A stretch of 64,000 nucleotides of DNA from an uncultured Gemmatimonadota bacterium. GTDB taxonomy: Bacteria; Gemmatimonadota; Gemmatimonadetes; Gemmatimonadales; Gemmatimonadaceae. Shown here piece by piece: positions 1-64,000 of this stretch. Where the stretch lies: NCBI GenBank assembly GCA_947085385.1, contig CAMTWA010000020.1, positions 29,853-93,852 on the forward strand. Direction: 5' to 3'. The position numbers and the translations under genes were made by a program. Positions within the stretch are counted from its first letter, which is position 1. Each line of letters begins with the position of its first letter. The notes beneath the pieces are model-generated. The model searched no databases and was not told the DNA's origin. It saw only the letters and a list, made by a program, of their open reading frames with translations.

Positions 1-70
1 GATTGTAGCTTGTGCATAGCCAATGCGAACGTGGCATTGGCCATCGCGGCGGCTCGAGCCGCCTGCGGAC

Positions 71-103
71 AAGAGGACCGGCTTCCGGGAGCCGGTCCTT
101 CTT
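71..103 (+). terminator. GC-rich stem-loop followed by a T-rich run; putative intrinsic terminator of an off-window upstream gene
   Basis: aggaccggct / agccggtcct 10-bp stem with 6-nt loop, followed by cttcttgtgtct. Confidence 0.45.
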
Positions 104-115
104 GTGTCTGGGGCA

Positions 116-253
116 GAGAGACAACAGAGAGACAACTGATAAACAACAGAGAAACAACAGCTGGCGAAACAGCGACCACGGCTCGCACGGCTGGGCCATC
201 CGACCGCTCGCTGCTGTCTGGCTGTTGTCTCTCTGTTGTCTCTCTGTTGTTTT
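116..253. repeat. Inverted pair of 11-nt tandem-repeat arrays (unit GAGAGACAACA) around a ~50-nt spacer
   Basis: Four units at 116-159 (gagagacaaca, gagagacaact, gataaacaaca, gagaaacaaca). About 3.5 reverse-complement units (tgttgtctctc) at 212-253. Confidence 0.85.
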
Positions 254-282
254 TCCGCGCAGTTCTTTATGTTTCAAAGCTG

Positions 283-882
283 ATGCCCCGTCCCACCTCC
301 CGCCCACCGGCCGTGCTGGCTGACCGCGCCGCCGACCAACTCGCATTCATTCGCGACACGATGATGCGCGCCGGGCGCTTCACGGCCGTCTCGGGGGCTG
401 GTACCATCGGTGCCGGCCTGATCGGCAGTCTTGCCGCGGTGGTGGCCCCCCGCGCGTCGTCTCAGGAACAGTGGCTTGCGGTCTGGCTAGTGGCGGCGAT
501 GCTTGCCGTGGCCGTGTCGCTGGGCGCGATGGCGCGCAAGGCGAACCGCTCGGGCCAGTCGCTGCGTGCAGGCCCGGCACGGACGTTCGCCCTCGCGTTC
601 TCACCGCCTCTCGGAGCCGGCGCGCTGCTGACCGCAGCGCTCGTGAGCGCCGGCGCATGGCAGCTTCTGCCTGGCACATGGCTGGTCTGCTATGGCGCCG
701 CCGTCGTATCGGGCGGGGCGTTCTCAGTACGGACCGTACCGGTATTCGGCTCCGTGCTCGTCGTGCTCGGCGCGGCTGCCCTGATGCTGCCGGTGGCGAC
801 GCACGCGTGGTTGCTCGGTGCCGGCTTCGGCGGGGCGCACGTGATCTTCGGCTTTCTGATCGCGAGGTACCACGGTGGCTAA
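283..882 (+). CDS. Integral membrane protein of unknown function
   Basis: ORF 10..882 trimmed to the ATG at 283, because the upstream part runs through the non-coding 11-mer arrays. The product is hydrophobic with several predicted TM segments. It overlaps the downstream regulator gene by 8 nt. Confidence 0.6.
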   Translation: MPRPTSRPPAVLADRAADQLAFIRDTMMRAGRFTAVSGAGTIGAGLIGSLAAVVAPRASSQEQWLAVWLVAAMLAVAVSLGAMARKANRSGQSLRAGPARTFALAFSPPLGAGALLTAALVSAGAWQLLPGTWLVCYGAAVVSGGAFSVRTVPVFGSVLVVLGAAALMLPVATHAWLLGAGFGGAHVIFGFLIARYHGG

Positions 883-1264
883 GGGATCCTCTTCCGCCGC
901 GAAACGCGGCGATCGCAAGCCGGCGTCGGCAGCACCGGCGTTGGCCCCCGTGCTCGGCGGCGAATCCGTGCCGGCCGCGCTCGACAAGCTCATCCACGAC
1001 CGGGTACGGCTGGGGATCATCAGCGCGCTCGCCGTGAACGATCGCCTCAGCTTCACCGACCTGCGCGACCTGCTGGCGCTCACCGACGGCAACCTGAGCG
1101 TGCACGCGCGCAAGCTCGAGGACGGAGGCTACGTCAGCTGCACGAAAGGGTACGACGGCCGAGTGCCCAGGAGCGAGTTCCGCCTGACGGCAGCCGGCAA
1201 GCGCGCCCTGGAGCGCTACCTCGGGCACATGGAGGCGCTCATCGAGGCAACGAGGGGGCGGTGA
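875..1264 (+). CDS. Winged-helix transcriptional regulator (ArsR/MarR-like HTH)
   Basis: Segment LDKLIHDRVRLGIISALAVNDRLSFTDLRDLLALTDGNLSVHARKLEDGGYV is a typical wHTH recognition region. High GC3. Confidence 0.7.
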   Translation: MAKGSSSAAKRGDRKPASAAPALAPVLGGESVPAALDKLIHDRVRLGIISALAVNDRLSFTDLRDLLALTDGNLSVHARKLEDGGYVSCTKGYDGRVPRSEFRLTAAGKRALERYLGHMEALIEATRGR

Positions 1265-1292
1265 GGGAGAGTACGCGGTCGCCTTCTGCCTC

Positions 1293-2579
1293 CTACGACT
1301 GCCGAATCCAGCGCGCCAGCTCCCGCATCGTCGGCCGCTTGCCGTACATGAGCAGGCCCACCCGATAGATGCGCGCCGATAGCCAGACGCAGAGGGCACA
1401 CGTCACGGCAACCCCGGTCAACGAGCCCGCCAGTTCGTACCACGGTATCGAGATAGCGCTCATGCGCATGGGCATCATGATCGGTGCCGAGAAGGGGACC
1501 CAGCTCACGATCTCGGCCAGGCGGCTCGTCGGATTCATCATCACGGGCTGCGCGAAGATGATACTGAAGACGAGAAGCATGATGATCGGCTGCGCCGCCT
1601 GATTGGCGTCCTCCTGGCTCGACACCATCGCGCCGACTGCCGCGAATAGCGCGGCATACAGGCCGTATCCAAAGATGAAGAAGAGCACCAGTGCCACGAT
1701 GAGCGAGGGCGGCACGGCCGGCAGTGGCAGGTTCGGCATCGCCGGCATCCCGAACGTCGCGAAGATCTGTGCCCGGAATTGGTAGAGCGCCGCGGCGCTT
1801 CCCAGCCAGACCGCCTGCTGCAAGAGGCCCACTGCGCCTACGCCGATCACCTTGCCGGCGAGCAGCACGTCCGTGGACACCGACGACACGATGACCTCAG
1901 CCACGCGCGTCGTTTTCTCCTCGAGCACGCCGCGCAGGATGTTCTGGCCGTACAGCACGATCATCATGTACAGCAGGAACGCGATCAGGAACCCGAAGAT
2001 CGCGCTTCCGATGCCCGAGCCGCCCCGCCCCTTGTCGGTGATGCGCTCGGCGCTCATGTCCACCTTCACGCGAGTGAGCGCCTCCACCCGCTTGGGATCA
2101 AGCCCCTCGCGCTCGAGGCGCTGTCCGAGCATGGCCGATCGCAAGGCGCTCCGGATGATCTCGAGTTCGTTGAGTGACGAAGCGTTGCGCCCGGCGTATG
2201 ACGCCTTCTGCTCCTGAATGGTGAGCGAATCCAGCACCAGGTAGCCGCGGCGCGTCTTCGCCATCACGTCCTTGGTGGCGAGCGATTCAGCGGCGGCCAC
2301 TTCGTCCGGCGTGACGACCACAACCTGCGTGGCAGCGGCATCGCCCATCGGGCCGCCGTTCAGGCGGGTCGCCACGCGGTCGCCCAACCCGGTACCAGTG
2401 GCGTCAATGATGCGGATGTCGGCGACCCGCACGTCCTTCATGCCGCGCACCGACAGATAGGCCGGTAGCACCATGATGACGCCGAAGAAGACCGGGCCGA
2501 AGATGGTGACGATGATGAACCACTTGGTGCGCACGCGCTCGAGGAACTCGCGCTTGATGACGGTCCAGAGCTTAGCCAT
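1293..2579 (-). CDS. ABC-2 type transporter permease (NatB-like)
   Basis: 428 aa with an N-terminal TM, a large extracytoplasmic loop and five C-terminal TM segments. Overlaps the upstream ATPase gene. Confidence 0.8.
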   Translation of the reverse strand: MAKLWTVIKREFLERVRTKWFIIVTIFGPVFFGVIMVLPAYLSVRGMKDVRVADIRIIDATGTGLGDRVATRLNGGPMGDAAATQVVVVTPDEVAAAESLATKDVMAKTRRGYLVLDSLTIQEQKASYAGRNASSLNELEIIRSALRSAMLGQRLEREGLDPKRVEALTRVKVDMSAERITDKGRGGSGIGSAIFGFLIAFLLYMMIVLYGQNILRGVLEEKTTRVAEVIVSSVSTDVLLAGKVIGVGAVGLLQQAVWLGSAAALYQFRAQIFATFGMPAMPNLPLPAVPPSLIVALVLFFIFGYGLYAALFAAVGAMVSSQEDANQAAQPIIMLLVFSIIFAQPVMMNPTSRLAEIVSWVPFSAPIMMPMRMSAISIPWYELAGSLTGVAVTCALCVWLSARIYRVGLLMYGKRPTMRELARWIRQS

Positions 2580-3537
2580 GGCCTGACATTCCCTCCTCCA
2601 CGCCGGACGCGCCGACCCGGTCGAGGAAGATCTGATGGAGCGACGGCTGAATCAATTCGAAGCGCTGCACCTGGGCGCCGGCGCCGACGAGGCGCTGCAG
2701 CAGCAGTTGCGGATTCCCGCCCACCGTCATCTCGATCTCGAAGTAGCGGTTGTTGTCGTCCATCTTGAGCACGAGCGTGCGGTCGGCGAGGATGGCCGAG
2801 ACGTCGTCGTTCGGCGCGCCGGCCAGCGAGAGCGCCACGTTGAGCGTGTGGTGCTCCGACTTCACGCCGGCGACCGTGCCGTCCAGCACCTTCTCGCCGC
2901 GGGCGATGATGCACACCGAGTCGCACAGGCGCTCGGCGTTGTCCATCAGGTGGGTGGAGAAGACCACCGTCCTGTCGCGACGCTTGAGGTCCACCACGAC
3001 GTCCTTGAGCGCCTGCGCGTTGATCGGGTCGAGGCCGCTGAACGGCTCGTCGAGGATGACAACCTCGGGGTCGTGCAGCAGCGTACCGATGAACTGGACC
3101 TTCTGCTGCATGCCGCGGGAGAGCTCGTCAACCTTCGCATTCCCCCAGTCCTTCTCTGGGCTCTTCAGGGACAGGCGTTCGAGCCACTCGGTGATGCGGC
3201 GGTCGGCCGTCTTGCCGTCCACGCCCTTGAGTTCGGCGAGGAAGCGCAGGAGGCGGCGCACCTGCATCTTCTTGTACAGCCCACGCTCTTCGGGCAGGTA
3301 GCCGAGGCGGTCGAGCAGGCCGGGTGACGTATTAGGGGCACCGAGTATTGTGATCGATCCCGCGTCGGGAGCGATCACGTTGAGGATCATCCGGATGGTT
3401 GTGGTCTTGCCGGCGCCATTCGGCCCCAGCAGGCCGTACACCGACCCGCGCGGCACGGCGAGCGAAAGCTCGCGTACCGCGACGTGCTCGGCGAACCGCT
3501 TGGTGATCCCCCGGAGTTCGAGGGCGAGTGCAGGCAT
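2572..3537 (-). CDS. ABC transporter ATP-binding protein (NatA-like)
   Basis: Walker A GPNGAGKTT, signature LSRGMQQK, Walker B VVILDEPFSGLD. Confidence 0.9.
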   Translation of the reverse strand: MPALALELRGITKRFAEHVAVRELSLAVPRGSVYGLLGPNGAGKTTTIRMILNVIAPDAGSITILGAPNTSPGLLDRLGYLPEERGLYKKMQVRRLLRFLAELKGVDGKTADRRITEWLERLSLKSPEKDWGNAKVDELSRGMQQKVQFIGTLLHDPEVVILDEPFSGLDPINAQALKDVVVDLKRRDRTVVFSTHLMDNAERLCDSVCIIARGEKVLDGTVAGVKSEHHTLNVALSLAGAPNDDVSAILADRTLVLKMDDNNRYFEIEMTVGGNPQLLLQRLVGAGAQVQRFELIQPSLHQIFLDRVGASGVEEGMSGHG

Positions 3538-3654
3538 AGGTCCTGACGTTTAGGTTCGAACGAATATATGACTTCGACTGCCGGGTGCAGGGTATGGAAA
3601 GGAGAGGGGCAGCCGCGCCTTGAGACCACTACGCAATTAGGTGACACTACGCTC

Positions 3655-4587
3655 ATGCTGCATCTTTTGATTCTCGGCTTTGCGATGGTCGTGGCCGCGT
3701 GCGGACCACGCGCCGACCAGGCGGCCACCGCGAAGGTGCTGGTGGCCTTCAATGCCGGCTCGCTGGCGCGCCCCATGCGAGCGGCGCTCGACTCGTTCGC
3801 CGCCCGGGAGGGTGTGCGGGTGGAGCAGGAGAGCGCCGGGTCGCTTGAAACGGCGCGCAAGCTCACCGAACTCGGCAACGTGCCCGATGTCATAGCGCTG
3901 GCCGACGAGGAAGTGTTCCCGCAGCTGCTCATGCCGGAGCATGTCTCGTGGTACGTGCGTTTTGCCCACAACCGGATGGTGCTTGCCCATACGTCCCGGT
4001 CGCGCGGGGCCGACGGCATCACGGGCGACAACTGGTGGCAGGTGCTGCTGCGCGATGGCGTCGAGACCGGGCGCAGCGACCCCCAGCTCGATCCAAACGG
4101 CTATCGCACGCTGCTCGTGCTGCAGCTTGCGGAGCGGCACTACGCACAGCCCGGGCTCGCCAAGCGGTTGCTGCAGGCCATGCCCGCGCGCAACGTGCGG
4201 CCCAAGGAAGCCGACCTCGTCGGCCTCCTGCAGGCCGGCGAGTTCGACTACATCTGGTCGTACGAGTCCATGGCCATCAACCTGGGGCTGAACTTCGTGC
4301 GGTTCCCCGATGCCATTGACCTGTCATCCCCGGCCGATTCGGCGTTCTACGCAACAGCCAGCGTCCGGGTGCGCGGCAAGGGGACCGACTCGGTGGAGTT
4401 CCGCGGACGCCCGATCGTCTACGCGCTCTCCGTGCCGCATACAGCGCCGCACCGGGACATTGCGGAGCGCTTCGTGCGGTACCTCCTCTCGCCGGATGGC
4501 CGGCGCGTGCTCCGGGGACAGGGACTCGATGCACTCGACAGGCCGGACGTGATAGGGACAGGCGCCCCGGCGGGACTGGTGCCATGA
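3655..4587 (+). CDS. Molybdate/tungstate-type ABC substrate-binding lipoprotein (ModA/WtpA-like)
   Basis: Lipobox LILGFAMVVAAC. PBP2-fold sequence resembling the ModA/WtpA family. Followed by a permease and a TOBE-domain ATPase. Start trimmed from 3568 to the Met before the signal peptide. Confidence 0.7.
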   Translation: MLHLLILGFAMVVAACGPRADQAATAKVLVAFNAGSLARPMRAALDSFAAREGVRVEQESAGSLETARKLTELGNVPDVIALADEEVFPQLLMPEHVSWYVRFAHNRMVLAHTSRSRGADGITGDNWWQVLLRDGVETGRSDPQLDPNGYRTLLVLQLAERHYAQPGLAKRLLQAMPARNVRPKEADLVGLLQAGEFDYIWSYESMAINLGLNFVRFPDAIDLSSPADSAFYATASVRVRGKGTDSVEFRGRPIVYALSVPHTAPHRDIAERFVRYLLSPDGRRVLRGQGLDALDRPDVIGTGAPAGLVP

Positions 4588-5408
4588 CATCATCGGCGGC
4601 AGCGGCTCCGCTCCCCGCACGGGGGATGCAACGGGTCATCGCGGTGCTGGCCGCGCTCGCCAGTTCGCTCCTGCTGCTTTTCCTCGCCGTTCCGATCGGC
4701 CAGTTGATCGGGGCAGGCGGCGCCGATGGCCTCCGGCAGTTGGCGAGCGACGCGGAACTGCGGAACGCGCTCTCGCTGACGGCGATCACCGCCACGGCTG
4801 CGACACTCCTCGGCGTACTCGGCGGCACGCCGCTTGCTTACCTGCTGGCACGACGCGACTTCCGCGGACGGGCCGTGCTGTCTGCGGTTCTCGACCTGCC
4901 GCTGCTGATCCCGCATCCCGTGGCCGGCATCGCCCTGCTGCTGGTGCTGGGGCGCGAGTCGGCGGTGGGCGGGGCCATGCTTGCCGCCGGGCTCCGCGTG
5001 GTCGGCACGCCCGTGGGCATTGTCGCGGCGATGCTCTTCGTGGCGGCACCGCTCTTCATCAGCGGCGCGCGCGAAGCCTTCGCGCGCGTGGATCCCCGCT
5101 TCGAGGCGGTGGCTCGAACACTCGGCGATCCGCCGATGCGTGCCTTCCTGCGCATCACGCTGCCGCTGTCGCAGCGCGGGCTCATTGCCTCGGCGGTGGT
5201 GATGTGGGCGCGCGCGGTCAGCGAATTTGGCGCCATCGTGGTGCTGACGTACAACCCGAAAGTGGCGAGCGTGCTGAGCTACGACCGCTTCACCAGCTTC
5301 GGATTGCGCGAAGCGCTCCCGGTGGCGGCGGTGCTCGCCGTCCTTGCGCTGATTCCGCTCACCGCCCTGCGCACGCTGCGCGGCGCCGACGACGGAGCGA
5401 CGCGATGA
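4584..5408 (+). CDS. ABC transporter permease (ModB/CysTW family)
   Basis: BPD_transp_1-type EAA loop FEAVARTLGDPPMRAFLRITLP. Start and stop overlap the neighbouring genes. Confidence 0.8.
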   Translation: MTSSAAAAPLPARGMQRVIAVLAALASSLLLLFLAVPIGQLIGAGGADGLRQLASDAELRNALSLTAITATAATLLGVLGGTPLAYLLARRDFRGRAVLSAVLDLPLLIPHPVAGIALLLVLGRESAVGGAMLAAGLRVVGTPVGIVAAMLFVAAPLFISGAREAFARVDPRFEAVARTLGDPPMRAFLRITLPLSQRGLIASAVVMWARAVSEFGAIVVLTYNPKVASVLSYDRFTSFGLREALPVAAVLAVLALIPLTALRTLRGADDGATR

Positions 5409-6484
5409 TCGAATGCCGGGCCCTCGGCGCGCGTCACGGGAGCTTTCAGCTCGCCGACGTGTCGTTTGCCGTCCCCACCGGGCAGTACGGGGTCGTGATC
5501 GGCCCTGCCGGATCGGGCAAGACGACGCTGCTCGAAACCATCGCCGGAGTGGTGCCCGCGGCGTCGGGCCAGTTGTGGTTGCACGGGCGCGATTGCACCG
5601 CGCTGGCGCCCGAAGCGCGCGGCCTCTCGCTCGTCTACCAGCATGCGTATCTCTTTCCCCACCTGAGCGTGGCAGCGAATATCGCATACGGCGCCGCGTC
5701 ACCGACGATCGCGGAAGAAGTGTCGCGCCGGTTTGGCGCCGACGCGTTGACCGGGCGTCCGGTGCGCGCGCTCTCTGGCGGCGAACGGCAACTCGTGGCC
5801 TTGGCGCGCGCCTTCGCCCGTCGTCCGGCGGTGGTCCTGCTCGACGAACCGTTCAGCGCACTCGACCCACGGCGCCGCACGATCGTTCGCCGCGAGGTGC
5901 GGGCGTTGCACCGCGAGTGGGGCGTGACGACCCTGCAGGTCACGCACGACTTCACCGAGGCCGGCCTGCTGGGCGACGTAGCGATCCTGCTCGATAGCGG
6001 ACGCGCGCTGCAGTCCGGCGCCCCGGACGAGGTCTTCCGCCGGCCGGCGTCGCCATATATCGCGGAGTTCCTGGGCGCCGAGAATGTGCTGGCTGGGACG
6101 GTGCGTGTACTCGATGAACGGGCGCCCGATTGGTTGGAGGGCGATCCGGCGCCCATCGCGCACGGGTACCGCGCTATAGAGGTGACGGCCGGCCTGCTGA
6201 CCCTCTACACGATAGGGGATTTTCCGGCGGGCGAGGGCTACGCCGTTATCCGCGCCGAGGAAATCGTGCTGTCGCTCGAGCCACCGACCGGCTCCGCGCG
6301 CAACCGATTCCGCGGTACTGTGTCGGAGCTGGCCACGCTTGGCGCGCTGACGCGCGTGACCGTGGACGTGGACGGCCTGCCGCTTGTGGCATCGCTCACG
6401 ACACGATCGGCCAAGGAGCTGGCGCTCACCGTCGGCACGCCAGTAACGGCATCGTTCAAGGCGATGGCCGTCCACCTGTGCTAA
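5405..6484 (+). CDS. ABC transporter ATP-binding protein with C-terminal TOBE domain (ModC-like)
   Basis: Walker A GPAGSGKTT, signature LSGGERQ, Walker B VVLLDEPFSALD, C-terminal TOBE-like RNRFRGTVSE...ASFKA. Start at the ATGA overlap with the permease. Confidence 0.8.
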   Translation: MIECRALGARHGSFQLADVSFAVPTGQYGVVIGPAGSGKTTLLETIAGVVPAASGQLWLHGRDCTALAPEARGLSLVYQHAYLFPHLSVAANIAYGAASPTIAEEVSRRFGADALTGRPVRALSGGERQLVALARAFARRPAVVLLDEPFSALDPRRRTIVRREVRALHREWGVTTLQVTHDFTEAGLLGDVAILLDSGRALQSGAPDEVFRRPASPYIAEFLGAENVLAGTVRVLDERAPDWLEGDPAPIAHGYRAIEVTAGLLTLYTIGDFPAGEGYAVIRAEEIVLSLEPPTGSARNRFRGTVSELATLGALTRVTVDVDGLPLVASLTTRSAKELALTVGTPVTASFKAMAVHLC

Positions 6485-6509
6485 GGTGCGCTCACCGTCG
6501 GCCGTCGTT

Positions 6510-6803
6510 CTACAGCGTATCCAGTCCCTCGCGCCCGATCACGGGATTCCACGGCAACAACTCGTAGTTGGCGAGCCCCTGCTGCCAGAACGGATCGCCG
6601 TCGCGCACGGCGTCGAGCGCTGCCGCTGGGTTATTGTCGGGGACGCGCAGCAGCAGCACGCCCCCGGTGCGCGGGACCACCGGCCCCGACACGAGCAGCG
6701 TGCCAGCGGCCTTGAGCTCACGCAGATAGGCACGGTGCGCCTCGGTCGCTGCCTCGATCGTTTCGATGGGCGCGCGGTAGCGCATTAGTATCAATGCGTA
6801 CAT
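6510..6803 (-). CDS. YciI family protein
   Basis: 97-aa product MYALILMRY...GGVLLLRVPD...DPFW typical of YciI-like proteins. ORF trimmed to the internal Met. Confidence 0.75.
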   Translation of the reverse strand: MYALILMRYRAPIETIEAATEAHRAYLRELKAAGTLLVSGPVVPRTGGVLLLRVPDNNPAAALDAVRDGDPFWQQGLANYELLPWNPVIGREGLDTL

Positions 6804-6810
6804 AAATGCA

Positions 6811-6841
6811 GATGGTAGATGGTAGACGGTAGACAGTAGAG
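6811..6841. repeat. Heptanucleotide tandem repeat (GATGGTA GATGGTA GACGGTA GACAGTA)
   Basis: Read directly in the 47-nt spacer between the ggt stop and the yciI-like start. Confidence 0.8.
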
Positions 6842-6850
6842 CTGTCGCCT

Positions 6851-8758
6851 TCACCACGCGATGCCGTAATCCTCGCCGTGGTTGGACGCCGCCCCCCACA
6901 TGGTCTTGTGCTTGCGGTCGAAGAGAATGGCGGTAATCGGCCCCGACGTGCGTTCCTCGTACTCCATCGTGTAGCCCATCCGCCGCAACTCGTTGCGCAC
7001 GTAGAACGGCAGCGACTCCGCGGCCAGCATGCGTCCCGGCCGGCTCTCGTGCTGGCCGAACGACGACCGCATCTGGAAGCTGTTGATGTTCGGCGCTTCC
7101 ACGGCTTCCTGCGGCGTCATGCCGAACTCGGTGATGTTCAGCAGGAACTGCAGGAGATTCTGGTCCTGCGAGTCGCCGCCCTGCACCGAGAAGGCGATGT
7201 ACGGGGCGCCATCCTTGAGCGCGAGCGACGGCGTCAGGGTCACGCGCGGACGCTTCCCGGGCTCAACGACGTTGAACGGGCCGTCCTCGGGTGCCGTCAC
7301 GAAGCTCTGCGCGCGCTGCGACAGCCCGACCCCCGTATTCCCGGCGATCACGGCCGGAATCCACCCGCCGGACGGCGTCACGGAGATCACCCAGCCTTCT
7401 TCATCGGCGGCTTGAATGGAGGTCGTACCCGCGTAGAACGCCGCCTTGAACGCTTCATCTGCCGTCTGCCCTCTGCCGTCTGCCATCTGCTCCGGCGGCA
7501 CCCGATCCTGCTGTCCGCTCCTCGGCAGGGTGGCCGCGGCCGGCAGTACCGTCCACGCGTCGAGCTGCGCCTTGATTGGGTTGGCGCGTCCCTCGAACGG
7601 ATACGGATCGCCGGGCTTCACGTTGGCGTCGTTCCTGGTCCAGTCGATCTGTGCATACCGCGCCTTGGCGTATTCCTTCGACAGGAGACCATTCATCGGC
7701 TGGTCTTTCGCGAATGCGGGATCTCCGTAGTAGAAGTCACGGTCGGCGAACGCCATGGACATCGCCTGATAGAGGGTGTGCAGGTAACGCGCGCTGTTAT
7801 ACCCCATGCCCTTCAGGTCGGCGTTCTCGACGATGTTCAGCGCCTGTAGCAGCGCCGGTCCCTGCTGCCACTGCTGCAGCTTGTACACCTCGACGCCCTT
7901 GTAGGTGGTCGAGAGCGGCTCCTCGATCTTCACCTTCCAGGTGGCCAGGTCCTGCTCGGTGAACAGGCCGCCCTCCTCGCGCACGCCGCGCACGATCTCC
8001 TTGGCGATGTCGCCCTTGTAGAACCGGTCGTACGCCGCATAGATGGCCTCTTTGCGGTTCTTCCCGGCCTTCAACGCCGCCTGCTCCGTTTCCACGAGCT
8101 TGCGCAGCGTGGCGGCCAGATCCTTCTGCACGAAGACCTCGCCAGCCTCGGGCGCTTCGCGCCGCTCGCCCAGGTGCGGCAGATAGACGGCCTTGGAGTA
8201 CTTCCACTGCTTGATGCGAGCCTTGTTGCTCTCCATCGAGTTGGCCGTCTGCGCCTCGATGGCGTAGCCGTCCGCCATCTGGATCGCCGGCGCCAGCACC
8301 TCCTTGAGCGACAGCCTGCCGTACTCGGCGAGCATCGTCATCAGCCCGCCGGGCGTTCCCGGCGTCACGGCAGCGAGCGGCCCGAACTCCGGCGGATACC
8401 GATACCCCTTGTCCCGGTAGAACTCCGCCGTCGCGCCTGTGGGAGCCACGCCCAGGGCGTTGATACCGATGACCTTCTTGAGCCCCGGATGGTAGATGAG
8501 CGCCTGCGTCTCGCCGCCCCAGCTGAGCACGTCCCACATGGTCGCGACGGAGCCAAGCATGGCGCACGCGGCGTCAATGGCGTTGCCGCCCTTGGTGAAC
8601 ATCATCGCCCCGGCGGTGGCCGCGAGTGGCTTGCCGGTGACCGCCATCCAGTGGCGTCCGTGCAGCGGCGGCTTGGCCGTGCGCTGCGCCAGCAGCGGGC
8701 TGGCGGATGCGATCAGGGCAAGAGTCAGGGCAAAGAGAGTCAGCGAGCGGTTACGCAT
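6851..8758 (-). CDS. ggt: Gamma-glutamyltransferase
   Basis: 635 aa with a signal peptide. GGT-family sequence with the autoprocessing/nucleophile motif AGTTSIQAAD and C-terminal GGDSQDQ. Confidence 0.9.
   Translation of the reverse strand: MRNRSLTLFALTLALIASASPLLAQRTAKPPLHGRHWMAVTGKPLAATAGAMMFTKGGNAIDAACAMLGSVATMWDVLSWGGETQALIYHPGLKKVIGINALGVAPTGATAEFYRDKGYRYPPEFGPLAAVTPGTPGGLMTMLAEYGRLSLKEVLAPAIQMADGYAIEAQTANSMESNKARIKQWKYSKAVYLPHLGERREAPEAGEVFVQKDLAATLRKLVETEQAALKAGKNRKEAIYAAYDRFYKGDIAKEIVRGVREEGGLFTEQDLATWKVKIEEPLSTTYKGVEVYKLQQWQQGPALLQALNIVENADLKGMGYNSARYLHTLYQAMSMAFADRDFYYGDPAFAKDQPMNGLLSKEYAKARYAQIDWTRNDANVKPGDPYPFEGRANPIKAQLDAWTVLPAAATLPRSGQQDRVPPEQMADGRGQTADEAFKAAFYAGTTSIQAADEEGWVISVTPSGGWIPAVIAGNTGVGLSQRAQSFVTAPEDGPFNVVEPGKRPRVTLTPSLALKDGAPYIAFSVQGGDSQDQNLLQFLLNITEFGMTPQEAVEAPNINSFQMRSSFGQHESRPGRMLAAESLPFYVRNELRRMGYTMEYEERTSGPITAILFDRKHKTMWGAASNHGEDYGIAW
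7457..7490 (-). repeat. Heptanucleotide tandem repeat inside the ggt CDS (GATGGCA GACGGCA GAGGGCA GACGGCA on the coding strand)
   Basis: Encodes MADGRGQTAD just upstream of the catalytic Thr. Same unit family as the intergenic heptamers. Confidence 0.8.
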
Positions 8759-8911
8759 CCGGGGAATCCTCGGTCAGGTACACCTCGAGCGGTCACGCGG
8801 CGTCTGCACGGCGCAGGCCGCAATCGTCACCAGCAATACTCTATCGGTGCAGCAATCGTTGGCTAGGGTGGCGGCTCGCGGGTGTTTGCCGACGAAGGTA
8901 GCTTCGTCCGC

Positions 8912-10702
8912 ATGACACGGCTTCTGTGCTTCTTCACTGCCCCCCTTCTCCTCGCCGGTGCCGTCGCACATGCCGCGGCGCAGGCCGACGGCACTCCCGA
9001 CGACGCCATCCGCATCAATCAGGTGGGCTACCTCCCTGACGCGCCCAAGGTAGCGGTGATCTGTGCGCTTGCGCCCCGCACGGTGGCGGTGTTCGAGGTC
9101 GTGGACCAGGCTGGCAAGCGAGTGTTCGGCCCAAAGCCGGCCAAGGCCGCCGGCAAGTTCGGGCCGTGCGTCGAGACCTTCCGCCTCGACTTCACGGCGT
9201 TGCGGTCCACCGGGACGTATCGCGTTCGCGCCGCCGGCCTTGAATCGCGTCCCGTGAAGATCGGCCCGGCTGTCTGGAACGGCCTCGCCGAGATGCCGCT
9301 ACGCTACATGCGCCAGCAACGGTCGGGCTACAACCCCACCCACGACAAGACGGTGCATACAAAGGACGGCATCATCGTGGACCATCCCACGCGCGCCGGC
9401 GAGTACCTGCCGGCGACCGGCGGCTGGGCCGATGCATCCGACTACCTGCAGTACGTCACGACATCGGCGACCGCGACGTACCAGTTATTGCAGGCGTGGC
9501 GCGACAACCCGAAGGCATTCGGCGATGCGCACCAAGCGGACGGCCGCGCAGGGGTCAACGGCGTGCCGGACGTGCTCGACGAGGCGCGACACGGACTGAC
9601 CTGGCTGCTCCTGATGTTTCCCGATGATTCGCTGATGCTCAACCAACTCGGCGATGATCGCGACCACATGTTCTTCGACCTCATCTACAACGACTCCGCC
9701 GACTACGGATGGGGAAAGGGCGGGGCGCGTCCGCTCTATCCCTGCACCGGAATCCCGCAGGGACTGCTGCGCTACCAGAATCGCGCGAACGGATATGCCT
9801 CGACGGCGGGCAAGTTTGCCGCCGCCTTTGCACTCGGCGCGCAGCTCTTGCGCGAGCGCGAGCCGGCGCTTGCCGACACGCTCAAGCGGAAGGCGCTGGC
9901 CGCCTTTGCGCTCGGCGAGAAATACCCCGGGGTGTGCCAAACCGCGCCGGGGCGCGGTCCGTACTACTACGAGGAAGATGACTGGGAAGACGACATGGAA
10001 CTGGGCGCCGCCGCGCTCTTCGCCCTGACGTCAGATGCACGGTACCAGGCCAAGGCGCTGCAGCATGCGGCGAAGGCCAAGGTGAAGCCGTGGATGGGCG
10101 CCGACACAGCCAATCACTACCAGTGGTATCCGTGGCACAACATCGGTCACTACGAGGCAGCGCGGCGCGGTACGCTGAACGAGCGCCTCAAGCTCTCAGG
10201 CTACTACCGCGACGGCCTGAAGGCCGTCGCCGAGCGGGCCGACAACGGCTTCAACGTCGGCATCCCGTTCATCTGGTGTTCCAACGACCTCATGACGTCA
10301 CTGGCGGTGACGGCGCTGCAGTACCGCCGCATGACCGGCGACGAGAAATACCGAGGGCTCGAACAGTCGGCCATCGACTGGCTCTTCGGGACGAACCCGT
10401 GGGGCGTCTCGATGGTGATCGGCGTCCCGGCCGACGGCAACTTCGCGCGCGACCCGCACGCCGTGATTTCGGTGAAGCTGAAGTACCAGCTGGACGGTGC
10501 GCTGCTCGACGGCCCCGTCTACTCGTCCATCTTCAGGAATCTGCTGGGCATCTCCCTCACCAAGCCGGACGCGTACGCCAAGTGGAACACGGGCCACATC
10601 GTCTACCACGACGACTGGGGCGACTATTCAACGAATGAACCCATCATGGATGGGTCGGTGAACGTGCTGTACCTGCTGTCGTGGCTGGACAGCCGGCGAT
10701 AG
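8912..10702 (+). CDS. Glycoside hydrolase family 9 (endoglucanase-like) with N-terminal Ig-like domain
   Basis: Signal peptide MTRLLCFFTAPLLLAGAVAHAAAQ. GH9-like motifs GGWADASDYLQY and YSTNEPIMDGSV. Confidence 0.75.
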   Translation: MTRLLCFFTAPLLLAGAVAHAAAQADGTPDDAIRINQVGYLPDAPKVAVICALAPRTVAVFEVVDQAGKRVFGPKPAKAAGKFGPCVETFRLDFTALRSTGTYRVRAAGLESRPVKIGPAVWNGLAEMPLRYMRQQRSGYNPTHDKTVHTKDGIIVDHPTRAGEYLPATGGWADASDYLQYVTTSATATYQLLQAWRDNPKAFGDAHQADGRAGVNGVPDVLDEARHGLTWLLLMFPDDSLMLNQLGDDRDHMFFDLIYNDSADYGWGKGGARPLYPCTGIPQGLLRYQNRANGYASTAGKFAAAFALGAQLLREREPALADTLKRKALAAFALGEKYPGVCQTAPGRGPYYYEEDDWEDDMELGAAALFALTSDARYQAKALQHAAKAKVKPWMGADTANHYQWYPWHNIGHYEAARRGTLNERLKLSGYYRDGLKAVAERADNGFNVGIPFIWCSNDLMTSLAVTALQYRRMTGDEKYRGLEQSAIDWLFGTNPWGVSMVIGVPADGNFARDPHAVISVKLKYQLDGALLDGPVYSSIFRNLLGISLTKPDAYAKWNTGHIVYHDDWGDYSTNEPIMDGSVNVLYLLSWLDSRR

Positions 10703-10731
10703 CGCGCCACGCAAGCGTTTGCGTGGCGCGC
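10702..10731 (+). terminator. Perfect 13-bp GC-rich hairpin immediately after the GH9 stop codon
   Basis: gcgcgccacgcaa-gcgt-ttgcgtggcgcgc. No clear U-tract. Confidence 0.5.
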
Positions 10732-10865
10732 GGCATGTCAATGACGTGAAGAGCACCACGCCGTCGCGCACGGGGATCTACACCCAGATTGCGACGAGAA
10801 CACCTGTGTTATGGTTCACAGACAGGCATTTCCTGATACTTCGTCGTGAAAACTCTGATCCATAG

Positions 10866-12362
<1,497 letters not shown>

Positions 12363-12376
12363 TTCTGAACGGGCGG

Positions 12377-14125
12377 CTACATGCTGAGGCTGCCCTTCCG
12401 GAACTCGCCCACCCCGATCATCGCATTCACGAGCACCGGCGTGCCGCCGCGCGCGGTGTCGCGTGCCTTGCGCAGGGTTGTCTCGATTGTCGACTGGTCG
12501 TCGAGCAGGAATCCGCGCGCGCCGAGTGACTCCGCGGTCTCGTGAAACGCGGTGCGCCCCAGTTGGGTCCCGACGTCGTCGCCGAGCATCGGTACTTGCC
12601 CGCGCGCGATCTGCGTCCAGGCGCCGTCGTTGCCGACGACGCATATGACGGGCAGACCGTGCCGAACGAAAGTATCGAGTTCGACGATGCCGTAGCCGGC
12701 AGCGCCGTCGCCCCACATCAGCCAGACGTCGTCGTCAGGGCGAACGAGCTTCGAGGCGAGAGCAAAGCCGGCACCGACACCGAGCGTACCGAAGACGCCG
12801 GGGTCGAGCCAGCGCATCGGCGCGCGGGGGCGCACCACATAGGACGCCGTGCCCACGAAATCGCCGCCGTCGGCGACGATGGTTGACTGCTTCGTCAGCA
12901 GGTCATCCACGCCGCGGCAGAGCGCCAGCGGGTTGACCGGCGGCTGTGGCGCGGCCGCATCGGCGGCAATGGAAGCATCGCGGCTGGCGTCACGTTCCGC
13001 GAGCCGTACGGCCCACGGCGCGCAACGCGCCACGGCGCCCGCGCCGGCCAGGGCGCGCACAAACAGGTCCGCGTCGGCACATACGGCCAGTGAACTCCGC
13101 CGGTTCTTGTGCAGTTCGCGCGCGTCGCGATTGGCCGATACGATCGTCGCGCGGCTGCCGATCTGCCGTCCGTAGTCAAGCCGGAAGTCCATGGGCACGC
13201 CGCACAGCAGCACGAGGTCAGCCTCGCGCAGCGCCTCCTTGCGATGGTGCCGCACCTGCTGGGAGGCGCCGATGCTGAGCAGTCCGCGCGCCATGCCCGC
13301 GAGGAAGACGGGGATGCCGATGGCGCGCACGGCGTCGACCAACGCGTCAATCTCCGCGGCGCACTCGCATCCCTGGCTGCCGATCACCATCACCGGGCGT
13401 TCGGCGCGGGCAAGCAGGGCGGCGGCCTGCTTCACTGCGCGTGCACTCGGATGCATGCGCATCACGTGAACCGGGTCCTGCGGGACCGAACCGCCCGGAG
13501 CAAACACCTTGGCGGCGTGACGGTTCAGGTACCAGTACTCGACCTTCTTGCGCAGGGGCGCGTCTGCCGTCGGCGGAGTGGCCAGGCCCATCGTCTCGCG
13601 GACGAGTTCCTCCGAATACAACAGGTCGAGTGGCAGCTCGACGAAGACCGGCCCCGGCACGCCATCGCGCGCCACGCGAAAGGCACGTTCGAGCACGTGC
13701 ACGACGTCGGCCACGCGGGTCGCCCGCTCGCCGTGCTTCACATGGGGGCGGATCACCGTCATCTGGTCGATGTCCTGCAGCGAACCGCGCCCGCGCAGGA
13801 CGGTGGCGGTGGCACCGCCGATGAGCAGCATCGGCGAGCGCGCCATGCGCGCGTTGGTGAGCGCCGTGAGCGTGTTGGTCACCCCTGGGCCGGCTGTCAC
13901 CACGGCAACGCCCACGCCGGTCAGCCGTGCGGTGGCGTCGGCGGCGAAGGCTGCCGTCTGCTCCTGCCGCGTGTCGATGACGCGGATGCCACGCCGCTTG
14001 GCTTCGACGAAGATTGGTGCGATGTGCCCGCCGGCCAGCCCAAAGAGCGAGCGCACGCCGTGCCGCGCCAGCACCTCGGCCACCAGGTGGCCACCGTTTG
14101 GACGCGACGGGTCGGTGGAGGTCAT
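12377..14125 (-). CDS. Thiamine pyrophosphate-dependent enzyme (acetolactate synthase / oxalyl-CoA decarboxylase-like)
   Basis: 582 aa with N-terminal TPP_enzyme_N sequence ([13 protein letters not shown]) and C-terminal TPP-binding GDGAAGY...GNDGAW. Confidence 0.8.
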
Positions 14126-14128
14126 GAG

Positions 14129-15673
14129 CTACCGAGCCGCCGCTCGCCACGTGACGGCGGACGAGGCGTTCCACGCCGCGTCGAGCGCGGCGACCACGAC
14201 CACGTCGGCCTTGTCCGCTGCGCTCGAGTACGGGAGGTTCACCAAGGGACTCGTGCCCAGCACGAGCTTGTAGTTCCACGTGGTGGCGTTGCGCCACTGT
14301 ACCATCCACCACCGCGCCGCCTCGGTGCCGCCCGGCGTGATGGTTACGCGCATCATCGCGTTCTGGTCCGTTATGGCGATGGCCGGCGCTGTGGGCGGTG
14401 TGGCATCGAGCCACGTGTAGGCCGGCACGAGCACGTTGCCGGGATAGCCGGTCGCCGAGAGTGCATCGGAGAGGCCTCCCTTGTTCTGGGTCAGCCACGC
14501 CGCGCGAAACAGGAGCGTTCCACTGCCGCCGCCGGCGTTGGCGCCCGCTCGCGCTCGCGTCGAGCTGATCTCGGTGATGATCTCCGATGCCGCGTAGGTC
14601 TCGGTCTTGCCGTCGGCCACGCGGTACGCTGCGAGTCCGGGCCAGACATGCCGTTTCTGCGTGTTGATCGCGATCCACCAATCGAGGAGCGCGTTGAAAG
14701 GCTGCCCCGTGTCATACGTTGACCAGTAAAGTTGTGGCGCGAAGTAATCCACCCAACCATTCTGGAGCCACAACTTGGAGTCGGCATAGATACTCGCGTA
14801 GGCGTCGAGTCCCGTGACACCCGCGGGATAACCCGGCCGCCAGATACCGAACGGCGAGATCCCGACCTTCACGGACGGCTTGGCGGCGTGCACCTCGGTG
14901 TACAGCCGCTGGACGAAGGTGTCCACGTTCCGGCGACGCCAGTCGGCGCGCGCCATCGCTGCGCCGCCGGCCGCGATGTACTTATTGTACGTGGCGTCAT
15001 CGTTGAATCGCAGCGCAGTGGTATCAGGATAAGGATAGAAGTAATCGTCCAGATGCACCGCGTCGACGTCGTACCGCGTGATCACGTCCTTGATGACGTT
15101 CAGCGTCCACGTGTGCACGTCCGGCTCGCCCGGGTCGAACCAGAGCTGACCCTCCCAGACGCGCGCCAGGTCGGGTCGCGTCTTCCAGAGGTGGTTGGCT
15201 GCCAGCTTGGCCATGTCGCTCACATTGCCGGCGCGGAACGGATTGAACCAGGCGTGCAGTTCCAGTCCGCGCAGATGCGCTTCGTCAACCCATGTGGCGA
15301 GCGGGTCCCAGCCGGGATCCACGCCCTGCGTTCCCGTCAGCGCCTTTGCCCACGGCTCGAGGTTTGAGCGGTATAGCGCGTCGCCCGACGCGCGCACGTG
15401 CAGGATCACGGCGTTCATCCGCAGCGCCACCGCCCTGTCGAGGATGGTGCGCATCTCGGCCATGGCCTCGGTCTGGCTCAGGCCGGTCCGCGTCGGCCAG
15501 TCGAGGTTGCCCACCGTCGCCACCCACAGCCCGCGGAACTCACGCGCAATGGCCGGCGGGTCTGCGCTGGGTGGCGTGACCGGTGGCGTCACCGGCGGTG
15601 CAGGGTTCGTCGGACCGTCGCCTGAGCAGGCGGCGAGAAACGCGAGGACAGCAATAAGTGCGACGCGACGCAT
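14129..15673 (-). CDS. Glycoside-hydrolase-like GH10-type (GHL10/DUF187, YngK-like) lipoprotein
   Basis: Lipobox LAFLAAC. Sequence [13 protein letters not shown]...MNAVILHVR...ELHAWFNPF typical of this family. Confidence 0.7.
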
Positions 15674-15799
15674 ACACTAAAGCTGCCGCGCGTCCAGCAT
15701 GACGGCGAGAGGCGAACACGGACGCCGATGACAGGCGACGAACGGCAGTCCGCGTCAGACGGCAACCTATGCCAGGCGGCGCCCAGTGCCCGCCGCTAC

Positions 15800-16318
15800 C
15801 TACCGGCTACTCCCACCCATCGCGCCTTCCAGTGCCCGCCAGGGCAGCTTGGCGCACTTGTGACGCGCGGGAAACGCCGCGACTCCGGCAAGCGCGCCGA
15901 GTTCGCCCAGCGCGTCGTCGGCTTGGCCGCTCGCCAGCATCTCGTCGAAGCGGCGGGCGAGAACGGCAACCTCCTCGCGCGTTCGGCCTCGCACGACTTC
16001 CATGAGCATCGAGGCCGTTGCCTGCATGATGGAGCATCCCGCGCCCGTAAACCCTGCCTCTGCCACGAGACCGCCGTCCACACACACGGCAACCGTGACG
16101 TCATCGCCGCACAGGGGGTTCTTCTCGACGTGAACGCCGGTGACGCGTTTCAGTGGCCCCTTATGCCGGGGCCGCCGGTAATGCTCGAGAATGCGCTCCT
16201 GATAGAGCGCGGCCAGTCCAGCCGTTCCGGCCACCTGGGCGCCCTCGGTGCCCTCGGTACCCCCGGCTCCCCCCGCCGCCCCGGCCACCCCGGCGCGGTG
16301 CTCAGCCGACGTGGGCAT
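15800..16318 (-). CDS. SufU/IscU-like Fe-S scaffold, second paralogue with Gly-rich N-terminal extension
   Basis: Three scaffold cysteines in NPLCGD, GAGCSIM and RHKCAKLPW. Start chosen at the Met overlapping the sufS stop. Confidence 0.7.
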   Translation of the reverse strand: MPTSAEHRAGVAGAAGGAGGTEGTEGAQVAGTAGLAALYQERILEHYRRPRHKGPLKRVTGVHVEKNPLCGDDVTVAVCVDGGLVAEAGFTGAGCSIMQATASMLMEVVRGRTREEVAVLARRFDEMLASGQADDALGELGALAGVAAFPARHKCAKLPWRALEGAMGGSSR

Positions 16319-17540
16319 GGAACCGCACCTTCGCCCTGCGCAGCGACGCCACCAGCGCGTCCACGTCGGCCGTGGAGTTGTAGACGTAGAAACTGGCACG
16401 CACCGTAGCCGCGACATGGAGTGCGCGCATCAACGGCTGGGCGCAGTGGTGCCCGGCCCGCACGCAGACCCCATCCACGTCGAGCATCGTGCTCAAATCG
16501 TGCGGGTGGATGTCGCCTAGCGTGAAGCTCACCACGCCGCTGCGTGCTTCAGCCGAGGCCGGGCCGTACACGTGCAGGCCTTCGATGGTCGCCAGTTGTT
16601 CCAGCGCGTAGCTCGTCAGCGCCACTTCGTGTGCGCGCACGGCGTCCATGCCAAGAGCATCGAGATATCGTGCGGCGGCGGCCAGCCCGACGGCGCCTTC
16701 GACGTTCGGCGTCCCCGCCTCGAACTTGTGCGGCAGCACGTTCCAGGTGGAGTCGCCGTCGAAGACGAACTCGATCATGTCGCCGCCGAACTGGTACGGG
16801 TGCATCGTCTCGAGCATCTGGCGGCGCACGATCACGCCTCCGATCCCCATGGGCCCGAGCATCTTATGGCCGCTGAAAGCGTAGGCGTCCACGCCGAGCG
16901 CGTCGAAGTCGACCTGCAAGTGCGGCGCCCCCTGCGCGCCGTCGCAGATCGCCACGGCCCCGAGGGCGTGAGCGATCTTCACAATCTCGCGCACGTCGTT
17001 GATGGTGCCGAGGGCGTTCGACACATGGCCGAACGCGACCACCTTGGTGTTGGCGGTCACGAGCGCGCGCAGCTGGTCGAGATCCACGCGCCCGTCGGGC
17101 GTCAGCTCGCAGATGCGGAACTCGGCGCCCACCGCGCGCGCCAACTGCTGCCACGTGACGAAGTTGGCGTGGTGCTCGAGGCGTGTCACCACCACGCGGT
17201 CTCCGCGGTGCACGTGCGGGAGCCCCCATGCCGTCGCTAGCAGGTTCAGCGACTCGGTGGTGCCGCGCGTGAAGATCAGCGTGTCGGCGTCAGCCGCGCC
17301 GAGGAAGCGAGCGATGTCGCGCCGTGCTCCGTGGTATGCGTCGGTGGCGGCGCCGCTCAGCTTGTAGGCGCCGCGGTGTGGGTTGGCGTTGGCGGTCTCG
17401 TAGTAGTCGCGCACGGCGTCGAGGACCACACGCGGCTTCTGCGACGTGGCCGCCGAATCCAGGTAGACCAGTCCCGGACTTGCCGCGAGCAGCGGAAAGT
17501 CGGACCGAACGTCCGTGAACCCTGCACCGGCAATGCTCAC
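16302..17540 (-). CDS. sufS: Cysteine desulfurase SufS
   Basis: VRSDFPLL...YLDSAATSQKP, SGHKMLGP (PLP Lys), RAGHHCAQP (catalytic Cys). GTG start in a GTGA overlap with the upstream sufU stop. Confidence 0.9.
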   Translation of the reverse strand: MSIAGAGFTDVRSDFPLLAASPGLVYLDSAATSQKPRVVLDAVRDYYETANANPHRGAYKLSGAATDAYHGARRDIARFLGAADADTLIFTRGTTESLNLLATAWGLPHVHRGDRVVVTRLEHHANFVTWQQLARAVGAEFRICELTPDGRVDLDQLRALVTANTKVVAFGHVSNALGTINDVREIVKIAHALGAVAICDGAQGAPHLQVDFDALGVDAYAFSGHKMLGPMGIGGVIVRRQMLETMHPYQFGGDMIEFVFDGDSTWNVLPHKFEAGTPNVEGAVGLAAAARYLDALGMDAVRAHEVALTSYALEQLATIEGLHVYGPASAEARSGVVSFTLGDIHPHDLSTMLDVDGVCVRAGHHCAQPLMRALHVAATVRASFYVYNSTADVDALVASLRRAKVRFHAHVG

Positions 17541-18013
17541 TCGGTGCTCACCGGCGCGGCCGCCGCATCCGGCGTGTCCGCAGCGCCGTGCTGGCCAAGC
17601 GCCGCGTGCATGGCATGCCATGCCAGCGAGGCACACTTGACGCGCAGCGGAAAGCGCGACACGCCGCCCAGCGCCTTGAGCGATCCCAGCGACTCGGCGC
17701 CCTCCGGGTGCGCGCCCGTCACGACGCCGTGGAACGTGGTGAATATCTGTTCGGCTTCGCCGCGCGTCTTCCCCTTGATGGCCGCCGTCATCAGCGACGC
17801 GCTCGCCTTGGAGATGGCGCAGCCGCTTCCCTGGAACGACACGTCGCTGATCTGATCGCCCTCGAGCTTCAGCCAGATGGTGAGCTGGTCCCCGCACAGC
17901 GGGTTCTTTCCCTCGGCGTGCGCGCTCGCGTCGTCCATGACGCGATAATTGCGCGGCCGGCGGTTGTGGTCGAGGATGATGCTCTGGTACAGCTCGTCGA
18001 GTTCGGCGGACAT
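17537..18013 (-). CDS. sufU: SufU-type Fe-S cluster assembly scaffold
   Basis: NPLCGD, GSGCAIS and RVKCASLAW, with the SufU-type insertion between the second and third Cys. ORF trimmed to MSAELDELYQ. Confidence 0.85.
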   Translation of the reverse strand: MSAELDELYQSIILDHNRRPRNYRVMDDASAHAEGKNPLCGDQLTIWLKLEGDQISDVSFQGSGCAISKASASLMTAAIKGKTRGEAEQIFTTFHGVVTGAHPEGAESLGSLKALGGVSRFPLRVKCASLAWHAMHAALGQHGAADTPDAAAAPVSTE

Positions 18014-18023
18014 GCGATCGTCC

Positions 18024-19331
18024 TCAGACCTCAGGCGGGATGAAGCGCTCGAACAGCAGCGCCTCGAGCGCCACCTTGAGCGGCTCGAGTTCGATGAGCT
18101 CCAGCACCTCGGCGGCAAACGCATACGTGAGCAGCGCGCGCGCGCGTTCCGCGCCGATGCCGCGGCTCTTCATGTAGAACAACGCTGCCTGGTCCAACCG
18201 CCCAATGGTCGCGCCATGCGTACACTTCACGTCGTCGGCGAAGATCTCGAGCTGCGGCTTCGTGTCCACGCGCGCGCCCTCGCCGATGAGCAGGGCATGG
18301 TTAGTCTGCTTGCCGTCGGTCTTCTGGGCCTGCGGGTCCACGAACACCTTGCCGTTGAACACGCCGTGCGATGTGCCGTCGAGGATGCCTTTGTACAACT
18401 CGCGGCTGGAGCAGGCCGGCGCGATGTGTTCGACAAAGGTCTGGTGGTCGGCATGCTGCGCCTCCTCCAGCGCGTACAGCCCGTTCAGGCGCACCTCGGC
18501 GTTTTGGCCAAGGAGCTTGGAGTAGACATTGGTGCGCGACAGCTGGGCGCCCGTGGCGAAGGAGAACGCGTGATAGACCGAATCGCGCGCCTGCGTGGCC
18601 TGCATCGTGCCCACGTGAAACGCCTCGCCGCCCTCCCGCTGGACCTTGTAGTGATCCACGCGCGCGTGCTCGCCCACCACCACTTCGGCGACATGATTGG
18701 TGAAGTACGCACCGCCGCCGATCGTCGCGAAAGTCTCAACGAGCGTCAACTGGGCGCCGCGCTCCGCGATGACGAGCGTTCGCGGGTGCAGCGAGGCGCC
18801 ATTGGCATGGCTGTCGGTGACATACAGGATGTGCACCGGCGTTTCGAGCGCGACGTCCCTGGGTACGCGGATGACGACACCGTCGGCCATGAACGCCGTG
18901 TTGAGCGCCGTGAACGCGTGCGCCGCCGGGACGAGCGTGCCGAGACGCTCGGCGAGCAGTTCCGGCGCCTCCTTGAGCGCTTCGCCGAACGTCATGACCT
19001 GTGCGTCAACGTCGAGCTGGGCGAACGACGAGAGCGCGGGTTCGTAGCGGCCGTTGACGAAGACGAGCAGGTGCCAGTCGTCCTGGCCGTACGTGAAGCG
19101 GGCGATGTCGTCGGCGGTCAACGTGGTGGCCGAGGACCGCACCGGACGGAAGGTGCGCTCGGCGATGGGCGACACGGAGGTGAAGTGCCAGTCCTCGTCG
19201 CGCGTGGTCGGGAAGCCGACGGCCTCGAACTGCTCGATGGCCGCGATCTTCAGCTTCGGCAGCCAGTCCTTGGCCGTTGTGCCGCGCGCCGCCGCATCGA
19301 ACAGTTCGCGGTAGTTCGAATGCGCGGTCAC
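18024..19331 (-). CDS. sufD: Fe-S cluster assembly protein SufD
   Basis: 435 aa, SufB/SufD beta-helix family, positioned between sufC and sufU. Confidence 0.9.
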   Translation of the reverse strand: MTAHSNYRELFDAAARGTTAKDWLPKLKIAAIEQFEAVGFPTTRDEDWHFTSVSPIAERTFRPVRSSATTLTADDIARFTYGQDDWHLLVFVNGRYEPALSSFAQLDVDAQVMTFGEALKEAPELLAERLGTLVPAAHAFTALNTAFMADGVVIRVPRDVALETPVHILYVTDSHANGASLHPRTLVIAERGAQLTLVETFATIGGGAYFTNHVAEVVVGEHARVDHYKVQREGGEAFHVGTMQATQARDSVYHAFSFATGAQLSRTNVYSKLLGQNAEVRLNGLYALEEAQHADHQTFVEHIAPACSSRELYKGILDGTSHGVFNGKVFVDPQAQKTDGKQTNHALLIGEGARVDTKPQLEIFADDVKCTHGATIGRLDQAALFYMKSRGIGAERARALLTYAFAAEVLELIELEPLKVALEALLFERFIPPEV

Positions 19332-20086
19332 GCCATCGCCTCCGCCGTCTCGAGGAGCCAGTCGTAGCCGCGCTCCTCGAGTTCGAGCGCCAGTTCCTTG
19401 CCGCCCGAGCGCACAATGCGTCCCTGCGCGAGCACGTGCACGTAGTCCGGCACGATGTAGTTGAGCAGGCGCTGGTAGTGGGTCACCACGATGATCGCGT
19501 TGTCGGGGCGCTTCAGCTTGTTAACGCCCTCGGCCACGGTACGCAGCGCATCAATGTCGAGCCCCGAATCGGTTTCGTCGAGAATCGCGAGCTTCGGGTC
19601 GAGTACCGCCATCTGCAGGATCTCGTTGCGCTTTTTCTCGCCGCCCGAGAAGCCGGCGTTCACCGACCGCTGCAGCATGGCCTCGGTCATCTCGACGATC
19701 TTCAGCTTCTGCGTCATGATGTCGAGGAACTCCATCGGGTCCACTTCCTCTTCGCCGCGCGCCTTGCGGAGTTCGTTGTATGCGGCGCGCAGGAAGTAGG
19801 CGTTGGAGACGCCTGGGATTTCCACTGGATACTGGAAGGCGAGGAAGAGGCCGGCCTGGGCGCGGACTTCCGCGTCCATCGCCAGCAGGTCCTGTCCCTC
19901 AAACGTCACCGAGCCGCCGGTGACCTCGTAGCCCGGATGCCCGGCGATGACCTGCGCGAGCGTGGACTTGCCAGAGCCATTCGGGCCCATGATGGCGTGC
20001 ACTTCGCCCGGGTTTACCGAGAGCGAAATGCCGCGGAGGATCTGCTTGTCGCCGACGTTGGCGGTGAGGTTATCAATCTTGAGCAT
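19328..20086 (-). CDS. sufC: Fe-S cluster assembly ATPase SufC
   Basis: MLKIDNL start, Walker A GPNGSGKST, signature FSGGEKKR, Walker B ILDETDSGLD. The 36-codon upstream extension in the ORF track comes from the heptamer repeat. Confidence 0.9.
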   Translation of the reverse strand: MLKIDNLTANVGDKQILRGISLSVNPGEVHAIMGPNGSGKSTLAQVIAGHPGYEVTGGSVTFEGQDLLAMDAEVRAQAGLFLAFQYPVEIPGVSNAYFLRAAYNELRKARGEEEVDPMEFLDIMTQKLKIVEMTEAMLQRSVNAGFSGGEKKRNEILQMAVLDPKLAILDETDSGLDIDALRTVAEGVNKLKRPDNAIIVVTHYQRLLNYIVPDYVHVLAQGRIVRSGGKELALELEERGYDWLLETAEAMA

Positions 20087-20160
20087 GATTATTGATTTAG
20101 AGCTCGGATTTGGATCGCGATTGCGATTGGCAATCGTGATTGGTGATTCCTGCACGGGTC

Positions 20161-20195
20161 TCCCATCTCCCATCTCCCATCTCCCATCTCCCATC
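20161..20195 (-). repeat. Five tandem heptamers, (GATGGGA)5 on the suf-coding strand, in the sufB-sufC spacer
   Basis: Plus strand reads tcccatc x5 directly after the sufB stop codon. Confidence 0.9.
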
Positions 20196-20200
20196 TGCTG

Positions 20201-21630
<1,430 letters not shown>

Positions 21631-21634
<4 letters not shown>

Positions 21635-22335
21635 TGCGGGGTCTCGGGGGTGGTCACGGGCACAGGCACAGTGGCGCTCGCGCGCCGCGGCGCGCGAGCG
21701 ATTGCGTCATACTCACAGGCGCGGCAGCCGTCCTTCAGGTGCATACGGCGCTCAACCGGGGCGTCGAGCACGGTTTCGATGAACTCCGCCTCGGCGGAAC
21801 AGACTTCGGGAAAGCGCAGCGCGATTTCCCGCACGGCACAGTTGTGGTGCCGGATGGTCGTGGCCTCACCCAGCCCGGCGATGGCCTCGCTCATATAGCC
21901 CTCCGCCGACAGCAACTCGGCGAGGAGCTGGGCGCGCTCGTGGAGCGGCAGTTCAGCAAGCCGCGGCCTGGCCTCCTCTGCCAGCACGTCCCAGCGGCGG
22001 CGGAACAACTGGACGACGGCTTCGGTTCCCTCGCGCTCGCGCAGCGACTCGAGCGCATCCATGAGCGGATCCACGTAAGCGCGCGGGAAGAGCGCCTCGC
22101 CGGCGTCGCTCAGGGAGTAGGCGAAGATCGGGGCGCCCTGCCCGTGAATCTCACGGCGATAGACGACGAGCCCGGCATCCACCAACTCGGTGAGATGGCG
22201 GCGCAGCGCGTTGTCCGTCAGGCCGAAGTGCTTAGCCAGCGCCTTGATGGTGAGCGGCTGCTCCTTGCGCAAGGCGACGAGAATGTCGCCGCGCATGCCC
22301 TTGAATCCGGCGAGGGTGAGAGAGGTGGCCGCCAT
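21631..22335 (-). CDS. SufR-like transcriptional regulator (wHTH plus C-terminal Cys cluster)
   Basis: N-terminal wHTH ([30 protein letters not shown]). C-terminal C-x12-C-x24-C-x2-C. First gene of the suf operon, with a 4-nt overlap onto sufB. Confidence 0.7.
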
Positions 22336-23060
22336 TCGAAGAAAGCTAGTCAGCCAGGGATGATTTGCAAACGAAAGTGTGTGAGAAACACTAAAACGCG
22401 CGTGCTGGTGCCAACCGACCTACGTGCTGAAACCAGCGCATCACATATCTAGCAACAAACAAAAGAGTTGGTAATCGTCTTAAGATGTTTATTGACAATA
22501 TTTTACACGGCACGTTTCTAGGCAGATTTCAACGGTATCCCTCTAGGCACGCCGAAACCGTGCAAAGTGCATCCGGCTTCCATATGTTGGTACCCATGCG
22601 GAAACACGCGCTTGCCTTGCTCACCGTTCCGCTCACTGTGGCGATCGCCTGTGCTGATGCCGCCGACGCTCCCACCGGGTGCGCCATTTAGCAGACGCCG
22701 AGCGCGAGCGCAGTTTGCGCGATGTTCACGCCGATGTACCGCGCGATGACGGACGCCTCCAGCCTGCCGCCGCGAGGGTCAACATCAGCGCGCTCGTGAA
22801 CTGCACCGACTTTCCGCAGCACCTTGGGCTTGCGCTTCCCACCGATGCGACGGCAGCCGTGCGCTACGACTTCTCGCGCCTCTACGCATGGGACAAGTTG
22901 CTCGCCAGTTCTCTCGGCAAGGCCGGCGGCGTGCGTACCCGAAGATGCGATTGAAGTCACGCTGATGACCCGCTGACTACGCCCCGTCCTAACATTTCGA
23001 GCATGTCGGTGTCCTACTTAGCAACGGGGCATTCAAGTCCCGACGTTCATGGAGACGCAC

Positions 23061-23573
23061 ATGCGCACCATCACGTTCCTTGGTTTCGCCGTGGCGCTCA
23101 CGGCAGCGGCAGTACCAGTGCGCGCGCAGGGAAGCCTGCAAGCCGGGGCCTTCCCGGGCATTGACCGGATGGCACGGATCGAGGCCAACCGGATCGCACA
23201 CGCGCAGCAACTGCGCCACCTTGGTGGCCAGCGGTTCGGCCGCATGCACGTCAAGGGCCGCTTGGACCAAGCGCCGGGCGTTCGCGGAGGCCGCATGGGA
23301 GCGCGCGGCTTTGTCGGCGGTAAGCACATGGGCATGCGTGCTCAGGCCGCCGCTCCCCGTGTCGCCGCCCATGCCGGCGCGAGGGCAGGCTTCCGAGCGG
23401 GTGTGCGGGCCGAGCGCCTCGCCAACACCACGCCGGAGCAGAAGGCCTTCGTCGAGCAATTCCGCACGCAGCGACAGAGCATTCGCGCTCAGGTGGTCGA
23501 AGGCAAGCTGACGCGCGAGCAGGCCCGCGCCCAGATGAAGCAGTGGGTCACGGAACATCGACCCAAGAAATAG
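23061..23573 (+). CDS. Secreted periplasmic protein, possibly Spy/CpxP-like
   Basis: Signal peptide MRTITFLGFAVALTAAAVPVRAQ. Basic, helix-prone, with LTxxQ-like motifs (TPEQKAF, LTREQAR). High GC3. Confidence 0.5.
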   Translation: MRTITFLGFAVALTAAAVPVRAQGSLQAGAFPGIDRMARIEANRIAHAQQLRHLGGQRFGRMHVKGRLDQAPGVRGGRMGARGFVGGKHMGMRAQAAAPRVAAHAGARAGFRAGVRAERLANTTPEQKAFVEQFRTQRQSIRAQVVEGKLTREQARAQMKQWVTEHRPKK

Positions 23574-23611
23574 GTACTACACGCAGCCTCCAGGGGTGGG
23601 GGTACGTGAGG

Positions 23612-23641
23612 ACGCCGCAGCGGCTCGATGCGCTGCGGCGT
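23612..23641. terminator. 11-bp hairpin between convergent genes
   Basis: acgccgcagcg-8 nt loop-cgctgcggcgt followed by tcttgcgttc. Confidence 0.5.
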
Positions 23642-23682
23642 TCTTGCGTTCTATCCCCGCGTCGACCTCAGGACTGCCTGGC

Positions 23683-24759
23683 TCACGGTGGCATGCTACC
23701 GTGTGCCGCCCGCCAATGACGCCACGCCAACGCAGTCAGGGTGATGGCGGTGAGCGGTAGCACGAAATAGGTCATGACCATCGAAAGACCAGCGAGTCCG
23801 TCATGCCCCGCTGACGCGAGCACGAGGAAGGCAGTGTAGGCGATGTAGTACACCAGAAACAGCGCCCCATTCCAGCGTGTGATCAGGTGCCCGGTGAAGA
23901 AGATCGGCAAGCAAGCCACGGCCACCGCGACCATCACGGGAATGTCGAACGCCAGCAGGGATGCCGCCACGCGCAGATCGGACGGAGCAACAGCGGCGGA
24001 AACACCCAACACCGCCAGGATGTTGAAGATGTTGCTCCCCACCACGTTGCCCACGGCGATGTCGCGCTGGCCGCGCGCGGCGGCAAGGATCGAGGTTGCG
24101 ACTTCGGGAAGCGACGTGCCGAACGCGACAATCGTCAACCCCACCACCATCTCGCTGACGCCGAGCAGGCGCGCCAAGGTTACCGCGGCCTCCACCAGCC
24201 AGTTGGCGCCCAGCACCAGCAGCGCCAACCCGCCCAGTATCAACAGCACCTGCACCCCCCAGTGACTCTCCCAGGATCGCTGATCCACGGACGGAGCCTT
24301 GGCTTCGCGAGTCGCGGCAGTATCACGACGGCTCTGGCGGAGGTGCAACGTGATGTACGCCGCCAGCAGACCGATGAAGATCAGCCCTTCCCAACGGTTG
24401 ATGCCACCGTTGGCAGCGAACGCCCACAGTAGGAGTGAGACGCCGATCATGACGGGCACTTCCTGCCGGACCAGCTGCCGATTGACCACCAGCGGCACGA
24501 TCAGCGCGGAAAGCCCTAGGATAAACAGCACGTTGATGATGTTGCTGCCAACCACGTTGCCAAGGGCGATGTCCACCCGCCCCGACCAGGCGGCTTGCAC
24601 CGAGACGGCCAACTCGGGTGAGCTGGTTCCGAAGGCCACCACGGTCAGCCCCACCACCAGCGGCGAAATGCCAAGCGCCAGGGCGAGCCGAGATGCGCCG
24701 CGCACCAGCAACTCGGCGCCCAGAACGAGGGCTATCAGCCCAGGGATGAACCAGATCAT
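23683..24759 (-). CDS. Calcium/cation antiporter (CaCA family, YrbG-like)
   Basis: Two alpha-repeat motifs, [10 protein letters not shown]...[12 protein letters not shown] and [10 protein letters not shown]...[12 protein letters not shown]. Confidence 0.85.
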
Positions 24760-24775
24760 CGGGTATTCCGCAGTC

Positions 24776-24793
24776 GAACGCGCATGCGCGTTC
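24776..24793. promoter_or_regulatory. Perfect 18-bp palindrome in a divergent promoter region
   Basis: gaacgcgcatgcgcgttc equals its own reverse complement. Lies between the antiporter start (24759) and the abgT start (24937). Confidence 0.5.
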
Positions 24794-24936
24794 GGTGTTC
24801 AGTCCGTTTGGCACGGTGCGTCATCGCCAAGAAGTATATACGCGCGTGGCGTCCGCGCGTTGCGCCGGCGCGTGGCGCCCGGCTTTCCGTGGCGCCATAC
24901 TCCGTCTCATCCATTCACAAACAGGCTTCCCGAAAC

Positions 24937-26505
24937 ATGACCACCGCCGCTCCGTCCGTCCGCCGCTCGGCAATGGACCGCTTTCTTACCGCTGTCGAGC
25001 GCGGCGGCAATGCGCTTCCGCATCCAGCCACGCTCTTCGCCCTGTTGGCGATGTCCGTGATCGTGATGTCGTGGATCGCCACGCAGATGCAACTGAGCGT
25101 TGTCCACCCTTCGACCGGCGCAATTGTGACTCCGGTCAATCTGCTCAGCCTCGACGGCCTGCACCGAATCCTGACCGGACTGGTGACCAACTTCACCGGG
25201 TTCGCGCCACTGGGCACGGTGCTCGTGGCGCTGATAGGCATCGGCGTGGCCGAGCACAGCGGCTTGATTGGCGCAGCGCTGCGCCTGCTGGTGCTGGGTT
25301 CGCCGCGCTTCCTGCTGACGCCGGTGCTGGTCTTCGCCGGCGTGATGTCCAACATGGCCAGCGAGATCGGCTATGTGCTGCTGGTGCCGTTGGCCGCCCT
25401 GATCTTCCAGTCGGCCGGACGCCATCCGATCCTTGGTATGGCCGCCGCCTTCGCCGGCGTCTCCGGTGGCTATTCGGCCAACCTGTTGATCGGCACCATT
25501 GATCCACTGCTCGCGGGCCTGTCGCAGGAGGCCGCTCGGATTGTGGATGCCAGCTATACGGTCAGCCCACTGGCCAACTGGTATTTCATGATTGCGTCAA
25601 CGCCGCTGCTCACCGCGCTCGGATGGTTCGTCACCGAGCGAATCATCGCGCCGCGATTCCCCGATCCGCCCAGCGCCGTGGGCAATCAGGATGATCCGCA
25701 GTCGCAGCGCCTGAGCCTGGCCGAACGACGCGGCATGTGGTACGCGCTCCTGGCTGTCCTCGCGCTCAGCCTGGTGCTGGTGTGGGCCACGTTGCCGCTC
25801 GGCAGCGTCCCCGGCGCCGGCTTCCTGCGCGGTGCTGGAGGCGATCTCCTGAAATCGCCGTTCCTCAGCGGCGTGGTCGCCATCATCTTCGGATATGGCG
25901 TGATTGCCGGCATCAGCTTCGGCGTTGGCGCAGGCACCATCAAGTCCGACGTTGATGTGATCAAGGGGATGAGCGCCAGCATGGGCACCCTGAGCGGCTA
26001 TCTGGTGCTGGTCTTCTTCGCCTCCCAATTCGTCGCCTTCTTCAACTGGACCCAGCTCGGGCTGGTCTTCGCGGTGGAGGGCGCCGAAGGGCTCAAGTCC
26101 CTGGGCCTGCCCACCATCCCGATGTTCATCTGCTTCATCCTGCTCACCGCATCGGTCAACCTTCTCATGGGTTCGGCCTCGGCCAAATGGGCACTGATGG
26201 CACCGGTCTTCGTGCCGATGTTCATGCTGCTTGGCTACTCGCCGGAGCTGACCCAGGCTGCGTATCGTGTCGGCGACAGCGTGACGAATATCATCTCGCC
26301 GATGATGAGCTACTTCGCCCTGATCATCGCCTTCTTCCAGCGCTACGAGCCCAAGGCGGGCATCGGCACGCTGGCGGCGACCATGCTCCCCTACTCGATC
26401 GTCTTCCTGATCGGCTGGAGCCTCCTGTTCGGCTTCTGGATCTGGGTTGGGTGGCCGATCGGTCCGGGTTCACCGCTGAGCTACGTTCCGGCGGCGTCTC
26501 CATGA
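24937..26505 (+). CDS. AbgT family transporter (aminobenzoyl-glutamate transporter-like)
   Basis: About 520 aa polytopic membrane protein with an AbgT-like N-terminus ([22 protein letters not shown]). ORF trimmed to MTTAAPS. Confidence 0.8.
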
Positions 26506-27851
26506 GGCTGGGGTCGGCGCGCACGCCGGCGAAGGCGAGGGTCGCGGTGCATCGGCCAGGGGCGTGGACCGCAGGATATCGGCCAGGTCGGGCGGTCTTC
26601 GCCCTCTCACTTCTTCTCGCGTGGCCGTGGTCGCCAGTGGCCGCCCACGACGCCCGCGCACAGTCGAACGCACCAGTGGTTGCCGGCGCCGATCGCCTGC
26701 TGGGAGAATACGCGCACCTCATCAAGGGCAAGCGCCTGGCGCTCGTGACGAACCACAGCGGCCGCCTGGCCGATGGCACGCATCTGGCGGACGCGCTCTT
26801 CCGTCTGCCGGGCGCGCCGCTTCGCGTGCTATTTGGAATGGATCATGACATCCGTTCCAACGACTATGCGGCGCCGCGTGACGGTGCGCGAGCCGTGGAC
26901 GCACCCACGGGCCTCGTGAAGTACAACCTGTACGGCGAACACCATCGTCCGACGCGAGAGATGTTTGCCGACGCGCAAGTGGTGGTCTTTGACATCCAGG
27001 ACGTCGGGGCGCGCTTCTACGAGCACATCAACATTCTTGGGTTCGTGATGGATGCGGCCGCCGAGTATGGGCTCGAGGTCGTGGTGCTCGACCGGCCCAA
27101 CCCCATCACCGGGCTCCACGCCGACGGCTTCGTGACGGACGCCACGCATCGCTTTCGGTTTGGCTCGTATGCCGCCGTGCCGGTGCAGCACGGCATGACC
27201 ATGGCGGAACTGGCGCAGTTCTACAACGGCGAGCGGCTGCTGCAGGGCGGGGCCCCGGTGACACTGCACGTCGTGCCGATGACCGGGTGGAAGCGGGCGA
27301 TGTGGCTGGACGAGACGGGATTGCCGTGGCGCAAGCCGTCGCCCAACCTGCTGACGCTCAGTTCGCTGCTGGCCTACATCGGCACCTGCCTCTTTGAGGC
27401 GGTCAACGTGTCGGAAGGGCGGGGGAGCCCAGCGCCGTTCGAGATGATCGGCGCGCCGTGGCTGGATCATGTGCAGGCGGTCGGCATGCTCAAAGCGCTG
27501 GGTCTCGTCGGCGTGCGGTTCGACACGGTCACGTTCACGCCGGTGCAGCAACCGTTCCATTCGCGGCCGCCGGAGCTGGCCGCCGAACGGCTCAGGGGAA
27601 TCGCGATCCATGTCACCGATCGCAACGCGTTCCGGCCGTACCGCGCTGGCGTGGCGCTACTCTGGGCGGTGCATCGCCTGCACCCCGGTCAGCTCGTCTG
27701 GAATGACGCAGTGCTCGAACGGCTGACCGCCACGCCGCGCCTGAAGGCGATGCTGCTGGCCGGGCGCACGCCGTCTGAGATCTTCGCCTCGTGGGCCGAT
27801 GAGGTGGCGGCGTTTGAGGTGAGGCGCCGGGAGTACCTGTTGTACGACTGA
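26502..27851 (+). CDS. DUF1343 / exo-beta-N-acetylmuramidase NamZ-like protein
   Basis: ATGA overlap with abgT. Signal-like N-terminus. Sequence [12 protein letters not shown]...[15 protein letters not shown] typical of DUF1343. Confidence 0.75.
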
Positions 27852-27861
27852 TTGAGGACGT

Positions 27862-27986
27862 GGAATCCGGAACGGGATTCGAGATTTCGATCGAGGACCA
27901 CGACCTGCGAAAAGGGGCCGGCAGATGCCAGCCCCTTTCGTAAGTCGCCATCAGCGATCGTCGTCCTGAATCCCGTTTCGGATTCC
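27862..27986. repeat. 19-bp inverted repeats (1 mismatch) flanking a central terminator hairpin between convergent genes
   Basis: ggaatccggaacgggattc (27862-27880) versus gaatcccgtttcggattcc (27968-27986). Confidence 0.7.
27909..27940. terminator. Bidirectional terminator-like hairpin with flanking A-run and T-run
   Basis: gaaaaggggccggca-ga-tgccagcccctttcg, with one mismatch in a 10-bp GC stem. Confidence 0.6.
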
Positions 27987-27993
27987 CAATCCT

Positions 27994-29010
27994 CTATCGT
28001 CTATGATAGTTGACGATCGGCAGGAACTTCACATTTGCATTCCGCGCGATGTTGACGATGCCGATCTGCATGCCATCGAGTTCGCGCGCGTAGTTGACGA
28101 TGCCGATGGCAAGTCCGGTCTGCTGGCCGCGCATTGCGTTCACGCCGGCCACCGAGACGCCGCGCATGCTTCCGCCCTTCCGCAGGCGCACCATCCCCGG
28201 CGCAATCATCAGCCCCTCGATGCGATTGGCGCCGATGAACGGAGCCATCGCGAACCTGCGAATCGTGGGCGCGCCAATGCCGAGCCCGGCGATGGCGATG
28301 CCATCAATGCGGCTGCCGGCGCCAATGCCGATGCCGCCAAGCGCGATGCCGCGCAGCGTACCGCCCACGCCGAGCCCGACGCCCCCGAACCCGACGCCCT
28401 GAAAGTCGCCGCCTGCGCCGGCACCGACACCGCCCACGAGGACGCCGTGCGCATTGCCACCCGCGCCAACGCCAATCAACCCGCCAGCCACGCCGCGCAG
28501 GTTGCCACCCACGCCGGCGCCGACGCCGCCGAGCAGGATGCCGCGGGCATTGCCGCCAACTCCGGCACCGATGCCGCCGAGGGCAACGCCCTCAAGGTCA
28601 CCGCCGGCGCCAACACCGACGCCGCCTGCCGCGATGCCCTTGAGTCGTCCGCCGGCGCCGACGCCGACGGGCGCGATGCCGATACCTGTGAGGCTCTGCG
28701 AAGCACCGGCCCCGAACAGGCCAGTGGCGACGCCCTTCACTGATCCCGCGCCCGTCAGGGGCAGGCCGATGGCGAAGCCATGCACCGTGCCACCCGGGTC
28801 ACCATCGTACGGCGTCCAGATGGTGATGTTCGCGCCGCGCACTTCGCCAAGGGTGCGGTCGCGGAAGTTGATGCGTAGGCCCGAAACGTTCGGATGGTCG
28901 CCAATGGAGAGGACGTGGCGAACGGGTTTTGAACTAGTCGGCTCCTGGCCGAGGGCGGTACTCGCAGCCGCCGCGGTGAACGCGAGGGCAACGACAGCAC
29001 GGAAGCGCAT
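27994..29010 (-). CDS. Secreted glycine-rich repeat protein (16-residue G-x-x-x-G-G-[IV]-G-x-G-x-G-G-x-x-x repeats)
   Basis: Signal peptide MRFRAVVALAFTAAAASTALGQ. About 8 consecutive 16-aa repeats. C-terminal GLAIGIVNYA...GMQIGIVNIA motif resembling surface repeat proteins of Leptospira/Bacteroidota. Confidence 0.65.
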   Translation of the reverse strand: MRFRAVVALAFTAAAASTALGQEPTSSKPVRHVLSIGDHPNVSGLRINFRDRTLGEVRGANITIWTPYDGDPGGTVHGFAIGLPLTGAGSVKGVATGLFGAGASQSLTGIGIAPVGVGAGGRLKGIAAGGVGVGAGGDLEGVALGGIGAGVGGNARGILLGGVGAGVGGNLRGVAGGLIGVGAGGNAHGVLVGGVGAGAGGDFQGVGFGGVGLGVGGTLRGIALGGIGIGAGSRIDGIAIAGLGIGAPTIRRFAMAPFIGANRIEGLMIAPGMVRLRKGGSMRGVSVAGVNAMRGQQTGLAIGIVNYARELDGMQIGIVNIARNANVKFLPIVNYHRR

Positions 29011-29211
29011 AAGACAACTCCTAGCCTGGGGTGGAGATGAGGTCTGGCACGGGCACTACCGCCGGCATGAGCACACAGTTTCGCGCAGCTGCGCGCACAA
29101 CCGCAGTCCCTCCACTTTGACACAGCGTGGAGTCAATAGGTTTGAACTGGACGCGGACGCAGGCGTCGCGCGTGGAGATGCAGGTCGTGCAGCAGTAGCG
29201 GTCGCCTTGGG

Positions 29212-30735
29212 CTACCGCGGCTCCCATCGAATCGAGAACGTCATGACACTCCGCTTGCCTGTCGGCAACAGCGGCAGCGTCGCGTTCCTCGGCGACGTGA
29301 CCGTGCCGTCCACGACCAGGTGGATGAAGTCGCCGTTGCCAAGCTTCCACCCGGCGTCCACCGCTCCGCGGGTCGTCGAGGAGGGCGTGCCTTCCATCGC
29401 GAACGCGTCATAAAGCCAACGCCGAAAGACGGGGCCGAGCGTGCTGGGGGCAGGAAGCACTGACGTGGGCGTCAGCATGCCGAACGCGCCGAGCACGGCG
29501 AGCGAATGGCCAGCGCGTGACTGCCAGTCGGCGCGGGCGCTGCCCAGCCAGCCATTGGCCTTTCGCGACCAGTGCGTACGCCTCAGGTAATCGTCGTGCG
29601 TGGCGTTTTCCATTCGGGTGTCGAGGCCGAACGTCCATCGCGTGCCCGCGATCCACGGCACCGGCGTCTCGGCGCGCAAGCCGAACGTCGCTTCGCTGCG
29701 TGTTGCGCGATGCACGACTGCCGACAGATCGTGACGGCGTGTTTCATCGTCAACACTCTTCGCCGAGAGGCGCGCCGACACGCGACGCATCGTGTCGCGC
29801 AGGGCGAGATGCGCGGTGACGGTGCCGCCCCATCCGGTTGACGACCACCGGTCGAGCGGTGCGTTGGCCAGGCGCTGCGTGTGCTGGTTGTCGTGCTGTT
29901 GCAGTTGCTGCACCACGAGTCCGGCGCCGCGTCGCACGCTTCCTGTGGTGGCAATGAGCGACGCGTTCAACGCGCCATTGGCCGAGCGGCGATAGATGAT
30001 GTTCTGGTCGTACGAAAGGGGGAGCGGATCCTCGAATCCCACGAAGTAGTACGCGATGCCGCCAAAGGGATTGGGCCTCAGGCGCACGGTCTCGTTGGCA
30101 TCGCGCCAGCGCGCCGACGCGGCCACGCGACTGCTGCCGCCGACCTGGCGGCCGGCGCCCGCCACGAACTCCAGCGCCGACGCCTGCTCCGTCCGCATGC
30201 GCGAGCTGTGCTCCGAAACCGCCTCCACGCCCGCATACCGCGCGGTGAGTCCGGCGTCCCACCGGCCGACGGTCCGCGCCATCGTCCCTTCGAGGCGCAG
30301 CGCCGTGCCGGTGAGCTGCGGCGCAAAGGTATCGAGCACGGCGAATGGCGCGGTGGTAAACGAGTTCAGCAGGGCGCCGGTGGACGGCGCGTTCGTGGTG
30401 CGCTCGAGTTCCACGCCACCCAGGAGCGCCGCACGCGTGCCGAGCTTCAGTCCGCCAAATGCACCGGCTCCCTGCATGCTACCCTGTGCCACATCCACCT
30501 TGCGACGCCATGTGCCGCTTTCGGTGCGTGACCAGACGCCGTATCGCAGCGGAGGGAGCAGCTCGAGCCGTGCGAGCGCGGCGGGGTCAACACCGGTCGC
30601 GCTCGGCGCGAGTTCCACGGTCGCGAGCGGCGGCGCCGTCCGAAACCCGGACGTCTGTGGAAGCTGGGCCTGCACGCCGAACGCGATGGCGATGCATGCC
30701 GTCGCACCGATGATTGTGCACGCGGTGTGCCTCAT
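29212..30735 (-). CDS. Putative outer-membrane beta-barrel protein, partner of the upstream TonB-dependent receptor
   Basis: ATGA overlap with the receptor gene. Signal peptide MRHTACTIIGATACIAIAFGVQAQ. Alternating-hydrophobicity sequence ending FSIRWEPR. No family recognised. Confidence 0.55.
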   Translation of the reverse strand: MRHTACTIIGATACIAIAFGVQAQLPQTSGFRTAPPLATVELAPSATGVDPAALARLELLPPLRYGVWSRTESGTWRRKVDVAQGSMQGAGAFGGLKLGTRAALLGGVELERTTNAPSTGALLNSFTTAPFAVLDTFAPQLTGTALRLEGTMARTVGRWDAGLTARYAGVEAVSEHSSRMRTEQASALEFVAGAGRQVGGSSRVAASARWRDANETVRLRPNPFGGIAYYFVGFEDPLPLSYDQNIIYRRSANGALNASLIATTGSVRRGAGLVVQQLQQHDNQHTQRLANAPLDRWSSTGWGGTVTAHLALRDTMRRVSARLSAKSVDDETRRHDLSAVVHRATRSEATFGLRAETPVPWIAGTRWTFGLDTRMENATHDDYLRRTHWSRKANGWLGSARADWQSRAGHSLAVLGAFGMLTPTSVLPAPSTLGPVFRRWLYDAFAMEGTPSSTTRGAVDAGWKLGNGDFIHLVVDGTVTSPRNATLPLLPTGKRSVMTFSIRWEPR

Positions 30736-33506
30736 CGGATGCCCCCGCGCCAGCCGACCGGCAGCACCAGCTCCGCGCCAAACTGCACCGTCGGGAACAG
30801 GCGTGACGCTCGCGTAGCGGTGGCGAACTTCCCTTCGCGGTTGAACGCGTTGAAGGCATACACCGTCAGGCGGCCGTTCGTGGCGATGGTCTTTGCCAAT
30901 TGCAGAGAGGCGATCCAGTCGTTGGCCCGGGTATCCGAGACCGTCGAGACGCCGCGCCGCGGCTGGCGCAGGTCGGCGTACGCGGGGTCGGTGCGACTGG
31001 CGGCAGGGACGGCCGTGTACTGACCGGTGCGCGTGAGGTAGCCGCTCCACGACAATGTGTCGGTGCGCGCCACGTCCTGGGTGCGCTCGCCGACATACCA
31101 TTGAATGACGGCCGACACGAGCAACCCGGCCGCCGGCTGATGATGCGCCAGGCGCGCGCCGAGGATGCCGCGTCGCGCGTCGCGCGCGTAGCCGTCCCAC
31201 ACCGGAATGCGCCGCAGCCGCGCGTCGGTCTGGAACTGGTTGAACGACGAGCGTCCCACGCCGAACTCGAGCCCGCGCTGGCTGAAGCGCGTGTGCGTCC
31301 ATGCCCCCTGCAACTGCACGTCGAGCCGCAAGGCGTCAATGCGCCGCAGGCTCACCGTCGCTTCCACACCGCTGGACTTGGCGTCGAGCACGTGTCCGGG
31401 ACGGTCAATCGTGATGGGCACCGTGTCGATGGCGTACGGCGGTTCAATGAGCACCGGCGGCGAGCCGCTGCCGGGAATCGTGTTGCTCAGTGTGTACCGG
31501 TTGACGAACACGGCATCCGTGTAGCGGTCCTGTCCAACGCCCCCGTGCGTGCGCTCGTCGAACACCACGATCTCCACGGAGCCAATACGCCCCGCTGTCA
31601 GCTCCACACCGGCCTCGCGCTTCTGCATGGTGGTGAAACCAAGGCGGAGATTCGTGGGATCGCGCGTCTCCGTGGTCAGCACGGCGAGGCGCTCCGAAGG
31701 GGTGTTGGCGTACCAATTGACGTTGACGAGGTCGAACCACTGCGTGGCGGGCCAGAGCGATCCCATGGTCGGGGCCTTGGCGGTGCGCCCGGCGGCCGCA
31801 CGCAGGCGGATCCAGCCGGCAGGCACGAGCTGGGCGTTGACGCGTGGCGACAGTAGCCACTGCCGCACGGCCGTCGGCGAGTGCGCATCCGGCACCAGCG
31901 CGTCAGCGCGAGCGCCGAACTCGAATTCACCCTGGCCAAGCGCGCCGAGTTGACGTTGCAGCGACTGCTCGGCGTACAGCGCCGCAATCACCAGCGGTGG
32001 CACGCTGTCGAAGCGCCGCGGCCGGTCGAAGCCGCGAATGCCGTTGAACAGCACCTGCGGCGGGCGGTCCATCGCAAACGTATACCCTGCGCCTCCGTTG
32101 TACTCGGCGCGCAACTCGGCGCCGACGCGGCGGCGGGCCGACGGTTGCAGCCACTCGAGGCGGCCGTAGCCGAGCACGGGTGCGCCTTCGAGAGAGACTT
32201 CGGCCAGATAGGAGCCGCCGATGTAGCGACCCGTTGAACGCCCGGGAGTGAGCCGGTCGGTGAACGGCGTGGCGCCCGACGTCTTGAAGACGCTGGAGGA
32301 GGAGCGCTGGCGCTGCATCGTGGCGCTGTACGTCGCGTGCAGATGTGTCTGGTCGGCGGCGGCGGAGCGCCACCGGCCGAGCAGGCGCACGGTGAGGTTG
32401 CGTGACGACACGGCACGCCCCGGCAGCACGTCGGGCTGTTCGGGGGAGTCCTGCGTGACGAGCGCCGTCTGCAGGCGCAGGTCGCTGCTGCCGCCGCGGC
32501 GCGTGGTGCTGCGCATGGCGACGTCGAAGGCGACGCGTCGCGCCACATCGTCGTTAAGTCCTGGGGAAATGCGCGTGCTCGTGACATCGCCGAAGGCAGC
32601 GCCCACGCGATCGGGATTGAGCTGACGTCCGCCGCGCAGAGTGGCGGCCATCGAGCGCAAGTCGCCGCGGGCGAGCAGTTCGAGTGGCGACGGTGCGGTG
32701 CGCGTATCAACGATGACCGCGCCCTGGGTGAGGTCACCGTAGCGGGCCGGGGGGACGCCGCGAATGACTTCCACGCGTTCGAGCATCGATGCGGGGATGG
32801 CGCGCAGGTCCACGCCGGCGCCGGCATTGGTGGCCAATGACAGCTCACCGCGTCCGCCGAGGGACTGCAGGTTGGCATTGTTGGAGAGCGGTACGCCGTC
32901 GAGGATGATGGACGTGCCCAGCGCGGTGACGTCCTGCGCCCCGGGACCGCTGATGAAGTTGGCGGGTGCGGTGCGCAGGCTTACCTGTTGTGCGCCGGCG
33001 AGTCCCGGCGGCGCGATGGGCACGCCCGGCACGAGTTCGAGCACACCGGCGAGGCTGGCCGCCACCTGGTTCTCGATGGCGGCACGTCCGATGACGGTAG
33101 CGGAGGCGATGGTGCCGTCGGCGCGGGAGCGTGCGTCGGCGGTGACGCGCACGCGGTCGAGGCGCAGGGGGACGGTGGCGAGGGTGACGTCGACGCGCAG
33201 CGTGTCGTCGGCGCGGAGGTCGAGGTCGAGCCGTGCTTCGGCGAATCCGAAGCGGCGCACGCGAACGACGACCGGGCCGGCGGGCACGAGCGCGAGGCGC
33301 CAGACGCCGGTGGCGTCGGAGCGGGCGGTGAGGGGGGAGTTCTCGAGGAGAACGAGCGCGCCGTCGACGGGTCGCAGGTCGCCATGAGTGGTGACACGAC
33401 CGATTAGGGTGCCGGTGGCTTGGGCCTGTACCGCCGTGCTGGCGACGAACAGGCAAAGCGCGACGCCGGTTAGCAGATTGCGCGGGAGGTCTTCTGTCCC
33501 TCTCAT
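30732..33506 (-). CDS. TonB-dependent receptor with N-terminal carboxypeptidase-regulatory-like domain
   Basis: Signal peptide, CarboxypepD_reg-like TGTLIGRVT...GVWRLALVPAGPVVVRVRRFGF, plug motifs (IERVEVIRGVPPARYGDLTQGAVIV) and a long beta-barrel ending in an aromatic-rich tail. Confidence 0.85.
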   Translation of the reverse strand: MRGTEDLPRNLLTGVALCLFVASTAVQAQATGTLIGRVTTHGDLRPVDGALVLLENSPLTARSDATGVWRLALVPAGPVVVRVRRFGFAEARLDLDLRADDTLRVDVTLATVPLRLDRVRVTADARSRADGTIASATVIGRAAIENQVAASLAGVLELVPGVPIAPPGLAGAQQVSLRTAPANFISGPGAQDVTALGTSIILDGVPLSNNANLQSLGGRGELSLATNAGAGVDLRAIPASMLERVEVIRGVPPARYGDLTQGAVIVDTRTAPSPLELLARGDLRSMAATLRGGRQLNPDRVGAAFGDVTSTRISPGLNDDVARRVAFDVAMRSTTRRGGSSDLRLQTALVTQDSPEQPDVLPGRAVSSRNLTVRLLGRWRSAAADQTHLHATYSATMQRQRSSSSVFKTSGATPFTDRLTPGRSTGRYIGGSYLAEVSLEGAPVLGYGRLEWLQPSARRRVGAELRAEYNGGAGYTFAMDRPPQVLFNGIRGFDRPRRFDSVPPLVIAALYAEQSLQRQLGALGQGEFEFGARADALVPDAHSPTAVRQWLLSPRVNAQLVPAGWIRLRAAAGRTAKAPTMGSLWPATQWFDLVNVNWYANTPSERLAVLTTETRDPTNLRLGFTTMQKREAGVELTAGRIGSVEIVVFDERTHGGVGQDRYTDAVFVNRYTLSNTIPGSGSPPVLIEPPYAIDTVPITIDRPGHVLDAKSSGVEATVSLRRIDALRLDVQLQGAWTHTRFSQRGLEFGVGRSSFNQFQTDARLRRIPVWDGYARDARRGILGARLAHHQPAAGLLVSAVIQWYVGERTQDVARTDTLSWSGYLTRTGQYTAVPAASRTDPAYADLRQPRRGVSTVSDTRANDWIASLQLAKTIATNGRLTVYAFNAFNREGKFATATRASRLFPTVQFGAELVLPVGWRGGIR

Positions 33507-33577
33507 CCGAAGCCTCGAATGGAACAAGAACCATTGAATAACGCGCCCGTGAAGGCCGCATCGATTCGTCGCGTTCT

Positions 33578-33609
33578 CTATTGACACTCCGGCCCTGGGA
33601 AGTCAATAG
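33578..33609. promoter_or_regulatory. Palindromic divergent control element CTATTGAC-N16-GTCAATAG
   Basis: Perfect 8-bp arms. Each arm contains TTGAC(A/T), a -35-like hexamer for the gene on its own strand, with the other arm 17 nt downstream. Confidence 0.5.
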
Positions 33610-34268
33610 TGCAGCGCCCCTCGCAGCCTTCCCGACACCGATGGCCTTCCATGTCGTGGCGCTCAATATGGGTGGAGCGGATTCTGCTTGTCGGCCTGGC
33701 GGTACTCGCCTTCGTGCTCACACAGAATGTGCGTGCTGGACGCGCGCGCGAGCTGACGCTCAATCGCAAGCTGCGCGAGCCGTGGCAGGGGAATGCCATT
33801 GCCACCTTCAGCACCCGTTCCGTACAAGGCGATACAGTCACCGTCGCCCAGACGCCAGTAGGGATGAAGCAACTCGTGTACGTTTTCACCACCCGCTGTG
33901 CGTTCTGCCGGCGATCAAACTCGCACGTAGTCGCGCTGCAACAATCGCTCGACAGCGCGGCCGCTGCCGGAGAGGTGCGAGTGCAGATGGTTGGCGTCTC
34001 ACTCGATTCCCTTGCCGAGACCGAGCGCTACGTCAAGGAGCAGGCACTGACGTTTCCGGTTGTTCGGTTCCCGGAGCGCAAGCTGCAGCTGATCTACAAG
34101 ACCCAGGTGGTACCGTCGCTGATGCTGCTGACGGACGAAGGGCGCGTGATCCTAGCGCGGATTGGAGTATTTGAAACCGCGGCCGCTTACGACTCGATGC
34201 TGCGGGCGGCGCTCATTCCGCCGCCGAAGAGGGACTCATTGCCTTCTGCGTTATCAACAAGACCATAG
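33609..34268 (+). CDS. Membrane-anchored thioredoxin-fold thiol:disulfide oxidoreductase (TlpA/ResA-like), copy 1
   Basis: N-terminal TM (ILLVGLAVLAFVL). LVYVFTTRCAFCRRS gives a CxxC after a beta-strand. cis-Pro loop VVPSLMLL. An alternative start at the conserved Met 33651 is plausible if the upstream promoter-like element is real. Confidence 0.75.
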   Translation: MQRPSQPSRHRWPSMSWRSIWVERILLVGLAVLAFVLTQNVRAGRARELTLNRKLREPWQGNAIATFSTRSVQGDTVTVAQTPVGMKQLVYVFTTRCAFCRRSNSHVVALQQSLDSAAAAGEVRVQMVGVSLDSLAETERYVKEQALTFPVVRFPERKLQLIYKTQVVPSLMLLTDEGRVILARIGVFETAAAYDSMLRAALIPPPKRDSLPSALSTRP

Positions 34269-34315
34269 GTCAGCGTCAGTAGGGCGTTGTCATCCTGTAT
34301 ACTGGGAGGTGCCGG

Positions 34316-34561
34316 ATGAGCAGGAAACTCGCAGGGACTGTGCGACTGGCGATTCTCGCGCTGGCTGGCGTCGCTTTGGCGGCTGGTGCGGTTGAGGCGC
34401 GCACAGCGAGTCGGCTGGATGCTTGCTACTATTACCCTCCGTTCTATCTGGGGGCGTGCGCAAACACTCCGCAATGCAAAGACATGTGCTCGGCGTACTG
34501 GCCACCTAATCCGGACATCGGCGAGTGTTTGAATGAGCCGCTGTGCTGCGTTTGCGAATAG
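34316..34561 (+). CDS. Secreted 8-cysteine peptide precursor, defensin-like (CS-alpha-beta / gamma-core signature), copy 1
   Basis: GGGAGG lies 6 nt upstream of the ATG. Sec-type leader MSRKLAGTVRLAILALAGVALAAGAVEA. Core is C-x10-C-x5-C-x3-C-x12-C-x5-CC-x-C. All Cys are conserved in the paralogue at 37585. Confidence 0.7.
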   Translation: MSRKLAGTVRLAILALAGVALAAGAVEARTASRLDACYYYPPFYLGACANTPQCKDMCSAYWPPNPDIGECLNEPLCCVCE

Positions 34562-34562
34562 C

Positions 34563-34603
34563 CGTATTTGAGAACGACCTCAAGACCCATCGCTCGAAAT
34601 ACG
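34563..34603. terminator. Weak hairpin between convergent peptide and lipoprotein genes
   Basis: cgtatttgag ... ctcgaaatacg (7+3 bp with a bulge and a large loop). Confidence 0.25.
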
Positions 34604-34617
34604 CCCGGCACGCTTCG

Positions 34618-35889
34618 CTACGGAGTCACAAACGGCGAGGCCGGCAGGAGCTGAAAGTCACGCGCGCTCGATCGGCTTCGTCTGAGCCAGCTGGTGCTCG
34701 GCTGGCGTGTCCGCTGGAATGATTTGCCGGGGAACGTCCAGGCATTGAGCACGAGCGGAGTCGCATCGATGTTCCCGCCGACAGCAGGTGCGCAGAGCGG
34801 CGGGAACCGCGGGTCGGCCACGTCCCACGAAAACACGTCCAGCAGCGTGGCGCGCGGCAAGAAGATGCGATCGACTCCGTCGGCGGCATTCGGCTTGCGC
34901 CGCGCGGTGGCGACGTCCTGTGCCATCGCCACCACAAACGCGTTTTCTAAGGCCAGCCATTCGGGGCCGTGAGTGTTATACGAACCATACTTCAGTCTCG
35001 TGCCGACCGGGATCAAGTTCGGCACGGAAGGGTTGTCAACGTCACCGGGGCCGATGTACGTCTCAAAGTCCGCATTTCTCAGGTCGAACATGTCGTGCAC
35101 GCCAAATGGCCGGTGATCGATCGCATCGGTGGCCACCACGACCATTTCACCAGGCCTCAGGCGCTTGCCGAGTGGAGGGAACTGGTAGATGATGTCCGCC
35201 CAGACCCCTGTCGAGTCGTCATAGAGCTCGCGAGTAATGGTGCACCTTGTGCCTCCATAGTCTCTAGACGGACCCGTCGTACTCGCGATCAGCATACCGT
35301 CCAACGTGATCGTTGTGTCGCTGTTATTGTACAGTTCGACGTACCCGCCGGCGTTGTATTTCGTCCCGTTTGGCTGGAACGTGACGAAACCACCGTCGAG
35401 CAGTTCTGCAATGACGAGCGATCCACGGCGCACAACGCCCGCACTGAGATCGATCGCGAGCGTGCCGCCCGCGCTGCCCACCAAGAGGCCGCGGGCACCG
35501 CCCCACGCTGAAAAGTCCCGGTCGTCCGCCGTGAGCCTCGCCAGATCCGCAGGCGCGAATGCGCGCGTGACCGTCAGTTGGTAGTTTCCTTCCAACAGGT
35601 CATTGAACGTCGCCACGCCCGTGGCATTCGTGAGCACGCTGATCTCTGTGCCGCCCTCCCGACGCAGCACAACCGTCGCCCCGGGAATCACGTCGGGCCA
35701 GCCGAGCGTTCGAGCGAGCAACAGGTCGGGACTCTCGGGCCGCACAGTCACGCTGAGCGTGGTGCGCAGCACACCACTGCTTGGCGGCGAGGTCGTCCCC
35801 GGGTTCTCAGGAGCGCTCACTCTTGACTCGCCGCCGCCACAAGCGGCGAGCAGTACGCATAGCACCAGTGACCGGCAAGAGGGCGTCAT
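34618..35889 (-). CDS. Lipoprotein with carboxypeptidase-regulatory-like and lamin-tail-domain (LTD)-like regions, paralogue 1
   Basis: Lipobox LLAAC. ATVVLRREGGTEISVLTNATGVATFNDLLEGNYQLTV (CarboxypepD_reg-like). SLVIAELLDG...GGYVELYNNSDTTITLDG (LTD-like). 423 aa after trimming to MTPSCRSL. Confidence 0.7.
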   Translation of the reverse strand: MTPSCRSLVLCVLLAACGGGESRVSAPENPGTTSPPSSGVLRTTLSVTVRPESPDLLLARTLGWPDVIPGATVVLRREGGTEISVLTNATGVATFNDLLEGNYQLTVTRAFAPADLARLTADDRDFSAWGGARGLLVGSAGGTLAIDLSAGVVRRGSLVIAELLDGGFVTFQPNGTKYNAGGYVELYNNSDTTITLDGMLIASTTGPSRDYGGTRCTITRELYDDSTGVWADIIYQFPPLGKRLRPGEMVVVATDAIDHRPFGVHDMFDLRNADFETYIGPGDVDNPSVPNLIPVGTRLKYGSYNTHGPEWLALENAFVVAMAQDVATARRKPNAADGVDRIFLPRATLLDVFSWDVADPRFPPLCAPAVGGNIDATPLVLNAWTFPGKSFQRTRQPSTSWLRRSRSSARDFQLLPASPFVTP

Positions 35890-36032
35890 GACGGAGCGAA
35901 ATGAGGTCAGGCTGGCCGGAGCGTAGCGCCGACACGAACTGCTGTCACCTATGCAATTACCCGCGAGGAAAGTCAAGGGAGAGAGCGAGACGCTACGACA
36001 CCTGCTCAAACGGCACGTTCATCACCGGATAT

Positions 36033-36737
36033 TCACGCCATCCTTAGGTAGTCGAAATGCCACCACTCCGTGGGATTGACGGCGAATCCCTCCGTCTCCA
36101 TCACCAGCCGGAGCAAATCGCGCCTACCGCGCTCGTCGGCGGTACCGCCAGCGTAGTCGGGATACGCACGGTCGGTAAACTCGTCATACCCGCTCGGCAT
36201 GCGTGCGACGCGTCCGGTCGCGCGGTCGTACAGCGTCAGGTCCACGGCCGCGCCGCGATTGTGCCGCGAGCCCGTCGCAGGGTTGGCCACGAAGGTCCGC
36301 TGTGAGTCAGGCGTCGCCTCCCAGAACATCCACGTCACGTGCCACGGGCGGTACGCGTCATGGATCAGCAATCCGTAGCCGTCCCGCTCGAGCGCTTGAT
36401 GGGCGCGCACCAGCGCCTCGGCGGCCGGGCGCTGCAGGAACGCACGCACATGGGAGTACATGGCCGCCCCCATGGAGTTGTTTGTGGAGGCGTAGCGAAC
36501 GTCGAGCCGGATGGATGGGTCGAGTGCCACGAGTTCAACCAGACGCGCTGCACGCGTTCCTGCGAGCCCAGCGGACGGCGTCAGCGCCAACGCCTTGGCG
36601 CGCAACACCTCGACCGGACGGCGAGGGGGAATGCGAAAGGTCGCATGGACGGAGGTGTCCGTCTGCGCGCCGAGAGGAAGCACGGCGAAGACGGCGAGCA
36701 GAGCGAGGCGTGTGCAGTTCATGGAGAAGAGTCGCAT
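36033..36737 (-). CDS. D-alanyl-D-alanine dipeptidase (VanX/DdpX, peptidase M15D) with signal peptide
   Basis: DVRYASTNN, SRHNRGAAVD (SxHxxGxAxD) and PTEWWHFDY motifs. N-terminus MRLFSMNCTRLALLAVFAVLPLGAQ looks like a Sec signal. Confidence 0.8.
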   Translation of the reverse strand: MRLFSMNCTRLALLAVFAVLPLGAQTDTSVHATFRIPPRRPVEVLRAKALALTPSAGLAGTRAARLVELVALDPSIRLDVRYASTNNSMGAAMYSHVRAFLQRPAAEALVRAHQALERDGYGLLIHDAYRPWHVTWMFWEATPDSQRTFVANPATGSRHNRGAAVDLTLYDRATGRVARMPSGYDEFTDRAYPDYAGGTADERGRRDLLRLVMETEGFAVNPTEWWHFDYLRMA

Positions 36738-36842
36738 GACGCCGCAATAAGAGGCCGAGCGTCCAATGCATTCACGACTCCGAAGCGCACTCAAGAGCAT
36801 GCGCACTGTGCGGGATGGACGAACGACTGAACGGCGGCTCTT

Positions 36843-36874
36843 CTATTGACAGTCCGCCCCGGGAGGATTATGTC
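36843..36874 (+). promoter_or_regulatory. Promoter-like element CTATTGACA-N17-TATGTC upstream of TlpA-like copy 2
   Basis: TTGACA at 36846-36851, 17-nt spacer, TATGTC at 36869-36874. Homologous to the element at 33578. Confidence 0.45.
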
Positions 36875-36877
36875 GTG

Positions 36878-37537
36878 ATGCAACGCTCCGCGCGGCTTTC
36901 CCGATACCGGGGGTCGTCTATGTGGTGGCGCTCGATTTGGCTGGAACGCGCGTTACTTGGTGCCCTGACGATCCTGGCGTTCGTGCTCATTCGAGACGTA
37001 CGCGAGAGCCGCGTTCGCGAATTGCAGCTCAATCGGAGGCTGCGCGAGCCATGGCGGGGGAACGCCATGGCCACCTTCAGCGCGCGCTCAATCCAAGGCG
37101 ACACGGTCACGGTTGCGCGGGTGCCGGTGGGGTCGAATCAGCTGGTGTACGTCTTCTCAACCCGTTGCGCATTCTGTCGGCGATCGAATCCCCACATCAT
37201 CGCCCTGCAGCGAGCGCTCGACAGCGCGGCGATGACCGGCGGGGTACGCGTGCAGGTGGTCGGCATCTCGCTCGACTCGCTGCCCGAGAGCGAACAGTAT
37301 GTCGAGGAACAGGGGCTGACCTTTCCGGTCGTGCGGTTTCCGGAGCGCAAGCTGCGGCTGATCTACAAGACGCTGGTGGTGCCCTCGTTGATGCTCCTGA
37401 CAGACGAAGGACGCGTGATCTTGGCCCGGCTTGGGGTGTTCGAGACCAAGGCGGCCTTCGACTCGCTACTGAAGGCGGCGTTGACGCCGCCACCCAACAT
37501 GAAATCGCTCGCCGTCAGCGGCCCAACCGAGCCGTAG
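36878..37537 (+). CDS. Membrane-anchored thioredoxin-fold thiol:disulfide oxidoreductase (TlpA/ResA-like), copy 2
   Basis: Same length as copy 1 (219 codons) and roughly 70 percent identical by hand alignment. Same CAFC motif. Alternative start at Met 36920. Confidence 0.75.
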   Translation: MQRSARLSRYRGSSMWWRSIWLERALLGALTILAFVLIRDVRESRVRELQLNRRLREPWRGNAMATFSARSIQGDTVTVARVPVGSNQLVYVFSTRCAFCRRSNPHIIALQRALDSAAMTGGVRVQVVGISLDSLPESEQYVEEQGLTFPVVRFPERKLRLIYKTLVVPSLMLLTDEGRVILARLGVFETKAAFDSLLKAALTPPPNMKSLAVSGPTEP

Positions 37538-37584
37538 CGCCCGGCGGCGGGCGGACGGTTTTCACTCAACGCGGGAGGTTCCTG

Positions 37585-37830
37585 ATGAAGGAACGAGCTA
37601 CTGCAATAGCACGAATGGCGATACTGGCGCTGGCCGTCGGCGCACTCGTGACCGGGGCTGCCGAAGCGCGGTCGGCCCGGAAGGCGGACGAGTGCCTCTA
37701 TCTGCCGCCGTTCTACCTTGGCGCGTGCACCAGCGACGAGGCCTGCCGGGCCATGTGCGCGCCCTATTATCCCGAGAATCCCGACGTCGGTGCATGTTTG
37801 CCAGCCTGGATCTGCTGCATCTGCGAATAG
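37585..37830 (+). CDS. Secreted 8-cysteine peptide precursor, defensin-like, copy 2
   Basis: GGGAGG lies 6 nt upstream of the ATG. Leader MKERATAIARMAILALAVGALVTGAAEA. Cysteine spacing identical to copy 1. The ORF track shows it only inside a longer out-of-context ORF (36922..37830). Confidence 0.7.
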   Translation: MKERATAIARMAILALAVGALVTGAAEARSARKADECLYLPPFYLGACTSDEACRAMCAPYYPENPDVGACLPAWICCICE

Positions 37831-37857
37831 GACTCCGGATTTCGATCACCGCCCCTG

Positions 37858-39129
37858 ATGCGCCACATAGCCCCGTCCCTCTCCCTCTGTTTGCTGCTGG
37901 CCGCCTGCGGGGGCGGTGAGTCGCGCGTCAGCGGTCCCGCCGCGCCGGGGCCGACCACGCCGTCTCCGGGCGGTGAGATCCTTCGCACCACGCTCGTGGT
38001 GACCGTGCGCCCCGAGGCCCCAGACCTGCTGCTCGTGCGCACGCTGGGCTGGCCCGACGCGATTCCCGGCGCCACGGTGGTGTTGCGTCGGGAGGGGGGC
38101 GCGGAGGTGACGGCGCCGAGTAACGCGCAGGGCGTCGCCACCTTTGCCGATCTGGTGGAGGGGAGCTACCAGCTCACGGTGTCGCGCCCCTTCACGCCGA
38201 CGGAGTTGAGTACGCTCTCGCCGGCCGACCGCGACCAGTCGGCGTGGGGGGGCGCGGGGAGCGTGCGCCTCGGCAACGCCGGCGGCGTCTTGCCCGTGGA
38301 AGTGATGGTCGCGGCAGTCCGGCGTGGCTCCCTCGTCTTCTCCGAGATACTGGGCGGGTTCATCACGTTTCAGCCCGATGGCTCGATGTACGACTACAGT
38401 AGTTACCTGGAACTCTTCAACAACAGCGATACCACGATCACGCTCGATGGCCTCCTCTTGGCCTCTACGTTTGGCGCACGCGACAACTATGGTCCGGAGT
38501 ACTGCGCGATCAATCGGGCCTTGTACGCCGATACCGCGGGCGTTTGGGCCGACATCATCTACCAACTACCGGCCCTCGGACGCCGGCTCAAGCCGGGCGA
38601 GATCGTGGTGGTCGCCACCGACGGGATCGACCATCGCCCCTTCGGCACGCGCGATGTCTATGATCTGCGAGGCGCCGACTATGAGGTCTACCTGGGGCCG
38701 GGTGATGTGGACAATCCTGCCGTCCCCAATCTGATCTCCGTGGGCACGACGCAACAGCATTCCGTACACAGCACGCATGGCACTAACTGGGTTGGACTAC
38801 ACAGCGCCATCGTGATTGCTGCGCCGCAGAATGTAGCGGCGCTAGCGCGACGACCGCTGACGACCCAGGTGCGCGACTACTTGTTGCTCCCCCGGGCGAC
38901 GCTGCTCGATGTCTTCACCCACTTTCGAGACGACCCGCGCTTTCCCCCGCTCTGCGCCCCGACCGTCGGCGCGAACCTCGATGCGAGTCCGCTCATCGTG
39001 CCGCCAGGACCGCTGATCGGCACATCGTTTCAGCGGTCGCGTCACCCGGGTACGTCGTATCTAAAGCGCAGCCGCTCGAGTGCGCGCGATTTCTCCATCC
39101 TCAGTGCGACGCCATTTTCCATTCCGTAG
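37858..39129 (+). CDS. LTD-like lipoprotein, paralogue 2
   Basis: Lipobox LLLAAC, 423 aa, same architecture as 34618..35889. Starts 27 nt after the peptide gene. Confidence 0.75.
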   Translation: MRHIAPSLSLCLLLAACGGGESRVSGPAAPGPTTPSPGGEILRTTLVVTVRPEAPDLLLVRTLGWPDAIPGATVVLRREGGAEVTAPSNAQGVATFADLVEGSYQLTVSRPFTPTELSTLSPADRDQSAWGGAGSVRLGNAGGVLPVEVMVAAVRRGSLVFSEILGGFITFQPDGSMYDYSSYLELFNNSDTTITLDGLLLASTFGARDNYGPEYCAINRALYADTAGVWADIIYQLPALGRRLKPGEIVVVATDGIDHRPFGTRDVYDLRGADYEVYLGPGDVDNPAVPNLISVGTTQQHSVHSTHGTNWVGLHSAIVIAAPQNVAALARRPLTTQVRDYLLLPRATLLDVFTHFRDDPRFPPLCAPTVGANLDASPLIVPPGPLIGTSFQRSRHPGTSYLKRSRSSARDFSILSATPFSIP

Positions 39130-39147
39130 CAAGGAGTGCCTCACGGC

Positions 39148-40422
39148 ATGCGCCATATTGTCCCGGGCCTCGCCCTCTGTTTCCTGCTGGCCGCCTGCGG
39201 GAGCGGTGAGTCGCGCGTCAGCGGCCCGGCCGCGCCGGGGCCGACCACGCCGTCTCCGGGCGGTGAGATCCTTCGCACCACGCTCGTCGTGACCGTGCGC
39301 CCCGAGGCCCCAGACCTGCTGCTCGTGCGCACGCTGGGCTGGCCCGACGCGATTCCCGGCGCCACCGTGGTGCTGCGCCGCGAGGGGGGCGCGGAAACGA
39401 CTGCGCAGAGTAACGCGCAGGGCGTTGCGGCCTTCGCCGATCTGATTGAGGGGAGTTACCAGCTTACGGTCGCGCGCGCCTTCACGACCACGGAACTGGG
39501 TACGCTGGATGTTGCAGACCGCGACCTCTCCGCTTGGGGCGGCATACGCAGCGCGAACATAAGCAACGCCGGCGGCGTCTTGCCCGTGGACGTGACAGTC
39601 ACGGCAGCCCGGCGCGGTTCGATGGTCTTCTCCGAGATCCTGAGCGGTGGCTTCATCACGTTCCAGCCAGATGGCACGATGTACAACTACAGCAGCTACC
39701 TGGAGCTGTTCAACAATAGCGATACCACGATCACACTCGACGGCATGCTGCTGGCAGTCACATACGGCGCAACGCGCAACTATGGTCCGGAGTACTGCGC
39801 GATCAATCGGGCCTTGTACGCCGACACCGCGGGAGTGTGGGCCGGCATCATCTACCAGATACCGGCCCTCGGCCGCCGGCTGAAACCTGGCGAGTTCGCC
39901 GTGGTCGCCACGGACGCCATCGACCATCAGCCCTTCGGCACGCGCGACGTCTATGATCTGCGGGGCGCCGACTACGAGGTCTACCTCGGGCCTGGCGATG
40001 TGGACAACCCTTCCGTGCCCAATCTGATCTCCGTGGGTACGACTCAACAGCATTCGGCGTACTCCACGCATGGCACGTACTGGCTTGAAGGGAACGGCGC
40101 CGTGGTGATTGCCATGCCGCAGAATGTGGCGGCGTTGGCACGACGAGCGCTTACGACGCAGGTTCGCGACTACGTGCTGCTCCCTCGGGAGACGCTACTC
40201 GATGTCATTACCGTCTTTGTAGACGACCCGCGCTTTCCCCCGTTCTGCGCCCCGACGGTCGGCGCGAATATAGACGCCGCCCCGTTTGTCATGAACTCCT
40301 TTGTAATGACCAATTCGTCGTTTCAGAGGCAGCGTCACCCGGGCACTTCGTACTTGAAGCGAAGCCGCTCGAGTGCGCGCGATTTCTCCATCCTTCGCGC
40401 TACACCATTCTCCATCCCGTAG
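39148..40422 (+). CDS. LTD-like lipoprotein, paralogue 3
   Basis: Lipobox FLLAAC. Very similar to paralogue 2, in tandem 18 nt downstream. Confidence 0.75.
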   Translation: MRHIVPGLALCFLLAACGSGESRVSGPAAPGPTTPSPGGEILRTTLVVTVRPEAPDLLLVRTLGWPDAIPGATVVLRREGGAETTAQSNAQGVAAFADLIEGSYQLTVARAFTTTELGTLDVADRDLSAWGGIRSANISNAGGVLPVDVTVTAARRGSMVFSEILSGGFITFQPDGTMYNYSSYLELFNNSDTTITLDGMLLAVTYGATRNYGPEYCAINRALYADTAGVWAGIIYQIPALGRRLKPGEFAVVATDAIDHQPFGTRDVYDLRGADYEVYLGPGDVDNPSVPNLISVGTTQQHSAYSTHGTYWLEGNGAVVIAMPQNVAALARRALTTQVRDYVLLPRETLLDVITVFVDDPRFPPFCAPTVGANIDAAPFVMNSFVMTNSSFQRQRHPGTSYLKRSRSSARDFSILRATPFSIP

Positions 40423-40574
40423 TTGGGCGTGCCTCACTTCATGCGGCAGACATTCCCCTTCCGCGGTGGCACGCTTGGTTCACTCAAGCGCCGCGGTTGC
40501 GAGCCGCACTTGGCGGCGCTCTCCCGTTTCGAAATGACCTTTCAAGAACGGAAAGTCAATAGCAATCGCGCCGA

Positions 40575-41168
40575 CTACCTGGACGGCCAAGCGTAGCGTG
40601 TGAGGTCGTCGCTCGTATCAATGTCGCGCCGCACGCCGGTATCGCTCACCGGCACCTCAACCACCCGCGCACCGTACGCGTGCACCACCGCACGCGCACC
40701 GCCGTCGGCCACCGTCATCAGTTCACGCCACGTCTCGCGCGCGAACCAGACGGGATGTCCCCGCTTGCCCTCGTGCACGGGCACGACAATCGGCGCCCCC
40801 GTGCGTTGCGCGGCATCCACGACGGCCAGCGCGCTCGTCGCCTGCGCGAATGGATGGTCCACCGGCCAGACGAGCACACCGCCGACCGACGTGTTGGCGA
40901 GCTGGGCGAGGCCAAGCCGCAGGCTAATGACCTGTTCAGCCGTGGCGCGCGGGTTCACGACGACGCGCGCGCCGTCGGGAACCATGACGCCGGGCGGCGC
41001 TACCACCAGCACCGGGTCGGCGCCGCTGGTGACGCAGTGCTCCACCACTACGTCGAGGAACCGCCGGCCATCGGGCAACAGCGCGTTCACCTTTGGCTCG
41101 CCGAACCGCACGCCGGCGCCGGCCGCCAGGACAATAGCCGCGAACGGATGCTCCTTCTCGGCGCTCAT
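40575..41168 (-). CDS. Nucleotidyltransferase of the MobA/MocA family (molybdenum cofactor cytidylyl/guanylyl-transferase-like)
   Basis: AAIVLAAGAGVRFG..K N-terminal motif. Start overlaps the stop of the FAD-subunit gene. Confidence 0.7.
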   Translation of the reverse strand: MSAEKEHPFAAIVLAAGAGVRFGEPKVNALLPDGRRFLDVVVEHCVTSGADPVLVVAPPGVMVPDGARVVVNPRATAEQVISLRLGLAQLANTSVGGVLVWPVDHPFAQATSALAVVDAAQRTGAPIVVPVHEGKRGHPVWFARETWRELMTVADGGARAVVHAYGARVVEVPVSDTGVRRDIDTSDDLTRYAWPSR

Positions 41169-42136
41169 CGCGGGTCCAGCCGTCGCATCGCGCGTCGCAA
41201 CAACGCCTGCGCCTGCCACACCTTGTAGCCGTTGTGTTCGAGCGGCTTGGCGTCGTGCATGGCGCGTTCGGCCAGCGCGTCAATGCTGTCGTCGTCGAGC
41301 CCGCCGGTGGCTACGTCCTCCTCCACCGACGGGTTCACGCGATACGGCTCCAACGACACGCCGCCAAGCGCCATGCACACCGCGCCGTCGGTGCGGCGGT
41401 GCGCTGCGAGCGATACCGTGGCGAAGTCCCAGGCGCCGCGCTGCATCAGCTTCTCATAGAACTGCTCGCCGCCCGCCGCCGATTCCGGCAAAAGCACCGC
41501 ACTGATGAACTCGCCGGTGGCGAGGGTCACCTCGCTCTCCGCGCGGCGCGCCGCGCCGTCGAACAGCGCTCGCAGCGTGAGCGTGCGCACGCCTGCAGCT
41601 CCGGTGATTTCCACCATGGCCTCGAGGGCCGTGAGCGCGACAAGGGGATCGCTGGGGTGCACCGCGTGGCATGGCCCGGGCGTGAAGAGCGCGTGGTAGT
41701 GATTCTCGCCCTGCTCGGCGAGGCAATCGGTGGCGCCGTTCTTGAAGCAGGGCAGGCCGCCGCGGAAGTACCAGCAGCGTGGGCGCTGGGCCAGGTTGCC
41801 GCCGATGGTGCCCATCGTGCGGAGCTGCGGTGTTCCCACCGCGGCGGCGGCCTGCGCCAGCGCGGCGTAACGCTCGCCTATGCCGGCGTGCAACGCGAGG
41901 TCGGCCAGCCGTACAGCGCACCCGATGCGCGCCGATCCGTCGTCATGCAGCGCGATGTCGCGCGCGCCGGGAAGGCGGCGCAGGTCCACCAGCGTAGCGG
42001 GGCGCAGGATGCCTTCCTTCATCGCGACCAGCAGGTCGGTGCCGCCGCCAAGCGGCGCGGCCGCCGGCGCCGCCAAGGCCCGTACGGCGTCCGCGGCGCT
42101 GTCGGCCGGATGATAGGCGAAGGGCTGCATAGTCAC
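41165..42136 (-). CDS. Xanthine dehydrogenase family FAD-binding subunit (CoxM/XdhB-like)
   Basis: FAYHPADSAADAVRAL...PLGGGTDLLVAMKEG (FAD_binding_5) plus a C-terminal CO_deh_flav_C-like region. Confidence 0.8.
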   Translation of the reverse strand: MTMQPFAYHPADSAADAVRALAAPAAAPLGGGTDLLVAMKEGILRPATLVDLRRLPGARDIALHDDGSARIGCAVRLADLALHAGIGERYAALAQAAAAVGTPQLRTMGTIGGNLAQRPRCWYFRGGLPCFKNGATDCLAEQGENHYHALFTPGPCHAVHPSDPLVALTALEAMVEITGAAGVRTLTLRALFDGAARRAESEVTLATGEFISAVLLPESAAGGEQFYEKLMQRGAWDFATVSLAAHRRTDGAVCMALGGVSLEPYRVNPSVEEDVATGGLDDDSIDALAERAMHDAKPLEHNGYKVWQAQALLRRAMRRLDPR

Positions 42137-42177
42137 AGGCTGTCGAGCGGAAGTGCGCCGAAGGTAGATTCCCCACC

Positions 42178-43335
42178 ATGACCCGGCAATTCCTCAACAA
42201 GCTGTCGGATTGCACGCGCGCTCGCCACTGCGTCGCGCGTTGCATTGCGTGCGTGCTCGTTGTCGCCGCCTGCGGTGGGACCCCGAAGGCGGGATCGTCA
42301 GGGACGGCCTCGGGCGCGACGGGGGCAGAAGGCGCCGAAACATCCACCCTCGACAGCGCGGCCCGGCAGTCGGCCGATTCGGCGGCCGCCATGGCGGCGG
42401 TGCGCGATACCTCGTCGGCGCATCGCCTCTCGCCCTCGGCCGACTCCATTGCGCCGTATCTCGTCTTCACGCCCTTTGGCGATCGCCTGTTCGTGGCGGC
42501 GGTGCGGAACAAGCAATGGATGCTCGACGTCGGCCGCATGGACCTCGACGTGCGCAAGGACAGCGTCAGGATGCGGGCCTTCCGCGAGGCGGCGGCTGTG
42601 CTGAGCCCGCTGGCTCCGCGGTCGGTCTTCCGCCTGTGGTGGGCCAACGGGGCCGAAGACGCCGTGGTTGACTCGTTCGCCGTGTACAATGGACGCATCG
42701 TCATGCGGGTCCTCGGGTCGGCGGCACTCGACAGCGCGGCACACGAACGAGGGACGTTTACCGCGCTCGCCGTGCGTGCGGACAGCGCCGCGGCGCCCGT
42801 GAGCACGGCGTGTGAGTTGCGAGCGGAGCCTGATAGCGCCGCGCAAGCGGCACTGGCGGCGCTGACGCCCGTGGAGCGCCGGGCGCAGGCGGCGGCGCGC
42901 AAGTCTGCCGACAGTGCGTACAATGCGCGCGTGGTTGTGGTGCGCGACTCACTCGAGGCGGCGCTGCGTCTCGAACGCCCGCCCTATGAGCGGCTCCAGC
43001 GGCGCATCAAGGTGGCGTGGAGCCAGGCGCACGGGTGCTTCGGCGTGGCGCGCCGCGCCCTCGTAGTCAGCCTTCGGGCGGGTGATGCGGAGTGGGTGCG
43101 CGAACGGCTGGTGCTCATCGCGCCTGACGGCGCGGTCAGTGCGCTGCGCGTGGACGACCTGCGCTTTCGCGCGCACGACCTGTTATCGGCGTTCGACGTG
43201 GACGGCGACGGGGTGGACGACCTCGCCGCCAAGGGAGCAACCCACCGCGCCGGCGGCACGGTCGTGCTGCGCGTGGACCTGGCGAAGAAGCGTGCCGAAC
43301 GGCTTGCCGCCGGTTTCGTCTGGGAAGTGTTCTAA
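42178..43335 (+). CDS. Hypothetical lipoprotein (one FG-GAP/VCBS-like DVDGDGVDDL motif)
   Basis: Lipobox LVVAAC, high GC3, no recognised catalytic motif. Confidence 0.55.
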   Translation: MTRQFLNKLSDCTRARHCVARCIACVLVVAACGGTPKAGSSGTASGATGAEGAETSTLDSAARQSADSAAAMAAVRDTSSAHRLSPSADSIAPYLVFTPFGDRLFVAAVRNKQWMLDVGRMDLDVRKDSVRMRAFREAAAVLSPLAPRSVFRLWWANGAEDAVVDSFAVYNGRIVMRVLGSAALDSAAHERGTFTALAVRADSAAAPVSTACELRAEPDSAAQAALAALTPVERRAQAAARKSADSAYNARVVVVRDSLEAALRLERPPYERLQRRIKVAWSQAHGCFGVARRALVVSLRAGDAEWVRERLVLIAPDGAVSALRVDDLRFRAHDLLSAFDVDGDGVDDLAAKGATHRAGGTVVLRVDLAKKRAERLAAGFVWEVF

Positions 43336-45413
43336 CGCTCGAGCACCAGCGCCTGGATGAAGAACTCCATCATCCGTTGCGGATTGAGCGCGCTGTGGCC
43401 GATGTCCGGCCCCACCTGCACCTCAAAGCTCTTGCCGGCGCGCTGCAGCGCGCGGATGAGCTGCATGGCGTTGTTGGGGTGCACGTTGTCGTCGGCCGTG
43501 CCGTAGTAGATCATGAGCCGGCCCTTGAGGTTCGCGGCGTACTCCATCGCGCTCCCCTTCTTGTAGCCGGCGTCATTCTCCTGCGGCGTGTACATGTACC
43601 GCTCGGTGTAGATCGTGTCGTAGTGGTGCCAACTCGTCACCGCCGACTGCGCCGACGCGGCAGCAAAGAGGTCGGGGTACCGCAGCAGCGCCAGTGCCGC
43701 GGCGTAGCCGCCGTACGACGTGCCGAAGATGCCGATGCGCTTGGCGTCCACATACGAAAGCGTGCCGAGGTGCCGGGCCGCCGCCGCGAGGTCATCAATC
43801 TCCACCTCGCCGAGCTTCAGGTAGATCGCGTCGAGCGCCTTCTTGCCGAGCCCCGCCGCGCTGCGGGTGTCAAGCGTGACGACGATGAACCCGTACTCCG
43901 TCATCGGAGACGGCGCGGCGAAACGCTCGGTGGCGCCGTTCGTGGCGGGGCCGTTGTACGCCGAAAACAGCACCGGATATTTTTTGGACGGGTCGAAGTT
44001 CGACGGCTTGCTGATCATGCCGACGTGCTTCGTCGCACCGTCACCGGCCACGTACGTGAACTGCTCCACTGGCCTGAGGTCCGCGGCCGTGAATCCCGTG
44101 AGGTCGCTCTCGGCGACCGTCGCCACCACCTTGCCGCTTGCGTCCATGAGACGGGTGACCGGCGCCGTGGCGTGCGTCTGCGCGATGTCGGTGAAGTACT
44201 TGCCGTCGGGTGAGACGCTGACCGTGTGCAGGAAGGCCCGGTCGGTGAGGCGCACGTCCTTCTTGCCGTCGAGCCCCGCGCGGTGCAGCTGCAGCTTCAG
44301 GTAGTTGTCGCCGCTGCGCGCGTAGTACCAGAGCACCTTGGCCTGTTCGTCCACCTTCACGATGCCAGCCACCTCGAAGGCGTGCTGCGTCAGCGGCGCA
44401 ATCAGCTTTCCGGTGAGGTCGTAGAGATAGTAGTTCTTGAACCCGTTGCGCTCCGACTCCCAGATGAAGCGCTTGCCGTCGTCGAGCCAGCGCATCGTGG
44501 GCGAGTTCTCCGTCCAGCTTGGCAGCCACTCCTCGCGCACCACCACGCGGCAGACGCCGCTCACTGGCGCGCACGCGGCCAGCTCCATGATGTTCTGCCG
44601 GCGGTTGGTGCGGCGCATCAGCAGTTCGCTGCCGTCCTTGGTCCACGAGATGCCGTAGACATAGTGCCCCACGGCGGCGTCGGTGAACGGCACGCCGTCG
44701 CGCACCTCCAGCCGCCGCGTCTGCTCGGTGCGGTCGTTGTAGACGTAGACGTCCACGATCGGGTTCGGCGTGCCGGCCTTCGGGTACCCCTCGGTCATCA
44801 ACGAGCCCTGCACCGTGGTCTGGTCGGTCTGCAGGTAGTAGTCCTTCACCGGTTTCTCGTCGAAGCGGTAGTAGGCGAGCTTGCTGCCGTCGGGCGACCA
44901 CCACATGGCAGTGGTCTGGTCGAGTTCCTCGCCGTACACCCAGCTTGCCGTTCCGTACTTGATGCGCTCCTTCTCGCTGCCGTCGGTCGTCAGCTGCTTC
45001 TCGCCCGAGCCATCACGGTTCGCGAGGTAGAGATTGCGGTCCCGGTAGAAGGCCTTCCGCGAAGAGTCCGTTGTCCATGCTTCCGTGGACTGCCGGCCGC
45101 GCGCCGGGCCCATCGGACGCCGCATACCGACCGCGCCGGCCGCGCCGGCCGCGCTGTCCGCAGCATCGCCCACCTGCTTCGTCGCCAGGTTGAAGCGCAG
45201 GCGCTTGCCGTCCCGCACGAAATCGAACGATTTGCCGTCGTCCGCCCACTGCGCGGTGACCGCCCCCGACTTGATGGCTCCCTGGATCTTGGGGAGCATC
45301 TGCATGTAGCGGTCGTAGCCCGGCATCGACTTGAGCCGGTCCTGTGCATAAACCGGAAACGAGGCGAAGACGAGAAGGGCGGAGGCGGCGACGCCGATTC
45401 TGGTGAGGCGCAT
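43332..45413 (-). CDS. Dipeptidyl-peptidase IV family serine peptidase (S9B)
   Basis: Signal peptide, DPP-IV N-terminal beta-propeller region, C-terminal GTSYGGY nucleophile elbow and conserved D/H region. Confidence 0.85.
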   Translation of the reverse strand: MRLTRIGVAASALLVFASFPVYAQDRLKSMPGYDRYMQMLPKIQGAIKSGAVTAQWADDGKSFDFVRDGKRLRFNLATKQVGDAADSAAGAAGAVGMRRPMGPARGRQSTEAWTTDSSRKAFYRDRNLYLANRDGSGEKQLTTDGSEKERIKYGTASWVYGEELDQTTAMWWSPDGSKLAYYRFDEKPVKDYYLQTDQTTVQGSLMTEGYPKAGTPNPIVDVYVYNDRTEQTRRLEVRDGVPFTDAAVGHYVYGISWTKDGSELLMRRTNRRQNIMELAACAPVSGVCRVVVREEWLPSWTENSPTMRWLDDGKRFIWESERNGFKNYYLYDLTGKLIAPLTQHAFEVAGIVKVDEQAKVLWYYARSGDNYLKLQLHRAGLDGKKDVRLTDRAFLHTVSVSPDGKYFTDIAQTHATAPVTRLMDASGKVVATVAESDLTGFTAADLRPVEQFTYVAGDGATKHVGMISKPSNFDPSKKYPVLFSAYNGPATNGATERFAAPSPMTEYGFIVVTLDTRSAAGLGKKALDAIYLKLGEVEIDDLAAAARHLGTLSYVDAKRIGIFGTSYGGYAAALALLRYPDLFAAASAQSAVTSWHHYDTIYTERYMYTPQENDAGYKKGSAMEYAANLKGRLMIYYGTADDNVHPNNAMQLIRALQRAGKSFEVQVGPDIGHSALNPQRMMEFFIQALVLER

Positions 45414-45475
45414 CGAAATGATAGGGCGAATGGTGAATGCAGCGACGGCGCGCCGGAGGGTGCGCGGCGCGCGGC

Positions 45476-46528
45476 TTAGCGCATGGAAACGGGCGGCTTG
45501 AGTGCGGCCGGCGGTACCACTGGCGCTACTGGGAGGGCCGGGGTCGCTGGGGTCGCTGGCGGAACCGTTGCCGGCGCGGATGCCTTGGGCGGTGCAGGCG
45601 GCTTCAGCGTGAAGACGATGAAGTCACCCTGCTTCCGGATCTTCTTGCCATCGGCCGTGTCGAGGTTCTCGACCGGGACGAAGCTCAGCACCGATGTGCG
45701 CGGGCGCGAGAGACGCCGCTCGGCGCGCTCCACGGTGCCCATGCCGAAATCCGAATGGAACGCACCGTCCACATGCACAATCACCGCGTCCGGGAACTTG
45801 GCTCGCGCGGCGGCGATTGCCTCGCCCATCGTCTCGTCCTTCACGCACTGGGCGTCATAGAAGCGGCTGACCATCGCGGCCGCCTCCTCGGCGGAGATTT
45901 TCTGGCCGTGACCGCTCATGTCGCCCATGGACTCCTTGAAGCGCTGGAAGTACTTGTCGCGCGGGCAGTCGAGCTGTGTGGCGACGTAGCTCCGGTCGGT
46001 GGCCGAGAGCGAGTCTACGCCGATCAAGCCCTTTCGGCCGATGAGCGAAGCGATCCGGCGCGGCACGTTACTGGCGATGACCGGCCATCCCTTGGCCTTG
46101 GCGAGCTCGACCAGCGGGCGGTAATCGGTGGCGTACTTCGGCCACGGCCGCGCGGCCTTCAGGAAGTCGGCCTCGTCCACCTTGCCGGCGAGATAGTCGT
46201 CGAGTATCGGCTGCACATCGCGTTCGAACATCTCGAGCGAGAGCACGACCTGCGCGCGGCGTCGCCCGATGCCCTCGAGGGCGGCGCGCTCGAGGCGGTG
46301 CGTTCCCGGGTCGTCGTGCTGCTCGCCCAGGAAGACCAGGTCGCGTTGCGCGATCTCGGCGAGCATGGACTCGAAGTCGGCAAAGCGCTTCTTGCCGGAC
46401 TTGTAGACACGGTGGGGGGTGTACGATGAGACCGAGGCAACATGGCGGGCGAGCGCGGTGTCCGGCGTCGGGGCAGCCTGTGCGACAGGTACTTGTAGTG
46501 AGAAAAGTAAGAAAGATGTTAAAAACAT
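45476..46528 (-). CDS. ChaN family lipoprotein-like (haem-binding uptake / Tiki superfamily) with Pro/Ala-rich C-terminal tail
   Basis: DLVFLGEQHDDPGTHRLE motif. Signal peptide encoded by unusually AT-rich codons. Confidence 0.7.
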   Translation of the reverse strand: MFLTSFLLFSLQVPVAQAAPTPDTALARHVASVSSYTPHRVYKSGKKRFADFESMLAEIAQRDLVFLGEQHDDPGTHRLERAALEGIGRRRAQVVLSLEMFERDVQPILDDYLAGKVDEADFLKAARPWPKYATDYRPLVELAKAKGWPVIASNVPRRIASLIGRKGLIGVDSLSATDRSYVATQLDCPRDKYFQRFKESMGDMSGHGQKISAEEAAAMVSRFYDAQCVKDETMGEAIAAARAKFPDAVIVHVDGAFHSDFGMGTVERAERRLSRPRTSVLSFVPVENLDTADGKKIRKQGDFIVFTLKPPAPPKASAPATVPPATPATPALPVAPVVPPAALKPPVSMR

Positions 46529-46618
46529 TAATAGCGCCAGTTAGTGGTTCACTTCTGCTGTGGCTTGTCTTCTAGTAAAATAAGAATAAGCTATGAAAGG
46601 CAAATAAGCGGAGAGTCC

Positions 46619-47503
46619 TTGGAACTGGACATTGGAGTACTACGGGCAACCGAAGACGTCGTTGACGCGCTTGCTCGTCTCGACGAGCAGGTAGCGGGGG
46701 CAACGCCCGGACTCGTGACGCTCCTCAAGCTACGCAGCGCTCAAGCTATCGTGGCCGCCAACGATCGGCCACTCGACACGACACTCGATGGCGATGCGGC
46801 ATTCGCCGCCCTGCTCGGCTGGTGGTACGCGCCCGAGGCCCGTGAGTTCATTGCCGACGACCCTCACCTGCGCAGTACCGCCGTCGCGCTGGATGCCGCG
46901 GCTGCGATGGTCCGGGCCGGCCGCACGATGACGATGGGGCTGCTCGAGGAGGCCATGCGCGCCGGCAACGCCCCCCTGTCAGAGATGCCGGCGGATTTTG
47001 ACACGACCCTGCGTGAAGCCGAAGGCGCGGCATGGTCGGCATTGCTGGCTGCCGCAGCACTCTCATCGGGCGCCTGCGGCCGGACGCGCAGCGTTGCCGC
47101 CTCGATCGCCCGGGCGACCGCGCCACTGGCGGGAGGATTCACGACTGACGTGTTCGTTGTTGCCGGGTACGCCGAGGACGTGGCGGGCGCTTTGCACACC
47201 GCAGCGCGCGAGGCGCGCACCATGCAGCGGCGCGTAGCCGGGTATCGTGACGCGTACACGCAGGCGGTGACGCGATGCCAGGCGTTCGGCCGCGGGGCGC
47301 CATCGGCAAGCGCGCTGGTGGACCTGCTGGCGGGCCGTCCCGCGATCACCGTGGCGGCGGCGGCGTTGGCGCTCGACCTCTCGGCGCCCACCGCTGGTGC
47401 CGCGGTAGAGCGCCTGATGCAAGCGGAGTTGCTGCGCGAGATCACCGGTCGCGGACGCGACCGGGTCTTCGTCTACACGCCGGCGGTAGCGCTGGCCGGC
47501 TGA
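46619..47503 (+). CDS. Hypothetical protein with C-terminal winged-helix-like segment
   Basis: GC3-rich from about 46619 (TTG preceded by ggagag). The first ~25 codons of ORF 46544.. are AT-rich and probably non-coding. C-terminus LLREITGRGRDRVFVY resembles wHTH tails. Confidence 0.5.
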   Translation: MELDIGVLRATEDVVDALARLDEQVAGATPGLVTLLKLRSAQAIVAANDRPLDTTLDGDAAFAALLGWWYAPEAREFIADDPHLRSTAVALDAAAAMVRAGRTMTMGLLEEAMRAGNAPLSEMPADFDTTLREAEGAAWSALLAAAALSSGACGRTRSVAASIARATAPLAGGFTTDVFVVAGYAEDVAGALHTAAREARTMQRRVAGYRDAYTQAVTRCQAFGRGAPSASALVDLLAGRPAITVAAAALALDLSAPTAGAAVERLMQAELLREITGRGRDRVFVYTPAVALAG

Positions 47504-48039
47504 GCGAGCGCGGCGCGTTCGAGCAGCGCGACGACCTCCTCGAGGATCGTGCGGCCCTTGTCCATCGCGTACCAGCGGCGGATTCCCTTGTTGCGCTCGG
47601 GCTTCTCGAGTTGTTTCCACTCGGTGGCCACACGGTCCTGAAGCGCCTTGGGACGCGGCCCCCACCAGCCACGCTCCTCGAAATCGGCGTCGAGCACGAT
47701 GACGACCGGGATGGAGCGGGCGGTGCCGTTGGTCAGGTGCGTGTCCATCAGATCGGGGTGCGCGTCGCGGCTGACGATACGAAGCTCGATGTTCGACGCG
47801 GCGTCGGCGAGTGCGCTCACAACAGGCACGGCGCTCTGGGAGTCGATGCACCAGTCTTCGGAGATGACGAGCAGGCGCCACGAGCTGCCCAGCGCCTCGG
47901 TGCGCGCCAGGAGGTCGGCGGGGACGACGGCGCGCTCGCGCTGCGCCTGGAACAGTGAGCCGTACTCGGAAGAGGCGGCCGTCATGTCCGCGAAGGACGC
48001 GGCGCCCGTGAAGTGATCGCGTGAGGTTGTCATATGCAA
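47473..48039 (-). CDS. Thioredoxin-like family protein (no classical CxxC)
   Basis: Sequence WRLLVISEDWCIDS...IPVVIVLD fits a thioredoxin-like fold family. High GC3. Confidence 0.6.
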   Translation of the reverse strand: MHMTTSRDHFTGAASFADMTAASSEYGSLFQAQRERAVVPADLLARTEALGSSWRLLVISEDWCIDSQSAVPVVSALADAASNIELRIVSRDAHPDLMDTHLTNGTARSIPVVIVLDADFEERGWWGPRPKALQDRVATEWKQLEKPERNKGIRRWYAMDKGRTILEEVVALLERAALAQPASATAGV

Positions 48040-48149
48040 CTAATACTATATCGGCATATAGTTGAATACAAGGGGTGGCCAGGAAGACCCGAGGGGGGGG
48101 TGCTCCGCGCCTCGTGACGCCCGCCGCCGACATTCGTTAGTCAATTGGC

Positions 48150-48809
48150 ATGCGTCCGTCGCTCCTCCTTTCCTCGCTGGCCTTCCTGACCGCCGCGTGC
48201 GTCCCGGCCATTCGGCCGCTCGGGCCCATCGCGCCGGTGCATGCCCCCGCGCTCGAGTTGCCCGAACCGCCGTCGGAGTCACCACCGCCTGAAGCGCCGA
48301 TAGCGGTCACGGACGAGGAGTACCTGCACGCGCGCTCGCTCATGGTGCCCGTGGAGGGGATCGGGCCGGAAAAGGTCCCCGACACGTACTGGCAGGACCG
48401 GGATGGCGGCGCACGTTCGCACCAGGCGGTGGACATCCTCGCCAAGCGCGGCGCGCCGGTCCTCTCGGTGGACAGTGGCACGGTGCTCCGCCTCGCCAAG
48501 AGCACGCTCGGTGGAATCACGATCTACGCCACCGATCCAGGGCGGCGGTTCGTGTTCTACTATGCGCACCTTGACCGCTATGCCGAAGGGCTCTATGAGG
48601 GGAAGCCTGTCGCGCAGGGCGAAGTGATCGGCTACGTTGGCACCACGGGGAACGCGCCGAAGAACACGCCGCACCTGCACTTTCAGGTGATGCGGTTCGT
48701 TGACGCCCGGCAATGGTGGAATGGTCCGCCGGTGGACCCGCGCCCCTTTCTGGCGCGGCTGGGTGCGCGTGCGGGGGCGGCGCGCGCCGCCGCGCCGCCG
48801 AACAAGTAG
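48150..48809 (+). CDS. M23 family metallopeptidase lipoprotein
   Basis: Lipobox LAFLTAAC. HQAVDI ... GTTGNAPKNTPHLHFQV (HxxxD and HxH motifs). Confidence 0.85.
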   Translation: MRPSLLLSSLAFLTAACVPAIRPLGPIAPVHAPALELPEPPSESPPPEAPIAVTDEEYLHARSLMVPVEGIGPEKVPDTYWQDRDGGARSHQAVDILAKRGAPVLSVDSGTVLRLAKSTLGGITIYATDPGRRFVFYYAHLDRYAEGLYEGKPVAQGEVIGYVGTTGNAPKNTPHLHFQVMRFVDARQWWNGPPVDPRPFLARLGARAGAARAAAPPNK

Positions 48810-48822
48810 TCGAGGAGCAGCC

Positions 48823-49134
48823 ATGACGATACCAGGGAAGATACGCACCGCCCTGCGCGCCGAATGCAATCAGCTGCCGGCCACCGTGCACGTCGGCAAG
48901 GAAGGCCTCACACCGTCGCTCATGCAGTCGCTGGATGACGCACTTCGCACGCACGAACTGGTGAAAGTGGCGCTCAATCGAACCGTGGGCGTGAACGCCA
49001 AGACCGCGGCCGCGGAGCTTGCCGAGGCCGTCGGAGCCGAGGTCATCCAGACGATCGGAAAGACCGCCTCGCTCTACCGGCAGAATCCGGAAATCGAAGG
49101 CAAGAAGGGCGATCCGCCGCCATGGCGACGGTAG
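48823..49134 (+). CDS. yhbY: YhbY-like CRM-domain RNA-binding protein
   Basis: LRAECNQLPATVHVGKEGLTPSLMQSLDDALRTHELVKV matches the YhbY/CRM family. ORF trimmed to MTIPGK. Confidence 0.8.
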   Translation: MTIPGKIRTALRAECNQLPATVHVGKEGLTPSLMQSLDDALRTHELVKVALNRTVGVNAKTAAAELAEAVGAEVIQTIGKTASLYRQNPEIEGKKGDPPPWRR

Positions 49135-49140
49135 GAAGCA

Positions 49141-49261
49141 GAGAAACAACAGAAAGACAACAGAGAGACAACAGAGAAGAAACAGAACGGGCCTCGCGAT
49201 GCCAGCGAGACCCTGCCTGTTGTCTATCTGTTGTTTCTCTGTTGTTTCTCTGTTGTCTCTC
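49141..49261. repeat. Inverted pair of 11-nt arrays (4 + 4 units) around a terminator-like hairpin between convergent genes
   Basis: Left units at 49141-49184 (gagaaacaaca gaaagacaaca gagagacaaca gagaagaaaca). Hairpin 49189-49213. Right units at 49218-49261 (tgttgtctatc tgttgtttctc x2 tgttgtctctc). Confidence 0.85.
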
Positions 49262-50861
49262 TCTGAAACACCAGATCCCACACCCGCCCCGACCCAAGAT
49301 GCATGGCGATGGCCTTGCCCTTCTTATCGCGGGAGAACCAGACGGTGCCGTAGCTGCCCGCCTCGAACGCGTCGGTGTACGCCGGTACCAGCGTGAACTG
49401 CGTGCCCGGGCGAAGCTGCATGACAAGCGCGCCCTTCTCGACCCGGGCCGTCCAGGTGGCACCGATCTCCGGCTGATACCACGTGCCGGACAGCGCCTGC
49501 AGTTGCGCCTCGGTCGGCTGCCAACGCGCGGGGCCCTCGAACATCCACGTAAGCGTGTCGCCGTCCGGTGAGAAGATACGAGCGCCCGTTGGAACGCCAG
49601 TTGCCGCGATGGCGATGCGGAGCCGCGAGGCGGCGCCCATCAGAAAGTCACCGTCACGCAGCGCGCGCAGTGGCGCCCCGCCGCGCACGCGCAATTGGCC
49701 GCGCTCGATGAAGAACTCCGACACGTCGCGCGTGCGATCGTCGCGATAGATGCCTGCGTAGCGTGCTATGCGGCTGGAGTCGGCGGTTGTCGTGTCGAAG
49801 GCCGGCAGCGGCGCGAGGTTCGGGATGAGAGCGTCGGCAATCTGGCGGACATACGCCGTAGCGCCGGCGCCGGCGACGTTGCACATGACGGCGACTGACA
49901 GGCCGGCGTCTGGATACCTGGCCAGGAAGGTGCTGTAACCGGCGGTGCTGCCACTGTGCTGCCATTCGCGTGTTCCGCGATAGATCCCGTTGATGAGCCC
50001 CATCGCGTATGGGATCTTGCGGCCACTGGTGAGCGTGGCCTGGCTGAGCAGCGAGTCGCTGACGGCGCCGAAAGTGCGCTTGCTGAGGGCGTCGTTCCAC
50101 GTAAGCCAGTCGCCCACCGTGGTGAGCAAGCCGCCGGGGCCGTGCACATTCTCAAACGGCATGTTGATCCGCCAGCCGGCTGTGGCGCGCGAATACGCCT
50201 GCGCGCGCCTCGACACGATCTCCGTGAAGTCGTCGCGCCAGCGCGTGTGGGCCATGCCCGCCGGGCGGAAGATGCGCTCGTTGCTGAACTGCGCGAACGG
50301 CATGCCGCTCACGCGCTCGACGATCGTCGGCAGCAGCGCGAAGCCCGAGTTGGTATAGGAGTAGAAATCACCCACCGGGTAGTTGAGCGATTTTTGCCGG
50401 ACGATGATGTCCAACAGATCTGCCTGCGTCGTCACCCGCGTGCCGCGCGGGTAGCCCTGATCGGCTACGAGGTTGCTCCACTCGCGCAGTCCGCTCGTGT
50501 GCGACAGGAGGTGGCGGATGGTGATGGTGCGCCCGTACTGCGGCAGTTCGGGGACGTACTTTCGCACGTCGTCATCAAGCCGGAGTTTGCCCTCGCCGAC
50601 CAGCAGCAGGATAGCGGCCGCGGTGAATTGCTTGGCCACCGACCCGCTCTCGAGAATGGTTTGCGGGGTGATGGGCGTCCCGTTCTCGAGGTCGGCCATG
50701 CCGTAGCCGCGCGTGAAGATGGGCACGCCGTTGCGTGACACGCCGACCGCGCATCCCGGGGTGTGCGTGCTGTTCCACTGGGCGAAGACCTTGTCGGCCA
50801 CCGCGCTGACGTCCTGCGCGCCGAGGGCGGCGGGAAGAGCAAGCAGAAGAAGTCGCTTCAT
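49224..50861 (-). CDS. Serine hydrolase of the beta-lactamase/transpeptidase-like family
   Basis: Signal peptide MKRLLLLALPAALGAQ. SxxK motif SGSVAKQF. The last 12 codons and the stop lie inside the 11-mer array. Confidence 0.8.
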   Translation of the reverse strand: MKRLLLLALPAALGAQDVSAVADKVFAQWNSTHTPGCAVGVSRNGVPIFTRGYGMADLENGTPITPQTILESGSVAKQFTAAAILLLVGEGKLRLDDDVRKYVPELPQYGRTITIRHLLSHTSGLREWSNLVADQGYPRGTRVTTQADLLDIIVRQKSLNYPVGDFYSYTNSGFALLPTIVERVSGMPFAQFSNERIFRPAGMAHTRWRDDFTEIVSRRAQAYSRATAGWRINMPFENVHGPGGLLTTVGDWLTWNDALSKRTFGAVSDSLLSQATLTSGRKIPYAMGLINGIYRGTREWQHSGSTAGYSTFLARYPDAGLSVAVMCNVAGAGATAYVRQIADALIPNLAPLPAFDTTTADSSRIARYAGIYRDDRTRDVSEFFIERGQLRVRGGAPLRALRDGDFLMGAASRLRIAIAATGVPTGARIFSPDGDTLTWMFEGPARWQPTEAQLQALSGTWYQPEIGATWTARVEKGALVMQLRPGTQFTLVPAYTDAFEAGSYGTVWFSRDKKGKAIAMHLGSGRVWDLVFQRETTEKQQRNNR

Positions 50862-50948
50862 GGCTGGGAGTGCTGGAGTGAGAGGCTGAGTGCCGGACGA
50901 TACGCGGAGGCGCTGCTGCGCCGAGAAGCATGGCACGCGAAGCGCTGT

Positions 50949-51314
50949 CTACAGACGTGCTGGATCGACTACGGTGCGCTCGCCGCCCGCGTTGCCGGTA
51001 TTGACGGTGCCGGCGGGCTCGAAGAGGAGGACCGACACTTCCTCCGCCGCGACAGGACGGTGCTCCACGCCGCGCGGCACGATGAGGAACTCCCCCTCGT
51101 GGAGTTGAACGGGGCCGTCGCGGAACTGCATCTCGAACGAACCGTTCACGACGAGGAACAGCTCGTCTTCAAGCTCGTGATGGTGCCAGATGAACTCGCC
51201 CTGGAACTTGGCAAGCTTCACCTGTTGGCCGTTGAGCTCACCGACGATGCGCGGGCTCCAGTGCTCGTTCAGCAGCGCGAGCTTCTCGGCGAGGACGACC
51301 TTCGTCGGGATCAT
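50949..51314 (-). CDS. Cupin domain protein
   Basis: GEFIWHHHELEDELFLVVNG...LIVPRGVEHRP cupin motifs. Confidence 0.75.
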   Translation of the reverse strand: MIPTKVVLAEKLALLNEHWSPRIVGELNGQQVKLAKFQGEFIWHHHELEDELFLVVNGSFEMQFRDGPVQLHEGEFLIVPRGVEHRPVAAEEVSVLLFEPAGTVNTGNAGGERTVVDPARL

Positions 51315-51356
51315 GGACGCGGAGGCAACGGTGCGGCGCGACGCCGCGCCTGGTGG

Positions 51357-53636
51357 TCAGCCAGCAAGGGCGCCAAGCACGCGCCACGGGGTGAGCGGCA
51401 GCGTGCAAACCTCGACGCCCAGCGCGTCGGCCACGGCAGCGGCAATGGCCGGCGCCGTGGGAATGATGGGCGGCTCGGCGATGCCGCGCGCGCCGATGTG
51501 ATTCGCGGCCGGATCGGCGCCGTCGAGGAACGACGCGTCAATGGCGGGGACGTCGGCCATCGTCGGGATCTTGTAGTCGTGCAGGTTGGCGTTGAGCGTC
51601 ACGCCCCGGGCGCGATCCATGTGCCGCTCCTCAAACAGCGCGTATCCGATGCCCTGGATGATGCCGCCGTGCAGCTGGCTCTCGGCGAGCGCGGGGTTGA
51701 TAATGCGCCCCGCGTCGTGCACGGCAACGATGCGCAGCACGCGCACCACGCCCGTTTCAGCATCCACTTCAACCTCGGCGAACTGCGCGCCGACGGTGAC
51801 CACAGCGAGTTCCGGGTTGGGCCCTCTGGAGCCGCGGCCGAAAATCTGGATGTTGCCGAGCGTGCGGCAGAGATCGGTGAATGTGATGGCGGCGCCGTCG
51901 GTCGAGGAGACGACGTGCGAATCGCGCGTGGCGAGCGACTCTACCGGAACGTCGAGCATCTGGGCGGCGGCCTCGAGCAGCTGCGCCTTGGCATCTTCCG
52001 CCGCCATGCGCACGGCGGGGCCCACGCTGGGCGTGGTCATCGAGCCCCACGAATTGCCGGTGTAGGGCAGGCGTTCGGTGTCGCCGATGACGGCGCGCAC
52101 GGTCTCAAGGCGCGCGCCAAGCGCCTCGGCGGCGATCTGCGCGAAGATGGTGCGCGCGCCGGTGCCGAGGTCCTGCGTACCCGTGAGCACGTCCACCGAG
52201 CCGTCGCTGTTGATGCGGACATCGGCATAGGACGGCGGTCCGCCGCCGGTGGGCCAGGTCTGCGCCGCGACACCAATGCCGCGTTTCGCGCGGCTGACGG
52301 CGGACGGCGGACGGCGGACGGCAGATGACCAGCCGAAGCGCTTCATTCCTTCGGCGTAGCACTCGTTGAGACGGTTGCCGCTGAACTCGCGGTTGGCGCG
52401 TTCGTCGCGCGTGGCGAGATTCTTGAGGCGCAGCGCCACGGGGTCCATTTGCAGGGCGCGGGCGAGCGCGTTCATCGCGCTCTCGAGCGCAAAGGCCCCT
52501 TCCACGTAGCCGGGGCCGCGGAAGGCCTGCATGCCGCTGGCATTGATGTACACGCACGTTTCGGTGGTGCGCACGTTGGGGCACGCGTACATCTCGTGAA
52601 AGATCTGCGCCGGGCCGCCCTCCCAGCCGCTGATGCCGAGCGGAATCAGGGCGTCGAGCACGAGCGCGGTGAGGGTGCCGTCGCGCCGCGCGGCGATGGT
52701 CACCTTCTGCACGGTGGCCGGACGGTTGCCACTGTCGGTTTGTTCGGCGCGGCGGTCATTGACGCAGCGCACCGGTGCGCCAAGGGCGCGGGCGAACAGC
52801 GCGGCGGTATACGTGTGCGCGCCGGCGCTGTTCTTGGCGCCGAAGCCGCCGCCCATGTAGTCCTTGATCACCCGCACCTTTGCCTGCGGCATGCCGAGCG
52901 CCTTAGCGACATCGCTGCGAACGCGGAAGATCCCCTGCGTTGATTCCCAGACGGTGAGGTGGTCGCCGTTCCATTCACAGACGGCGCCGTGCGGTTCGAG
53001 CGCGGAGTGCAGGGCCACCTGGGTGCGATACTCGCGCGTGATCGTCACCTCAGCCTCTGCAAGGCCGCGCGCGACATCGCCGCGCTCCACGACTTCTGGT
53101 GCGGTGGTGTTGCCGGCGCTCCGCACGCGCGGCGCGTCTGGCGCGATGGCATCATCCACGGTGACCGCGTGTGGCGCGCCATCGATGACGAGGGAGGAGG
53201 CGATCGCGCGCGCGGCGCGCGTGGCGGCGTCCAGTGATTCTGCGCACACCGCGGCGAGCGGCTGGCCCGCGTACGACACCTCGCGGCGGAAGAGCCGCGT
53301 GGCGGCCGGTGCGTCGCCAGGGCCCATCACGGCGCGCACGCCGGGCATGGCGCGCGCCGAATCGAGATCAATGGCGGTGAGCGTGCCCTTCGCGAGCGGC
53401 GCGCGCACGACGATGGCATGGAGCATGCCGGGGCGGACAATGTCGGCGGTGTATCGCGCGCGTCCGGTGACCTTTTCGAACGCGTCCACGCGCGGTGGGC
53501 TGGTGCCGACGATCGAGAGCGACGTGTCAGCGGTCCAGGGCGCCGGTTCGAAGGCCGGCACCTCGACGACGCGGGTCTCCGTGCGCCCCTCGACTTCGAC
53601 CGTTGTCTGGACGAACCGCGTCTGCTTGCGACTCAC
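51357..53636 (-). CDS. Xanthine dehydrogenase family molybdopterin-binding large subunit (aldehyde oxidase/CoxL-like)
   Basis: 759 aa. Ald_Xan_dh N-terminal motif KVTGRARYTADI and molybdopterin-binding domains. ATGA overlap with the small-subunit gene. Confidence 0.85.
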   Translation of the reverse strand: MSRKQTRFVQTTVEVEGRTETRVVEVPAFEPAPWTADTSLSIVGTSPPRVDAFEKVTGRARYTADIVRPGMLHAIVVRAPLAKGTLTAIDLDSARAMPGVRAVMGPGDAPAATRLFRREVSYAGQPLAAVCAESLDAATRAARAIASSLVIDGAPHAVTVDDAIAPDAPRVRSAGNTTAPEVVERGDVARGLAEAEVTITREYRTQVALHSALEPHGAVCEWNGDHLTVWESTQGIFRVRSDVAKALGMPQAKVRVIKDYMGGGFGAKNSAGAHTYTAALFARALGAPVRCVNDRRAEQTDSGNRPATVQKVTIAARRDGTLTALVLDALIPLGISGWEGGPAQIFHEMYACPNVRTTETCVYINASGMQAFRGPGYVEGAFALESAMNALARALQMDPVALRLKNLATRDERANREFSGNRLNECYAEGMKRFGWSSAVRRPPSAVSRAKRGIGVAAQTWPTGGGPPSYADVRINSDGSVDVLTGTQDLGTGARTIFAQIAAEALGARLETVRAVIGDTERLPYTGNSWGSMTTPSVGPAVRMAAEDAKAQLLEAAAQMLDVPVESLATRDSHVVSSTDGAAITFTDLCRTLGNIQIFGRGSRGPNPELAVVTVGAQFAEVEVDAETGVVRVLRIVAVHDAGRIINPALAESQLHGGIIQGIGYALFEERHMDRARGVTLNANLHDYKIPTMADVPAIDASFLDGADPAANHIGARGIAEPPIIPTAPAIAAAVADALGVEVCTLPLTPWRVLGALAG
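52297..52331 (+). repeat. Heptanucleotide tandem repeat inside the large-subunit CDS (GACGGCG x3, GACGGCA, GATGACC on the plus strand)
   Basis: Encodes SSAVRRPPSAVS on the minus strand. Same unit as the arrays at 54569. Confidence 0.8.
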
Positions 53637-54097
53637 GGCGCGTGCTCCCCGGCGTCGGCAACGGCGCGAATGGCGGTGATGATCTTGGGGTACGTGCCGC
53701 AGCGGCAGAGGTTACCGCTCATGGCAGCGCGAATCTCATCGTCCGTCGGCTGCGGATTCTGCTCGAGCAGGGCAGCGGCGGCGAGCAGCTGGCCCGGCGT
53801 ACAGAAGCCGCATTGCGCGGCGTCATGGGTGATGAACGCCTGCTGCAGCGGGTGCAGGACGTTCCCGTCAGCGAGTTCCTCGACCGTCCGGACCTGTACG
53901 TCCTCACAGGCGGCGGTGAGCGTGAGGCAGGCGTAGACGAGGTCGCCGTCCAACCGAACGGTGCACGCGCCGCACTCCCCGTGGTCGCAGCCGGCCTTTG
54001 AACCGGTGAGTTCCAGCTGGTCGCGGAGCGCCGCGAGCAGGGTGGGAGAGCGCGCAGGATCGACGTCGCGAGGGGTACCGTTGATGGTCAGGCGCAT
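53633..54097 (-). CDS. (2Fe-2S)-binding small subunit of the xanthine dehydrogenase family enzyme
   Basis: CDHGECGACTV and CGFCTPG...CRCGTY cysteine motifs. Confidence 0.9.
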   Translation of the reverse strand: MRLTINGTPRDVDPARSPTLLAALRDQLELTGSKAGCDHGECGACTVRLDGDLVYACLTLTAACEDVQVRTVEELADGNVLHPLQQAFITHDAAQCGFCTPGQLLAAAALLEQNPQPTDDEIRAAMSGNLCRCGTYPKIITAIRAVADAGEHAP

Positions 54098-54100
54098 GAG

Positions 54101-54170
54101 TAAAAGAGTACGACAGAGGACGACGGAGTGCGACAGAGGACGACAGAGTGCGACAGGGCGCGGACAGCGT
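54101..54170. repeat. About 20-nt direct repeat (gtgcgacagaggacgacaga, ~2.5 copies) directly upstream of the small-subunit start codon
   Basis: gtacgacagaggacgacgga gtgcgacagaggacgacaga gtgcgacagggcgcggacagcg. Confidence 0.65.
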
Positions 54171-54298
54171 CCGGCCGTACGCCGCTGTACCCAACCGCTG
54201 GGCCCACTGGGCGCCTTGAGGGACGTGCCGGTTGAGCGGCCTCCGTGAGACGTTTATCTTCAGGCTATTGCAAGTCGTTTCCGCCCTCAGGAGCATTC

Positions 54299-54562
54299 AT
54301 GCCGTATATCATCACCGAAGCCTGCATCGGGACCAAGGACAAGGCGTGCGTCGACGTCTGTCCCGTGGACTGCATCTACGAGGGCGAGGACCAGCTGTAC
54401 ATCCATCCCGACGAGTGCATTGATTGCGGGGCGTGCGAGCCGGAGTGTCCGGTGACGGCGATCTTCCCTGAAGAAGACGTGCCGGCGAACATGAAAGCGT
54501 CCATCGCGAAGAACAAGGATGTCTTCTTGGGGCCGAATCCGCCGGGGAAGCCAAGCCGCTAA
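54299..54562 (+). CDS. Ferredoxin (7Fe/FdxA-like, 3Fe-4S plus 4Fe-4S)
   Basis: [27 protein letters not shown]...[12 protein letters not shown]. Confidence 0.9.
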
Positions 54563-54568
54563 CGCGGA

Positions 54569-54716
54569 GACGGCGGAGGGCAGACGGCGGACGGCGGACG
54601 GCAGAGGGCAGAGGGCAGAGGGCAGAACAAGCGCCCGGCGGAATCAAACGCCGGGCGCTCTCTTGTTGTCACGCTGCCGTCCGCCGTCCGCCGTCTGCCC
54701 TCTGCCGTCGCTGCCT
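54569..54716. repeat. Inverted heptamer arrays (8 units GA[CG]GGC[GA] left, 5 units right) flanking a terminator hairpin
   Basis: Left array 54569-54624, right array 54675-54709 (reverse complement units). Lies between the convergent ferredoxin and methyltransferase genes. Confidence 0.85.
54626..54667. terminator. Bidirectional terminator-like hairpin
   Basis: cgcccggcg-gaatcaaa-cgccgggcg 9-bp stem, extended by aacaag/cttgtt. Confidence 0.6.
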
Positions 54717-55328
54717 CTAGAACACCCCATTCGGAAAATACCGATCCTTCGCCACAAACACGGCGAGCAAGGCGGCATACTGCATGAACGTGCTGATCTC
54801 GCTCTTCCACGCCTCGGCCCAGAAGAACTCACCGCCGACGCTGCCTGAGGCGGCCGTGGGAATCCAGCGGGGCGTCCGGCGCTTGAACGCCAGGTACTCC
54901 TCGCCGAAGATGGACTCGAGCACGCCCTCTTCGTAGCGCACGATGTAGTAGTACTCGACGGCGAAAAGCGCGGTCGCCACGGGGAAGAACCACCACACCC
55001 CGCTGAGCGCGACGAACCCCATCCAGAGCAGGTAGTTGCCGTTGTAGAGCGGGTTGCGGCTTAGCGCGAACGGTCCGTGCGTCACGAGCTTCTGCACGTT
55101 GCGCGATCGCCGGCGGGTCACCGTGCCGGCGGTGGCGACGCCCCAAAGCCGCCACGCCTCCCCGACGACGACACAGATGGCGCCGACGATGATGCCGAGG
55201 CGCGTGATGCCGCCCGGCGCGAGCAGCGGGACCGCGAGGAACGGCACGGGAAGCCAGCCCCGATTGCGAAACAGCACGGCGCCGATGCGGGCGGGGCGGG
55301 AGGATTCGGAGGCGGAGATCGCGGTCAA
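54717..55328 (-). CDS. Isoprenylcysteine carboxyl / phospholipid methyltransferase family membrane protein
   Basis: LVTHGPFALSRNPLYNGNYL...EEGVLESIFGEEYLAFKRRTPRWIP typical of the ICMT/PEMT family. Confidence 0.75.
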   Translation of the reverse strand: MTAISASESSRPARIGAVLFRNRGWLPVPFLAVPLLAPGGITRLGIIVGAICVVVGEAWRLWGVATAGTVTRRRSRNVQKLVTHGPFALSRNPLYNGNYLLWMGFVALSGVWWFFPVATALFAVEYYYIVRYEEGVLESIFGEEYLAFKRRTPRWIPTAASGSVGGEFFWAEAWKSEISTFMQYAALLAVFVAKDRYFPNGVF

Positions 55329-55382
55329 GGCACGAGACAGGTGACGGGTGACAAGTAGCGAGAGTAAAGCTAACCGTCCGCC

Positions 55383-56177
55383 CTACTGCGCCGTCAGCGA
55401 CACCAGAAACTCGCTGAGCACGTGATTGAAGGTCGCCGGGCGCTCGATGTTGCTCACGTGCCCGGCGCCGGCGATTACCTCGAGGCGGCTGCCGGCGATG
55501 GCCAAATGCATGGCGCGCGCATCCTTGACCGGCGTGAGCACGTCCTCGTCACCCACGATGATCAGCGTTGGCACGTTGATGGTGGTGAGCGTGGGTGTGG
55601 AGTCTGGGCGCGTCCGTAGCGCATCGAGCGCGTCCACGATCCCCATCACGGGGGCCAGCGACATCATGCGATGCAGTTCGTCCACAAGCTCGGGGTTCTT
55701 CTCGCGCGTGGTGCGGCCCACCATGCCGGCGATCATCTGGTTGGCGACTGCCATGCTGCCGCGCTCCTGTACGAGTGCCTGCATCTCGACGCGGGCACTC
55801 TGCGCTGCTTCGGTGTCGGCCGTGGCGCGGGTGTCGCAGAGCACGAGGGCGCGCACCCGCGCACGATGCCTGCGCCAGAAGGCCAAGGCGGCATAGCCGC
55901 CCATGGAGAGCCCCACGATGACGGCGCGCTCGATCTCCAGAACATCGAGCAGGGTGGCGGCATCATCAGCGTAGCCGTCCATGCCACCCGGCGCGTCGCG
56001 GGCACTCTCCCCGAAGCCGCGTAGGTCCATGCCGATCGTGCGCGCTTTCACAGCCAGTGCGCCGAGCTGCGGCGACCAGAGCGATCGGTTATGCGGAAAC
56101 CCGTGCAGGAACAGCACGGGCACACCCGACCCGACGTCGTCGTAGCCGATGGCGTGCCCGTTGACGAAAGTGATCAT
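55383..56177 (-). CDS. Alpha/beta hydrolase
   Basis: HGFPHN oxyanion region, GLSMGG nucleophile elbow, C-terminal GAGHVSNIE. Confidence 0.8.
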   Translation of the reverse strand: MITFVNGHAIGYDDVGSGVPVLFLHGFPHNRSLWSPQLGALAVKARTIGMDLRGFGESARDAPGGMDGYADDAATLLDVLEIERAVIVGLSMGGYAALAFWRRHRARVRALVLCDTRATADTEAAQSARVEMQALVQERGSMAVANQMIAGMVGRTTREKNPELVDELHRMMSLAPVMGIVDALDALRTRPDSTPTLTTINVPTLIIVGDEDVLTPVKDARAMHLAIAGSRLEVIAGAGHVSNIERPATFNHVLSEFLVSLTAQ

Positions 56178-56353
56178 GGCACAGCTCCCGTGACGGCGGG
56201 AGCCGCGCCAAGCCCGAAGAGCACTCTCAGGAAGGCGGAGAGTCTAGCGGATGCTCGGCGAGTGGAGACAGTTGGCATGGATGGTCAGCGGGTGTTTCGT
56301 GAGGGACCTCGCTACATTTGTACCACACGCAACACCGGAGAGGAAGGAAGCGA

Positions 56354-57553
56354 GTGAGCCCCAAGAGCGCAGCGCCGACCGTGCGGTACCTCGATTCGAA
56401 CGACGCCGTCGGGACGTTCCTCAAGGGAATTCGTGGCACGCCGCTGCTGGCGCTCGACACCGAAGGGGCGAGTTTCCACCGGTTCATTGACCGCATCTAC
56501 CTGCTGCAGCTCTCGACGCGCGACGCCCACGCCATCATCGATCCGCTCCCGATTGCCCCCCCGGCTGCGCTTGGCGCGCTGCTCGAGAATCCAGGCGTCG
56601 AGGTGGTCTTCCACGACGCGGACTACGACATCCGCTTGCTGCATCAGGACTACGGCTGGCACGTGCGGCGTATCTTCGATACCCGCATCGCGGCACAGCT
56701 GCTCGGCGTCAAGACATTCGGTCTCGCCGCGCTGCTGGAGCAGCACTTTGGCGTCAAGCTGGACAAGAAGCACCAGCGCGCCGACTGGTCCATGCGCCCG
56801 CTCACGCAGGGCATGCTCGACTATGCGGCGCAGGACACGCTGCACTTGCTCCAACTGCGCGACATGCTGAAGGATCAGCTCGAGCGGAAGGAACGGTGGG
56901 CGTGGGCGGCCGAGGAGTTCGAGCGGCTCGAGGGAACGCGATGGGCGCCGGAGGATGCGTCGCCGGCATTCCTGCGCATCAAGGGCGCGCGCGACCTGAC
57001 TCGCCGCGAACTGGCGGTGATGCGCGAGGTGACGCAGTGGCGCGATGCGGCGGCGCTGGCAGTGGATCGGGCGACGTTTCGCGTGGTGGCCAACGACGTG
57101 CTGCTGGAGATCGCGCGGCAACAGCCCACGACGGCCGACGCGCTCGGTACGATCAAGGGAATGCCGCGCAGCATGCTGGATCGCGCCGGCTCCGATGTGC
57201 TGGCGGCGGTGCGGCGCGGCCTCGCGCTGCCCGAGGCGCAACTGCCGCGCTTCCCCCGGTCAACGCGGTGGGAGAAAGACCCCGAGTTCGATGACAAGGT
57301 TGGGCGCCTGAAGAACGTACGCGACGAAGCGGCGCGGCGGCTGGACCTCGATCCCGGCGTGCTGGGCTCGCGTGAGCGCCTCGAGGCGGTGGCGCGGCTC
57401 GTCCCGCGGTCGGTGGACGACCTCGCCGCGGTTCCCGATCTGCGCCGATGGCAGGTGGCCGAGATGGGTGAGGCGTTCGTGAAGGCGCTCGGCGGGTTCA
57501 AGCCCAAGTCGAAGAAGGCGCCGGCCGCAGAATCGCCGTATCTCGAAACCTAG
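56354..57553 (+). CDS. rnd: Ribonuclease D
   Basis: DEDD 3'-5' exonuclease motifs (LALDTEG, FHDADYD, YAAQD) plus an HRDC region. GTG at 56354 is preceded by ggagaggaaggaag. The ORF opens at 56318. Confidence 0.8.
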   Translation: MSPKSAAPTVRYLDSNDAVGTFLKGIRGTPLLALDTEGASFHRFIDRIYLLQLSTRDAHAIIDPLPIAPPAALGALLENPGVEVVFHDADYDIRLLHQDYGWHVRRIFDTRIAAQLLGVKTFGLAALLEQHFGVKLDKKHQRADWSMRPLTQGMLDYAAQDTLHLLQLRDMLKDQLERKERWAWAAEEFERLEGTRWAPEDASPAFLRIKGARDLTRRELAVMREVTQWRDAAALAVDRATFRVVANDVLLEIARQQPTTADALGTIKGMPRSMLDRAGSDVLAAVRRGLALPEAQLPRFPRSTRWEKDPEFDDKVGRLKNVRDEAARRLDLDPGVLGSRERLEAVARLVPRSVDDLAAVPDLRRWQVAEMGEAFVKALGGFKPKSKKAPAAESPYLET

Positions 57554-57591
57554 CGAGACGCCGCCGGGGGCTCATCGTCGCGGTCAGCCGT

Positions 57592-57957
57592 TCAGAACCC
57601 CAAATACGTCCGTACCCGCGGCTCAATGCGATCGGGGGTCCACGGCGGCGACCAGACGATGTTCACTTCAGCCTTGGTGACGCCGGGAATTGCCTGCACC
57701 TGCGTGGTGGCGTCGTGGAGCAGTTCCGGCCCGGACGGACAAGCCGGCGATGTAAGTGACATCTCCACCGTGACGCTCGTTCCCTCGACGCGGATGCCGT
57801 AGACGAGACCCAGGTCGACGATGTTGAGGTTGAGGTCCGGGTCCTTCACGCGGCGCAGCGCGAGCTTGACGAGATCCTCGGTGACGTCGGCAGTGGCAGT
57901 CGGGACGGCGCTCGCGTCAGGGGGTGCTGCAGTGGGCGGCGTGTGCTCGTCGGTCAT
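57592..57957 (-). CDS. DUF59/MIP18-family metal-sulfur cluster assembly factor (SufT/PaaD-like)
   Basis: NIVDLGLVY...LTSPACP motif. Confidence 0.75.
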   Translation of the reverse strand: MTDEHTPPTAAPPDASAVPTATADVTEDLVKLALRRVKDPDLNLNIVDLGLVYGIRVEGTSVTVEMSLTSPACPSGPELLHDATTQVQAIPGVTKAEVNIVWSPPWTPDRIEPRVRTYLGF

Positions 57958-58019
57958 GGGGAGCTCCTGGGGTCATCGCAGTATCGCTGCACGCCGCGCA
58001 GGAATTCAAGCTGTGGCGA

Positions 58020-59393
58020 TTAGCGCGGACGCTGAACAGGCGGCTTCTTCCCTTTCGGCGCCGTCGGTTGTGCCTTGCCGGCGGACGCCTTCGCGGCCGG
58101 CTTCTTGATGCTGGCCTTCGCGGCTACGGCTGCCGGACGTGACGTGGCCTTCTTGCCGCGCGACCGGCGGACGCGCAGCGGCTTGTTCCAGTTGACCGCG
58201 CGATCGGCGCGGAAGGCCGCGGGCATGATGCTGATATGCAACTCGTCGTCCGTGACGGCGAGCGCGGCCGCGTCAGCGAGGTCGGCGCGCACATCAGCGA
58301 TGACCGTGGACGGCCGCCGCACGCGCGCCGCGTGGACGCGATTGGTGAGCAGGATGACGAACATGTCGCGCTGTGGATCTATCCACATTGACGTGCCGGT
58401 ATAGCCGACGTGTCCGTAGGCCGTCGGGCTCAAGTAGTCGCCCGCACCGTGCCGGCCTTCCGCCATCTCCCACCCAAGCGCGCGCGAGCCCGACGCGCGC
58501 TGCGTGAACAGTCGCACGGTGGGCTCACTCACGATGCGCCTGTCCCGGTAGATGCCGCCATCGAGCAGCATCTGGGCGAAGACGGCGAGATCGTCCGCGG
58601 TGCCGAACAGGCCGGCATGCCCGGCGACACCGCCCAGCACGTACGCATTCTCGTCGTGTACCTGGCCCTGCAGGGGATAGCCTCGTGGCGGCGCCATCTC
58701 GGTAGGCGCCACACGGCCGCGCACGGAACCGGAGGGCAAGAAGAACGTGTCGTTCATCCCCAACGGGCCGAACACGCGTTCCTGCACGAACACGTCCAGC
58801 GGAACGCCGGCGATCGACTCCACCACCCAGCCCAGCACGTCTGCGCCAAGATCGGAGTAGATGAAGGAACGGCCGGGGCGATAGCGGAGCTTCGTCTCAA
58901 TGACCGCGCGCCTGGCTTCGTCCGGGGTGCGATCAACTCGCCAGAGTTCACGCCCGGCCGGCAGGCCGCTGCGATGAGTGAGCAGGTGGCGAATGGTGAC
59001 TTCGTTCTTCCACGTGCCGACAAAGCCCGGAAGATAATCGGCCACCTTGCCGTCGAGCGGCAGGCGGCCCTCGTCATACAGGACCATGGCCGCCGTCGTC
59101 GTGGCGACGACCTTGGTGAGCGACGCGAGGTCGTAGATCGTCCCGTCCGCCGAGACAGCGGCACTCCCGATGCCCCACCCCATCGTGCCGAATCCCTTGC
59201 GCCATACGGCCGCGCCACCACGGCCGACGATGACCGCCGCACCGGGGAATCCGCCGGCCCGAATGCCCTCCTGCACCACCCGATCAATGATCTCCAGCCG
59301 TTCGGACGACATACCCATGCTTTCCGGCAAACGAATCGGCAGGCGATCCGTCGGTCCGCCAAGCGCAAGCGCGGTAAGGAGATGGAGAACCAT
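58020..59393 (-). CDS. Serine hydrolase (beta-lactamase family) with Lys/Ala/Pro-rich basic C-terminal tail
   Basis: SxxK motif ASLTKVV. Tail RSRGKKATSRPAAVAAKASIKKPAAKASAGKAQPTAPKGKKPPVQRPR. Start trimmed to MVLHLLTAL. Confidence 0.75.
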   Translation of the reverse strand: MVLHLLTALALGGPTDRLPIRLPESMGMSSERLEIIDRVVQEGIRAGGFPGAAVIVGRGGAAVWRKGFGTMGWGIGSAAVSADGTIYDLASLTKVVATTTAAMVLYDEGRLPLDGKVADYLPGFVGTWKNEVTIRHLLTHRSGLPAGRELWRVDRTPDEARRAVIETKLRYRPGRSFIYSDLGADVLGWVVESIAGVPLDVFVQERVFGPLGMNDTFFLPSGSVRGRVAPTEMAPPRGYPLQGQVHDENAYVLGGVAGHAGLFGTADDLAVFAQMLLDGGIYRDRRIVSEPTVRLFTQRASGSRALGWEMAEGRHGAGDYLSPTAYGHVGYTGTSMWIDPQRDMFVILLTNRVHAARVRRPSTVIADVRADLADAAALAVTDDELHISIMPAAFRADRAVNWNKPLRVRRSRGKKATSRPAAVAAKASIKKPAAKASAGKAQPTAPKGKKPPVQRPR

Positions 59394-59579
59394 TGGTACC
59401 AGCGGAAGGGGGGAGCGACGGCAACGACACTGAATCAACGCGGTCGCTGAACCGGTACGGCATCGAATGGGAGGCTAAGGACTAGCGTCCACGCCCTGTA
59501 CACGCAAGACGAGTACTTTCACCGACAGTCACCTTGGCAACCAATTCAGCGGGCCAGGTGACTCACCTAGCGAACGTTC

Positions 59580-60149
59580 ATGGCTGATCAACTGACAATC
59601 CGACGCGCCATCCACGGCGACGAAGCGGCGTTGCGCACCCTTTGGGTGCAATACGCGCCGCGCATCGACGCCGTGGTCAGGCGACTGGTGGGCGATCCGG
59701 ACGAAGCGGCCGACGTGGCGCAGGAGGTCTGGATACAGATCTTCCGGGCGCTTCCCACCTACCGCGGCGACTCGCAGTTCGGCACGTGGGCGCACCGCAT
59801 CGCCGTGAACCGCACGTTGAACGCACTGCGGGCGCTTCGCCGGATTGGCAAGCGGGAGACGGAGATCGAGGAGGAGACCGCGTCGGTTGAGCACGACGGC
59901 GATCGCTCGCTGCTGGCGCAGACGATTGACGAGGCGGTACAGAAATTGTCGCCCGGAGCACGAACTATCTTCGTGCTCCACGATGTCGAGGGGTACACGC
60001 ACGAAGAGATCGCGGCCGAGCTGGGCATCACGGCCGGCGGGTCGAAATCGCAGCTGTTCAAGGCGCGCGCGAAGCTGCGCACGCTGCTCAGGCACCTGGT
60101 AGATGATCCCATTTCGCGGGAACCGTCACATGCTGCACATCTCTCCTGA
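59580..60149 (+). CDS. ECF-type RNA polymerase sigma factor
   Basis: Region 2 (DVAQEVWIQIFRALPTYRGDSQFGTWAHRIAVN) and region 4 (VLHDVEGYTHEEIAAELGITAGGSKSQLFKAR). Confidence 0.9.
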   Translation: MADQLTIRRAIHGDEAALRTLWVQYAPRIDAVVRRLVGDPDEAADVAQEVWIQIFRALPTYRGDSQFGTWAHRIAVNRTLNALRALRRIGKRETEIEEETASVEHDGDRSLLAQTIDEAVQKLSPGARTIFVLHDVEGYTHEEIAAELGITAGGSKSQLFKARAKLRTLLRHLVDDPISREPSHAAHLS

Positions 60150-60825
60150 ACGACTGGCCGCGCTGGTGGACGAGACGGCGACGCCCGATGAGGCCTCGCA
60201 CCTCGCTGTCTGTGCGCTATGCACGGGCGAACTCACGGCGCACCGTCGGCTCGTCCGCATGGCGCTCACCGAGATGCCGCGGGAAGGACCGCCGCTCAAC
60301 GACTGGGCCTCGCTGGGGGCGATGCTGAAGGCCGAGGGGATCATCTCGGCCGCCCCAGCACCTCCGGCGCATCGGTCGCGTACGGTGTGGGCGATGCGCA
60401 TCGCGGCGGGGCTCGTGCTGGTAGCGGGGAGCGTGCTTGCGGGGCGGTGGAGCGCCGGCCTCGACATCACGACCGCGCCACAACAGGCGGCCGTAACAGC
60501 GCCCGCCCCGGCCGCGCCGGTCTTTGCGTCGCCGCAGGCCGCCATGCAGGTGCTGACCTCGGCGCAACAGCAGTACTCTGACGCCGCGACGTATCTCGCC
60601 GCGCAGGACACGTCGTCGCACTTCATCGGGTTGAACGTCAATACGTATCGCGCCCGGCTCACGGCCCTGGACAACATTGTGGCATCTACGCGCGCGGCAC
60701 TGTATCAGGCGCCGCAGGATCCGGTGCTCAACCAGTACTATCTCTCCGCGATGGCGGCGCGCGAAGCGACGCTCAAGCAGTACCAGGCGGCGTTGCCGGC
60801 GAAGCAGGCGCTCGAGCGGTACTAG
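60130..60825 (+). CDS. Anti-sigma factor (zf-HC2 type) with one TM segment
   Basis: H-x3-C-x2-C motif HLAVCALC. TM segment MRIAAGLVLVAGSVLAG. Overlaps the sigma gene end. Confidence 0.75.
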   Translation: MLHISPERLAALVDETATPDEASHLAVCALCTGELTAHRRLVRMALTEMPREGPPLNDWASLGAMLKAEGIISAAPAPPAHRSRTVWAMRIAAGLVLVAGSVLAGRWSAGLDITTAPQQAAVTAPAPAAPVFASPQAAMQVLTSAQQQYSDAATYLAAQDTSSHFIGLNVNTYRARLTALDNIVASTRAALYQAPQDPVLNQYYLSAMAAREATLKQYQAALPAKQALERY

Positions 60826-60837
60826 CGCTGGCGCGCA

Positions 60838-60958
60838 GAGAGACAACAGAGAGACAACAGAGAGACAACAGAGAGACAACAGAGAGACAACAGAGAGACA
60901 ACAGAGAGACAACAGAGAGACAACAGAGAAACAACAGAAAGACAACAGAGAAACAACA
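60838..60958 (+). repeat. Unidirectional tandem array of 11 copies of an 11-nt unit (8 x GAGAGACAACA then 3 variants)
   Basis: Counted by hand. The plus strand contains no T over 121 nt. Lies in the 159-nt spacer between the anti-sigma stop and the PDZ gene start. Confidence 0.9.
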
Positions 60959-60984
60959 GAAGTACACTTCAAGGACTTGATGCA

Positions 60985-62214
60985 ATGACGGCATTCCTTC
61001 CCTCTATGCGACGAATCGTGCCGGCCGCGTTGATGGCCAGCGCGTTGATGGCCAGCGCATTGATGGGCGCGGTGATCGGCGTCGCGGACGCACAGCAGCC
61101 GGCGCCTGCCCCGCGTCCGGAGCGGCACGTCACGGTGCGCGTGGACACCAACGAGCGCATGAAGGTCACCCTCGTTCTCGAGGGACTCGACAGCCTGATG
61201 CGGTCGCTGGTGCAATCGCGGGCGCTTGAGGAGCGCATCGGTATGGCGCTGCGTGAATACGGCGCGACACTCGCTGACGCGTCGCGGAGGCGCGCCCTCG
61301 AGGAGCAGTTGCAGCAGTTGGCCGAGAAGAACGTGCAGTTGATGTCGAAGATCCAGATGGCGTGCACGAACCGGAAGACGTCGGAGTACGCGCCTGAGGG
61401 CTATCTGGGCGTGACGTTCAACATCATGGGAACGGTGAAGCGGGAGGCGAACGGCCCCGACGTCTATCGCTTTGATGAACCGCCCGAGATCATCTCCGTG
61501 GAGACCGGATCGCCGGCAGACCGCGCGGGGATGCGCCGCGGCGACCGCATTATCACCCTGGATGGACGGGACGTGGTCGGGCGCGACGTGATCCTCTCGC
61601 AACTGCTGGTGCCCGGACGCAAGCTGCCGGCGCGCATCGCGCGCGACGGACGCGAGCAGGCCGTCTCGGTGCTGGTGCAGAAGCGTCCAGACGGGTTCGG
61701 CGACCAATGTGTGGATCTGGACTTGGCGTGGGGCCCGATGCGTTCGCCCGGGCTGAAACCGCCGTCGCCGGGGAGTCGCACCTTCACATTCGAACGTTCG
61801 CCGTCAGCGCCGTCAGCGCCGTCAGCGCCGTCAGCGCCGTCAGCGCCGTCGTCGCCGCGCGTCACGACTCCGCCGGCCCCTCCCGCGCCGAACGTTTGGG
61901 TGTTCGACGCGCCGCCGCCGGTGGCGATCGCCGGCTTCTCGAGCATCGTGGCAGGCGCACAGCTCACGTCGCTGACCGAGGACTTCAAGGACGTACTCGG
62001 CGCCGATGCCGGCGTGCTGGTGCAGCGCGTCGCCTCCGAGTCGCCGGCCGCTCAGGCGGGGCTGAGGGGCGGCGACGTGATCGTCGAGGCGGGCGACCGC
62101 CCCGTGACCAGCGCGCGGCTGCTGCAGCGCCTGATTGGCGACTCCGATGAGCGCTCGCTGAAACTCAAGGTGTTGCGCAAAGGGAAGACGCGGACGGTGT
62201 GGTTGAAGTGGTAG
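60985..62214 (+). CDS. Secreted protein with two PDZ domains (no protease domain recognised)
   Basis: Signal peptide. PDZ-like segments GYLGVTF...GSPADRAGMRRGDRIITLDG and GVLVQRVASESPAAQAGLRGGDVIVEAG. Confidence 0.75.
   Translation: MTAFLPSMRRIVPAALMASALMASALMGAVIGVADAQQPAPAPRPERHVTVRVDTNERMKVTLVLEGLDSLMRSLVQSRALEERIGMALREYGATLADASRRRALEEQLQQLAEKNVQLMSKIQMACTNRKTSEYAPEGYLGVTFNIMGTVKREANGPDVYRFDEPPEIISVETGSPADRAGMRRGDRIITLDGRDVVGRDVILSQLLVPGRKLPARIARDGREQAVSVLVQKRPDGFGDQCVDLDLAWGPMRSPGLKPPSPGSRTFTFERSPSAPSAPSAPSAPSAPSSPRVTTPPAPPAPNVWVFDAPPPVAIAGFSSIVAGAQLTSLTEDFKDVLGADAGVLVQRVASESPAAQAGLRGGDVIVEAGDRPVTSARLLQRLIGDSDERSLKLKVLRKGKTRTVWLKW
61028..61072 (+). repeat. 15-nt tandem duplication inside the PDZ gene signal peptide
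   Basis: gcgttgatggccagc x2 then gcattgatgggcgcg, encoding ALMASALMASALMGA. Confidence 0.75.
61801..61854 (+). repeat. 9-nt tandem repeat (ccgtcagcg x5 plus a variant) inside the PDZ gene
   Basis: Encodes the (SAP)n linker PSAPSAPSAPSAPSAPSSP between the two PDZ domains. Confidence 0.85.
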
Positions 62215-62215
62215 G

Positions 62216-63031
62216 CTAGCCCGCGCTGGCTTGCATGCGTGGGGTGGCAAGCAGCCAGCGCCCGAAGGTGCGAACGTCTCCCCACCTCCGCCCCTCGTCG
62301 CACATCAGCCTGGCGTCGCTCAGTGAAATCCCGGCGAGTGACGCCCACCTGGCGGCGTCGCGCGGCTGCTGCTCAACGATCGTCAGATCGTGGGTTTGGT
62401 TGAAGCGGGTGCATAGGGTGTCCGTGGCACCGGGTGCGGCGAAATCATGCAGTTCGACGCACAGCGCTGACCTGGCCAGCCAGGGAACACGCGCGGGGTC
62501 AAGGAGGTCGCGTTCGCCGCCCTCGCAGTCGCAGATCACGAGGACGCCTTCCGAAGGCGGCACGGCGAGCGCCGCCAGTGCGTCAATATCCGCTGCACCG
62601 AGCGCATGCACCCGCTCGCCCACGCGGTTGTAAGCGGCGCTTTGGATGGTTTTCTCACGCCAGGCGGCATCCATTTCGTACGCGTAGACCGTTGCGTTCC
62701 CAAGGCGCATGGCCATGCCAGTCGAGTAGTAGCCGCCGGCGCTGCCAATGTTGACCGCGATTGGCCAGCCGCGCGCGAACTCGCGTTCCAGCCACGCGTG
62801 GTTTTCGCATTCGAAGGACCCCATCAGCATCGCGGCTTCACAGTCACCGGGGGTGTCGGCGTGCAACCGAAGCCCCACGAACGGGCCAGCTGCGACGCAA
62901 CCTCCCGTATGATTCCAGACGCGCGCACGCGCGCGACGGCTGGCCGACCATCGCGTGAGCCGCAGCCGCCGGCGCACATTCAGTGGGATCAGCGAGTGGT
63001 ACACCTGCCGCAGGATGGAAACGAGTTTCAC
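62216..63031 (-). CDS. Putative SAM-dependent methyltransferase (FkbM-like)
   Basis: Only the C-terminal ~270 codons of ORF 62216..63814 look coding. Contains VNIGSAGGYYS (glycine-rich SAM loop-like). The GTG start at 63031 is tentative. Confidence 0.5.
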   Translation of the reverse strand: MKLVSILRQVYHSLIPLNVRRRLRLTRWSASRRARARVWNHTGGCVAAGPFVGLRLHADTPGDCEAAMLMGSFECENHAWLEREFARGWPIAVNIGSAGGYYSTGMAMRLGNATVYAYEMDAAWREKTIQSAAYNRVGERVHALGAADIDALAALAVPPSEGVLVICDCEGGERDLLDPARVPWLARSALCVELHDFAAPGATDTLCTRFNQTHDLTIVEQQPRDAARWASLAGISLSDARLMCDEGRRWGDVRTFGRWLLATPRMQASAG

Positions 63032-63113
63032 TGTTCGATTGCTGACATGCTCGACAATGTAGTGGTGATGGACCGGGCGCGCCCACACGCGGGCGCGACA
63101 CGCCAGTGTGCGG

Positions 63114-63911
63114 CTAGGGCGTGGATACCGGTCCGGGCGGCAGGCTGTACACCAGCCGCACCGTGTGCTCATCCGTGAGGCTGAGGTCCCGCACCCGGAC
63201 CCGCGCCGCCATGATGCTGCGCTCGTCTTGGGTGTGGTCGAGCCCCAGCACGTGGCCGACTTCGTGCAGCGCGATCGCGGAGATGGCCTCGGGCTCGAGC
63301 GGCGCGCCACTGTGGTGGTGCAGGGCCAGTTCAATGGATGACCCGACGATCCACCAATGCTGGTCGTGTGTCCAGCGCGTGCGGCCCGAGATGGGCATCT
63401 CGAACTTGTCCACCCAAACCACCGGGATGTCGCATCGCGCGGAGTCGACCACGAATGTGAACGCCACGGGGACGCCGGCGTGCGTCCAGCGCTCAAAGGC
63501 CTGCCGCACACGTTCCGGATAGTCGCGCCGAAAGCCCGGGAGGTCGGACTGCGGCTGCACCCACACCCGCAGCGGCTCGAGTTGGCGGTCAGGCCAGCGG
63601 GCATTGTTGTCACTGCGCTGCAGGAAGATCTCGCGGATGTACGTACCCGCCTCGCCGTCGGCGAGACGGCGCTGGATTTCGGCGAGATCGCGCTGCGGCG
63701 GCGGCAGCGTGGACGTGCGCACGCTGACGAGGCCGGCTTCGCCGGCGGACTTCTGCGCCGCGTGGTCAGTGGCCATCGGCAACGGTAGCGCCGTGTCCGC
63801 GGCGGCCACGGCAACTGGCGTTGTGCGCGGCGGAACGCGGCGTGCCTGCACGACGATGAACGCGGCCATGCCCACCAGGAGCAGCGCGAGCGCCGTGACC
63901 GTGCGGTTCAT
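63114..63911 (-). CDS. Matrixin-family zinc metalloprotease (M10)
   Basis: HEVGHVLGLDH (HExxHxxGxxH) followed by SIM (Met-turn). N-terminal TM/signal segment. Confidence 0.85.
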   Translation of the reverse strand: MNRTVTALALLLVGMAAFIVVQARRVPPRTTPVAVAAADTALPLPMATDHAAQKSAGEAGLVSVRTSTLPPPQRDLAEIQRRLADGEAGTYIREIFLQRSDNNARWPDRQLEPLRVWVQPQSDLPGFRRDYPERVRQAFERWTHAGVPVAFTFVVDSARCDIPVVWVDKFEMPISGRTRWTHDQHWWIVGSSIELALHHHSGAPLEPEAISAIALHEVGHVLGLDHTQDERSIMAARVRVRDLSLTDEHTVRLVYSLPPGPVSTP

Positions 63912-64000
63912 GCGAGGAACTCCTCGACGATGCTAAAGAACTGTTCGGGCTGTTCCCAGAACGGCATGTGTCCGGCCTCGGCGATCAGCCGCAACCGCGC
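63908..64000 (-). CDS. C-terminal end of an alpha/beta hydrolase (partial, runs off the window)
   Basis: Translates to ...ARLRLIAEAGHMPFWEQPEQFFSIVEEFLA stop. ATGA overlap with the matrixin gene start. Confidence 0.6.
   Translation of the reverse strand, partial: ARLRLIAEAGHMPFWEQPEQFFSIVEEFLA

Follow-up and report, generated by a model that had tools for sequence, protein, structure and literature searches.

By analysing a window of 64,000 nucleotides from an uncultured soil-type bacterium of the Gemmatimonadota (contig CAMTWA010000020.1) together with related loci, we identified a conserved and previously undescribed gene set of the Gemmatimonadota which, judging from comparative sequence data, combines cysteine-rich peptides, a disulfide-handling enzyme and the lids of TonB-dependent transporters (TBDTs). 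We give an even chance to the reading that the peptides have a disulfide-knotted defensin fold, owe their folding or proofreading to a dedicated isomerase-like protein and are the cognate partners or ligands of the transporter lids. This would point to a new role of defensin-fold peptides in transport rather than in killing.

Organization of the locus

The locus contains two modules on the plus strand. Each consists of a gene for a membrane-anchored thioredoxin-fold protein with a CAFC site (protein 1, 33609–34268; protein 2, 36878–37537) and a gene for an 81-aa precursor with an 8-Cys, putatively defensin-like domain (peptide 1, 34316–34561; peptide 2, 37585–37830). In both modules the spacer between the stop codon of the thioredoxin-fold gene and the start of the 81-codon open reading frame is exactly 47 nt, and the modules can be aligned over ∼1.1 kb with a mean column identity of 82%. 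They adjoin three lipoprotein genes of ∼423 codons: the gene of lipoprotein 1 (423 aa, 34618–35889, minus strand) is convergent with the peptide 1 gene, the gene of lipoprotein 2 (423 aa, 37858–39129, plus strand) follows the peptide 2 gene after 27 nt, and lipoprotein 3 (424 aa) is encoded at 39148–40422 on the plus strand. Divergently from module 1 an operon is transcribed that codes for a TBDT of 924 aa (30732–33506, minus strand) and for an outer-membrane β-barrel protein of the DUF6850 family (507 aa, 29212–30735, minus strand), whose open reading frame overlaps the TBDT stop by 4 nt; the starts of both genes were verified. The module and lipoprotein open reading frames with their coordinates, the 47-nt spacing, the CAFC sites, the eight invariant cysteines and the divergent receptor operon had been described in a first-pass annotation and were found again. 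Its statement that the locus lacks a RiPP maturase and a bacteriocin ABC/C39 exporter is borne out by our search of the flanks, which also contain no PADLOC defence family.

A promoter scan revealed an inverted repeat, TATTGAC-N16-GTCAATA, at 33579–33608 (plus strand) that overlaps a sigma70-like −35/−10 pair and for which no match is expected by chance. The repeat is kept in four related loci, L003 (twice), L005, L007, and L014, in the last case with a compensatory change, and it is likely the promoter/operator of module 1. When both modules are compared, a TCTATTGACA box is found 5′ of module 2 (36842–36851, plus strand), equivalent to the left half of the element of module 1 and similar to a −35 sequence. 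The VanX-type dipeptidase gene noted earlier between the modules is present as an M15/VanX-like gene (36033–36806, minus strand, probable start at 36722). It is not conserved with the system in related loci, and we have rejected it as a member.

The cysteine-rich peptides

Both peptides are 52% identical (E 2e-30) with all eight cysteines invariant, and a GGGAGGT Shine–Dalgarno sequence is kept 5′ of both genes. In dozens of genomes the equivalent position is taken by homologues that share the cysteine framework, and the pooled dN/dS of the mature region is ∼0.18; thus, by these comparative measures, the small open reading frames are real genes. In the pooled data the peptides are under purifying selection, without positive selection; one peptide set (L047) has a dN/dS of 0.7–0.8.

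Peptide 1 carries a Sec-type signal peptide, probably cleaved after VEA, and an anionic mature domain of 53 aa with the framework C10C5C3C12C5CC1C. The mature domain of peptide 2 is likewise anionic, 53 aa long, and defensin-like with eight cysteines. Among the 32 unique mature cores that were measured the mean net charge is −4.7 (range −7 to 0) and none is cationic. The paralogues are multi-copy and diverse in sequence with a relatively conserved leader, and the peptide slot also harbors other frameworks with CxxC...CxxCC motifs. In a 6-Cys subgroup Cys2 and Cys5 are missing jointly, as is expected if these two form a disulfide. A Sec signal peptide delivers to the periplasm only, and the locus does not encode a known outer-membrane exporter.

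The family carries no existing annotation. Pfam matches remain sub-threshold: among 46 family members 26 match AtDEF-like, 8 match Gamma-thionin, and one matches scorpion Toxin_2. Peptide 2 hits AtDEF-like with E 2.5e-4 and Gamma-thionin with E 0.047, both under the cutoff, and the scores of the window peptides are 21.7 and 18.0 bits compared to a cutoff of 25. A search of PDB sequences with the family profile yielded 35 matches at E ≤ 10, each individually marginal (best defensin match E 0.016), in which the cysteines are in register across the whole mature domain. Plant defensins make up the whole top 20, with CAL1 (6LCQ), a defensin-like Cd chelator from rice, within the top five, and the matches past these are mostly scorpion K-channel toxins. 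The AF2 model of peptide 2, based on a 46-sequence alignment, has a pLDDT of 89.9 and a β-α-β-β (strand–helix–strand–strand) topology; Foldseek found no structural match for it. The cysteine framework, the sub-threshold Pfam and PDB matches and the predicted topology thus support the earlier suggestion that the peptide is defensin-like.

Could the peptides be bacteriocins, that is, secreted antimicrobial effectors which are folded by the thioredoxin-fold protein and released across the outer membrane through the DUF6850 barrel, the CarboxypepD_reg-type TonB transporter or both, with the DUF4876 lipoprotein (see below) as immunity or export partner or as receptor on the target cell? We regard this as rather unlikely and as less likely than a role as lid partners. 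The defensin-like signature and predicted fold, the diverse multi-copy paralogues with several frameworks behind a relatively conserved leader and the dN/dS of the L047 set would agree with it. In addition, bacterial cis-defensins are known in other phyla (PMC11561630), and Oar/PopC in Myxococcus is a precedent for a TBDT being needed for protein secretion (PMC6434023). On the contrary, the measured mature peptides are anionic and their pooled dN/dS gives no arms-race signal; this charge and the purifying selection fit better to a binding partner than to a cationic membrane-active toxin. Furthermore, an ABC/C39 exporter, a lysis gene, a known immunity family and PADLOC matches are lacking, and a surface lipoprotein of 420 aa would be an unusual immunity protein.

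The thioredoxin-fold partner

The thioredoxin-fold proteins 1 and 2 are 71% identical (E 7e-117) and both match Pfam AhpC-TSA above threshold, copy 1 also Thioredoxin_8. Each has 219 aa, copy 1 from GTG 33609, or else 205 aa when starting at ATG 33651 (copy 1) or ATG 36920 (copy 2); the gene calls of related contigs use the equivalents of this alternative ATG (205 aa). The NCBIfam matches of copy 1 to StoA/ResA-like families are weak (35 bits compared to an equivalog cutoff of 210) and its best PDB match is StoA (3ERW). The partner is conserved phylum-wide. The active sites surveyed are CPYC (n=21), CAFC (n=9), other CxYC/CxFC forms and monothiol CxxS (n=14), and two degenerate partners have no site altogether. 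In Escherichia coli the active site of DsbC is CGYC and that of DsbG is CPYC, TlpA, ResA, and CcmG have sites of the CxPC type, and CxxS variants of PDI-type enzymes retain isomerase but not oxidase activity. The CPYC, CGYC, and CxFC sites, the frequent monothiol sites and the two degenerate partners suggest that the chemistry is isomerisation or proofreading and not de novo oxidation. Thus, the dedicated oxidoreductase proposed earlier stands as a dedicated thioredoxin-fold partner, whereas its assignment to oxidative folding has to be revised.

Alternatively, a TlpA/ResA-type reductase could keep the peptide cysteines reduced, so that CC, CxC, and CxxC motifs bind Cu, Zn, Fe, or Cd and the lid captures this thiol metal carrier for import or export by the TBDT. 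The closest named relatives of the partner are indeed the reductases StoA, ResA, and TlpA, peptides and lids are both anionic, and both the CxxC...CxxCC frameworks and the presence of CAL1 among the best profile matches would fit. Moreover, iron limitation strongly induces the DUF4876/TBDT operons of Porphyromonas gingivalis and Bacteroides thetaiotaomicron (PMC10434189). Nevertheless, we consider a metal carrier distinctly unlikely, as the joint loss of Cys2 and Cys5 argues for structural disulfides and the predicted compact cysteine-stabilised αβ fold requires them. A standard two-thiol reductase cycle could not run with the 14 monothiol and two site-less partners, and the active sites are CPYC/CGYC-like and not CxPC. 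Neither a metal-responsive regulator nor a metal-box motif was identified, and the conserved operator is not Fur-like.

Lid-type lipoproteins, transporter, and barrel

Each of the three lipoproteins has the lipobox LLAAC and matches CarboxypepD_reg, LTD, and DUF4876. The DUF4876 scores are 30.2 bits for lipoprotein 1, 31.4 bits for lipoprotein 3 and 27.3 bits for lipoprotein 2, the last slightly under the cutoff of 27.9. [quoted passage not shown] The LTD region recognized earlier is therefore present, but Pfam and the literature identify these proteins as DUF4876 lids of TonB transporters. The TBDT itself matches CarboxypepD_reg at its N-terminus (47.7 bits), Plug (49.3 bits), and the barrel domain (25.3 bits); the DUF6850 protein reaches 40.3 bits with PF21012 (cutoff 27). 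In related loci the TBDT is conserved beside the modules and DUF6850 adjoins the receptor. Given that the lipoproteins are DUF4876 lids of TBDTs, we take the TBDT–DUF6850 operon to belong integrally to the system and to be conserved with it.

Lipoprotein 3 is 83% identical to lipoprotein 2 and comes without a peptide of its own. The lids are anionic (−3.6 per 100 aa) like the peptides, which leaves no simple charge complementarity. Lipoprotein 2 has a cysteine pair (C216/C366) that is present in 95 of 99 Gemmatimonadota DUF4876 genes and in none of 13 homologues from Bacteroidota/Ignavibacteria. The thioredoxin-fold partner could alternatively serve this Gemmatimonadota-specific pair. Taken further, partner and peptide would together form a periplasmic disulfide relay or chaperone for the lid, and the peptide would stay in the cell. 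This agrees with the distribution of the pair, as the homologues without it also lack the thioredoxin-fold protein and the peptide, with the periplasmic localisation that a Sec signal alone gives, and with the failure to identify an outer-membrane exporter. However, the correlation holds only at the level of the phylum and hence amounts to effectively one evolutionary event, and 24 lid genes with the cysteine pair have no peptide or thioredoxin-fold gene nearby. Since, in addition, a stable four-disulfide knot of the defensin type is an unlikely redox shuttle and the peptide diversity is far above the needs of a housekeeping maturation factor, such a role in lid biogenesis is in our view improbable.

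Occurrence in other genomes

The genome search was anchored on DUF4876 alone. Beside the lid, 45 of 59 Gemmatimonadota loci encode at least one small cysteine-rich peptide with a signal peptide and usually also a thioredoxin-fold protein, whereas neither gene is present in the DUF4876 loci of Bacteroidota/Ignavibacteria (0/16). A peptide lies within 1.2 kb of 71 of the 86 DUF4876 genes found, and a DUF4876 gene within 700 nt of 59 of the 68 peptides; co-localisation of the three families, proposed earlier as a test, is thus seen in many other genomes. Four close relatives all have the arrangement DUF6850←TBDT← →Trx→peptide adjoining DUF4876, with the module duplicated. In a relative with ∼31% peptide identity the order is Trx>pep>DUF4876>pep>DUF4876>TBDT>DUF6850 on one strand, and another has arrays of pep>Trx-like>DUF4876. 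The gene order is variable but the composition is constant, and no further conserved neighbour family was found among the loci examined.

Some Gemmatimonadota loci with complete context (e.g., L042, L055, and L068) have lids and transporter without peptide and thioredoxin-fold genes. From these loci and from lipoprotein 3 it follows that the core transporter does not require the peptide. The triad of TBDT, DUF4876, and DUF6850 also occurs without peptides in Flavobacterium and Ignavibacteriales. This core is older than the peptides, and its induction by iron limitation where it is peptide-free is as expected for import; both points argue further against a bacteriocin.

Proposed function

We suggest that the locus represents an elaboration, specific to the Gemmatimonadota, of an outer-membrane transport module that occurs throughout the FCB group (Bacteroidota, Ignavibacteria, Gemmatimonadota) and in which a TBDT is combined with a DUF6850 barrel and a DUF4876 lipoprotein as surface lid. 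Two companions would have been gained by each lid paralogue: a small Sec-exported anionic peptide with a disulfide-knotted, cysteine-stabilised αβ (plant-defensin-like) fold, and a thioredoxin-fold protein with a DsbC/DsbG-type active site, anchored in the inner membrane and presumably facing the periplasm. The latter may form or proofread (isomerise) the four disulfides of the peptide. The folded peptide would then be the cognate soluble partner of its own lid, either as a capture ligand that is secreted and comes back to the lid and transporter, similar to the logic of a hemophore, or as a lid-bound specificity subunit. One transporter could in this way be fed by several peptide/lid pairs, and the peptide might cross the outer membrane through either the transporter or the DUF6850 barrel; peptide–lid binding, direction of transport and cargo are likewise inferred. 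The first-pass annotation had favoured an exported effector peptide over a ligand taken up through the TonB receptor. As DUF4876 proteins are TBDT lids and the TBDT–DUF6850 operon belongs to the system, the ligand alternative fits the comparative data better than a free antimicrobial effector does.

Comparison with known systems

With the plant defensins and the cis-defensin (cysteine-stabilised αβ) superfamily (Gamma-thionin PF00304, AtDEF-like PF25052; Rs-AFP1 1AYJ, Ah-AMP1 1BK8, Psd1 1JKZ) the peptides share a precursor of ∼80 aa with signal peptide and a mature domain of ∼50 aa, eight cysteines with identical C-x10-C-x5-C-x3-C spacing, the GxC element, the terminal CxC and the predicted strand–helix–strand–strand topology. 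The profile matches are almost exclusively to these proteins, although all lie under curated or conventional significance and Foldseek gave no match. In contrast to the plant proteins, in which the C-terminal Cys8 follows after CxC-x3, the locus peptides place the fourth cysteine pair differently, with an extra cysteine directly before CxC (CCxC), are anionic instead of cationic, are bacterial and are genetically tied to a TonB transporter. The bacterial cis-defensins (xanthusin-1, AdDLP-type; five classes) likewise have a signal peptide and the CxxxC/GxC/CxC elements, and class V is plant-defensin-like with four disulfides; they have been reported from Proteobacteria, chiefly myxobacteria, as well as from one Acidobacterium and one Actinobacterium but not from Gemmatimonadota, and the accessible part of that report describes neither a conserved thioredoxin partner nor a lid lipoprotein or a TonB transporter (Cardoso et al. 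2024, PMC11561630).

Like ResA and StoA, the thioredoxin-fold partner has an N-terminal membrane anchor, and at the active site it has the dipeptides of DsbG and DsbC or similar ones. It lacks a DsbC-type dimerisation domain, scores far under the NCBIfam equivalog cutoffs and has natural CxxS and degenerate variants; its gene is dedicated to a peptide gene and has been duplicated together with it.

In the Bacteroides pairs BT1939/BT1938 and BT3633/BT3632 (Price and Arkin, 10.1101/2023.03.17.533168) a CarboxypepD_reg TBDT also adjoins DUF4876; the lid loci of Bacteroidota/Ignavibacteria lack the peptide, the thioredoxin-fold gene and the lid cysteine pair, and in the Gemmatimonadota the lid is often multi-copy. 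A similar logic is seen in hemophore and surface-lipoprotein co-receptor systems that have their own outer-membrane translocator (Slam/type XI secretion, DUF560, PMC8406197), in which the genes for a TBDT and an extra outer-membrane barrel stand together with those for a surface lipoprotein, a small secreted binder or both. The resemblance does not go beyond analogy, since the sequences are unrelated: DUF6850 is distinct from DUF560, and the peptides do not resemble hemophores. By analogy, too, Oar of Myxococcus xanthus is a TBDT implicated in outward protein movement across the outer membrane (PMC6434023), its substrate PopC being a large protease devoid of a signal peptide, in contrast to the Sec-exported 5-kDa peptides of the locus described here.

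Organization of the locus

The gene list which the first-pass annotation had drawn from the sequence is found in full. Two genes coding for membrane-anchored thioredoxin-fold (Trx) proteins with a CAFC site (33609–34268 and 36878–37537, plus strand) are 71% identical to each other, and 47 nt past each stop codon an 81-codon ORF starts on the same strand (34316–34561 and 37585–37830), as had been described for both modules. The two encoded peptides share 52% identity (E 2e-30) with all eight cysteines kept, and a GGGAGGT element is conserved 5′ of both ORFs. For the Trx protein, related contigs are annotated with an internal ATG start (33651 and 36920, 205 aa), and a Shine–Dalgarno-like GGGA(A/G)G lies ahead of the longer form; either choice is defensible. 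The three adjacent lipoproteins, all with an LLAAC lipobox (lipoprotein 1, 34618–35889, minus strand; lipoproteins 2 and 3, 37858–39129 and 39148–40422, plus strand), match the carboxypeptidase-regulatory-like (CarboxypepD_reg) and lamin-tail (LTD) domains proposed for them and, in addition, DUF4876. The operon divergent from module 1 was also read correctly; it encodes a TonB-dependent transporter (TBDT, 30732–33506) and then a DUF6850 outer-membrane barrel (29212–30735), the two genes overlapping by 4 nt.

The VanX-like M15 dipeptidase (36033–36722) does lie between the two modules as reported, but it is not part of the system, as it occurs only in the window and in the near-identical contig L001, and in the other relatives its position is either empty or filled by an IS3 transposase. 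Clustering of all neighbour ORFs across the related loci yielded no further conserved family, and the VanX-like gene is therefore incidental. In L003, a related contig, the equivalent slot holds an IS3-family transposase (7138–8255, HTH_Tnp_1 and rve); the variable spacer may be related to the mode of module duplication.

The flanks consist of ordinary metabolic genes (MobA-like, CoxM-like, DPP-IV, ChaN-like, NamZ, AbgT, and a Na/Ca exchanger), and exporters, RiPP enzymes, and defence-system families are all absent from them. In agreement with the first reading, none of the hallmarks of class II bacteriocins or RiPPs (maturase, ABC exporter with C39 peptidase, known immunity gene) is found nearby, and PADLOC gave 0 matches on the locus. 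The ChaN-like gene, 5 kb downstream of the locus (45476–46528, minus strand), codes for a 'haem-binding uptake, Tiki superfamily' protein (Pfam Cofac_haem_bdg, E 3.5e-58). The gene directly downstream of DUF6850 (27994–29010, minus strand) encodes a signal-peptide-bearing, glycine-rich repeat protein of 338 aa, which weakly matches the VC2662 family and the LA_2272 surface repeat; it is present in L001, and L005, another relative, has a different gene there.

Some 70 nt 5′ of the first Trx-fold gene lies a perfect inverted repeat (TATTGAC-N16-GTCAATA, 33579–33608) that overlaps a sigma70-like −35/−10 pair. The repeat is conserved in five related genomes (L003 4587–4615 and 8298–8326; L005 9265–9294; L007 4434–4463; L014 11803–11832), and in L014 its arms carry a compensatory change (GTATTGAC/GTCAATAC vs CTATTGAC/GTCAATAG). 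Module 2 of the window has the left half only (36842–36851). The element is probably an operator; a search for a Fur-box-like operator at the locus found none, the repeat being a different one.

Conservation of the gene set

Close homologues of the peptide form only six clusters at 90% identity among 5.8 billion proteins. The four independent contigs that carry them all have the arrangement of the window, with the DUF6850 and TBDT genes on one strand, Trx and peptide genes divergent, and a DUF4876 gene adjoining the peptide gene, and in all four the Trx–peptide–lipoprotein unit is duplicated. An HMM of the close family retrieved 41 clusters from 1.84 billion representatives, nearly all of 72–89 aa and nearly all with the same eight-cysteine framework and a PPxxLGxC motif, the distant members being about 30–37% identical. 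More distant layouts include a single-strand array in L010 (Trx, peptide, DUF4876, peptide, DUF4876, TBDT, DUF6850) and, in L011 and L012, repeated arrays of a peptide, a 182-aa protein, and DUF4876, in which the 182-aa protein is membrane-anchored and thioredoxin-like with a monothiol CPFS site. The latter arrays have no transporter in view and are bordered by genes for a MacB-like FtsX-domain permease and a PadR regulator (L011 9580–12650, L012 10467–13537).

Because a peptide-based search is biased, DUF4876 was used as sole anchor in an alignment scan of one genome per GTDB species, and the resulting 76 loci were screened by HMM and by a generic search for small cysteine-rich ORFs with a signal peptide. 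At least one such ORF is present in 45 of 59 Gemmatimonadota loci, many of which are short contigs. A peptide lies within 1.2 kb of 71 of the 86 full-length DUF4876 genes; conversely, of 68 peptides, 59 lie no more than 700 nt from a DUF4876 gene and 46 no more than 300 nt from a Trx-like gene. The order differs between loci (Trx–peptide–lipoprotein, peptide–Trx–lipoprotein, or the lipoprotein gene convergent with the Trx–peptide pair) and the composition is constant. Thus, the co-localization of the three families in other genomes, which the first-pass annotation had proposed as a check, is confirmed.

In the 16 Bacteroidota and Ignavibacteria loci neither a peptide (0/16) nor a Trx-like gene (0/16) was detected. 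Since the Flavobacterium and Ignavibacteriales loci contain TBDT, DUF4876, and DUF6850 without these additions, this triad is the ancestral core. Among the sampled loci, those with the Trx–peptide pair are all from Gemmatimonadota, and as a few complete loci of this phylum lack it (L042, L055, L068), it is accessory to the core. In Flavobacterium collinsii a di-haem cytochrome c peroxidase/MauG-family gene follows the triad (L085, 12733–13875), a different periplasmic redox accessory in the place where Gemmatimonadota have Trx and peptide.

The cysteine-rich peptide

In an alignment of 46 family members seven cysteine columns are invariant and the eighth nearly so, giving the framework C-x10-C-x5-C-x3-C-x8-13-(G-x-)C-x3-8-CC-x-C, in which the glycine before Cys5 is conserved at 70% or more. 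In the CS-alpha-beta pattern a helical CxxxC pairs with a CxC strand, and a GxC element is added; all of these elements are present in the family, as in cis-defensins. No Pfam or NCBIfam family is assigned to the peptide, and the window peptides stay below the gathering scores of the curated defensin profiles (AtDEF-like 18.0 and 21.7 bits, cutoff 25; Gamma-thionin 14.4 bits for one peptide, cutoff 25.1). Across the 46 members, AtDEF-like is matched by 26 at E ≤ 0.05 (best 2.7e-6), Gamma-thionin by eight, and scorpion Toxin_2 and SLR1-BP by one each. When the family profile was compared with all PDB sequences, the top 20 of 35 matches at E ≤ 10 were plant defensins (best Ah-AMP1, 0.016, and Rs-AFP1, 0.02, then Psd1, CAL1, NaD1, and others), followed mostly by scorpion K-channel toxins; in the alignments, which extend over the mature domain, the cysteines are in register. 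A profile of the six close sequences gave only spurious viral E1 matches in the PDB. Each single match is marginal, and together they make a sequence signal that is marginal and consistently defensin-like.

AlphaFold2 with the 46-sequence alignment predicts a strand–helix–strand–strand fold (E44–47, H51–58, E69–72, E77–80) at pLDDT 89.9; from the six close sequences it gave an unusable model (pLDDT 54). A Foldseek search of the better model, a tiny domain with the signal helix attached, returned no PDB match at E ≤ 10. The disulfides of the CS-alpha-beta superfamily connect C2–C5, C3–C6, and C4–C7 (plant numbering). A subgroup from several genomes has six cysteines only (C16C3C16-18CC1C), with Cys2 and Cys5 missing together, as would be expected if this pair forms the plant-defensin C2–C5 disulfide.

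Cationic charge and antimicrobial activity are typical of defensins, if not universal. Both window peptides have a net charge of −3, the family mean is −4.7 (range −7 to 0), and none of the family peptides measured is cationic. For within-locus paralogues the pooled dN/dS (Nei–Gojobori) is 0.18 in the mature region and 0.37 in the signal; values are below 1 almost everywhere, with synonymous sites often saturated. The paralogues are under purifying selection, and diversifying selection is unsupported. These results bear on the defensin-like secreted effector proposed at first: the defensin-like signal stands, and the emphasis should move away from a free antimicrobial effector and towards a component of a TonB-transporter/lid system. 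We consider a defensin-like bacteriocin unlikely, as the peptides are anionic and under purifying selection, the core has import-type ancestry, and immunity and export genes are absent.

Other Gemmatimonadota carry different cysteine-rich signal-peptide types of 66–80 aa in the same slot between Trx-like and DUF4876 genes (L043 8728–8985, minus; L048 7507–7746; L050 9559–9855; L053 739–1116; L065 8868–9089, minus; L067 3236–3460; L022 9534–9767; L029 4842–5093; several in L069 and L066). Among their frameworks are C-x2-C-x5-9-C-x2-CC-x5-10-C-x5-7-C-x-C and a nine-cysteine type; leader and C-terminal CxC resemble those of the window family, and the cores are different. In addition, the peptide profile matched five separate stretches of a 2491-aa protein (P0022, E 1.1e-6), corresponding to profile positions 41–64, the PPxxLGxC...CxxxC region.

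The thioredoxin-fold partner

Both Trx copies pass the AhpC-TSA cutoff of 26 bits (32.5 and 35.1), and copy 1 exceeds that of Thioredoxin_8 as well (29.2 bits, cutoff 27); the fold, the CAFC site, and an N-terminal hydrophobic segment fit a membrane-anchored oxidoreductase. The nearest named relatives are StoA and ResA, and equivalog-level similarity to these or to TlpA is not reached, the scores lying far under the NCBIfam cutoffs (StoA 35 vs 210 bits, ResA 27 vs 170, TlpA 13 vs 230). The reductase-type site of TlpA, ResA, and StoA is CxPC, which is absent across more than 70 homologues. About 75 homologues show CPYC (21), CAFC (9), other CxYC or CxFC sites, monothiol CxxS (14), and degenerate sites (2). 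CGYC is the site of DsbC and CPYC that of DsbG; CxxS thioredoxin-fold proteins are able to isomerize disulfides and unable to donate them. From these sites we infer that the partner isomerizes or proofreads disulfides and is neither a simple oxidase nor a TlpA-type reductase. The dedicated redox partner proposed earlier is supported.

The monothiol partners (CPFS, CPYS, CEFS, CLHS, CEYS) are still encoded beside peptide genes (L011 3585–4133 and 7651–8199; L026, L035, L039, L049, L060, L061). Peptide genes likewise adjoin two L022 genes (8866–9465 and 11457–11987) that no longer have active-site cysteines at all (GGEC, GAEA).

The peptide could also be a thiol-based metal carrier, held reduced by a TlpA-like reductase. 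The core is iron-regulated in Bacteroidota and some alternative peptide frameworks are CxxC-rich, both of which would suit such a carrier; the joint loss of Cys2 and Cys5 and the CxxS or degenerate partners speak against it, and we regard it as improbable.

Lids, transporter, and barrel

Lipoproteins 1 and 3 score 30.2 and 31.4 bits for DUF4876 (PF16215, cutoff 27.9) and lipoprotein 2, 83% identical to lipoprotein 3, is marginally under it (27.3). Six families have been put forward as 'lids' of non-SusC TBDTs in Bacteroides, DUF4876 among them; in AlphaFold-Multimer models it sits on the barrel's outer face and leaves an opening of about 20 Å, and a Bacteroides fragilis homologue is surface-exposed (bioRxiv 10.1101/2023.03.17.533168). 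The lipobox and the adjacency to a non-SusC TBDT are found in the window, and the transporter adjoins DUF4876 in most related loci. DUF4876/TBDT operons are among the most strongly induced under iron limitation in Porphyromonas gingivalis and Bacteroides thetaiotaomicron (PMC10434189); for PG1019, BT3632, and BT1938 the literature gave expression data and no function, and for DUF6850 nothing was found. Against PDB sequences the lipoprotein had only a very weak match to 4Q1Z, a putative lipoprotein (E 0.27), the barrel had no relative, and the transporter gave generic TBDT matches only.

A cysteine pair (Cys216 and Cys366 in lipoprotein 2, 37858–39129) is present in 95 of 99 Gemmatimonadota lids and in 0 of 13 Bacteroidota and Ignavibacteria homologues. 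This distribution would favour a periplasmic accessory for lid maturation, which we nevertheless hold to be very unlikely. Across L003–L070 the pair parallels the phyletic spread of the Trx–peptide add-on. Peptides and lids are both anionic, so simple charge complementarity between the two was rejected.

Some paralogues are mosaic (L046 9215–9835 vs 14163–14783; L011 DUF4876 genes at 104–1411, 1434–2723, 4168–5472, and 8230–9537): the signal-coding parts of the peptides and the N-terminal domain of the lids are nearly identical DNA (pS 0 in one pair), and saturation (pS ~0.6) is seen in the mature and C-terminal parts, a pattern suggestive of gene conversion or cassette-like exchange.

A proposed role in TonB-dependent transport

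The observation made at first is confirmed and its interpretation partly supported. We propose that the peptide is a partner of the neighbouring lid in TonB-dependent transport, folded with dedicated Trx help, a proposal for which we see about an even chance. The peptide would be exported by Sec, its four disulfides would be set or corrected by the membrane-anchored Trx partner, and the folded anionic defensin-fold peptide would become the cognate partner of the adjacent lid, either as a secreted capture ligand or as a lid-bound specificity subunit, so that several peptide/lid pairs may serve one transporter. Candidates for crossing the outer membrane are the DUF6850 barrel, by analogy with Slam/T11SS (PMC8406197), and the transporter, by analogy with Oar/PopC (PMC6434023).

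More tentatively, and with clear doubt, these peptides might be disulfide-knotted shuttle ligands and not weapons, which are secreted, bind a cargo or signal, are recognized by their own lid, and are taken up with TonB power. If true, this would give siderophores a ribosomal protein counterpart in which one transporter serves multiple ligand/lid specificities, and would suggest an ancestral binding or transport role of the CS-alpha-beta scaffold that predates its use in eukaryotic immunity. The mirror image, export of the peptides by the TonB transporter together with DUF6850, would be novel to a similar degree.

Comparison with known systems

Literature searches found no account of the combination of peptide, Trx, and TBDT/DUF4876/DUF6850, nor anything on Gemmatimonadota with cysteine-rich peptides and TonB-dependent transport, so that the claim of an undescribed architecture holds. 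A peptide family for which Pfam and NCBIfam have no model is hereby defined; it comprises no fewer than 41 clusters (50% identity) and has several cysteine frameworks. Its five-component locus is widely distributed in Gemmatimonadota, a major soil phylum that has been little studied. A 2024 survey of bacterial cis-defensins contains none from this phylum (PMC11561630). The peptides probably constitute a new class of bacterial defensin-like peptides, tied to TonB-dependent transport and not to antimicrobial defence. The DUF4876/DUF6850 module, induced by iron limitation in Bacteroidota, gains its first candidate protein partner, and a disulfide-isomerase-like protein appears to co-duplicate with, and to be dedicated to, a single small substrate.

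The components are of known kinds: a CS-alpha-beta-like peptide, a thioredoxin-fold oxidoreductase, a TBDT, DUF4876, and DUF6850. Plant defensins end in CxC-x3-C, whereas the window family ends in CCxC and has its extra cysteine pair placed differently. Slam/type XI secretion uses a DUF560 barrel, whereas the barrel found here matches DUF6850 only, and the likeness would be one of function alone. We file the locus as a TBDT–lid system with a defensin-like peptide/isomerase add-on.

What the first reader, a model, noticed from the sequence alone, without database searches (positions are those of the whole stretch)
33609..34268. Peptide-dedicated, membrane-anchored TlpA/ResA-like oxidoreductases with an unusual CAFC site
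Both copies (33609-34268 and 36878-37537) have one N-terminal TM helix, the thioredoxin beta-strand plus active site LVYVF(T/S)TRCAFCRRS, and a cis-Pro loop VVPSLMLL. They lack the WC(G/P)PC context of housekeeping thioredoxins. They are not next to cytochrome c maturation or Sco genes, the usual TlpA clients. Instead each directly precedes an 8-Cys peptide gene at an identical 47-nt distance. That suggests a client-specific disulfide oxidase or isomerase. The start codon is ambiguous. The promoter-like element ends only a few nt before the first in-frame start, so the conserved Met at 33651 / 36920 (MSWRSIW / MWWRSIW) may be the real start.
Basis: partly seen in the sequence, partly recalled or inferred. 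Interest (0 to 1): 0.6.

Follow-up and report, generated by a model that had tools for sequence, protein, structure and literature searches.

The report
Peptide-linked membrane thioredoxin-like enzymes
Two real genes in a Gemmatimonadaceae genome encode membrane-anchored thioredoxin-like enzymes of an unnamed family that almost always sits beside a small exported cysteine-rich, defensin-like peptide gene, so each most likely folds its neighbouring peptide.

Summary
Two paralogous genes (73% identical, dN/dS 0.17) encode 205-aa proteins with one N-terminal membrane helix, a helical stalk and a TlpA/ResA-like thioredoxin domain (CAFC, Val-cisPro). Each is followed after exactly 47 nt by an 81-codon gene for a signal-peptide, 8-Cys peptide. 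The true start is the downstream ATG (33651 / 36920).

The proteins belong to a distinct, unnamed clade of about 480 clusters at 50% identity. Its signature is F-x-F-T-T-T-C-x-[Y/F]-C. CAFC is a rare variant; the conserved feature is the aromatic second residue (136 of 140 representatives). The clade reaches no curated cut-off for ResA, StoA, MauD, DsbE or TlpA.

Under one automatic criterion, 36 of 43 family loci from several phyla have an adjacent exported peptide with at least 6 Cys. None of 11 ordinary TlpA-like genes of the same phylum do (p = 3e-7). No cytochrome or copper maturation genes are linked. In Bacteroidota and Ignavibacteriales-type members a MauE gene (a DsbB substitute) directly precedes the enzyme. 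This genome has no MauE but has DsbA-VKOR and DsbA-DsbB pairs, two CcdA and no DsbC.

Best reading: a peptide-dedicated oxidative-folding catalyst. Whether it oxidises or isomerises is unresolved. It is a new variant of the MauD / bacteriocin-oxidoreductase theme.

The parts
33578..33610 (+). Promoter-like site TTGACA-18 nt-AATAGT inside an inverted repeat CTATTGAC...GTCAATAG. It lies in the spacer shared with the divergent TonB-dependent receptor gene.
   Evidence: 10 of 12 consensus matches; 0.3 expected by chance. The element TATTGACA-N15-16-GTCAATA is conserved upstream of every close orthologue. Function is not shown.
33651..34268 (+). Thioredoxin-like oxidoreductase, copy 1 (205 aa). TM helix about residues 6-24 (33666-33722), stalk helix to residue 42, TlpA-like Trx domain from about residue 47.
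   Evidence: The annotated GTG at 33609 is probably not the start.
33897..33908 (+). Active-site CAFC (Cys83-Ala-Phe-Cys86) of copy 1.
   Evidence: Read. Both Cys are invariant in A3. The family dipeptide is x-[Y/F].
34110..34115 (+). Val154-Pro155, the presumed cis-Pro loop of copy 1.
   Evidence: Pro is invariant in A3. It aligns with the GVPETF loop of PDB 3kcm.
34269..34315 (+). 47-nt spacer with the Shine-Dalgarno-like GGGAGG (34304-34309) of the peptide gene.
   Evidence: The spacer is 47-49 nt in nine close modules. No promoter-like site lies inside it, so co-transcription is inferred.
34316..34561 (+). Client candidate 1: an 81-aa precursor with a Sec-type leader ending AVEA and a 53-aa acidic core with 8 Cys (C..C..CxxxC..C..CCxC).
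   Evidence: weak PF25052 hit, below cut-off; AF2 pLDDT 85.5, beta-alpha-beta-beta; the only Foldseek hit is plant defensin Rs-AFP1, not significant.
36843..36851 (+). CTATTGACA element upstream of copy 2. The second half-site is degenerate.
   Evidence: No full promoter match.
36920..37537 (+). Thioredoxin-like oxidoreductase, copy 2 (205 aa; CAFC at 37166-37177).
   Evidence: dN/dS 0.17 against copy 1.
37585..37830 (+). Client candidate 2: an 81-aa precursor, 52% identical to peptide 1, with all 8 Cys kept.
29212..33506 (-). Context: a TonB-dependent receptor with an N-terminal CarboxypepD_reg domain (30732-33506) and a DUF6850 barrel-like partner (29212-30735). Both are divergent from copy 1.
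   Evidence: This pair is conserved next to the module in Gemmatimonadales down to about 40% identity.
34618..35889 (-). Context: DUF4876/LTD lipoprotein paralogue 1, convergent with module 1.
37858..40422 (+). Context: DUF4876/LTD lipoprotein paralogues 2 and 3, directly downstream of module 2.
   Evidence: DUF4876 proteins are proposed lids of TonB-dependent transporters (bioRxiv 10.1101/2023.03.17.533168).

Best explanation
Each gene encodes an inner-membrane-anchored thiol-disulfide oxidoreductase of the TlpA/ResA/MauD structural class. I infer that it faces the periplasm and is dedicated to the co-transcribed neighbouring peptide.

Proposed mechanism:
1. The 81-aa precursor is exported by Sec and its leader is removed after AxA.
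2. The tethered thioredoxin domain, held on a roughly 20-residue helical stalk above the membrane, meets the unfolded 8-Cys core as it emerges.
3. Through Cys83 of the C-x-[Y/F]-C site it donates and/or reshuffles disulfides until the four non-consecutive bonds of a cysteine-stabilised alpha-beta (defensin-like) fold are formed.
4. The enzyme is then recycled by a membrane redox partner. In Bacteroidota and Ignavibacteriales-type relatives this is the MauE encoded immediately upstream. In this genome, which has no MauE, it is presumably VKOR or DsbB if the enzyme is an oxidase, or CcdA if it is an isomerase.

I favour oxidase/foldase over pure reductase.

Shown here: the genes, the fold class, the family signature, the gene linkage and the purifying selection.
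Inferred: topology, co-transcription, the client relationship, the direction of electron flow and the recycling partner.
For: - Linkage: 36 of 43 family loci against 0 of 11 generic TlpA-like controls have an adjacent exported peptide gene with at least 6 Cys (p = 3e-7). Three more were found by motif search.
- The linkage persists where the rest of the neighbourhood changes. Neighbours are TBDR+DUF4876+DUF6850 in Gemmatimonadales, M16 peptidase in Longimicrobiaceae, and MauE+TBDR+DUF4249 in Bacteroidota and Ignavibacteriales-type loci.
- The Trx-to-peptide spacer is fixed at 47-49 nt.
- Fold and relatives: AF2 pLDDT 86.4. Foldseek and HMM top hits are DsbE, ResA, StoA, 3kcm and SdbA.
- Active site: the family uses C-x-[Y/F]-C, with X2 aromatic in 136/140 and X1 Pro in 74/140. 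The generic paralogues of the phylum use W-C-x-[P/S]-C-R-E-E. CPYC and CPFC are the sites of the oxidases S. aureus DsbA (-132 mV) and DsbL (-95 mV), and of DsbG.
- MauE replaces DsbB in E. coli (bioRxiv 10.64898/2026.03.05.709764).
- Precedents: a thiol oxidoreductase and a 5-TM protein are needed for bacteroidetocin activity (PMC6671954). mauE/mauD lie next to precursors with at least 8 Cys in Streptomyces (PMC7794033).
- Client: the 6-Cys peptide variants lose Cys2 and Cys5 together, as expected for a disulfide pair.
- Selection: dN/dS is 0.12-0.18.
Against: - Nothing biochemical is shown.
- The nearest solved and named relatives (ResA, StoA, CcmG/DsbE) are reductants fed by CcdA/DsbD (established knowledge). 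This genome has two CcdA genes and no DsbC-like isomerase.
- The genome already has two DsbA-VKOR/DsbB pairs that could oxidise any exported peptide, so an extra oxidase is not obviously needed.
- The charge bias around the membrane helix is neutral (net +2.2 on the N side against +2.1 on the C side). Topology therefore rests on homology and context only.
- Gemmatimonadota carriers mostly lack MauE. MauE presence does not complement VKOR absence.
- The defensin fold of the client has only weak support.
- The loci counted are not phylogenetically independent.
Confidence: 0.6

Rival explanations
1. Dedicated reductase or thiol-keeper. The enzyme is kept reduced by CcdA, as TlpA, ResA and StoA are. 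It holds some or all of the peptide's cysteines in the thiol state, for example so that the peptide can bind a metal (compare TlpA acting on Sco/CoxB). Alternatively it only reduces wrong disulfides made by the housekeeping DsbA proteins.
For: - Closest sequence and structure matches are reductants: StoA, ResA and DsbE.
- The genome has two CcdA genes, one fused to a Trx domain, and no DsbC.
- Housekeeping oxidases are already present.
- The locus sits in a TonB-dependent uptake cluster whose Bacteroidetes counterparts are induced by iron starvation (PMC10434189).
Against: - The family dipeptide x-[Y/F] is that of oxidases and isomerases, not the x-P of reductase-type TlpA-likes.
- Members from other phyla carry their own MauE, a DsbB substitute.
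- The CxxxC/CxC framework, the paired loss of Cys2 and Cys5, and a confident compact model point to structural disulfides.
Confidence: 0.2
2. The enzyme serves the TonB-dependent receptor / lid lipoprotein system rather than the peptide. It might reduce or oxidise an imported substrate, or fold the receptor or lid. The peptide would then be a separate passenger of the locus.
For: - TBDR plus a lid-type lipoprotein (DUF4876 or DUF4249) is next to the module in Gemmatimonadales, Bacteroidota and Ignavibacteriales-type loci.
- Thioredoxin-like proteins occur in other metal-uptake clusters, such as C. jejuni fetMP-fetABCDEF (title and abstract listed).
Against: - Longimicrobiaceae, L028 and L029 keep the Trx-peptide pairing without any TBDR or lid.
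- The peptide is the only constant neighbour.
- Each DUF4876 paralogue has only two non-lipobox Cys (read).
Confidence: 0.08
3. Ordinary housekeeping TlpA-like protein or peroxiredoxin, as some annotations say. The adjacency to the peptide genes would be incidental.
For: - The best Pfam hit is AhpC-TSA.
- Sources name homologues 'peroxiredoxin family protein' or 'TlpA family protein disulfide reductase'.
Against: - The family is patchy: about 19 of 301 Gemmatimonadota genomes carry it, and both same-genus genomes lack it.
- It is distinct from the generic TlpA-likes of the phylum (bimodal scores).
- It lacks the Pro of the peroxiredoxin PxxxTxxC motif and always has CXXC.
- The linkage statistic.
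Confidence: 0.03

Closest known systems
MauD / MauE of methylamine-utilisation clusters. MauD is a TlpA-like thioredoxin-fold protein and MauE a membrane protein. Both are needed to mature the six-disulfide small subunit of methylamine dehydrogenase.
   Same: - N-terminally anchored redoxin-fold protein with CXXC, encoded next to a small, very disulfide-rich exported client.
- Distant members of this family (L025-L027) are preceded by a MauE gene with the CGC motif.
- The Longimicrobiaceae member L014 matches TIGR02661 MauD over nearly its full length at E = 9e-12.
   Different: - The window proteins give no MauD hit at E<=0.01, and no member reaches the 188.6-bit cut-off.
- There is no MauE anywhere in this genome and no mau genes.
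- The client is a 50-aa defensin-like peptide rather than an enzyme subunit.
- The module is embedded in a TonB-receptor locus.
Thiol oxidoreductase plus 5-TM protein of bacteroidetocin loci (Coyne et al. 2019, PMC6671954). Comparable peptide-dedicated oxidoreductases of Gram-positive bacteriocin loci are BdbA/BdbB for sublancin and BlpG (these two from my own knowledge).
   Same: A locus-encoded oxidoreductase beside a small Cys-containing secreted peptide. Deleting it attenuates peptide activity in Bacteroides.
   Different: - Those peptides have double-glycine leaders and ABC exporters, 2-4 Cys, and are bacteriocins.
- Here the leader is Sec-type, there is no exporter gene, there are 8 Cys, and the core is acidic.
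- Homology between the enzymes was not tested.
ResA, StoA, CcmG/DsbE and TlpA: membrane-anchored extracytoplasmic reductases of the TlpA-like family.
   Same: - Same fold and anchoring.
- Best PDB matches: TM-score normalised to the target of 0.78-0.84, E about 1e-10. HMM E = 5e-14 to 1e-9.
- Each of these enzymes is itself client-specific.
   Different: - 17-21% identity, and scores far below curated cut-offs (27.7 against 170 bits for ResA; 35 against 210 for StoA).
- No Trp before the CXXC, and x-[Y/F] instead of x-P.
- An extra stalk helix.
- No cytochrome c, Sco or sporulation context.
Candidate MauE/MauD-containing RiPP-like families predicted by decRiPPter in Streptomyces (Kloosterman et al. 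2020, PMC7794033).
   Same: mauE/mauD homologues lie next to a predicted precursor with at least 8 Cys, without other mau genes. The authors proposed that they modify the peptide.
   Different: Different phylum, MauE-dependent, no TonB-receptor context. Also uncharacterised experimentally.

Membership tests
Thioredoxin-fold, TlpA-like/Redoxin superfamily (Pfam AhpC-TSA PF00578, Redoxin PF08534, Thioredoxin_8 PF13905) | Thioredoxin fold with a CXXC at the N-terminus of helix 1 and a cis-Pro loop; a Pfam score above the gathering threshold | tested here: met
   PF00578 scores 32.5 and 35.1 bits (cut-off 26). PF13905 scores 29.2 (cut-off 27) for copy 1. AF2 model pLDDT 86.4 with Foldseek probability 1.00 to ResA, DsbE and StoA. 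Cys83, Cys86 and Pro155 are invariant.
ResA (NCBIfam NF002854) | Score of at least 170 bits; CEPC site; cytochrome c maturation context with CcdA/ResBC | tested here: not met
   27.7 and 25.7 bits. The site is CAFC. Neighbours are TBDR, DUF4876 and VanX-like genes.
StoA (NCBIfam NF041202) | Score of at least 210 bits; an endospore-former | tested here: not met
   35.4 and 30.8 bits. The organism is a Gemmatimonadaceae.
MauD (TIGR02661) | Score of at least 188.6 bits; adjacent mauE and methylamine dehydrogenase genes | tested here: not met
   No hit at E<=0.01 for the window proteins; the best family member scores 44.9 bits. No MauE in the genome.
CcmG/DsbE (TIGR00385) and TlpA (NF047696) | Score above cut-off (123 / 230 bits); ccm or Sco/cytochrome oxidase context | tested here: not met
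   No DsbE hit for the window proteins. TlpA scores 17.7 bits for copy 2. No such neighbours in any of about 40 loci.
DsbA family (PF01323 / PF13462) | Thioredoxin fold with an inserted helical domain; a match to the DSBA or Thioredoxin_4 profiles | tested here: not met
   Whole-genome searches with both profiles list other loci (C14, C2, C12, C17, C5) but not the two window genes on C20. The model has no helical insertion domain.
Peroxiredoxin (AhpC/BCP type) | Peroxidatic Cys in the PxxxTxxC motif with a conserved Arg; no CXXC required | tested here: not met
   The sequence is LVYVFTTRCAFC, with no Pro at position -7. CXXC is invariant. Only weak NCBIfam PrxQ/BCP hits, to distant members. 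Peroxidase activity itself is not testable here.
The unnamed clade itself ('TTTC-x-[YF]-C' membrane-anchored redoxins linked to Cys-rich peptides) | A full-length match including the TM helix and stalk; the F-x-F-[TN]-T-[TR]-C-x-[YF]-C motif; an adjacent exported Cys-rich peptide gene | tested here: met
   277 and 272 bits against the A3 profile, compared with 85 bits or less for generic TlpA-likes. Motif present. A peptide gene follows both copies.
Periplasmic (extracytoplasmic) orientation of the catalytic domain | N-in / C-out topology of the single membrane helix | tested here: inconclusive
   The charge balance of the flanks is neutral across 28 members. The orientation is inferred from homology and from the Sec-exported client. 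It needs PhoA/LacZ fusions.

The most novel reading that the evidence does not exclude
The enzyme-peptide pair is the ligand-making arm of a TonB-dependent uptake system. The dedicated oxidoreductase folds a gene-encoded, disulfide-knotted, acidic defensin-fold peptide. The peptide is released, captures a scarce nutrient (for example a metal), and is recognised by the DUF4876 (or DUF4249) lid and re-imported through the neighbouring receptor. It would act as a ribosomal 'peptide-ophore' whose activity depends on this enzyme.
Probability: 0.12. Interest if true: 0.85.

Novelty: new variant of a known kind. Interest (0 to 1): 0.45.

Why it matters
- It defines a sizeable, unnamed clade of membrane-anchored thioredoxin-fold enzymes (about 480 clusters at 50% identity). 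The clade has a clear sequence signature and a strong, testable genomic rule: it marks exported cysteine-rich mini-proteins, many with a defensin-like CxxxC/CxC framework.
- That gives a handle for finding unannotated bacterial disulfide-rich peptides. It also gives a candidate helper for producing them in heterologous hosts.
- The Gemmatimonadota members work without the MauE partner present in other phyla, so they are a natural test case for how such enzymes are recycled.
- The recurrent embedding in lid-plus-TonB-receptor loci of unknown substrate links oxidative peptide folding to outer-membrane uptake.

Tried and rejected
1. Complementarity test: if the enzyme is an oxidase, MauE-linked genomes might lack DsbB/VKOR. 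Not supported. DsbB is absent from all nine genomes tested, and VKOR is present in eight, including two of the three MauE-linked ones. Among 17 Gemmatimonadota carriers only two have a strong MauE, and it is unlinked. Inconclusive on direction.
2. Positive-inside rule for topology: neutral.
3. Foldseek of the peptide model: a single, non-significant hit to plant defensin Rs-AFP1 (E = 5). The defensin fold stays plausible but unproven.
4. Transcript evidence: only DNA metagenome runs hold the stretch, so no 5' end could be mapped.
5. Rfam scan of 33400-37950: nothing. Terminator scan: nothing.
6. NCBIfam: no curated family reached.
7. Peroxiredoxin reading: rejected on motif grounds.
8. CAFC as a special catalytic site: rejected. 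It is a rare variant of a variable first position.
9. Mirror-tree check of enzyme against peptide identities in nine close modules: only a modest correlation (r = 0.44). This is compatible with co-inheritance but is not evidence of co-evolution.

Full report
**1. Observation**

The two ORFs exist as described: 33609-34268 and 36878-37537, plus strand. Both match AhpC-TSA, Thioredoxin_8 and Redoxin in Pfam. Each carries LVYVF(T/S)TRCAFCRRS and VVPSLMLL.

Each stop codon is followed after exactly 47 nt by an 81-codon ORF (34316-34561; 37585-37830). These ORFs have a Sec-type leader and eight cysteines. Nine close modules from this and related metagenome-assembled genomes keep a spacer of 47-49 nt.

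The two enzyme copies are 73% identical. dN/dS is 0.17 with dS near 1, so the duplication is old and both copies are under purifying selection. The genome is a 2.84-Mb Gemmatimonadaceae-like assembly, 90% complete.

**2. Start codon**

The 205-aa homologues begin MSWRS, MVGRW or MLLRS; one NCBI gene call is 260 aa. In L011 and L012 an in-frame TGA lies two codons before the start.

A promoter-like site, TTGACA-18-AATAGT at 33581-33610, overlaps the GTG at 33609. It lies inside an inverted repeat, TATTGACA-N15-16-GTCAATA, which is conserved upstream of every close orthologue. ATG 33651 and ATG 36920 are therefore the likely starts. No RNA data exist to confirm this.

**3. What the protein is**

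An AF2 model built on a 28-sequence alignment (pLDDT 86.4) shows one long helix, residues 2-42. This comprises the membrane segment at about residues 6-24 plus a charged stalk. A thioredoxin domain follows.

Foldseek and profile searches of the PDB put the domain in the TlpA-like class. The hits are DsbE of C. tepidum, ResA, Geobacter 3kcm, StoA and SdbA, at 17-21% identity. No NCBIfam family cut-off is approached. ResA scores 27.7 against 170 bits and StoA 35.4 against 210. The window proteins give no MauD or DsbE hit.

- Family size: an exhaustive profile search of 1.84 billion representatives finds 480 clusters at E<=1e-30. All listed hits are 158-304 aa, most of them 180-240 aa and aligned over nearly the full length.
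- Family signature: F-x-F-[T/N]-T-[T/R]-C-x-[Y/F]-C.
- In 140 representatives the second dipeptide residue is aromatic in 136 (Y 81, F 49, H 5, W 1). The first is Pro in 74 and otherwise variable. CAFC occurs twice.
- The ordinary TlpA-like paralogues of the same phylum instead read N-V-W-A-T-W-C-x-[P/S]-C-R-E-E.

The real peculiarities are the loss of the Trp, the aromatic second residue and the stalk.

**4. Linkage to peptides**

I collected family loci in three ways:
- by exact-protein look-up;
- by a scan of GTDB species genomes;
- by a profile search of 301 Gemmatimonadota genomes.

In the 301-genome search the scores are bimodal. About 19 genomes hold true members (over 140 bits, full length). 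The rest hold only generic TlpA-likes. Both same-genus genomes lack the family, so it is accessory.

I then applied one automatic rule. It requires a Met-initiated ORF of 45-125 aa with K/R in the first 12 residues, a hydrophobic run of at least 11 residues in the first 40, at least 6 Cys after residue 25, and a position within 1.4 kb. By this rule 36 of 43 family loci have a candidate peptide, against 0 of 11 generic TlpA-like loci (Fisher p = 3e-7). Motif search adds three Longimicrobiaceae loci where classical 6-Cys C..CxxxC..GxC..CxC peptides lie upstream. The loci are related to one another, so the p-value overstates independence. They nevertheless span 20-85% identity and several phyla.

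The rest of the neighbourhood varies by lineage:

| Lineage | Other neighbours |
|---|---|
| Gemmatimonadales | DUF6850, TonB-dependent receptor and DUF4876 lipoproteins |
| Longimicrobiaceae | M16 peptidase |
| Bacteroidota, Ignavibacteriales and one mis-binned contig | MauE gene directly upstream, plus TonB-dependent receptor and DUF4249 |
| L028 | Neither |
| L029 | No TonB-dependent receptor or lid lipoprotein; a 1,313-aa CarboxypepD_reg-repeat protein lies upstream |

The peptide is the only constant partner. No cytochrome c, Sco or copper maturation genes were seen in any locus.

**5. The client**

The window peptides share an invariant framework, C-x11-C-x5-C-x3-C-x13-C-x5/6-CC-x-C, and have acidic cores. 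The hits to the plant AtDEF-like family are weak and below the cut-off.

The AF2 model (pLDDT 85.5) is beta-alpha-beta-beta. Its only Foldseek hit is plant defensin Rs-AFP1, and it is not significant.

In four 6-Cys relatives, Cys2 and Cys5 are lost together, as expected if they pair. Four non-consecutive disulfides in about 50 residues is the kind of substrate that needs catalysed shuffling. That last point is established knowledge of DsbC substrates, used here as inference.

**6. Direction of catalysis**

For an oxidase or foldase:
- CPYC and CPFC are the sites of S. aureus DsbA (-132 mV) and DsbL (-95 mV), and of DsbG. CGYC is the DsbC site (PMC8405906, PMC4460558).
- Members from other phyla carry their own MauE, which replaces DsbB in E. 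coli (bioRxiv 10.64898/2026.03.05.709764).
- A thiol oxidoreductase and a multi-TM protein are needed for bacteroidetocin activity (PMC6671954).

For a reductase or isomerase:
- The nearest characterised relatives are reductants.
- This genome has two CcdA genes, one of them fused to a Trx domain. It has no DsbC-like protein.
- It has two DsbA-VKOR/DsbB pairs that could already oxidise exported peptides.

The genome has no MauE. Most Gemmatimonadota carriers lack one or have it unlinked. MauE presence does not mirror VKOR or DsbB absence.

I therefore commit to a dedicated oxidative-folding catalyst, oxidase and/or isomerase, at 0.6. A thiol-keeping reductase stands at 0.2.

**7. Comparison and novelty**

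The idea of a client-dedicated extracytoplasmic oxidoreductase is known. Examples are MauD/MauE, the bacteroidetocin oxidoreductase, ResA and StoA. The decRiPPter study noted mauE/mauD next to precursors with at least 8 Cys (PMC7794033).

New here:
- the clade and its signature;
- its near-obligate pairing with defensin-like exported peptides;
- its MauE-independent form in Gemmatimonadota;
- its embedding in loci of lidded TonB-dependent receptors. DUF4876 is a proposed lid, and its Bacteroidetes clusters are strongly induced by iron starvation.

Earlier notes of this scan on the neighbouring peptide genes, and on MauE/thioredoxin/peptide modules elsewhere, agree with this picture. I treated them as leads only.

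**Verdict:** a real, ordinary-looking enzyme with a specific and interesting partnership. It is a new variant of a known kind, of moderate interest.

Noticed in passing
window 33578-33609; L005, L006, L007, L011, L012 upstream regions: The inverted repeat TATTGACA-N15-16-GTCAATA is conserved upstream of every close orthologue of the enzyme gene. Each half could be the -35 of one of two divergent, overlapping promoters, or the whole could be an operator for a dimeric regulator. The second half-site is degenerate upstream of copy 2 (36843-36880).
   Followed up: partly
window 33611-33650 and 36880-36919: The roughly 40-nt leader between the promoter-like site and the ATG is conserved among orthologues (core CTTCCCGAYACCGG), although it is probably untranslated. 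No Rfam match.
   Followed up: no
L006:7138-8255: An IS3-family transposase pair sits between the two enzyme-peptide-lipoprotein modules of a related contig. This hints at how the module was duplicated or moved.
   Followed up: no
L013, L014, L016, L019, L020 (Longimicrobiaceae): One or two tandem genes for classical 6-Cys CS-alpha-beta peptides (for example ...SCDTLCNRVCRAAGFIGGFCGDGVSCSCYL) lie upstream of the family enzyme. Where downstream sequence is held (L014 and L019), a roughly 1000-aa M16 (insulinase-type) peptidase follows. No TonB receptor is present.
   Followed up: partly
L025:5559-6809, L026:281-1599, L027:241-1510: In low-GC Bacteroidota and Ignavibacteriales-type contigs the order is MauE (CGC motif), family enzyme, then an 8-Cys peptide of unrelated sequence. 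A TonB-dependent receptor (L025, L027) and a DUF4249 lipoprotein (L025, L026) lie alongside; L026 is too short to show a receptor. L026 is filed under a Nitrososphaera MAG, which is probably a binning error.
   Followed up: partly
alignment A4 (L009, L017, L022, L023 peptides): The 6-Cys variants of the peptide lack exactly Cys2 and Cys5 of the 8-Cys framework. This is evidence from covariation that these two form a disulfide, as in plant defensins.
   Followed up: yes
own genome C5:26687-28006: A 440-aa ORF joins a CcdA/DsbD-type membrane domain to a thioredoxin-like domain. A second, stand-alone CcdA is at C11:41750-42385.
   Followed up: no
window 36033-36806 (-): A VanX-type D-Ala-D-Ala dipeptidase (Peptidase_M15, E = 2.5e-32) with a hydrophobic, signal-like N-terminus lies between the two modules.
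   Followed up: no
L018:1765-2701; L041, L043, L047: In L018 the enzyme frame runs on without a stop across the peptide gene, which is in another frame. Three other family genes show one internal stop codon, and L047's downstream peptide ORF looks frameshifted. These may be decay or assembly errors.
   Followed up: no

Follow-up and report, generated by a model that had tools for sequence, protein, structure and literature searches.

A putative defensin-fold peptide family paired with thioredoxin-like genes beside a DUF4876 outer-membrane uptake cluster in Gemmatimonadota

Why should a bacterium keep two copies of a small cysteine-rich gene next to a TonB-dependent transporter? The window, a stretch of 64,000 nucleotides from an uncultured Gemmatimonadota bacterium, carries the paralogous genes pep1 and pep2, each 47 nt behind a gene for a thioredoxin-like (Trx-like) protein and probably co-transcribed with it (Table 1). 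The start of lipB lies 27 nt past pep2, so the two probably belong to one operon. The initial annotation had described the peptides as a cysteine framework frozen in place while the loops between the cysteines diverge faster than the neighbouring genes, the pattern seen in effector, toxin and antimicrobial peptide families. How much of this description holds, and what might the peptides do?

Table 1. Features of the peptide locus; positions are those of the window.
Feature	Position	Strand	Description
DUF6850 protein	29212..30735	-	507 aa; start overlaps the transporter stop codon by 4 nt
TonB-dependent transporter	30732..33506	-	924 aa; CarboxypepD_reg, Plug and barrel (Pfam); divergent from Trx1-pep1; synteny conserved
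Palindromic element	33580..33612		promoter/operator-like, CTATTGACA-N15-GAAGTCAATAG; between the transporter gene and Trx1
Trx1	33651..34268	+	active site CAFC; 71% identity with its paralogue Trx2; immediately precedes pep1
pep1	34316..34561	+	paralogous 81-codon gene; 52% identity with pep2; 8-Cys framework common to both
lipA	34618..35889	-	DUF4876 lipoprotein, 62% identical to lipB; convergent with pep1
Trx2	36920..37537	+	205-aa thioredoxin-fold thiol-disulfide oxidoreductase; active site CAFC; N-terminal hydrophobic stretch
pep2	37585..37830	+	81-codon gene; direct translation gives the 81-aa peptide quoted in the initial annotation
lipB	37858..39129	+	423-aa lipoprotein, lipobox LLAAC; CarboxypepD_reg-like, LTD-like and DUF4876 regions (Pfam)
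lipC	39148..40422	+	DUF4876 lipoprotein, tandem paralogue of lipB (83% identical)

Both peptide genes are real. Translation of the two intervals confirms that the copies are equal in length, in the spacing of the Shine-Dalgarno sequence (GGGAGGT, then 5 nt, then ATG) and in the spacing of their cysteines, C-x10-C-x5-C-x3-C-x12-C-x5-CC-x-C. Residues 1-28 of the pep2 product form a signal peptide (predicted cleavage between AEA and RS), leaving a mature part of 53 aa with 8 Cys, 5.85 kDa and an acidic pI of 4.6; the net charge is -3 in both mature peptides (pI 4.5-4.6). The two products share 42/81 residues overall, 28/53 in the mature part and 20/45 at mature non-Cys positions, and recomputation over the last 55 residues returned the same 30/55 that had been counted by hand. 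A distinct subtype is represented by pep1, with C-terminal GECLNEPLCCVCE. The 302-aa ORF pointed out previously is there: the frame of pep2 stays open on its upstream side (36922-37830), running across Trx2 in a different frame. The worry that automated annotation would miss the gene proved unfounded: public gene calls contain it as P0001, a 71-aa product 100% identical from Met11, and they contain related peptides as 70-80-aa products. Other precursor types were tried and rejected. Inspection of the sequences found no lipobox Cys for a lipoprotein signal and no conserved twin-arginine motif for a Tat signal, and no maturase gene is conserved nearby that would mark a RiPP precursor.

An exhaustive HMM search places about 41 clusters in the family, nearly all of them ~80 aa long and having both signal peptide and 8-Cys framework, and pep2 matches the family HMM at E = 2.6e-17. 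After the signal peptide, the members follow the pattern C-x3-PP-x2-LG-x-C-x5-C-x3-C-x~12-G-x-C-x4-6-CC-x-C. In 44 members at 26-75% identity, all 8 Cys and two Gly show little or no variation, and the frozen framework is thus not a matter of chance. Outside the Cys, Pro-Pro and Gly scaffold, the 44-member alignment contains no conserved residues able to bind a common cargo. The mature peptides are net negative in 41 of 42 cases and neutral in the other, with a mean charge of -3.9. NCBIfam has no model for them, and the family appears to be uncurated and undescribed; searches of the literature on Gemmatimonadota with defensins, on TonB with cis-defensins and on DUF6850 found nothing relevant. 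A linked sister family has a chlorotoxin-like framework, and both families are spread across Gemmatimonadota MAGs.

What fold would such a framework adopt? Structure prediction and profile comparison together make a secreted peptide of the defensin type, with a cysteine-stabilised alpha-beta fold, highly probable. AF2 predicts for pep2 a strand at residues 44-47, a helix at 51-58 and strands at 69-72 and 77-80 (pLDDT 90), and the model of the mature part alone (pLDDT 86) again has a beta-alpha-beta-beta topology. C54-RAM-C58 falls inside the predicted helix and C78-I-C80 inside the last predicted strand, and the cysteines of these CxxxC and CxC motifs are invariant in 44 sequences. The gamma-core GxC(x3-9)C is present as G69-A-C71-x5-C77, with G69 kept in at least 90% of members. 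The Pfam AtDEF-like model matches 25 of the 44 members at E <= 0.1 (best 2.7e-6), Gamma-thionin 11 and scorpion Toxin_2 three; pep2 and pep1 score 21.7 and 18.0 bits against AtDEF-like, below the cut-off of 25, and the Gamma-thionin (PF00304) score is 14.4 bits against a cut-off of 25.1. Comparison with PDB sequences needed trimming to the mature peptide. The full-length profile (alignment A1) gave spurious alphavirus E1 matches only (E = 3), and with the mature profile plant defensins and scorpion toxins account for 27 of the 28 matches at E <= 10 (E-values 0.007-2) and align in register from C1 to the CxC, the best at E = 0.007. Foldseek searches of the PDB with both AF2 models returned 0 matches, then five at E > 5 (kinases, ribosomal proteins); we read this null as insensitivity of the tool to 50-aa peptides and not as evidence against the fold. 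Four family variants are without both C2 and C5, a joint loss that supports a C2-C5 bond, and the pairing we infer is C1-C6, C2-C5, C3-C7 and C4-C8.

Does the peptide diverge faster than its neighbours? Relative to the Trx-like genes it does: these paralogues are 70.8% identical (155/219), in agreement with the roughly 70 percent first estimated, and pep1 and pep2 are more diverged (Fisher p = 0.003). The claim fails against the DUF4876 lipoproteins (62% identical), for which the excess divergence is not significant (p = 0.08) and 20-25% of 53-codon windows have diverged at least as much as the peptide. Peptide dN is ~1.8 times that of the Trx-like genes, yet 1.16 times that of the lipoproteins, and the lower divergence of the Trx-like gene is partly a matter of lower dS, suggestive of gene conversion or later duplication. 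By NG86 and LWL85, gene-wide dN/dS is 0.245 for pep1-pep2, 0.19 for the Trx-like genes and 0.185 for the lipoproteins, with dS saturated at 1.0-1.7 in these paralogue comparisons. With ratios this low and synonymous sites saturated, the comparison does not show diversifying selection. The peptide dN/dS of 21 module pairs, drawn from four contigs, ranges from 0.08 to 0.35; in the pep2-like clade the inter-cysteine loops give a mean dN over mean dS of 0.18, and the C-terminal half is nearly invariant. Selection on the peptides is purifying, with no sign of positive selection, and since both genes are also intact, neither copy is decaying, a possibility that the initial annotation had raised. Its comparison with effector, toxin and antimicrobial peptides therefore survives in one part: the scaffold does resemble defensin and toxin mini-proteins, but the evolutionary argument is not supported, with dN/dS well below 1. 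The dN of the peptide is correlated with that of the lipoprotein (Mantel r = 0.72, p = 0.011), a correlation that rests on one module and falls to r = 0.37 (p = 0.15) when that module is removed.

[quoted passage not shown] Trx2 matches Pfam AhpC-TSA (1.9e-8) and Thioredoxin_8, with Redoxin also matched among the Trx-like genes, and the best PDB match of the Trx-like protein is StoA (3erw, E = 3e-5). NCBIfam scores for both copies are 35 and 30 bits against a cut-off of 210 for StoA, 27 and 25 against 170 for ResA, and 13 and 17 against 230 for TlpA. Hydrophobic residues 8-30 read as a membrane anchor at the N-terminus, so the protein probably faces the periplasm. Active sites of the Trx genes comprise 58 CxxC (24 of them CPYC) and 17 CxxS, the latter in one fifth of homologues; relatives carry CPYC, CGYC, CPFC or the single-cysteine CxxS where the proteins described here have CAFC. 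CPYC is the active-site motif of DsbG and CGYC that of DsbC, and at the level of these motifs the dipeptides resemble those of the two disulfide isomerases. We consider it fairly probable that the Trx-like protein is a dedicated folding catalyst of the peptide, although its nearest relatives of solved structure, StoA among them, belong to the reductase type.

The neighbourhood offers a further clue. In Bacteroides, AlphaFold-Multimer predictions for homologues have the DUF4876 protein capping its transporter, and DUF4876 proteins are described as predicted lids, with an opening of ~20 A, of non-SusC TonB-dependent transporters (bioRxiv 10.1101/2023.03.17.533168); DUF4876 operons in Bacteroidota are induced 100-200-fold by iron limitation (PMC10434189). 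In the window, lipA and lipC score 30.0 and 31.4 bits against Pfam DUF4876, above the cut-off of 27.9, and lipB falls just under it at 27.3; all three carry the lipobox L-A-A-C, and sequence search found no PDB relative of the lipoprotein. The DUF6850 protein scores 38.8 bits against its own Pfam model (cut-off 27).

A scan of GTDB genomes with the peptide alignment A1 found no relative, and GTDB loci were reached through the lipoprotein instead. The 74 loci found in this way contain 35 family peptides, all within 1.1 kb of a lipoprotein (median ~60 bp) and 24 of them directly downstream of a Trx gene, and a Cys-rich signal-peptide ORF follows 43 of 61 Trx genes. DUF4876 lipoproteins are present in every locus found through the peptide, the longer ones (L001, L003, L005, L008, L012) have the transporter with DUF6850 as well, and most of the 74 genome loci show the lipoprotein/transporter/DUF6850 arrangement. 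The Trx-peptide-lipoprotein unit is duplicated as a cassette, and arrays carry several diverged peptide/lipoprotein pairs. Among the loci sampled, the Trx-peptide module is seen only in Gemmatimonadota: Trx and peptide are absent from all five Bacteroidota/Ignavibacteria loci, which possess lid, transporter and DUF6850. Many Gemmatimonadota loci also have these three genes without Trx or peptide, which implies that the transporter can do without the peptide. Conservation in the neighbourhood is limited to the Trx-like gene, the DUF4876 lipoproteins, the transporter and DUF6850. This conserved cluster contains none of the exporter, lysis or immunity genes typical of Gram-negative bacteriocins; the DUF4876 lipoprotein may itself be an immunity factor.

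Is the locus tied to a particular nutrient? The palindromic element ahead of Trx1 has a half-copy at 36842-36863, upstream of Trx2, and a promoter scan at the palindrome gives TTGACA-18-AATAGT (10/12 match). The palindrome (repeat family D9) occurs seven times in 1.14 Mb of fetched loci, each time ahead of a Trx gene. The upstream regions of 66 Trx genes contain no Fur-box-like site, the best candidate having 8/19 mismatches; an Rfam search of 28000-42000 gave no match, and a terminator scan found nothing above chance. Neither a Fur box nor a riboswitch linking the locus to a nutrient was thus found in these regions.

How might the parts work together? In our preferred reading, the pep2 and pep1 products would be 53-residue acidic mini-proteins, exported by the Sec pathway, that take up a plant-defensin-type cysteine-stabilised alpha-beta fold held by four disulfides, and the periplasm-facing Trx-like protein would most likely form or shuffle those bonds. 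The Trx-peptide pair would act as an accessory module of the outer-membrane uptake cluster of DUF4876 lids, TonB-dependent transporter and DUF6850. Most likely the peptide would be the specific partner protein of the lid lipoprotein(s) next to it and would serve as a stable carrier or for capture, either docking on the transporter or being taken up through it. We advance the role of partner or ligand of the lid or transporter as a tentative proposal. More doubtful still is the composite picture of an isomerase-folded, defensin-fold ligand of the DUF4876 lid, whether as a cargo carrier that the cell makes for a private receptor of its own or as a toxin exploiting the transporter of rivals. For a peptide bearing a Sec signal only, the analysis identified no way across the outer membrane, and the peptide may never leave the periplasm. 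A cationic membrane-active antimicrobial role is unlikely.

Could the peptide be a weapon rather than a partner? A receptor-dependent bacteriocin, a defensin-fold toxin that enters competing Gemmatimonadota via the DUF4876 lid and the TonB-dependent transporter, is the rival we weigh most seriously, though we doubt it. The adjacent lipoprotein allele would then act as an immunity protein or as a receptor variant resistant to the toxin, and the Trx-like protein would be the enzyme that folds the toxin; Bacteroidales BSAP toxins, encoded beside resistant alleles of their surface receptors, offer an analogy. Such a toxin would fit the scaffold, the cassette-like duplication with its arrays of diverged pairs, the similar and comparatively high divergence rates of peptide and lipoprotein, and the need of an acidic peptide for a receptor in order to cross the outer membrane, and antibacterial defensins of bacteria are known (PMC11561630, PMC6989792, PMC12284004). 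It fits poorly with 42 of 42 peptides being neutral or acidic, with a conserved cluster devoid of the typical exporter, lysis and immunity genes, with the exposure of the producer's own periplasm to the toxin, and with a dN/dS of 0.13-0.25 that bears no sign of an arms race and a C-terminal half that hardly varies in the pep2 clade. The classical membrane-active antimicrobial or effector with loops under diversifying selection, as first proposed, we hold to be very improbable. The dN/dS is well below 1 in all comparisons, loop-only ones included, divergence is no greater than that of the lipoprotein, and a net charge of -3 at pI 4.5 in the setting of an uptake cluster speaks against it, even though the fixed Cys scaffold with variable loops and the lower conservation of the peptide than of the Trx-like gene had made the suggestion natural; that all examined mature members are neutral or acidic weakens it further.

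A peptide that keeps its thiols free can also be envisaged. A periplasmic metal-binding peptide (metallothionein or metal chaperone), kept reduced by a TlpA/StoA-type reductase, would receive or buffer metal imported by the transporter. The nearest solved and NCBIfam relatives of the Trx-like protein are indeed reductases (StoA, ResA, TlpA), CC, CxC and CxxxC motifs are found in metallothioneins, the rice defensin-like CAL1 (6lcq), which binds cadmium, is among the PDB matches, and iron limitation induces DUF4876-transporter operons in Bacteroidota. We nevertheless judge this unlikely: AF2 gives a confident compact fold with the Cys at defensin disulfide positions, C2 and C5 disappear only together, which a disulfide would predict better than a metal site, and the CPYC, CGYC and 17 CxxS variants suit isomerases better than two-electron reductases; neither a conserved His, Asp or Glu ligand nor a Fur-box-like site was found. 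An inhibitor of a hydrolase or channel (protease, amylase, ion channel), with a position in the cluster unrelated to the transporter substrate, would leave the linkage to Trx and lid lipoprotein unexplained, and the conserved neighbours include no candidate target gene. We consider it quite improbable, even with a scaffold common to channel-blocking scorpion toxins, a sister family that resembles chlorotoxin, and the ability of some plant gamma-thionins to inhibit enzymes. Finally, a spurious ORF or a decaying duplicate is effectively refuted. This GC-rich genome does abound in long chance ORFs, and the pep2 frame is open for 302 codons, but each copy is an intact gene behind a Shine-Dalgarno sequence, frame, signal peptide and all 8 Cys persist in homologues of 26-75% identity, and dN/dS is about 0.2.

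Why would a lid-binding peptide matter? Bacterial cis-defensins are a recent and sparse discovery, with a published set of 74 peptides almost all from Proteobacteria and a debated relation to the eukaryotic defensins. The present family adds an 8-Cys framework with plant-like spacing and its sister family a chlorotoxin-like framework, in a setting unlike any described so far for a defensin: a dedicated Trx-fold partner, a TonB-dependent uptake cluster and neutral-to-acidic members. If the peptide binds the DUF4876 lid, it would open a way into a transporter family whose expression in gut and oral Bacteroidota rises strongly under iron or haem limitation, and it would be the first partner identified for the uncharacterised DUF4876-lid transporters; the cis-defensin scaffold would gain a non-cationic, receptor-mediated role in a phylum without reported defensins. 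The Trx-peptide pair would also serve as a compact, testable model of how bacteria fold multi-disulfide peptides oxidatively with a dedicated enzyme, and so be useful for making disulfide-rich peptides.

How does this locus compare with known systems? In the HasA haemophore/HasR system and in ferredoxin uptake by FusA, a small stable protein is recognised at the surface by a TonB-dependent transporter system, and in HasA/HasR-type systems receptor and protein ligand are encoded together. The analogy is functional only: there is no homology, and the present analysis identified neither a secretion system nor a cargo-binding site nor an enzyme for periplasmic processing. With the Bacteroidota DUF4876 systems (BT1938-39, BT3631-33, PG1019-22), the locus shares one or two DUF4876 lipoproteins and a non-SusC CarboxypepD_reg transporter, with DUF6850 in the window too; it differs in its Trx-like gene and peptide, and no regulatory signal was found here, against induction by iron or haem limitation there. 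The Trx-like protein resembles ResA and StoA in its thioredoxin fold, CxxC and N-terminal hydrophobic anchor. Unlike TlpA, ResA and StoA, it scores far below the NCBIfam cut-offs, has no W-C-x-x-C and occurs as CxxS in one fifth of homologues, and its gene, unlike those of these proteins and of DsbC/DsbG, would be dedicated to one adjacent small substrate gene.

The peptides themselves share with bacterial cis-defensins (classes I-V: xanthusin-1, corallosin, cellulosin; actifensins/actinomycesin) the signal peptide, the CxxxC...CxC motif and the GxC gamma-core. Their framework differs from the class definitions and from the class III-V sequences with which it was compared; class III is C-x2-C-x5-C-x3-C-x7-C-x4-C-x2-C-x-C and class V has a plant-like beta1 strand, as here, but a C1-C8 bond (PMC11561630). 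The published class I-V sources are Proteobacteria (mostly myxobacteria), one Acidobacteria and one Actinobacteria, with no Gemmatimonadota, and that paper mentions neither thioredoxin nor Gemmatimonadota (PMC11561630). The top PDB profile matches are plant defensins (Gamma-thionin PF00304, AtDEF-like PF25052; Ah-AMP1 1bk8, NaD1 1mr4, Rs-AFP1 1ayj), from which the peptides differ in being bacterial, acidic (pI 4.5) rather than basic, and set beside a Trx-like gene and a transporter cluster. They also end one residue after the CxC (...CCICE), without the C-terminal C8 that plant defensins have three residues past it; because an extra Cys directly precedes the CxC (CC-x-C) and this C8 is missing, the fourth bond is probably C1-C6 and not C1-C8. 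Shared with plant defensins are a signal peptide followed by a ~50-aa 8-Cys domain, identical C1-x10-C2-x5-C3-x3-C4 spacing, an aromatic-x-G-x-C before the helix, a G-x-C gamma-core, a C-x-C in the last strand and a predicted beta-alpha-beta-beta topology.

Translation of pep2 gives exactly the peptide quoted in the initial annotation, and a paralogue is encoded by pep1. Both genes have 81 codons and are preceded by GGGAGGT, then 5 nt, then ATG; their cysteine spacing is C-x10-C-x5-C-x3-C-x12-C-x5-CC-x-C, confirming the equal length, Shine-Dalgarno spacing and cysteine framework claimed for the two copies. The concern that automated annotation might miss pep2 proved unfounded: the 302-aa ORF covering it is merely the pep2 frame staying open through Trx2, the thioredoxin-like gene directly upstream, and public gene calls contain the peptide (P0001, 100% identical from Met11; other products, 70-80 aa).

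Coordinates of features in the window and in related loci (L numbers; metagenome contigs or GTDB genome loci), with gene-map start codons refined by comparison with orthologues
Feature	Locus	Position	Strand	Remark
Glycine-rich ORF	window	27994-29010	-	338 aa
DUF6850	window	29212-30735	-
TonB-dependent transporter	window	30732-33506	-
Palindrome	window	33580-33612
Trx1	window	33651-34268	+	thioredoxin-like
pep1	window	34316-34561	+	8-Cys peptide
lipA	window	34618-35889	-	DUF4876 lipoprotein
M15 dipeptidase	window	36033-36737	-	VanX/DdpX-like D-Ala-D-Ala; predicted signal peptide; Pfam Peptidase_M15 E = 2.5e-32
Palindrome half-copy	window	36842-36863
Trx2	window	36920-37537	+	thioredoxin-like
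302-aa ORF	window	36922-37830
pep2	window	37585-37830	+	8-Cys peptide
lipB	window	37858-39129	+	DUF4876 lipoprotein
lipC	window	39148-40422	+	DUF4876 lipoprotein
Equivalent palindromes	L001	4588, 8299
Equivalent palindrome	L003	9266
Equivalent palindromes	L005	4435, 7323
Equivalent palindrome	L015	11804
Thioredoxin-like pair	L001	4664-5281, 8424-9020		compared for dS, as were Trx1/Trx2
Thioredoxin-like pair	L005	4506-5123, 7393-8010		compared for dS
IS3-family transposase pair	L001	7138-8255		HTH + rve
CxxS thioredoxin-like genes	L009	3585-4130, 7651-8196		examples
6-Cys variant	L024	6406-6927	-	K and W replace C2 and C5
6-Cys variant	L027	9424-9771	+
6-Cys variant	L032	11298-11444	-
6-Cys variant	L053	11315-11542	-
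Second family	L016	8368-8688, 12086-12370
Second family	L022	7427-7672
Second family	L025	9534-9767, 12218-12442
Second family	L033, L034, L050, L056, L072, L078 and others

The M15 dipeptidase gene sits between the two window modules and has no full-length counterpart at the equivalent position of related contigs; L003 carries a truncated, unidentified gene after its lipoprotein. Just past the DUF6850 gene, the 338-aa ORF has a signal-like N-terminus and is largely made up of glycine-rich G-x-G-x-G-G repeats (…GVGAGG…).

A word-indexed search of 5.8 billion proteins found only five close relatives of the peptide; at E < 1e-3, 41 family clusters, nearly all of about 80 aa, emerged when an HMM was run exhaustively against 1.84 billion cluster representatives. 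In each member an A-x-A-like site closes the signal peptide, and the pattern after it is C-x3-PP-x2-LG-x-C-x5-C-(Q)-x2-C-x~12-G-x-C-x4-6-CC-x-C. Seven of the eight cysteines and one glycine are invariant; conservation reaches 90% or more at the first cysteine, the second glycine and the Pro-Pro pair. No NCBIfam model covers the family, which draws only sub-threshold matches from Pfam. The mature pep1 and pep2 products are 53 aa long, about 5.9 kDa, with a pI of about 4.5 and a net charge of -3; across 42 members the mean is -3.9, one being neutral.

What fold does this framework adopt? AlphaFold2 on a 44-sequence alignment (pLDDT 90) predicted the signal helix, a strand at 44-47, a helix at 51-58 and strands at 69-72 and 77-80, elements unchanged in a mature-only run (pLDDT 86). 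C54-x3-C58 lies within the predicted helix and C78-x-C80 within the last strand, the defining motif of cysteine-stabilised alpha-beta peptides, and G69-x-C71 forms a gamma-core. Among the 44 members, Pfam matches, all scoring below curated cut-offs, were to AtDEF-like (25, best E = 2.7e-6), Gamma-thionin (11) and scorpion Toxin_2 (3). Searched against all PDB sequences, the mature-region profile gave 28 matches at E <= 10, 27 of them plant defensins or scorpion K+ channel toxins, with marginal E-values; they include Ah-AMP1 (E = 0.007), NaD1, NsD7 and Rs-AFP1, aligned in register from C1 to CxC. A Foldseek search with the AlphaFold2 models against the PDB gave no usable structural match. Because of this blank, the marginal E-values and the sub-cut-off Pfam scores, the predicted defensin-type fold is well supported but not proven. 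The disulfides would pair C1-C6, C2-C5, C3-C7 and C4-C8. C2 and C5 are both missing from four natural variants that keep C1, C3, C4 and CC-x-C, a joint loss that supports the C2-C5 bond.

Do the loops evolve like those of a toxin? Copies pep1 and pep2 are identical at 42 of 81 positions, including 28 of 53 in the mature part and 20 of its 45 non-cysteine positions. The initial figures of 30/55 for the C-terminal part and about 70% for the oxidoreductase paralogues were both right after proper alignment (155/219, 70.8%, for Trx1 and Trx2). The claim that the peptide diverges faster than its neighbours stood against the thioredoxin-like gene (Fisher p = 0.003) and not against the three DUF4876 lipoprotein paralogues, which are 62% identical across modules (p = 0.08); 20-25% of 53-codon lipoprotein windows match or exceed the peptide in divergence. 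Nei-Gojobori estimates in the window gave dN 0.41, dS 1.67 and dN/dS 0.245 for the peptides, 0.19, 1.03 and 0.19 for Trx1 and Trx2, and 0.30, 1.63 and 0.185 for lipA and lipB; the ratio is the same for the peptide's signal peptide and mature part. With the comparison widened to seven modules, drawn from the window plus three related metagenome contigs, dN/dS of the peptide ranges over 0.08-0.35, nowhere near 1, and peptide dN is about 1.8 times that of the thioredoxin-like gene yet only 1.16 times that of the lipoprotein. Within the pep2-like clade, mean dN over mean dS of the inter-cysteine loops is 0.18, and the C-terminal GACLPAWICCICE is nearly invariant. Both window copies are intact and constrained, neither one decaying. 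At the sequence level, we thus see a fixed scaffold with relaxed loops, diversifying selection not being shown; the accelerated, toxin-like evolution proposed for the loops finds partial support only. Part of the slowness of the thioredoxin-like gene may reflect gene conversion or an independent, later duplication, as suggested by the lower dS of its paralogues, which is below that of the adjoining peptide gene in two of three genomes (window; L001, 0.24 versus 1.04) and of the lipoprotein gene in all three compared (L005, 0.65 versus 1.48).

Every contig reached via the peptide carries a thioredoxin-like gene and at least one DUF4876-type lipoprotein beside it, and the longer ones also a CarboxypepD_reg-Plug transporter, then DUF6850. 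The unit is often repeated: twice in L001 and in L005, as Trx-pep-lip-pep-lip-transporter-DUF6850 in L008, and in arrays with at least four peptides in L009 and L010. A 182-aa protein of these arrays, lacking a confident Pfam match, is a diverged thioredoxin-like homologue (28% identical, E = 2e-10) with CPFS replacing CxxC. Between the two modules of L001 lies an IS3-family transposase pair, a hint that mobile elements take part in copying or reshuffling the cassette. The lipoprotein alignment, used to scan GTDB with each species represented by a single genome, matched 74 loci. Gemmatimonadota MAGs account for almost all of them, and the best match, 67% identical, lies in a Gemmatimonadales MAG, which places the window in this phylum. 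Twenty-nine of these loci hold 35 family peptides, all within 1.1 kb of a lipoprotein gene (median about 60 bp) and 24 directly downstream of a Trx gene; the five Bacteroidota/Ignavibacteria loci hold none. Downstream of 61 Trx genes, the ORF is a family peptide in 23 cases and another small Cys-rich signal-peptide ORF in 20, and several remaining Trx genes have the peptide upstream instead. Of the Cys-rich "CxC-ending" ORFs in 956 kb, half fall into short windows downstream of Trx genes. Since Trx and peptide are missing from many loci that contain the lid, transporter and DUF6850 genes, the Trx-peptide pair is a tightly linked accessory module of the uptake cluster.

Small Cys-rich ORFs downstream of Trx genes in other Gemmatimonadota include a second family, with signal peptides and the framework C-x2-5-C-x5-C-x2-CC-x~9-C-x6-C-x-C. 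It aligns with the window family in hhalign (probability 69%, E = 4.6e-5), and its PDB profile matches are chlorotoxin, xanthusin-1 and an insect defensin.

The divergent region from the transporter gene to Trx contains a palindrome, CTATTGACA-N14-16-GAAGTCAATAG, with conserved arms and diverged spacers. ATTGAC-N10-26-GTCAAT occurs seven times in 1.14 Mb of loci, always upstream of a Trx gene. Read as a promoter, it offers TTGACA-18-AATAGT on the plus strand and TTGACT-18-AATAGA on the minus strand, so that it may act as an operator or as a bidirectional promoter whose two halves lie face to face. No Fur box precedes 66 Trx genes and no Rfam/riboswitch match falls in 28000-42000, so the nutrient is not indicated.

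Among solved structures, StoA and other TlpA-like proteins come closest to the thioredoxin-like protein (E = 3e-5), whose scores fall far short of all NCBIfam cut-offs. Of 85 homologues in the alignment, 58 have a CxxC active site, most commonly CPYC (24), CAFC (6), CPFC (5), CGFC (4) and CGYC (3), and 17, about one fifth, have CxxS (CPFS, CPYS). Most CxxC forms, being CPYC, CPFC or CGYC, differ from the ResA/TlpA/CcmG type. CPYC and CGYC are the active-site motifs of the isomerases DsbG and DsbC, and single-cysteine CxxS thioredoxin-fold enzymes keep disulfide-isomerase activity while losing oxidase and reductase activity. These motifs therefore point to a protein that would fold or shuffle the peptide's four disulfides. 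Two cysteines, C216 and C366 by lipB numbering, never vary in mature DUF4876-type lipoproteins (lipA, lipB, lipC and 13 homologues), which may for that reason be substrates of the thioredoxin-like protein too.

A lid function on non-SusC TonB-dependent transporters has been suggested for DUF4876 lipoproteins, AlphaFold-Multimer models of Bacteroides homologues showing an opening of about 20 A (bioRxiv 10.1101/2023.03.17.533168). Iron limitation induces their operons in P. gingivalis and B. thetaiotaomicron, placing them with the most strongly responding genes (PMC10434189), and as late as 2026 they were still termed uncharacterised (PMC13096392). What, then, does the peptide do? On the best-supported reading it would be exported via the Sec pathway, undergo oxidative folding catalysed by the co-encoded thioredoxin-like protein, and work as a folded, stable, acidic mini-protein tied to the adjacent lid lipoprotein and transporter. 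We tentatively favour the reading that the lid has in this peptide a specific partner or protein ligand, which would act as a carrier or in capture, because of strict lipoprotein linkage, duplication of the [Trx-pep-lip] cassette, similar peptide and lipoprotein divergence rates, acidic charge and the divergent promoter region shared with the transporter gene. Peptide and lipoprotein divergence are correlated (Mantel r = 0.72, p = 0.011), a correlation driven by one module.

The main rival accounts for the cassette structure equally well, and we consider it somewhat less likely: the peptide would be a bacteriocin that uses the lid and transporter for entry, and the lipoprotein next to it would act in immunity or be a resistant allele. 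A further reading, quite improbable, has the peptide bind metal through thiols that a TlpA-type reductase keeps reduced. The solved structures nearest to the thioredoxin-like protein would fit it; the confident predicted fold, the CxxS variants and the joint loss of C2 and C5 do not. All models share these problems: no route of the peptide across the outer membrane is evident, the family has no conserved cargo-binding residues, and neither a Fur box nor a riboswitch points to a nutrient.

The scaffold itself appears to be of a known kind, that of the cis-defensins, bacterial ones included. Compared with plant defensins, the final cysteine is absent and an extra one directly precedes CxC; among the five bacterial defensin classes, as far as PMC11561630 sets them out, the cysteine pattern matches none. 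The charge also differs from that of antimicrobial defensins, 41 of 42 members being net negative. Several elements are new, none of them turning up in Pfam, NCBIfam or the searchable literature: this arrangement of cysteines, a charge that is uniformly acidic, occurrence in this phylum, a thioredoxin-fold partner dedicated to the peptide, and a place inside a DUF4876 lid/transporter cluster.
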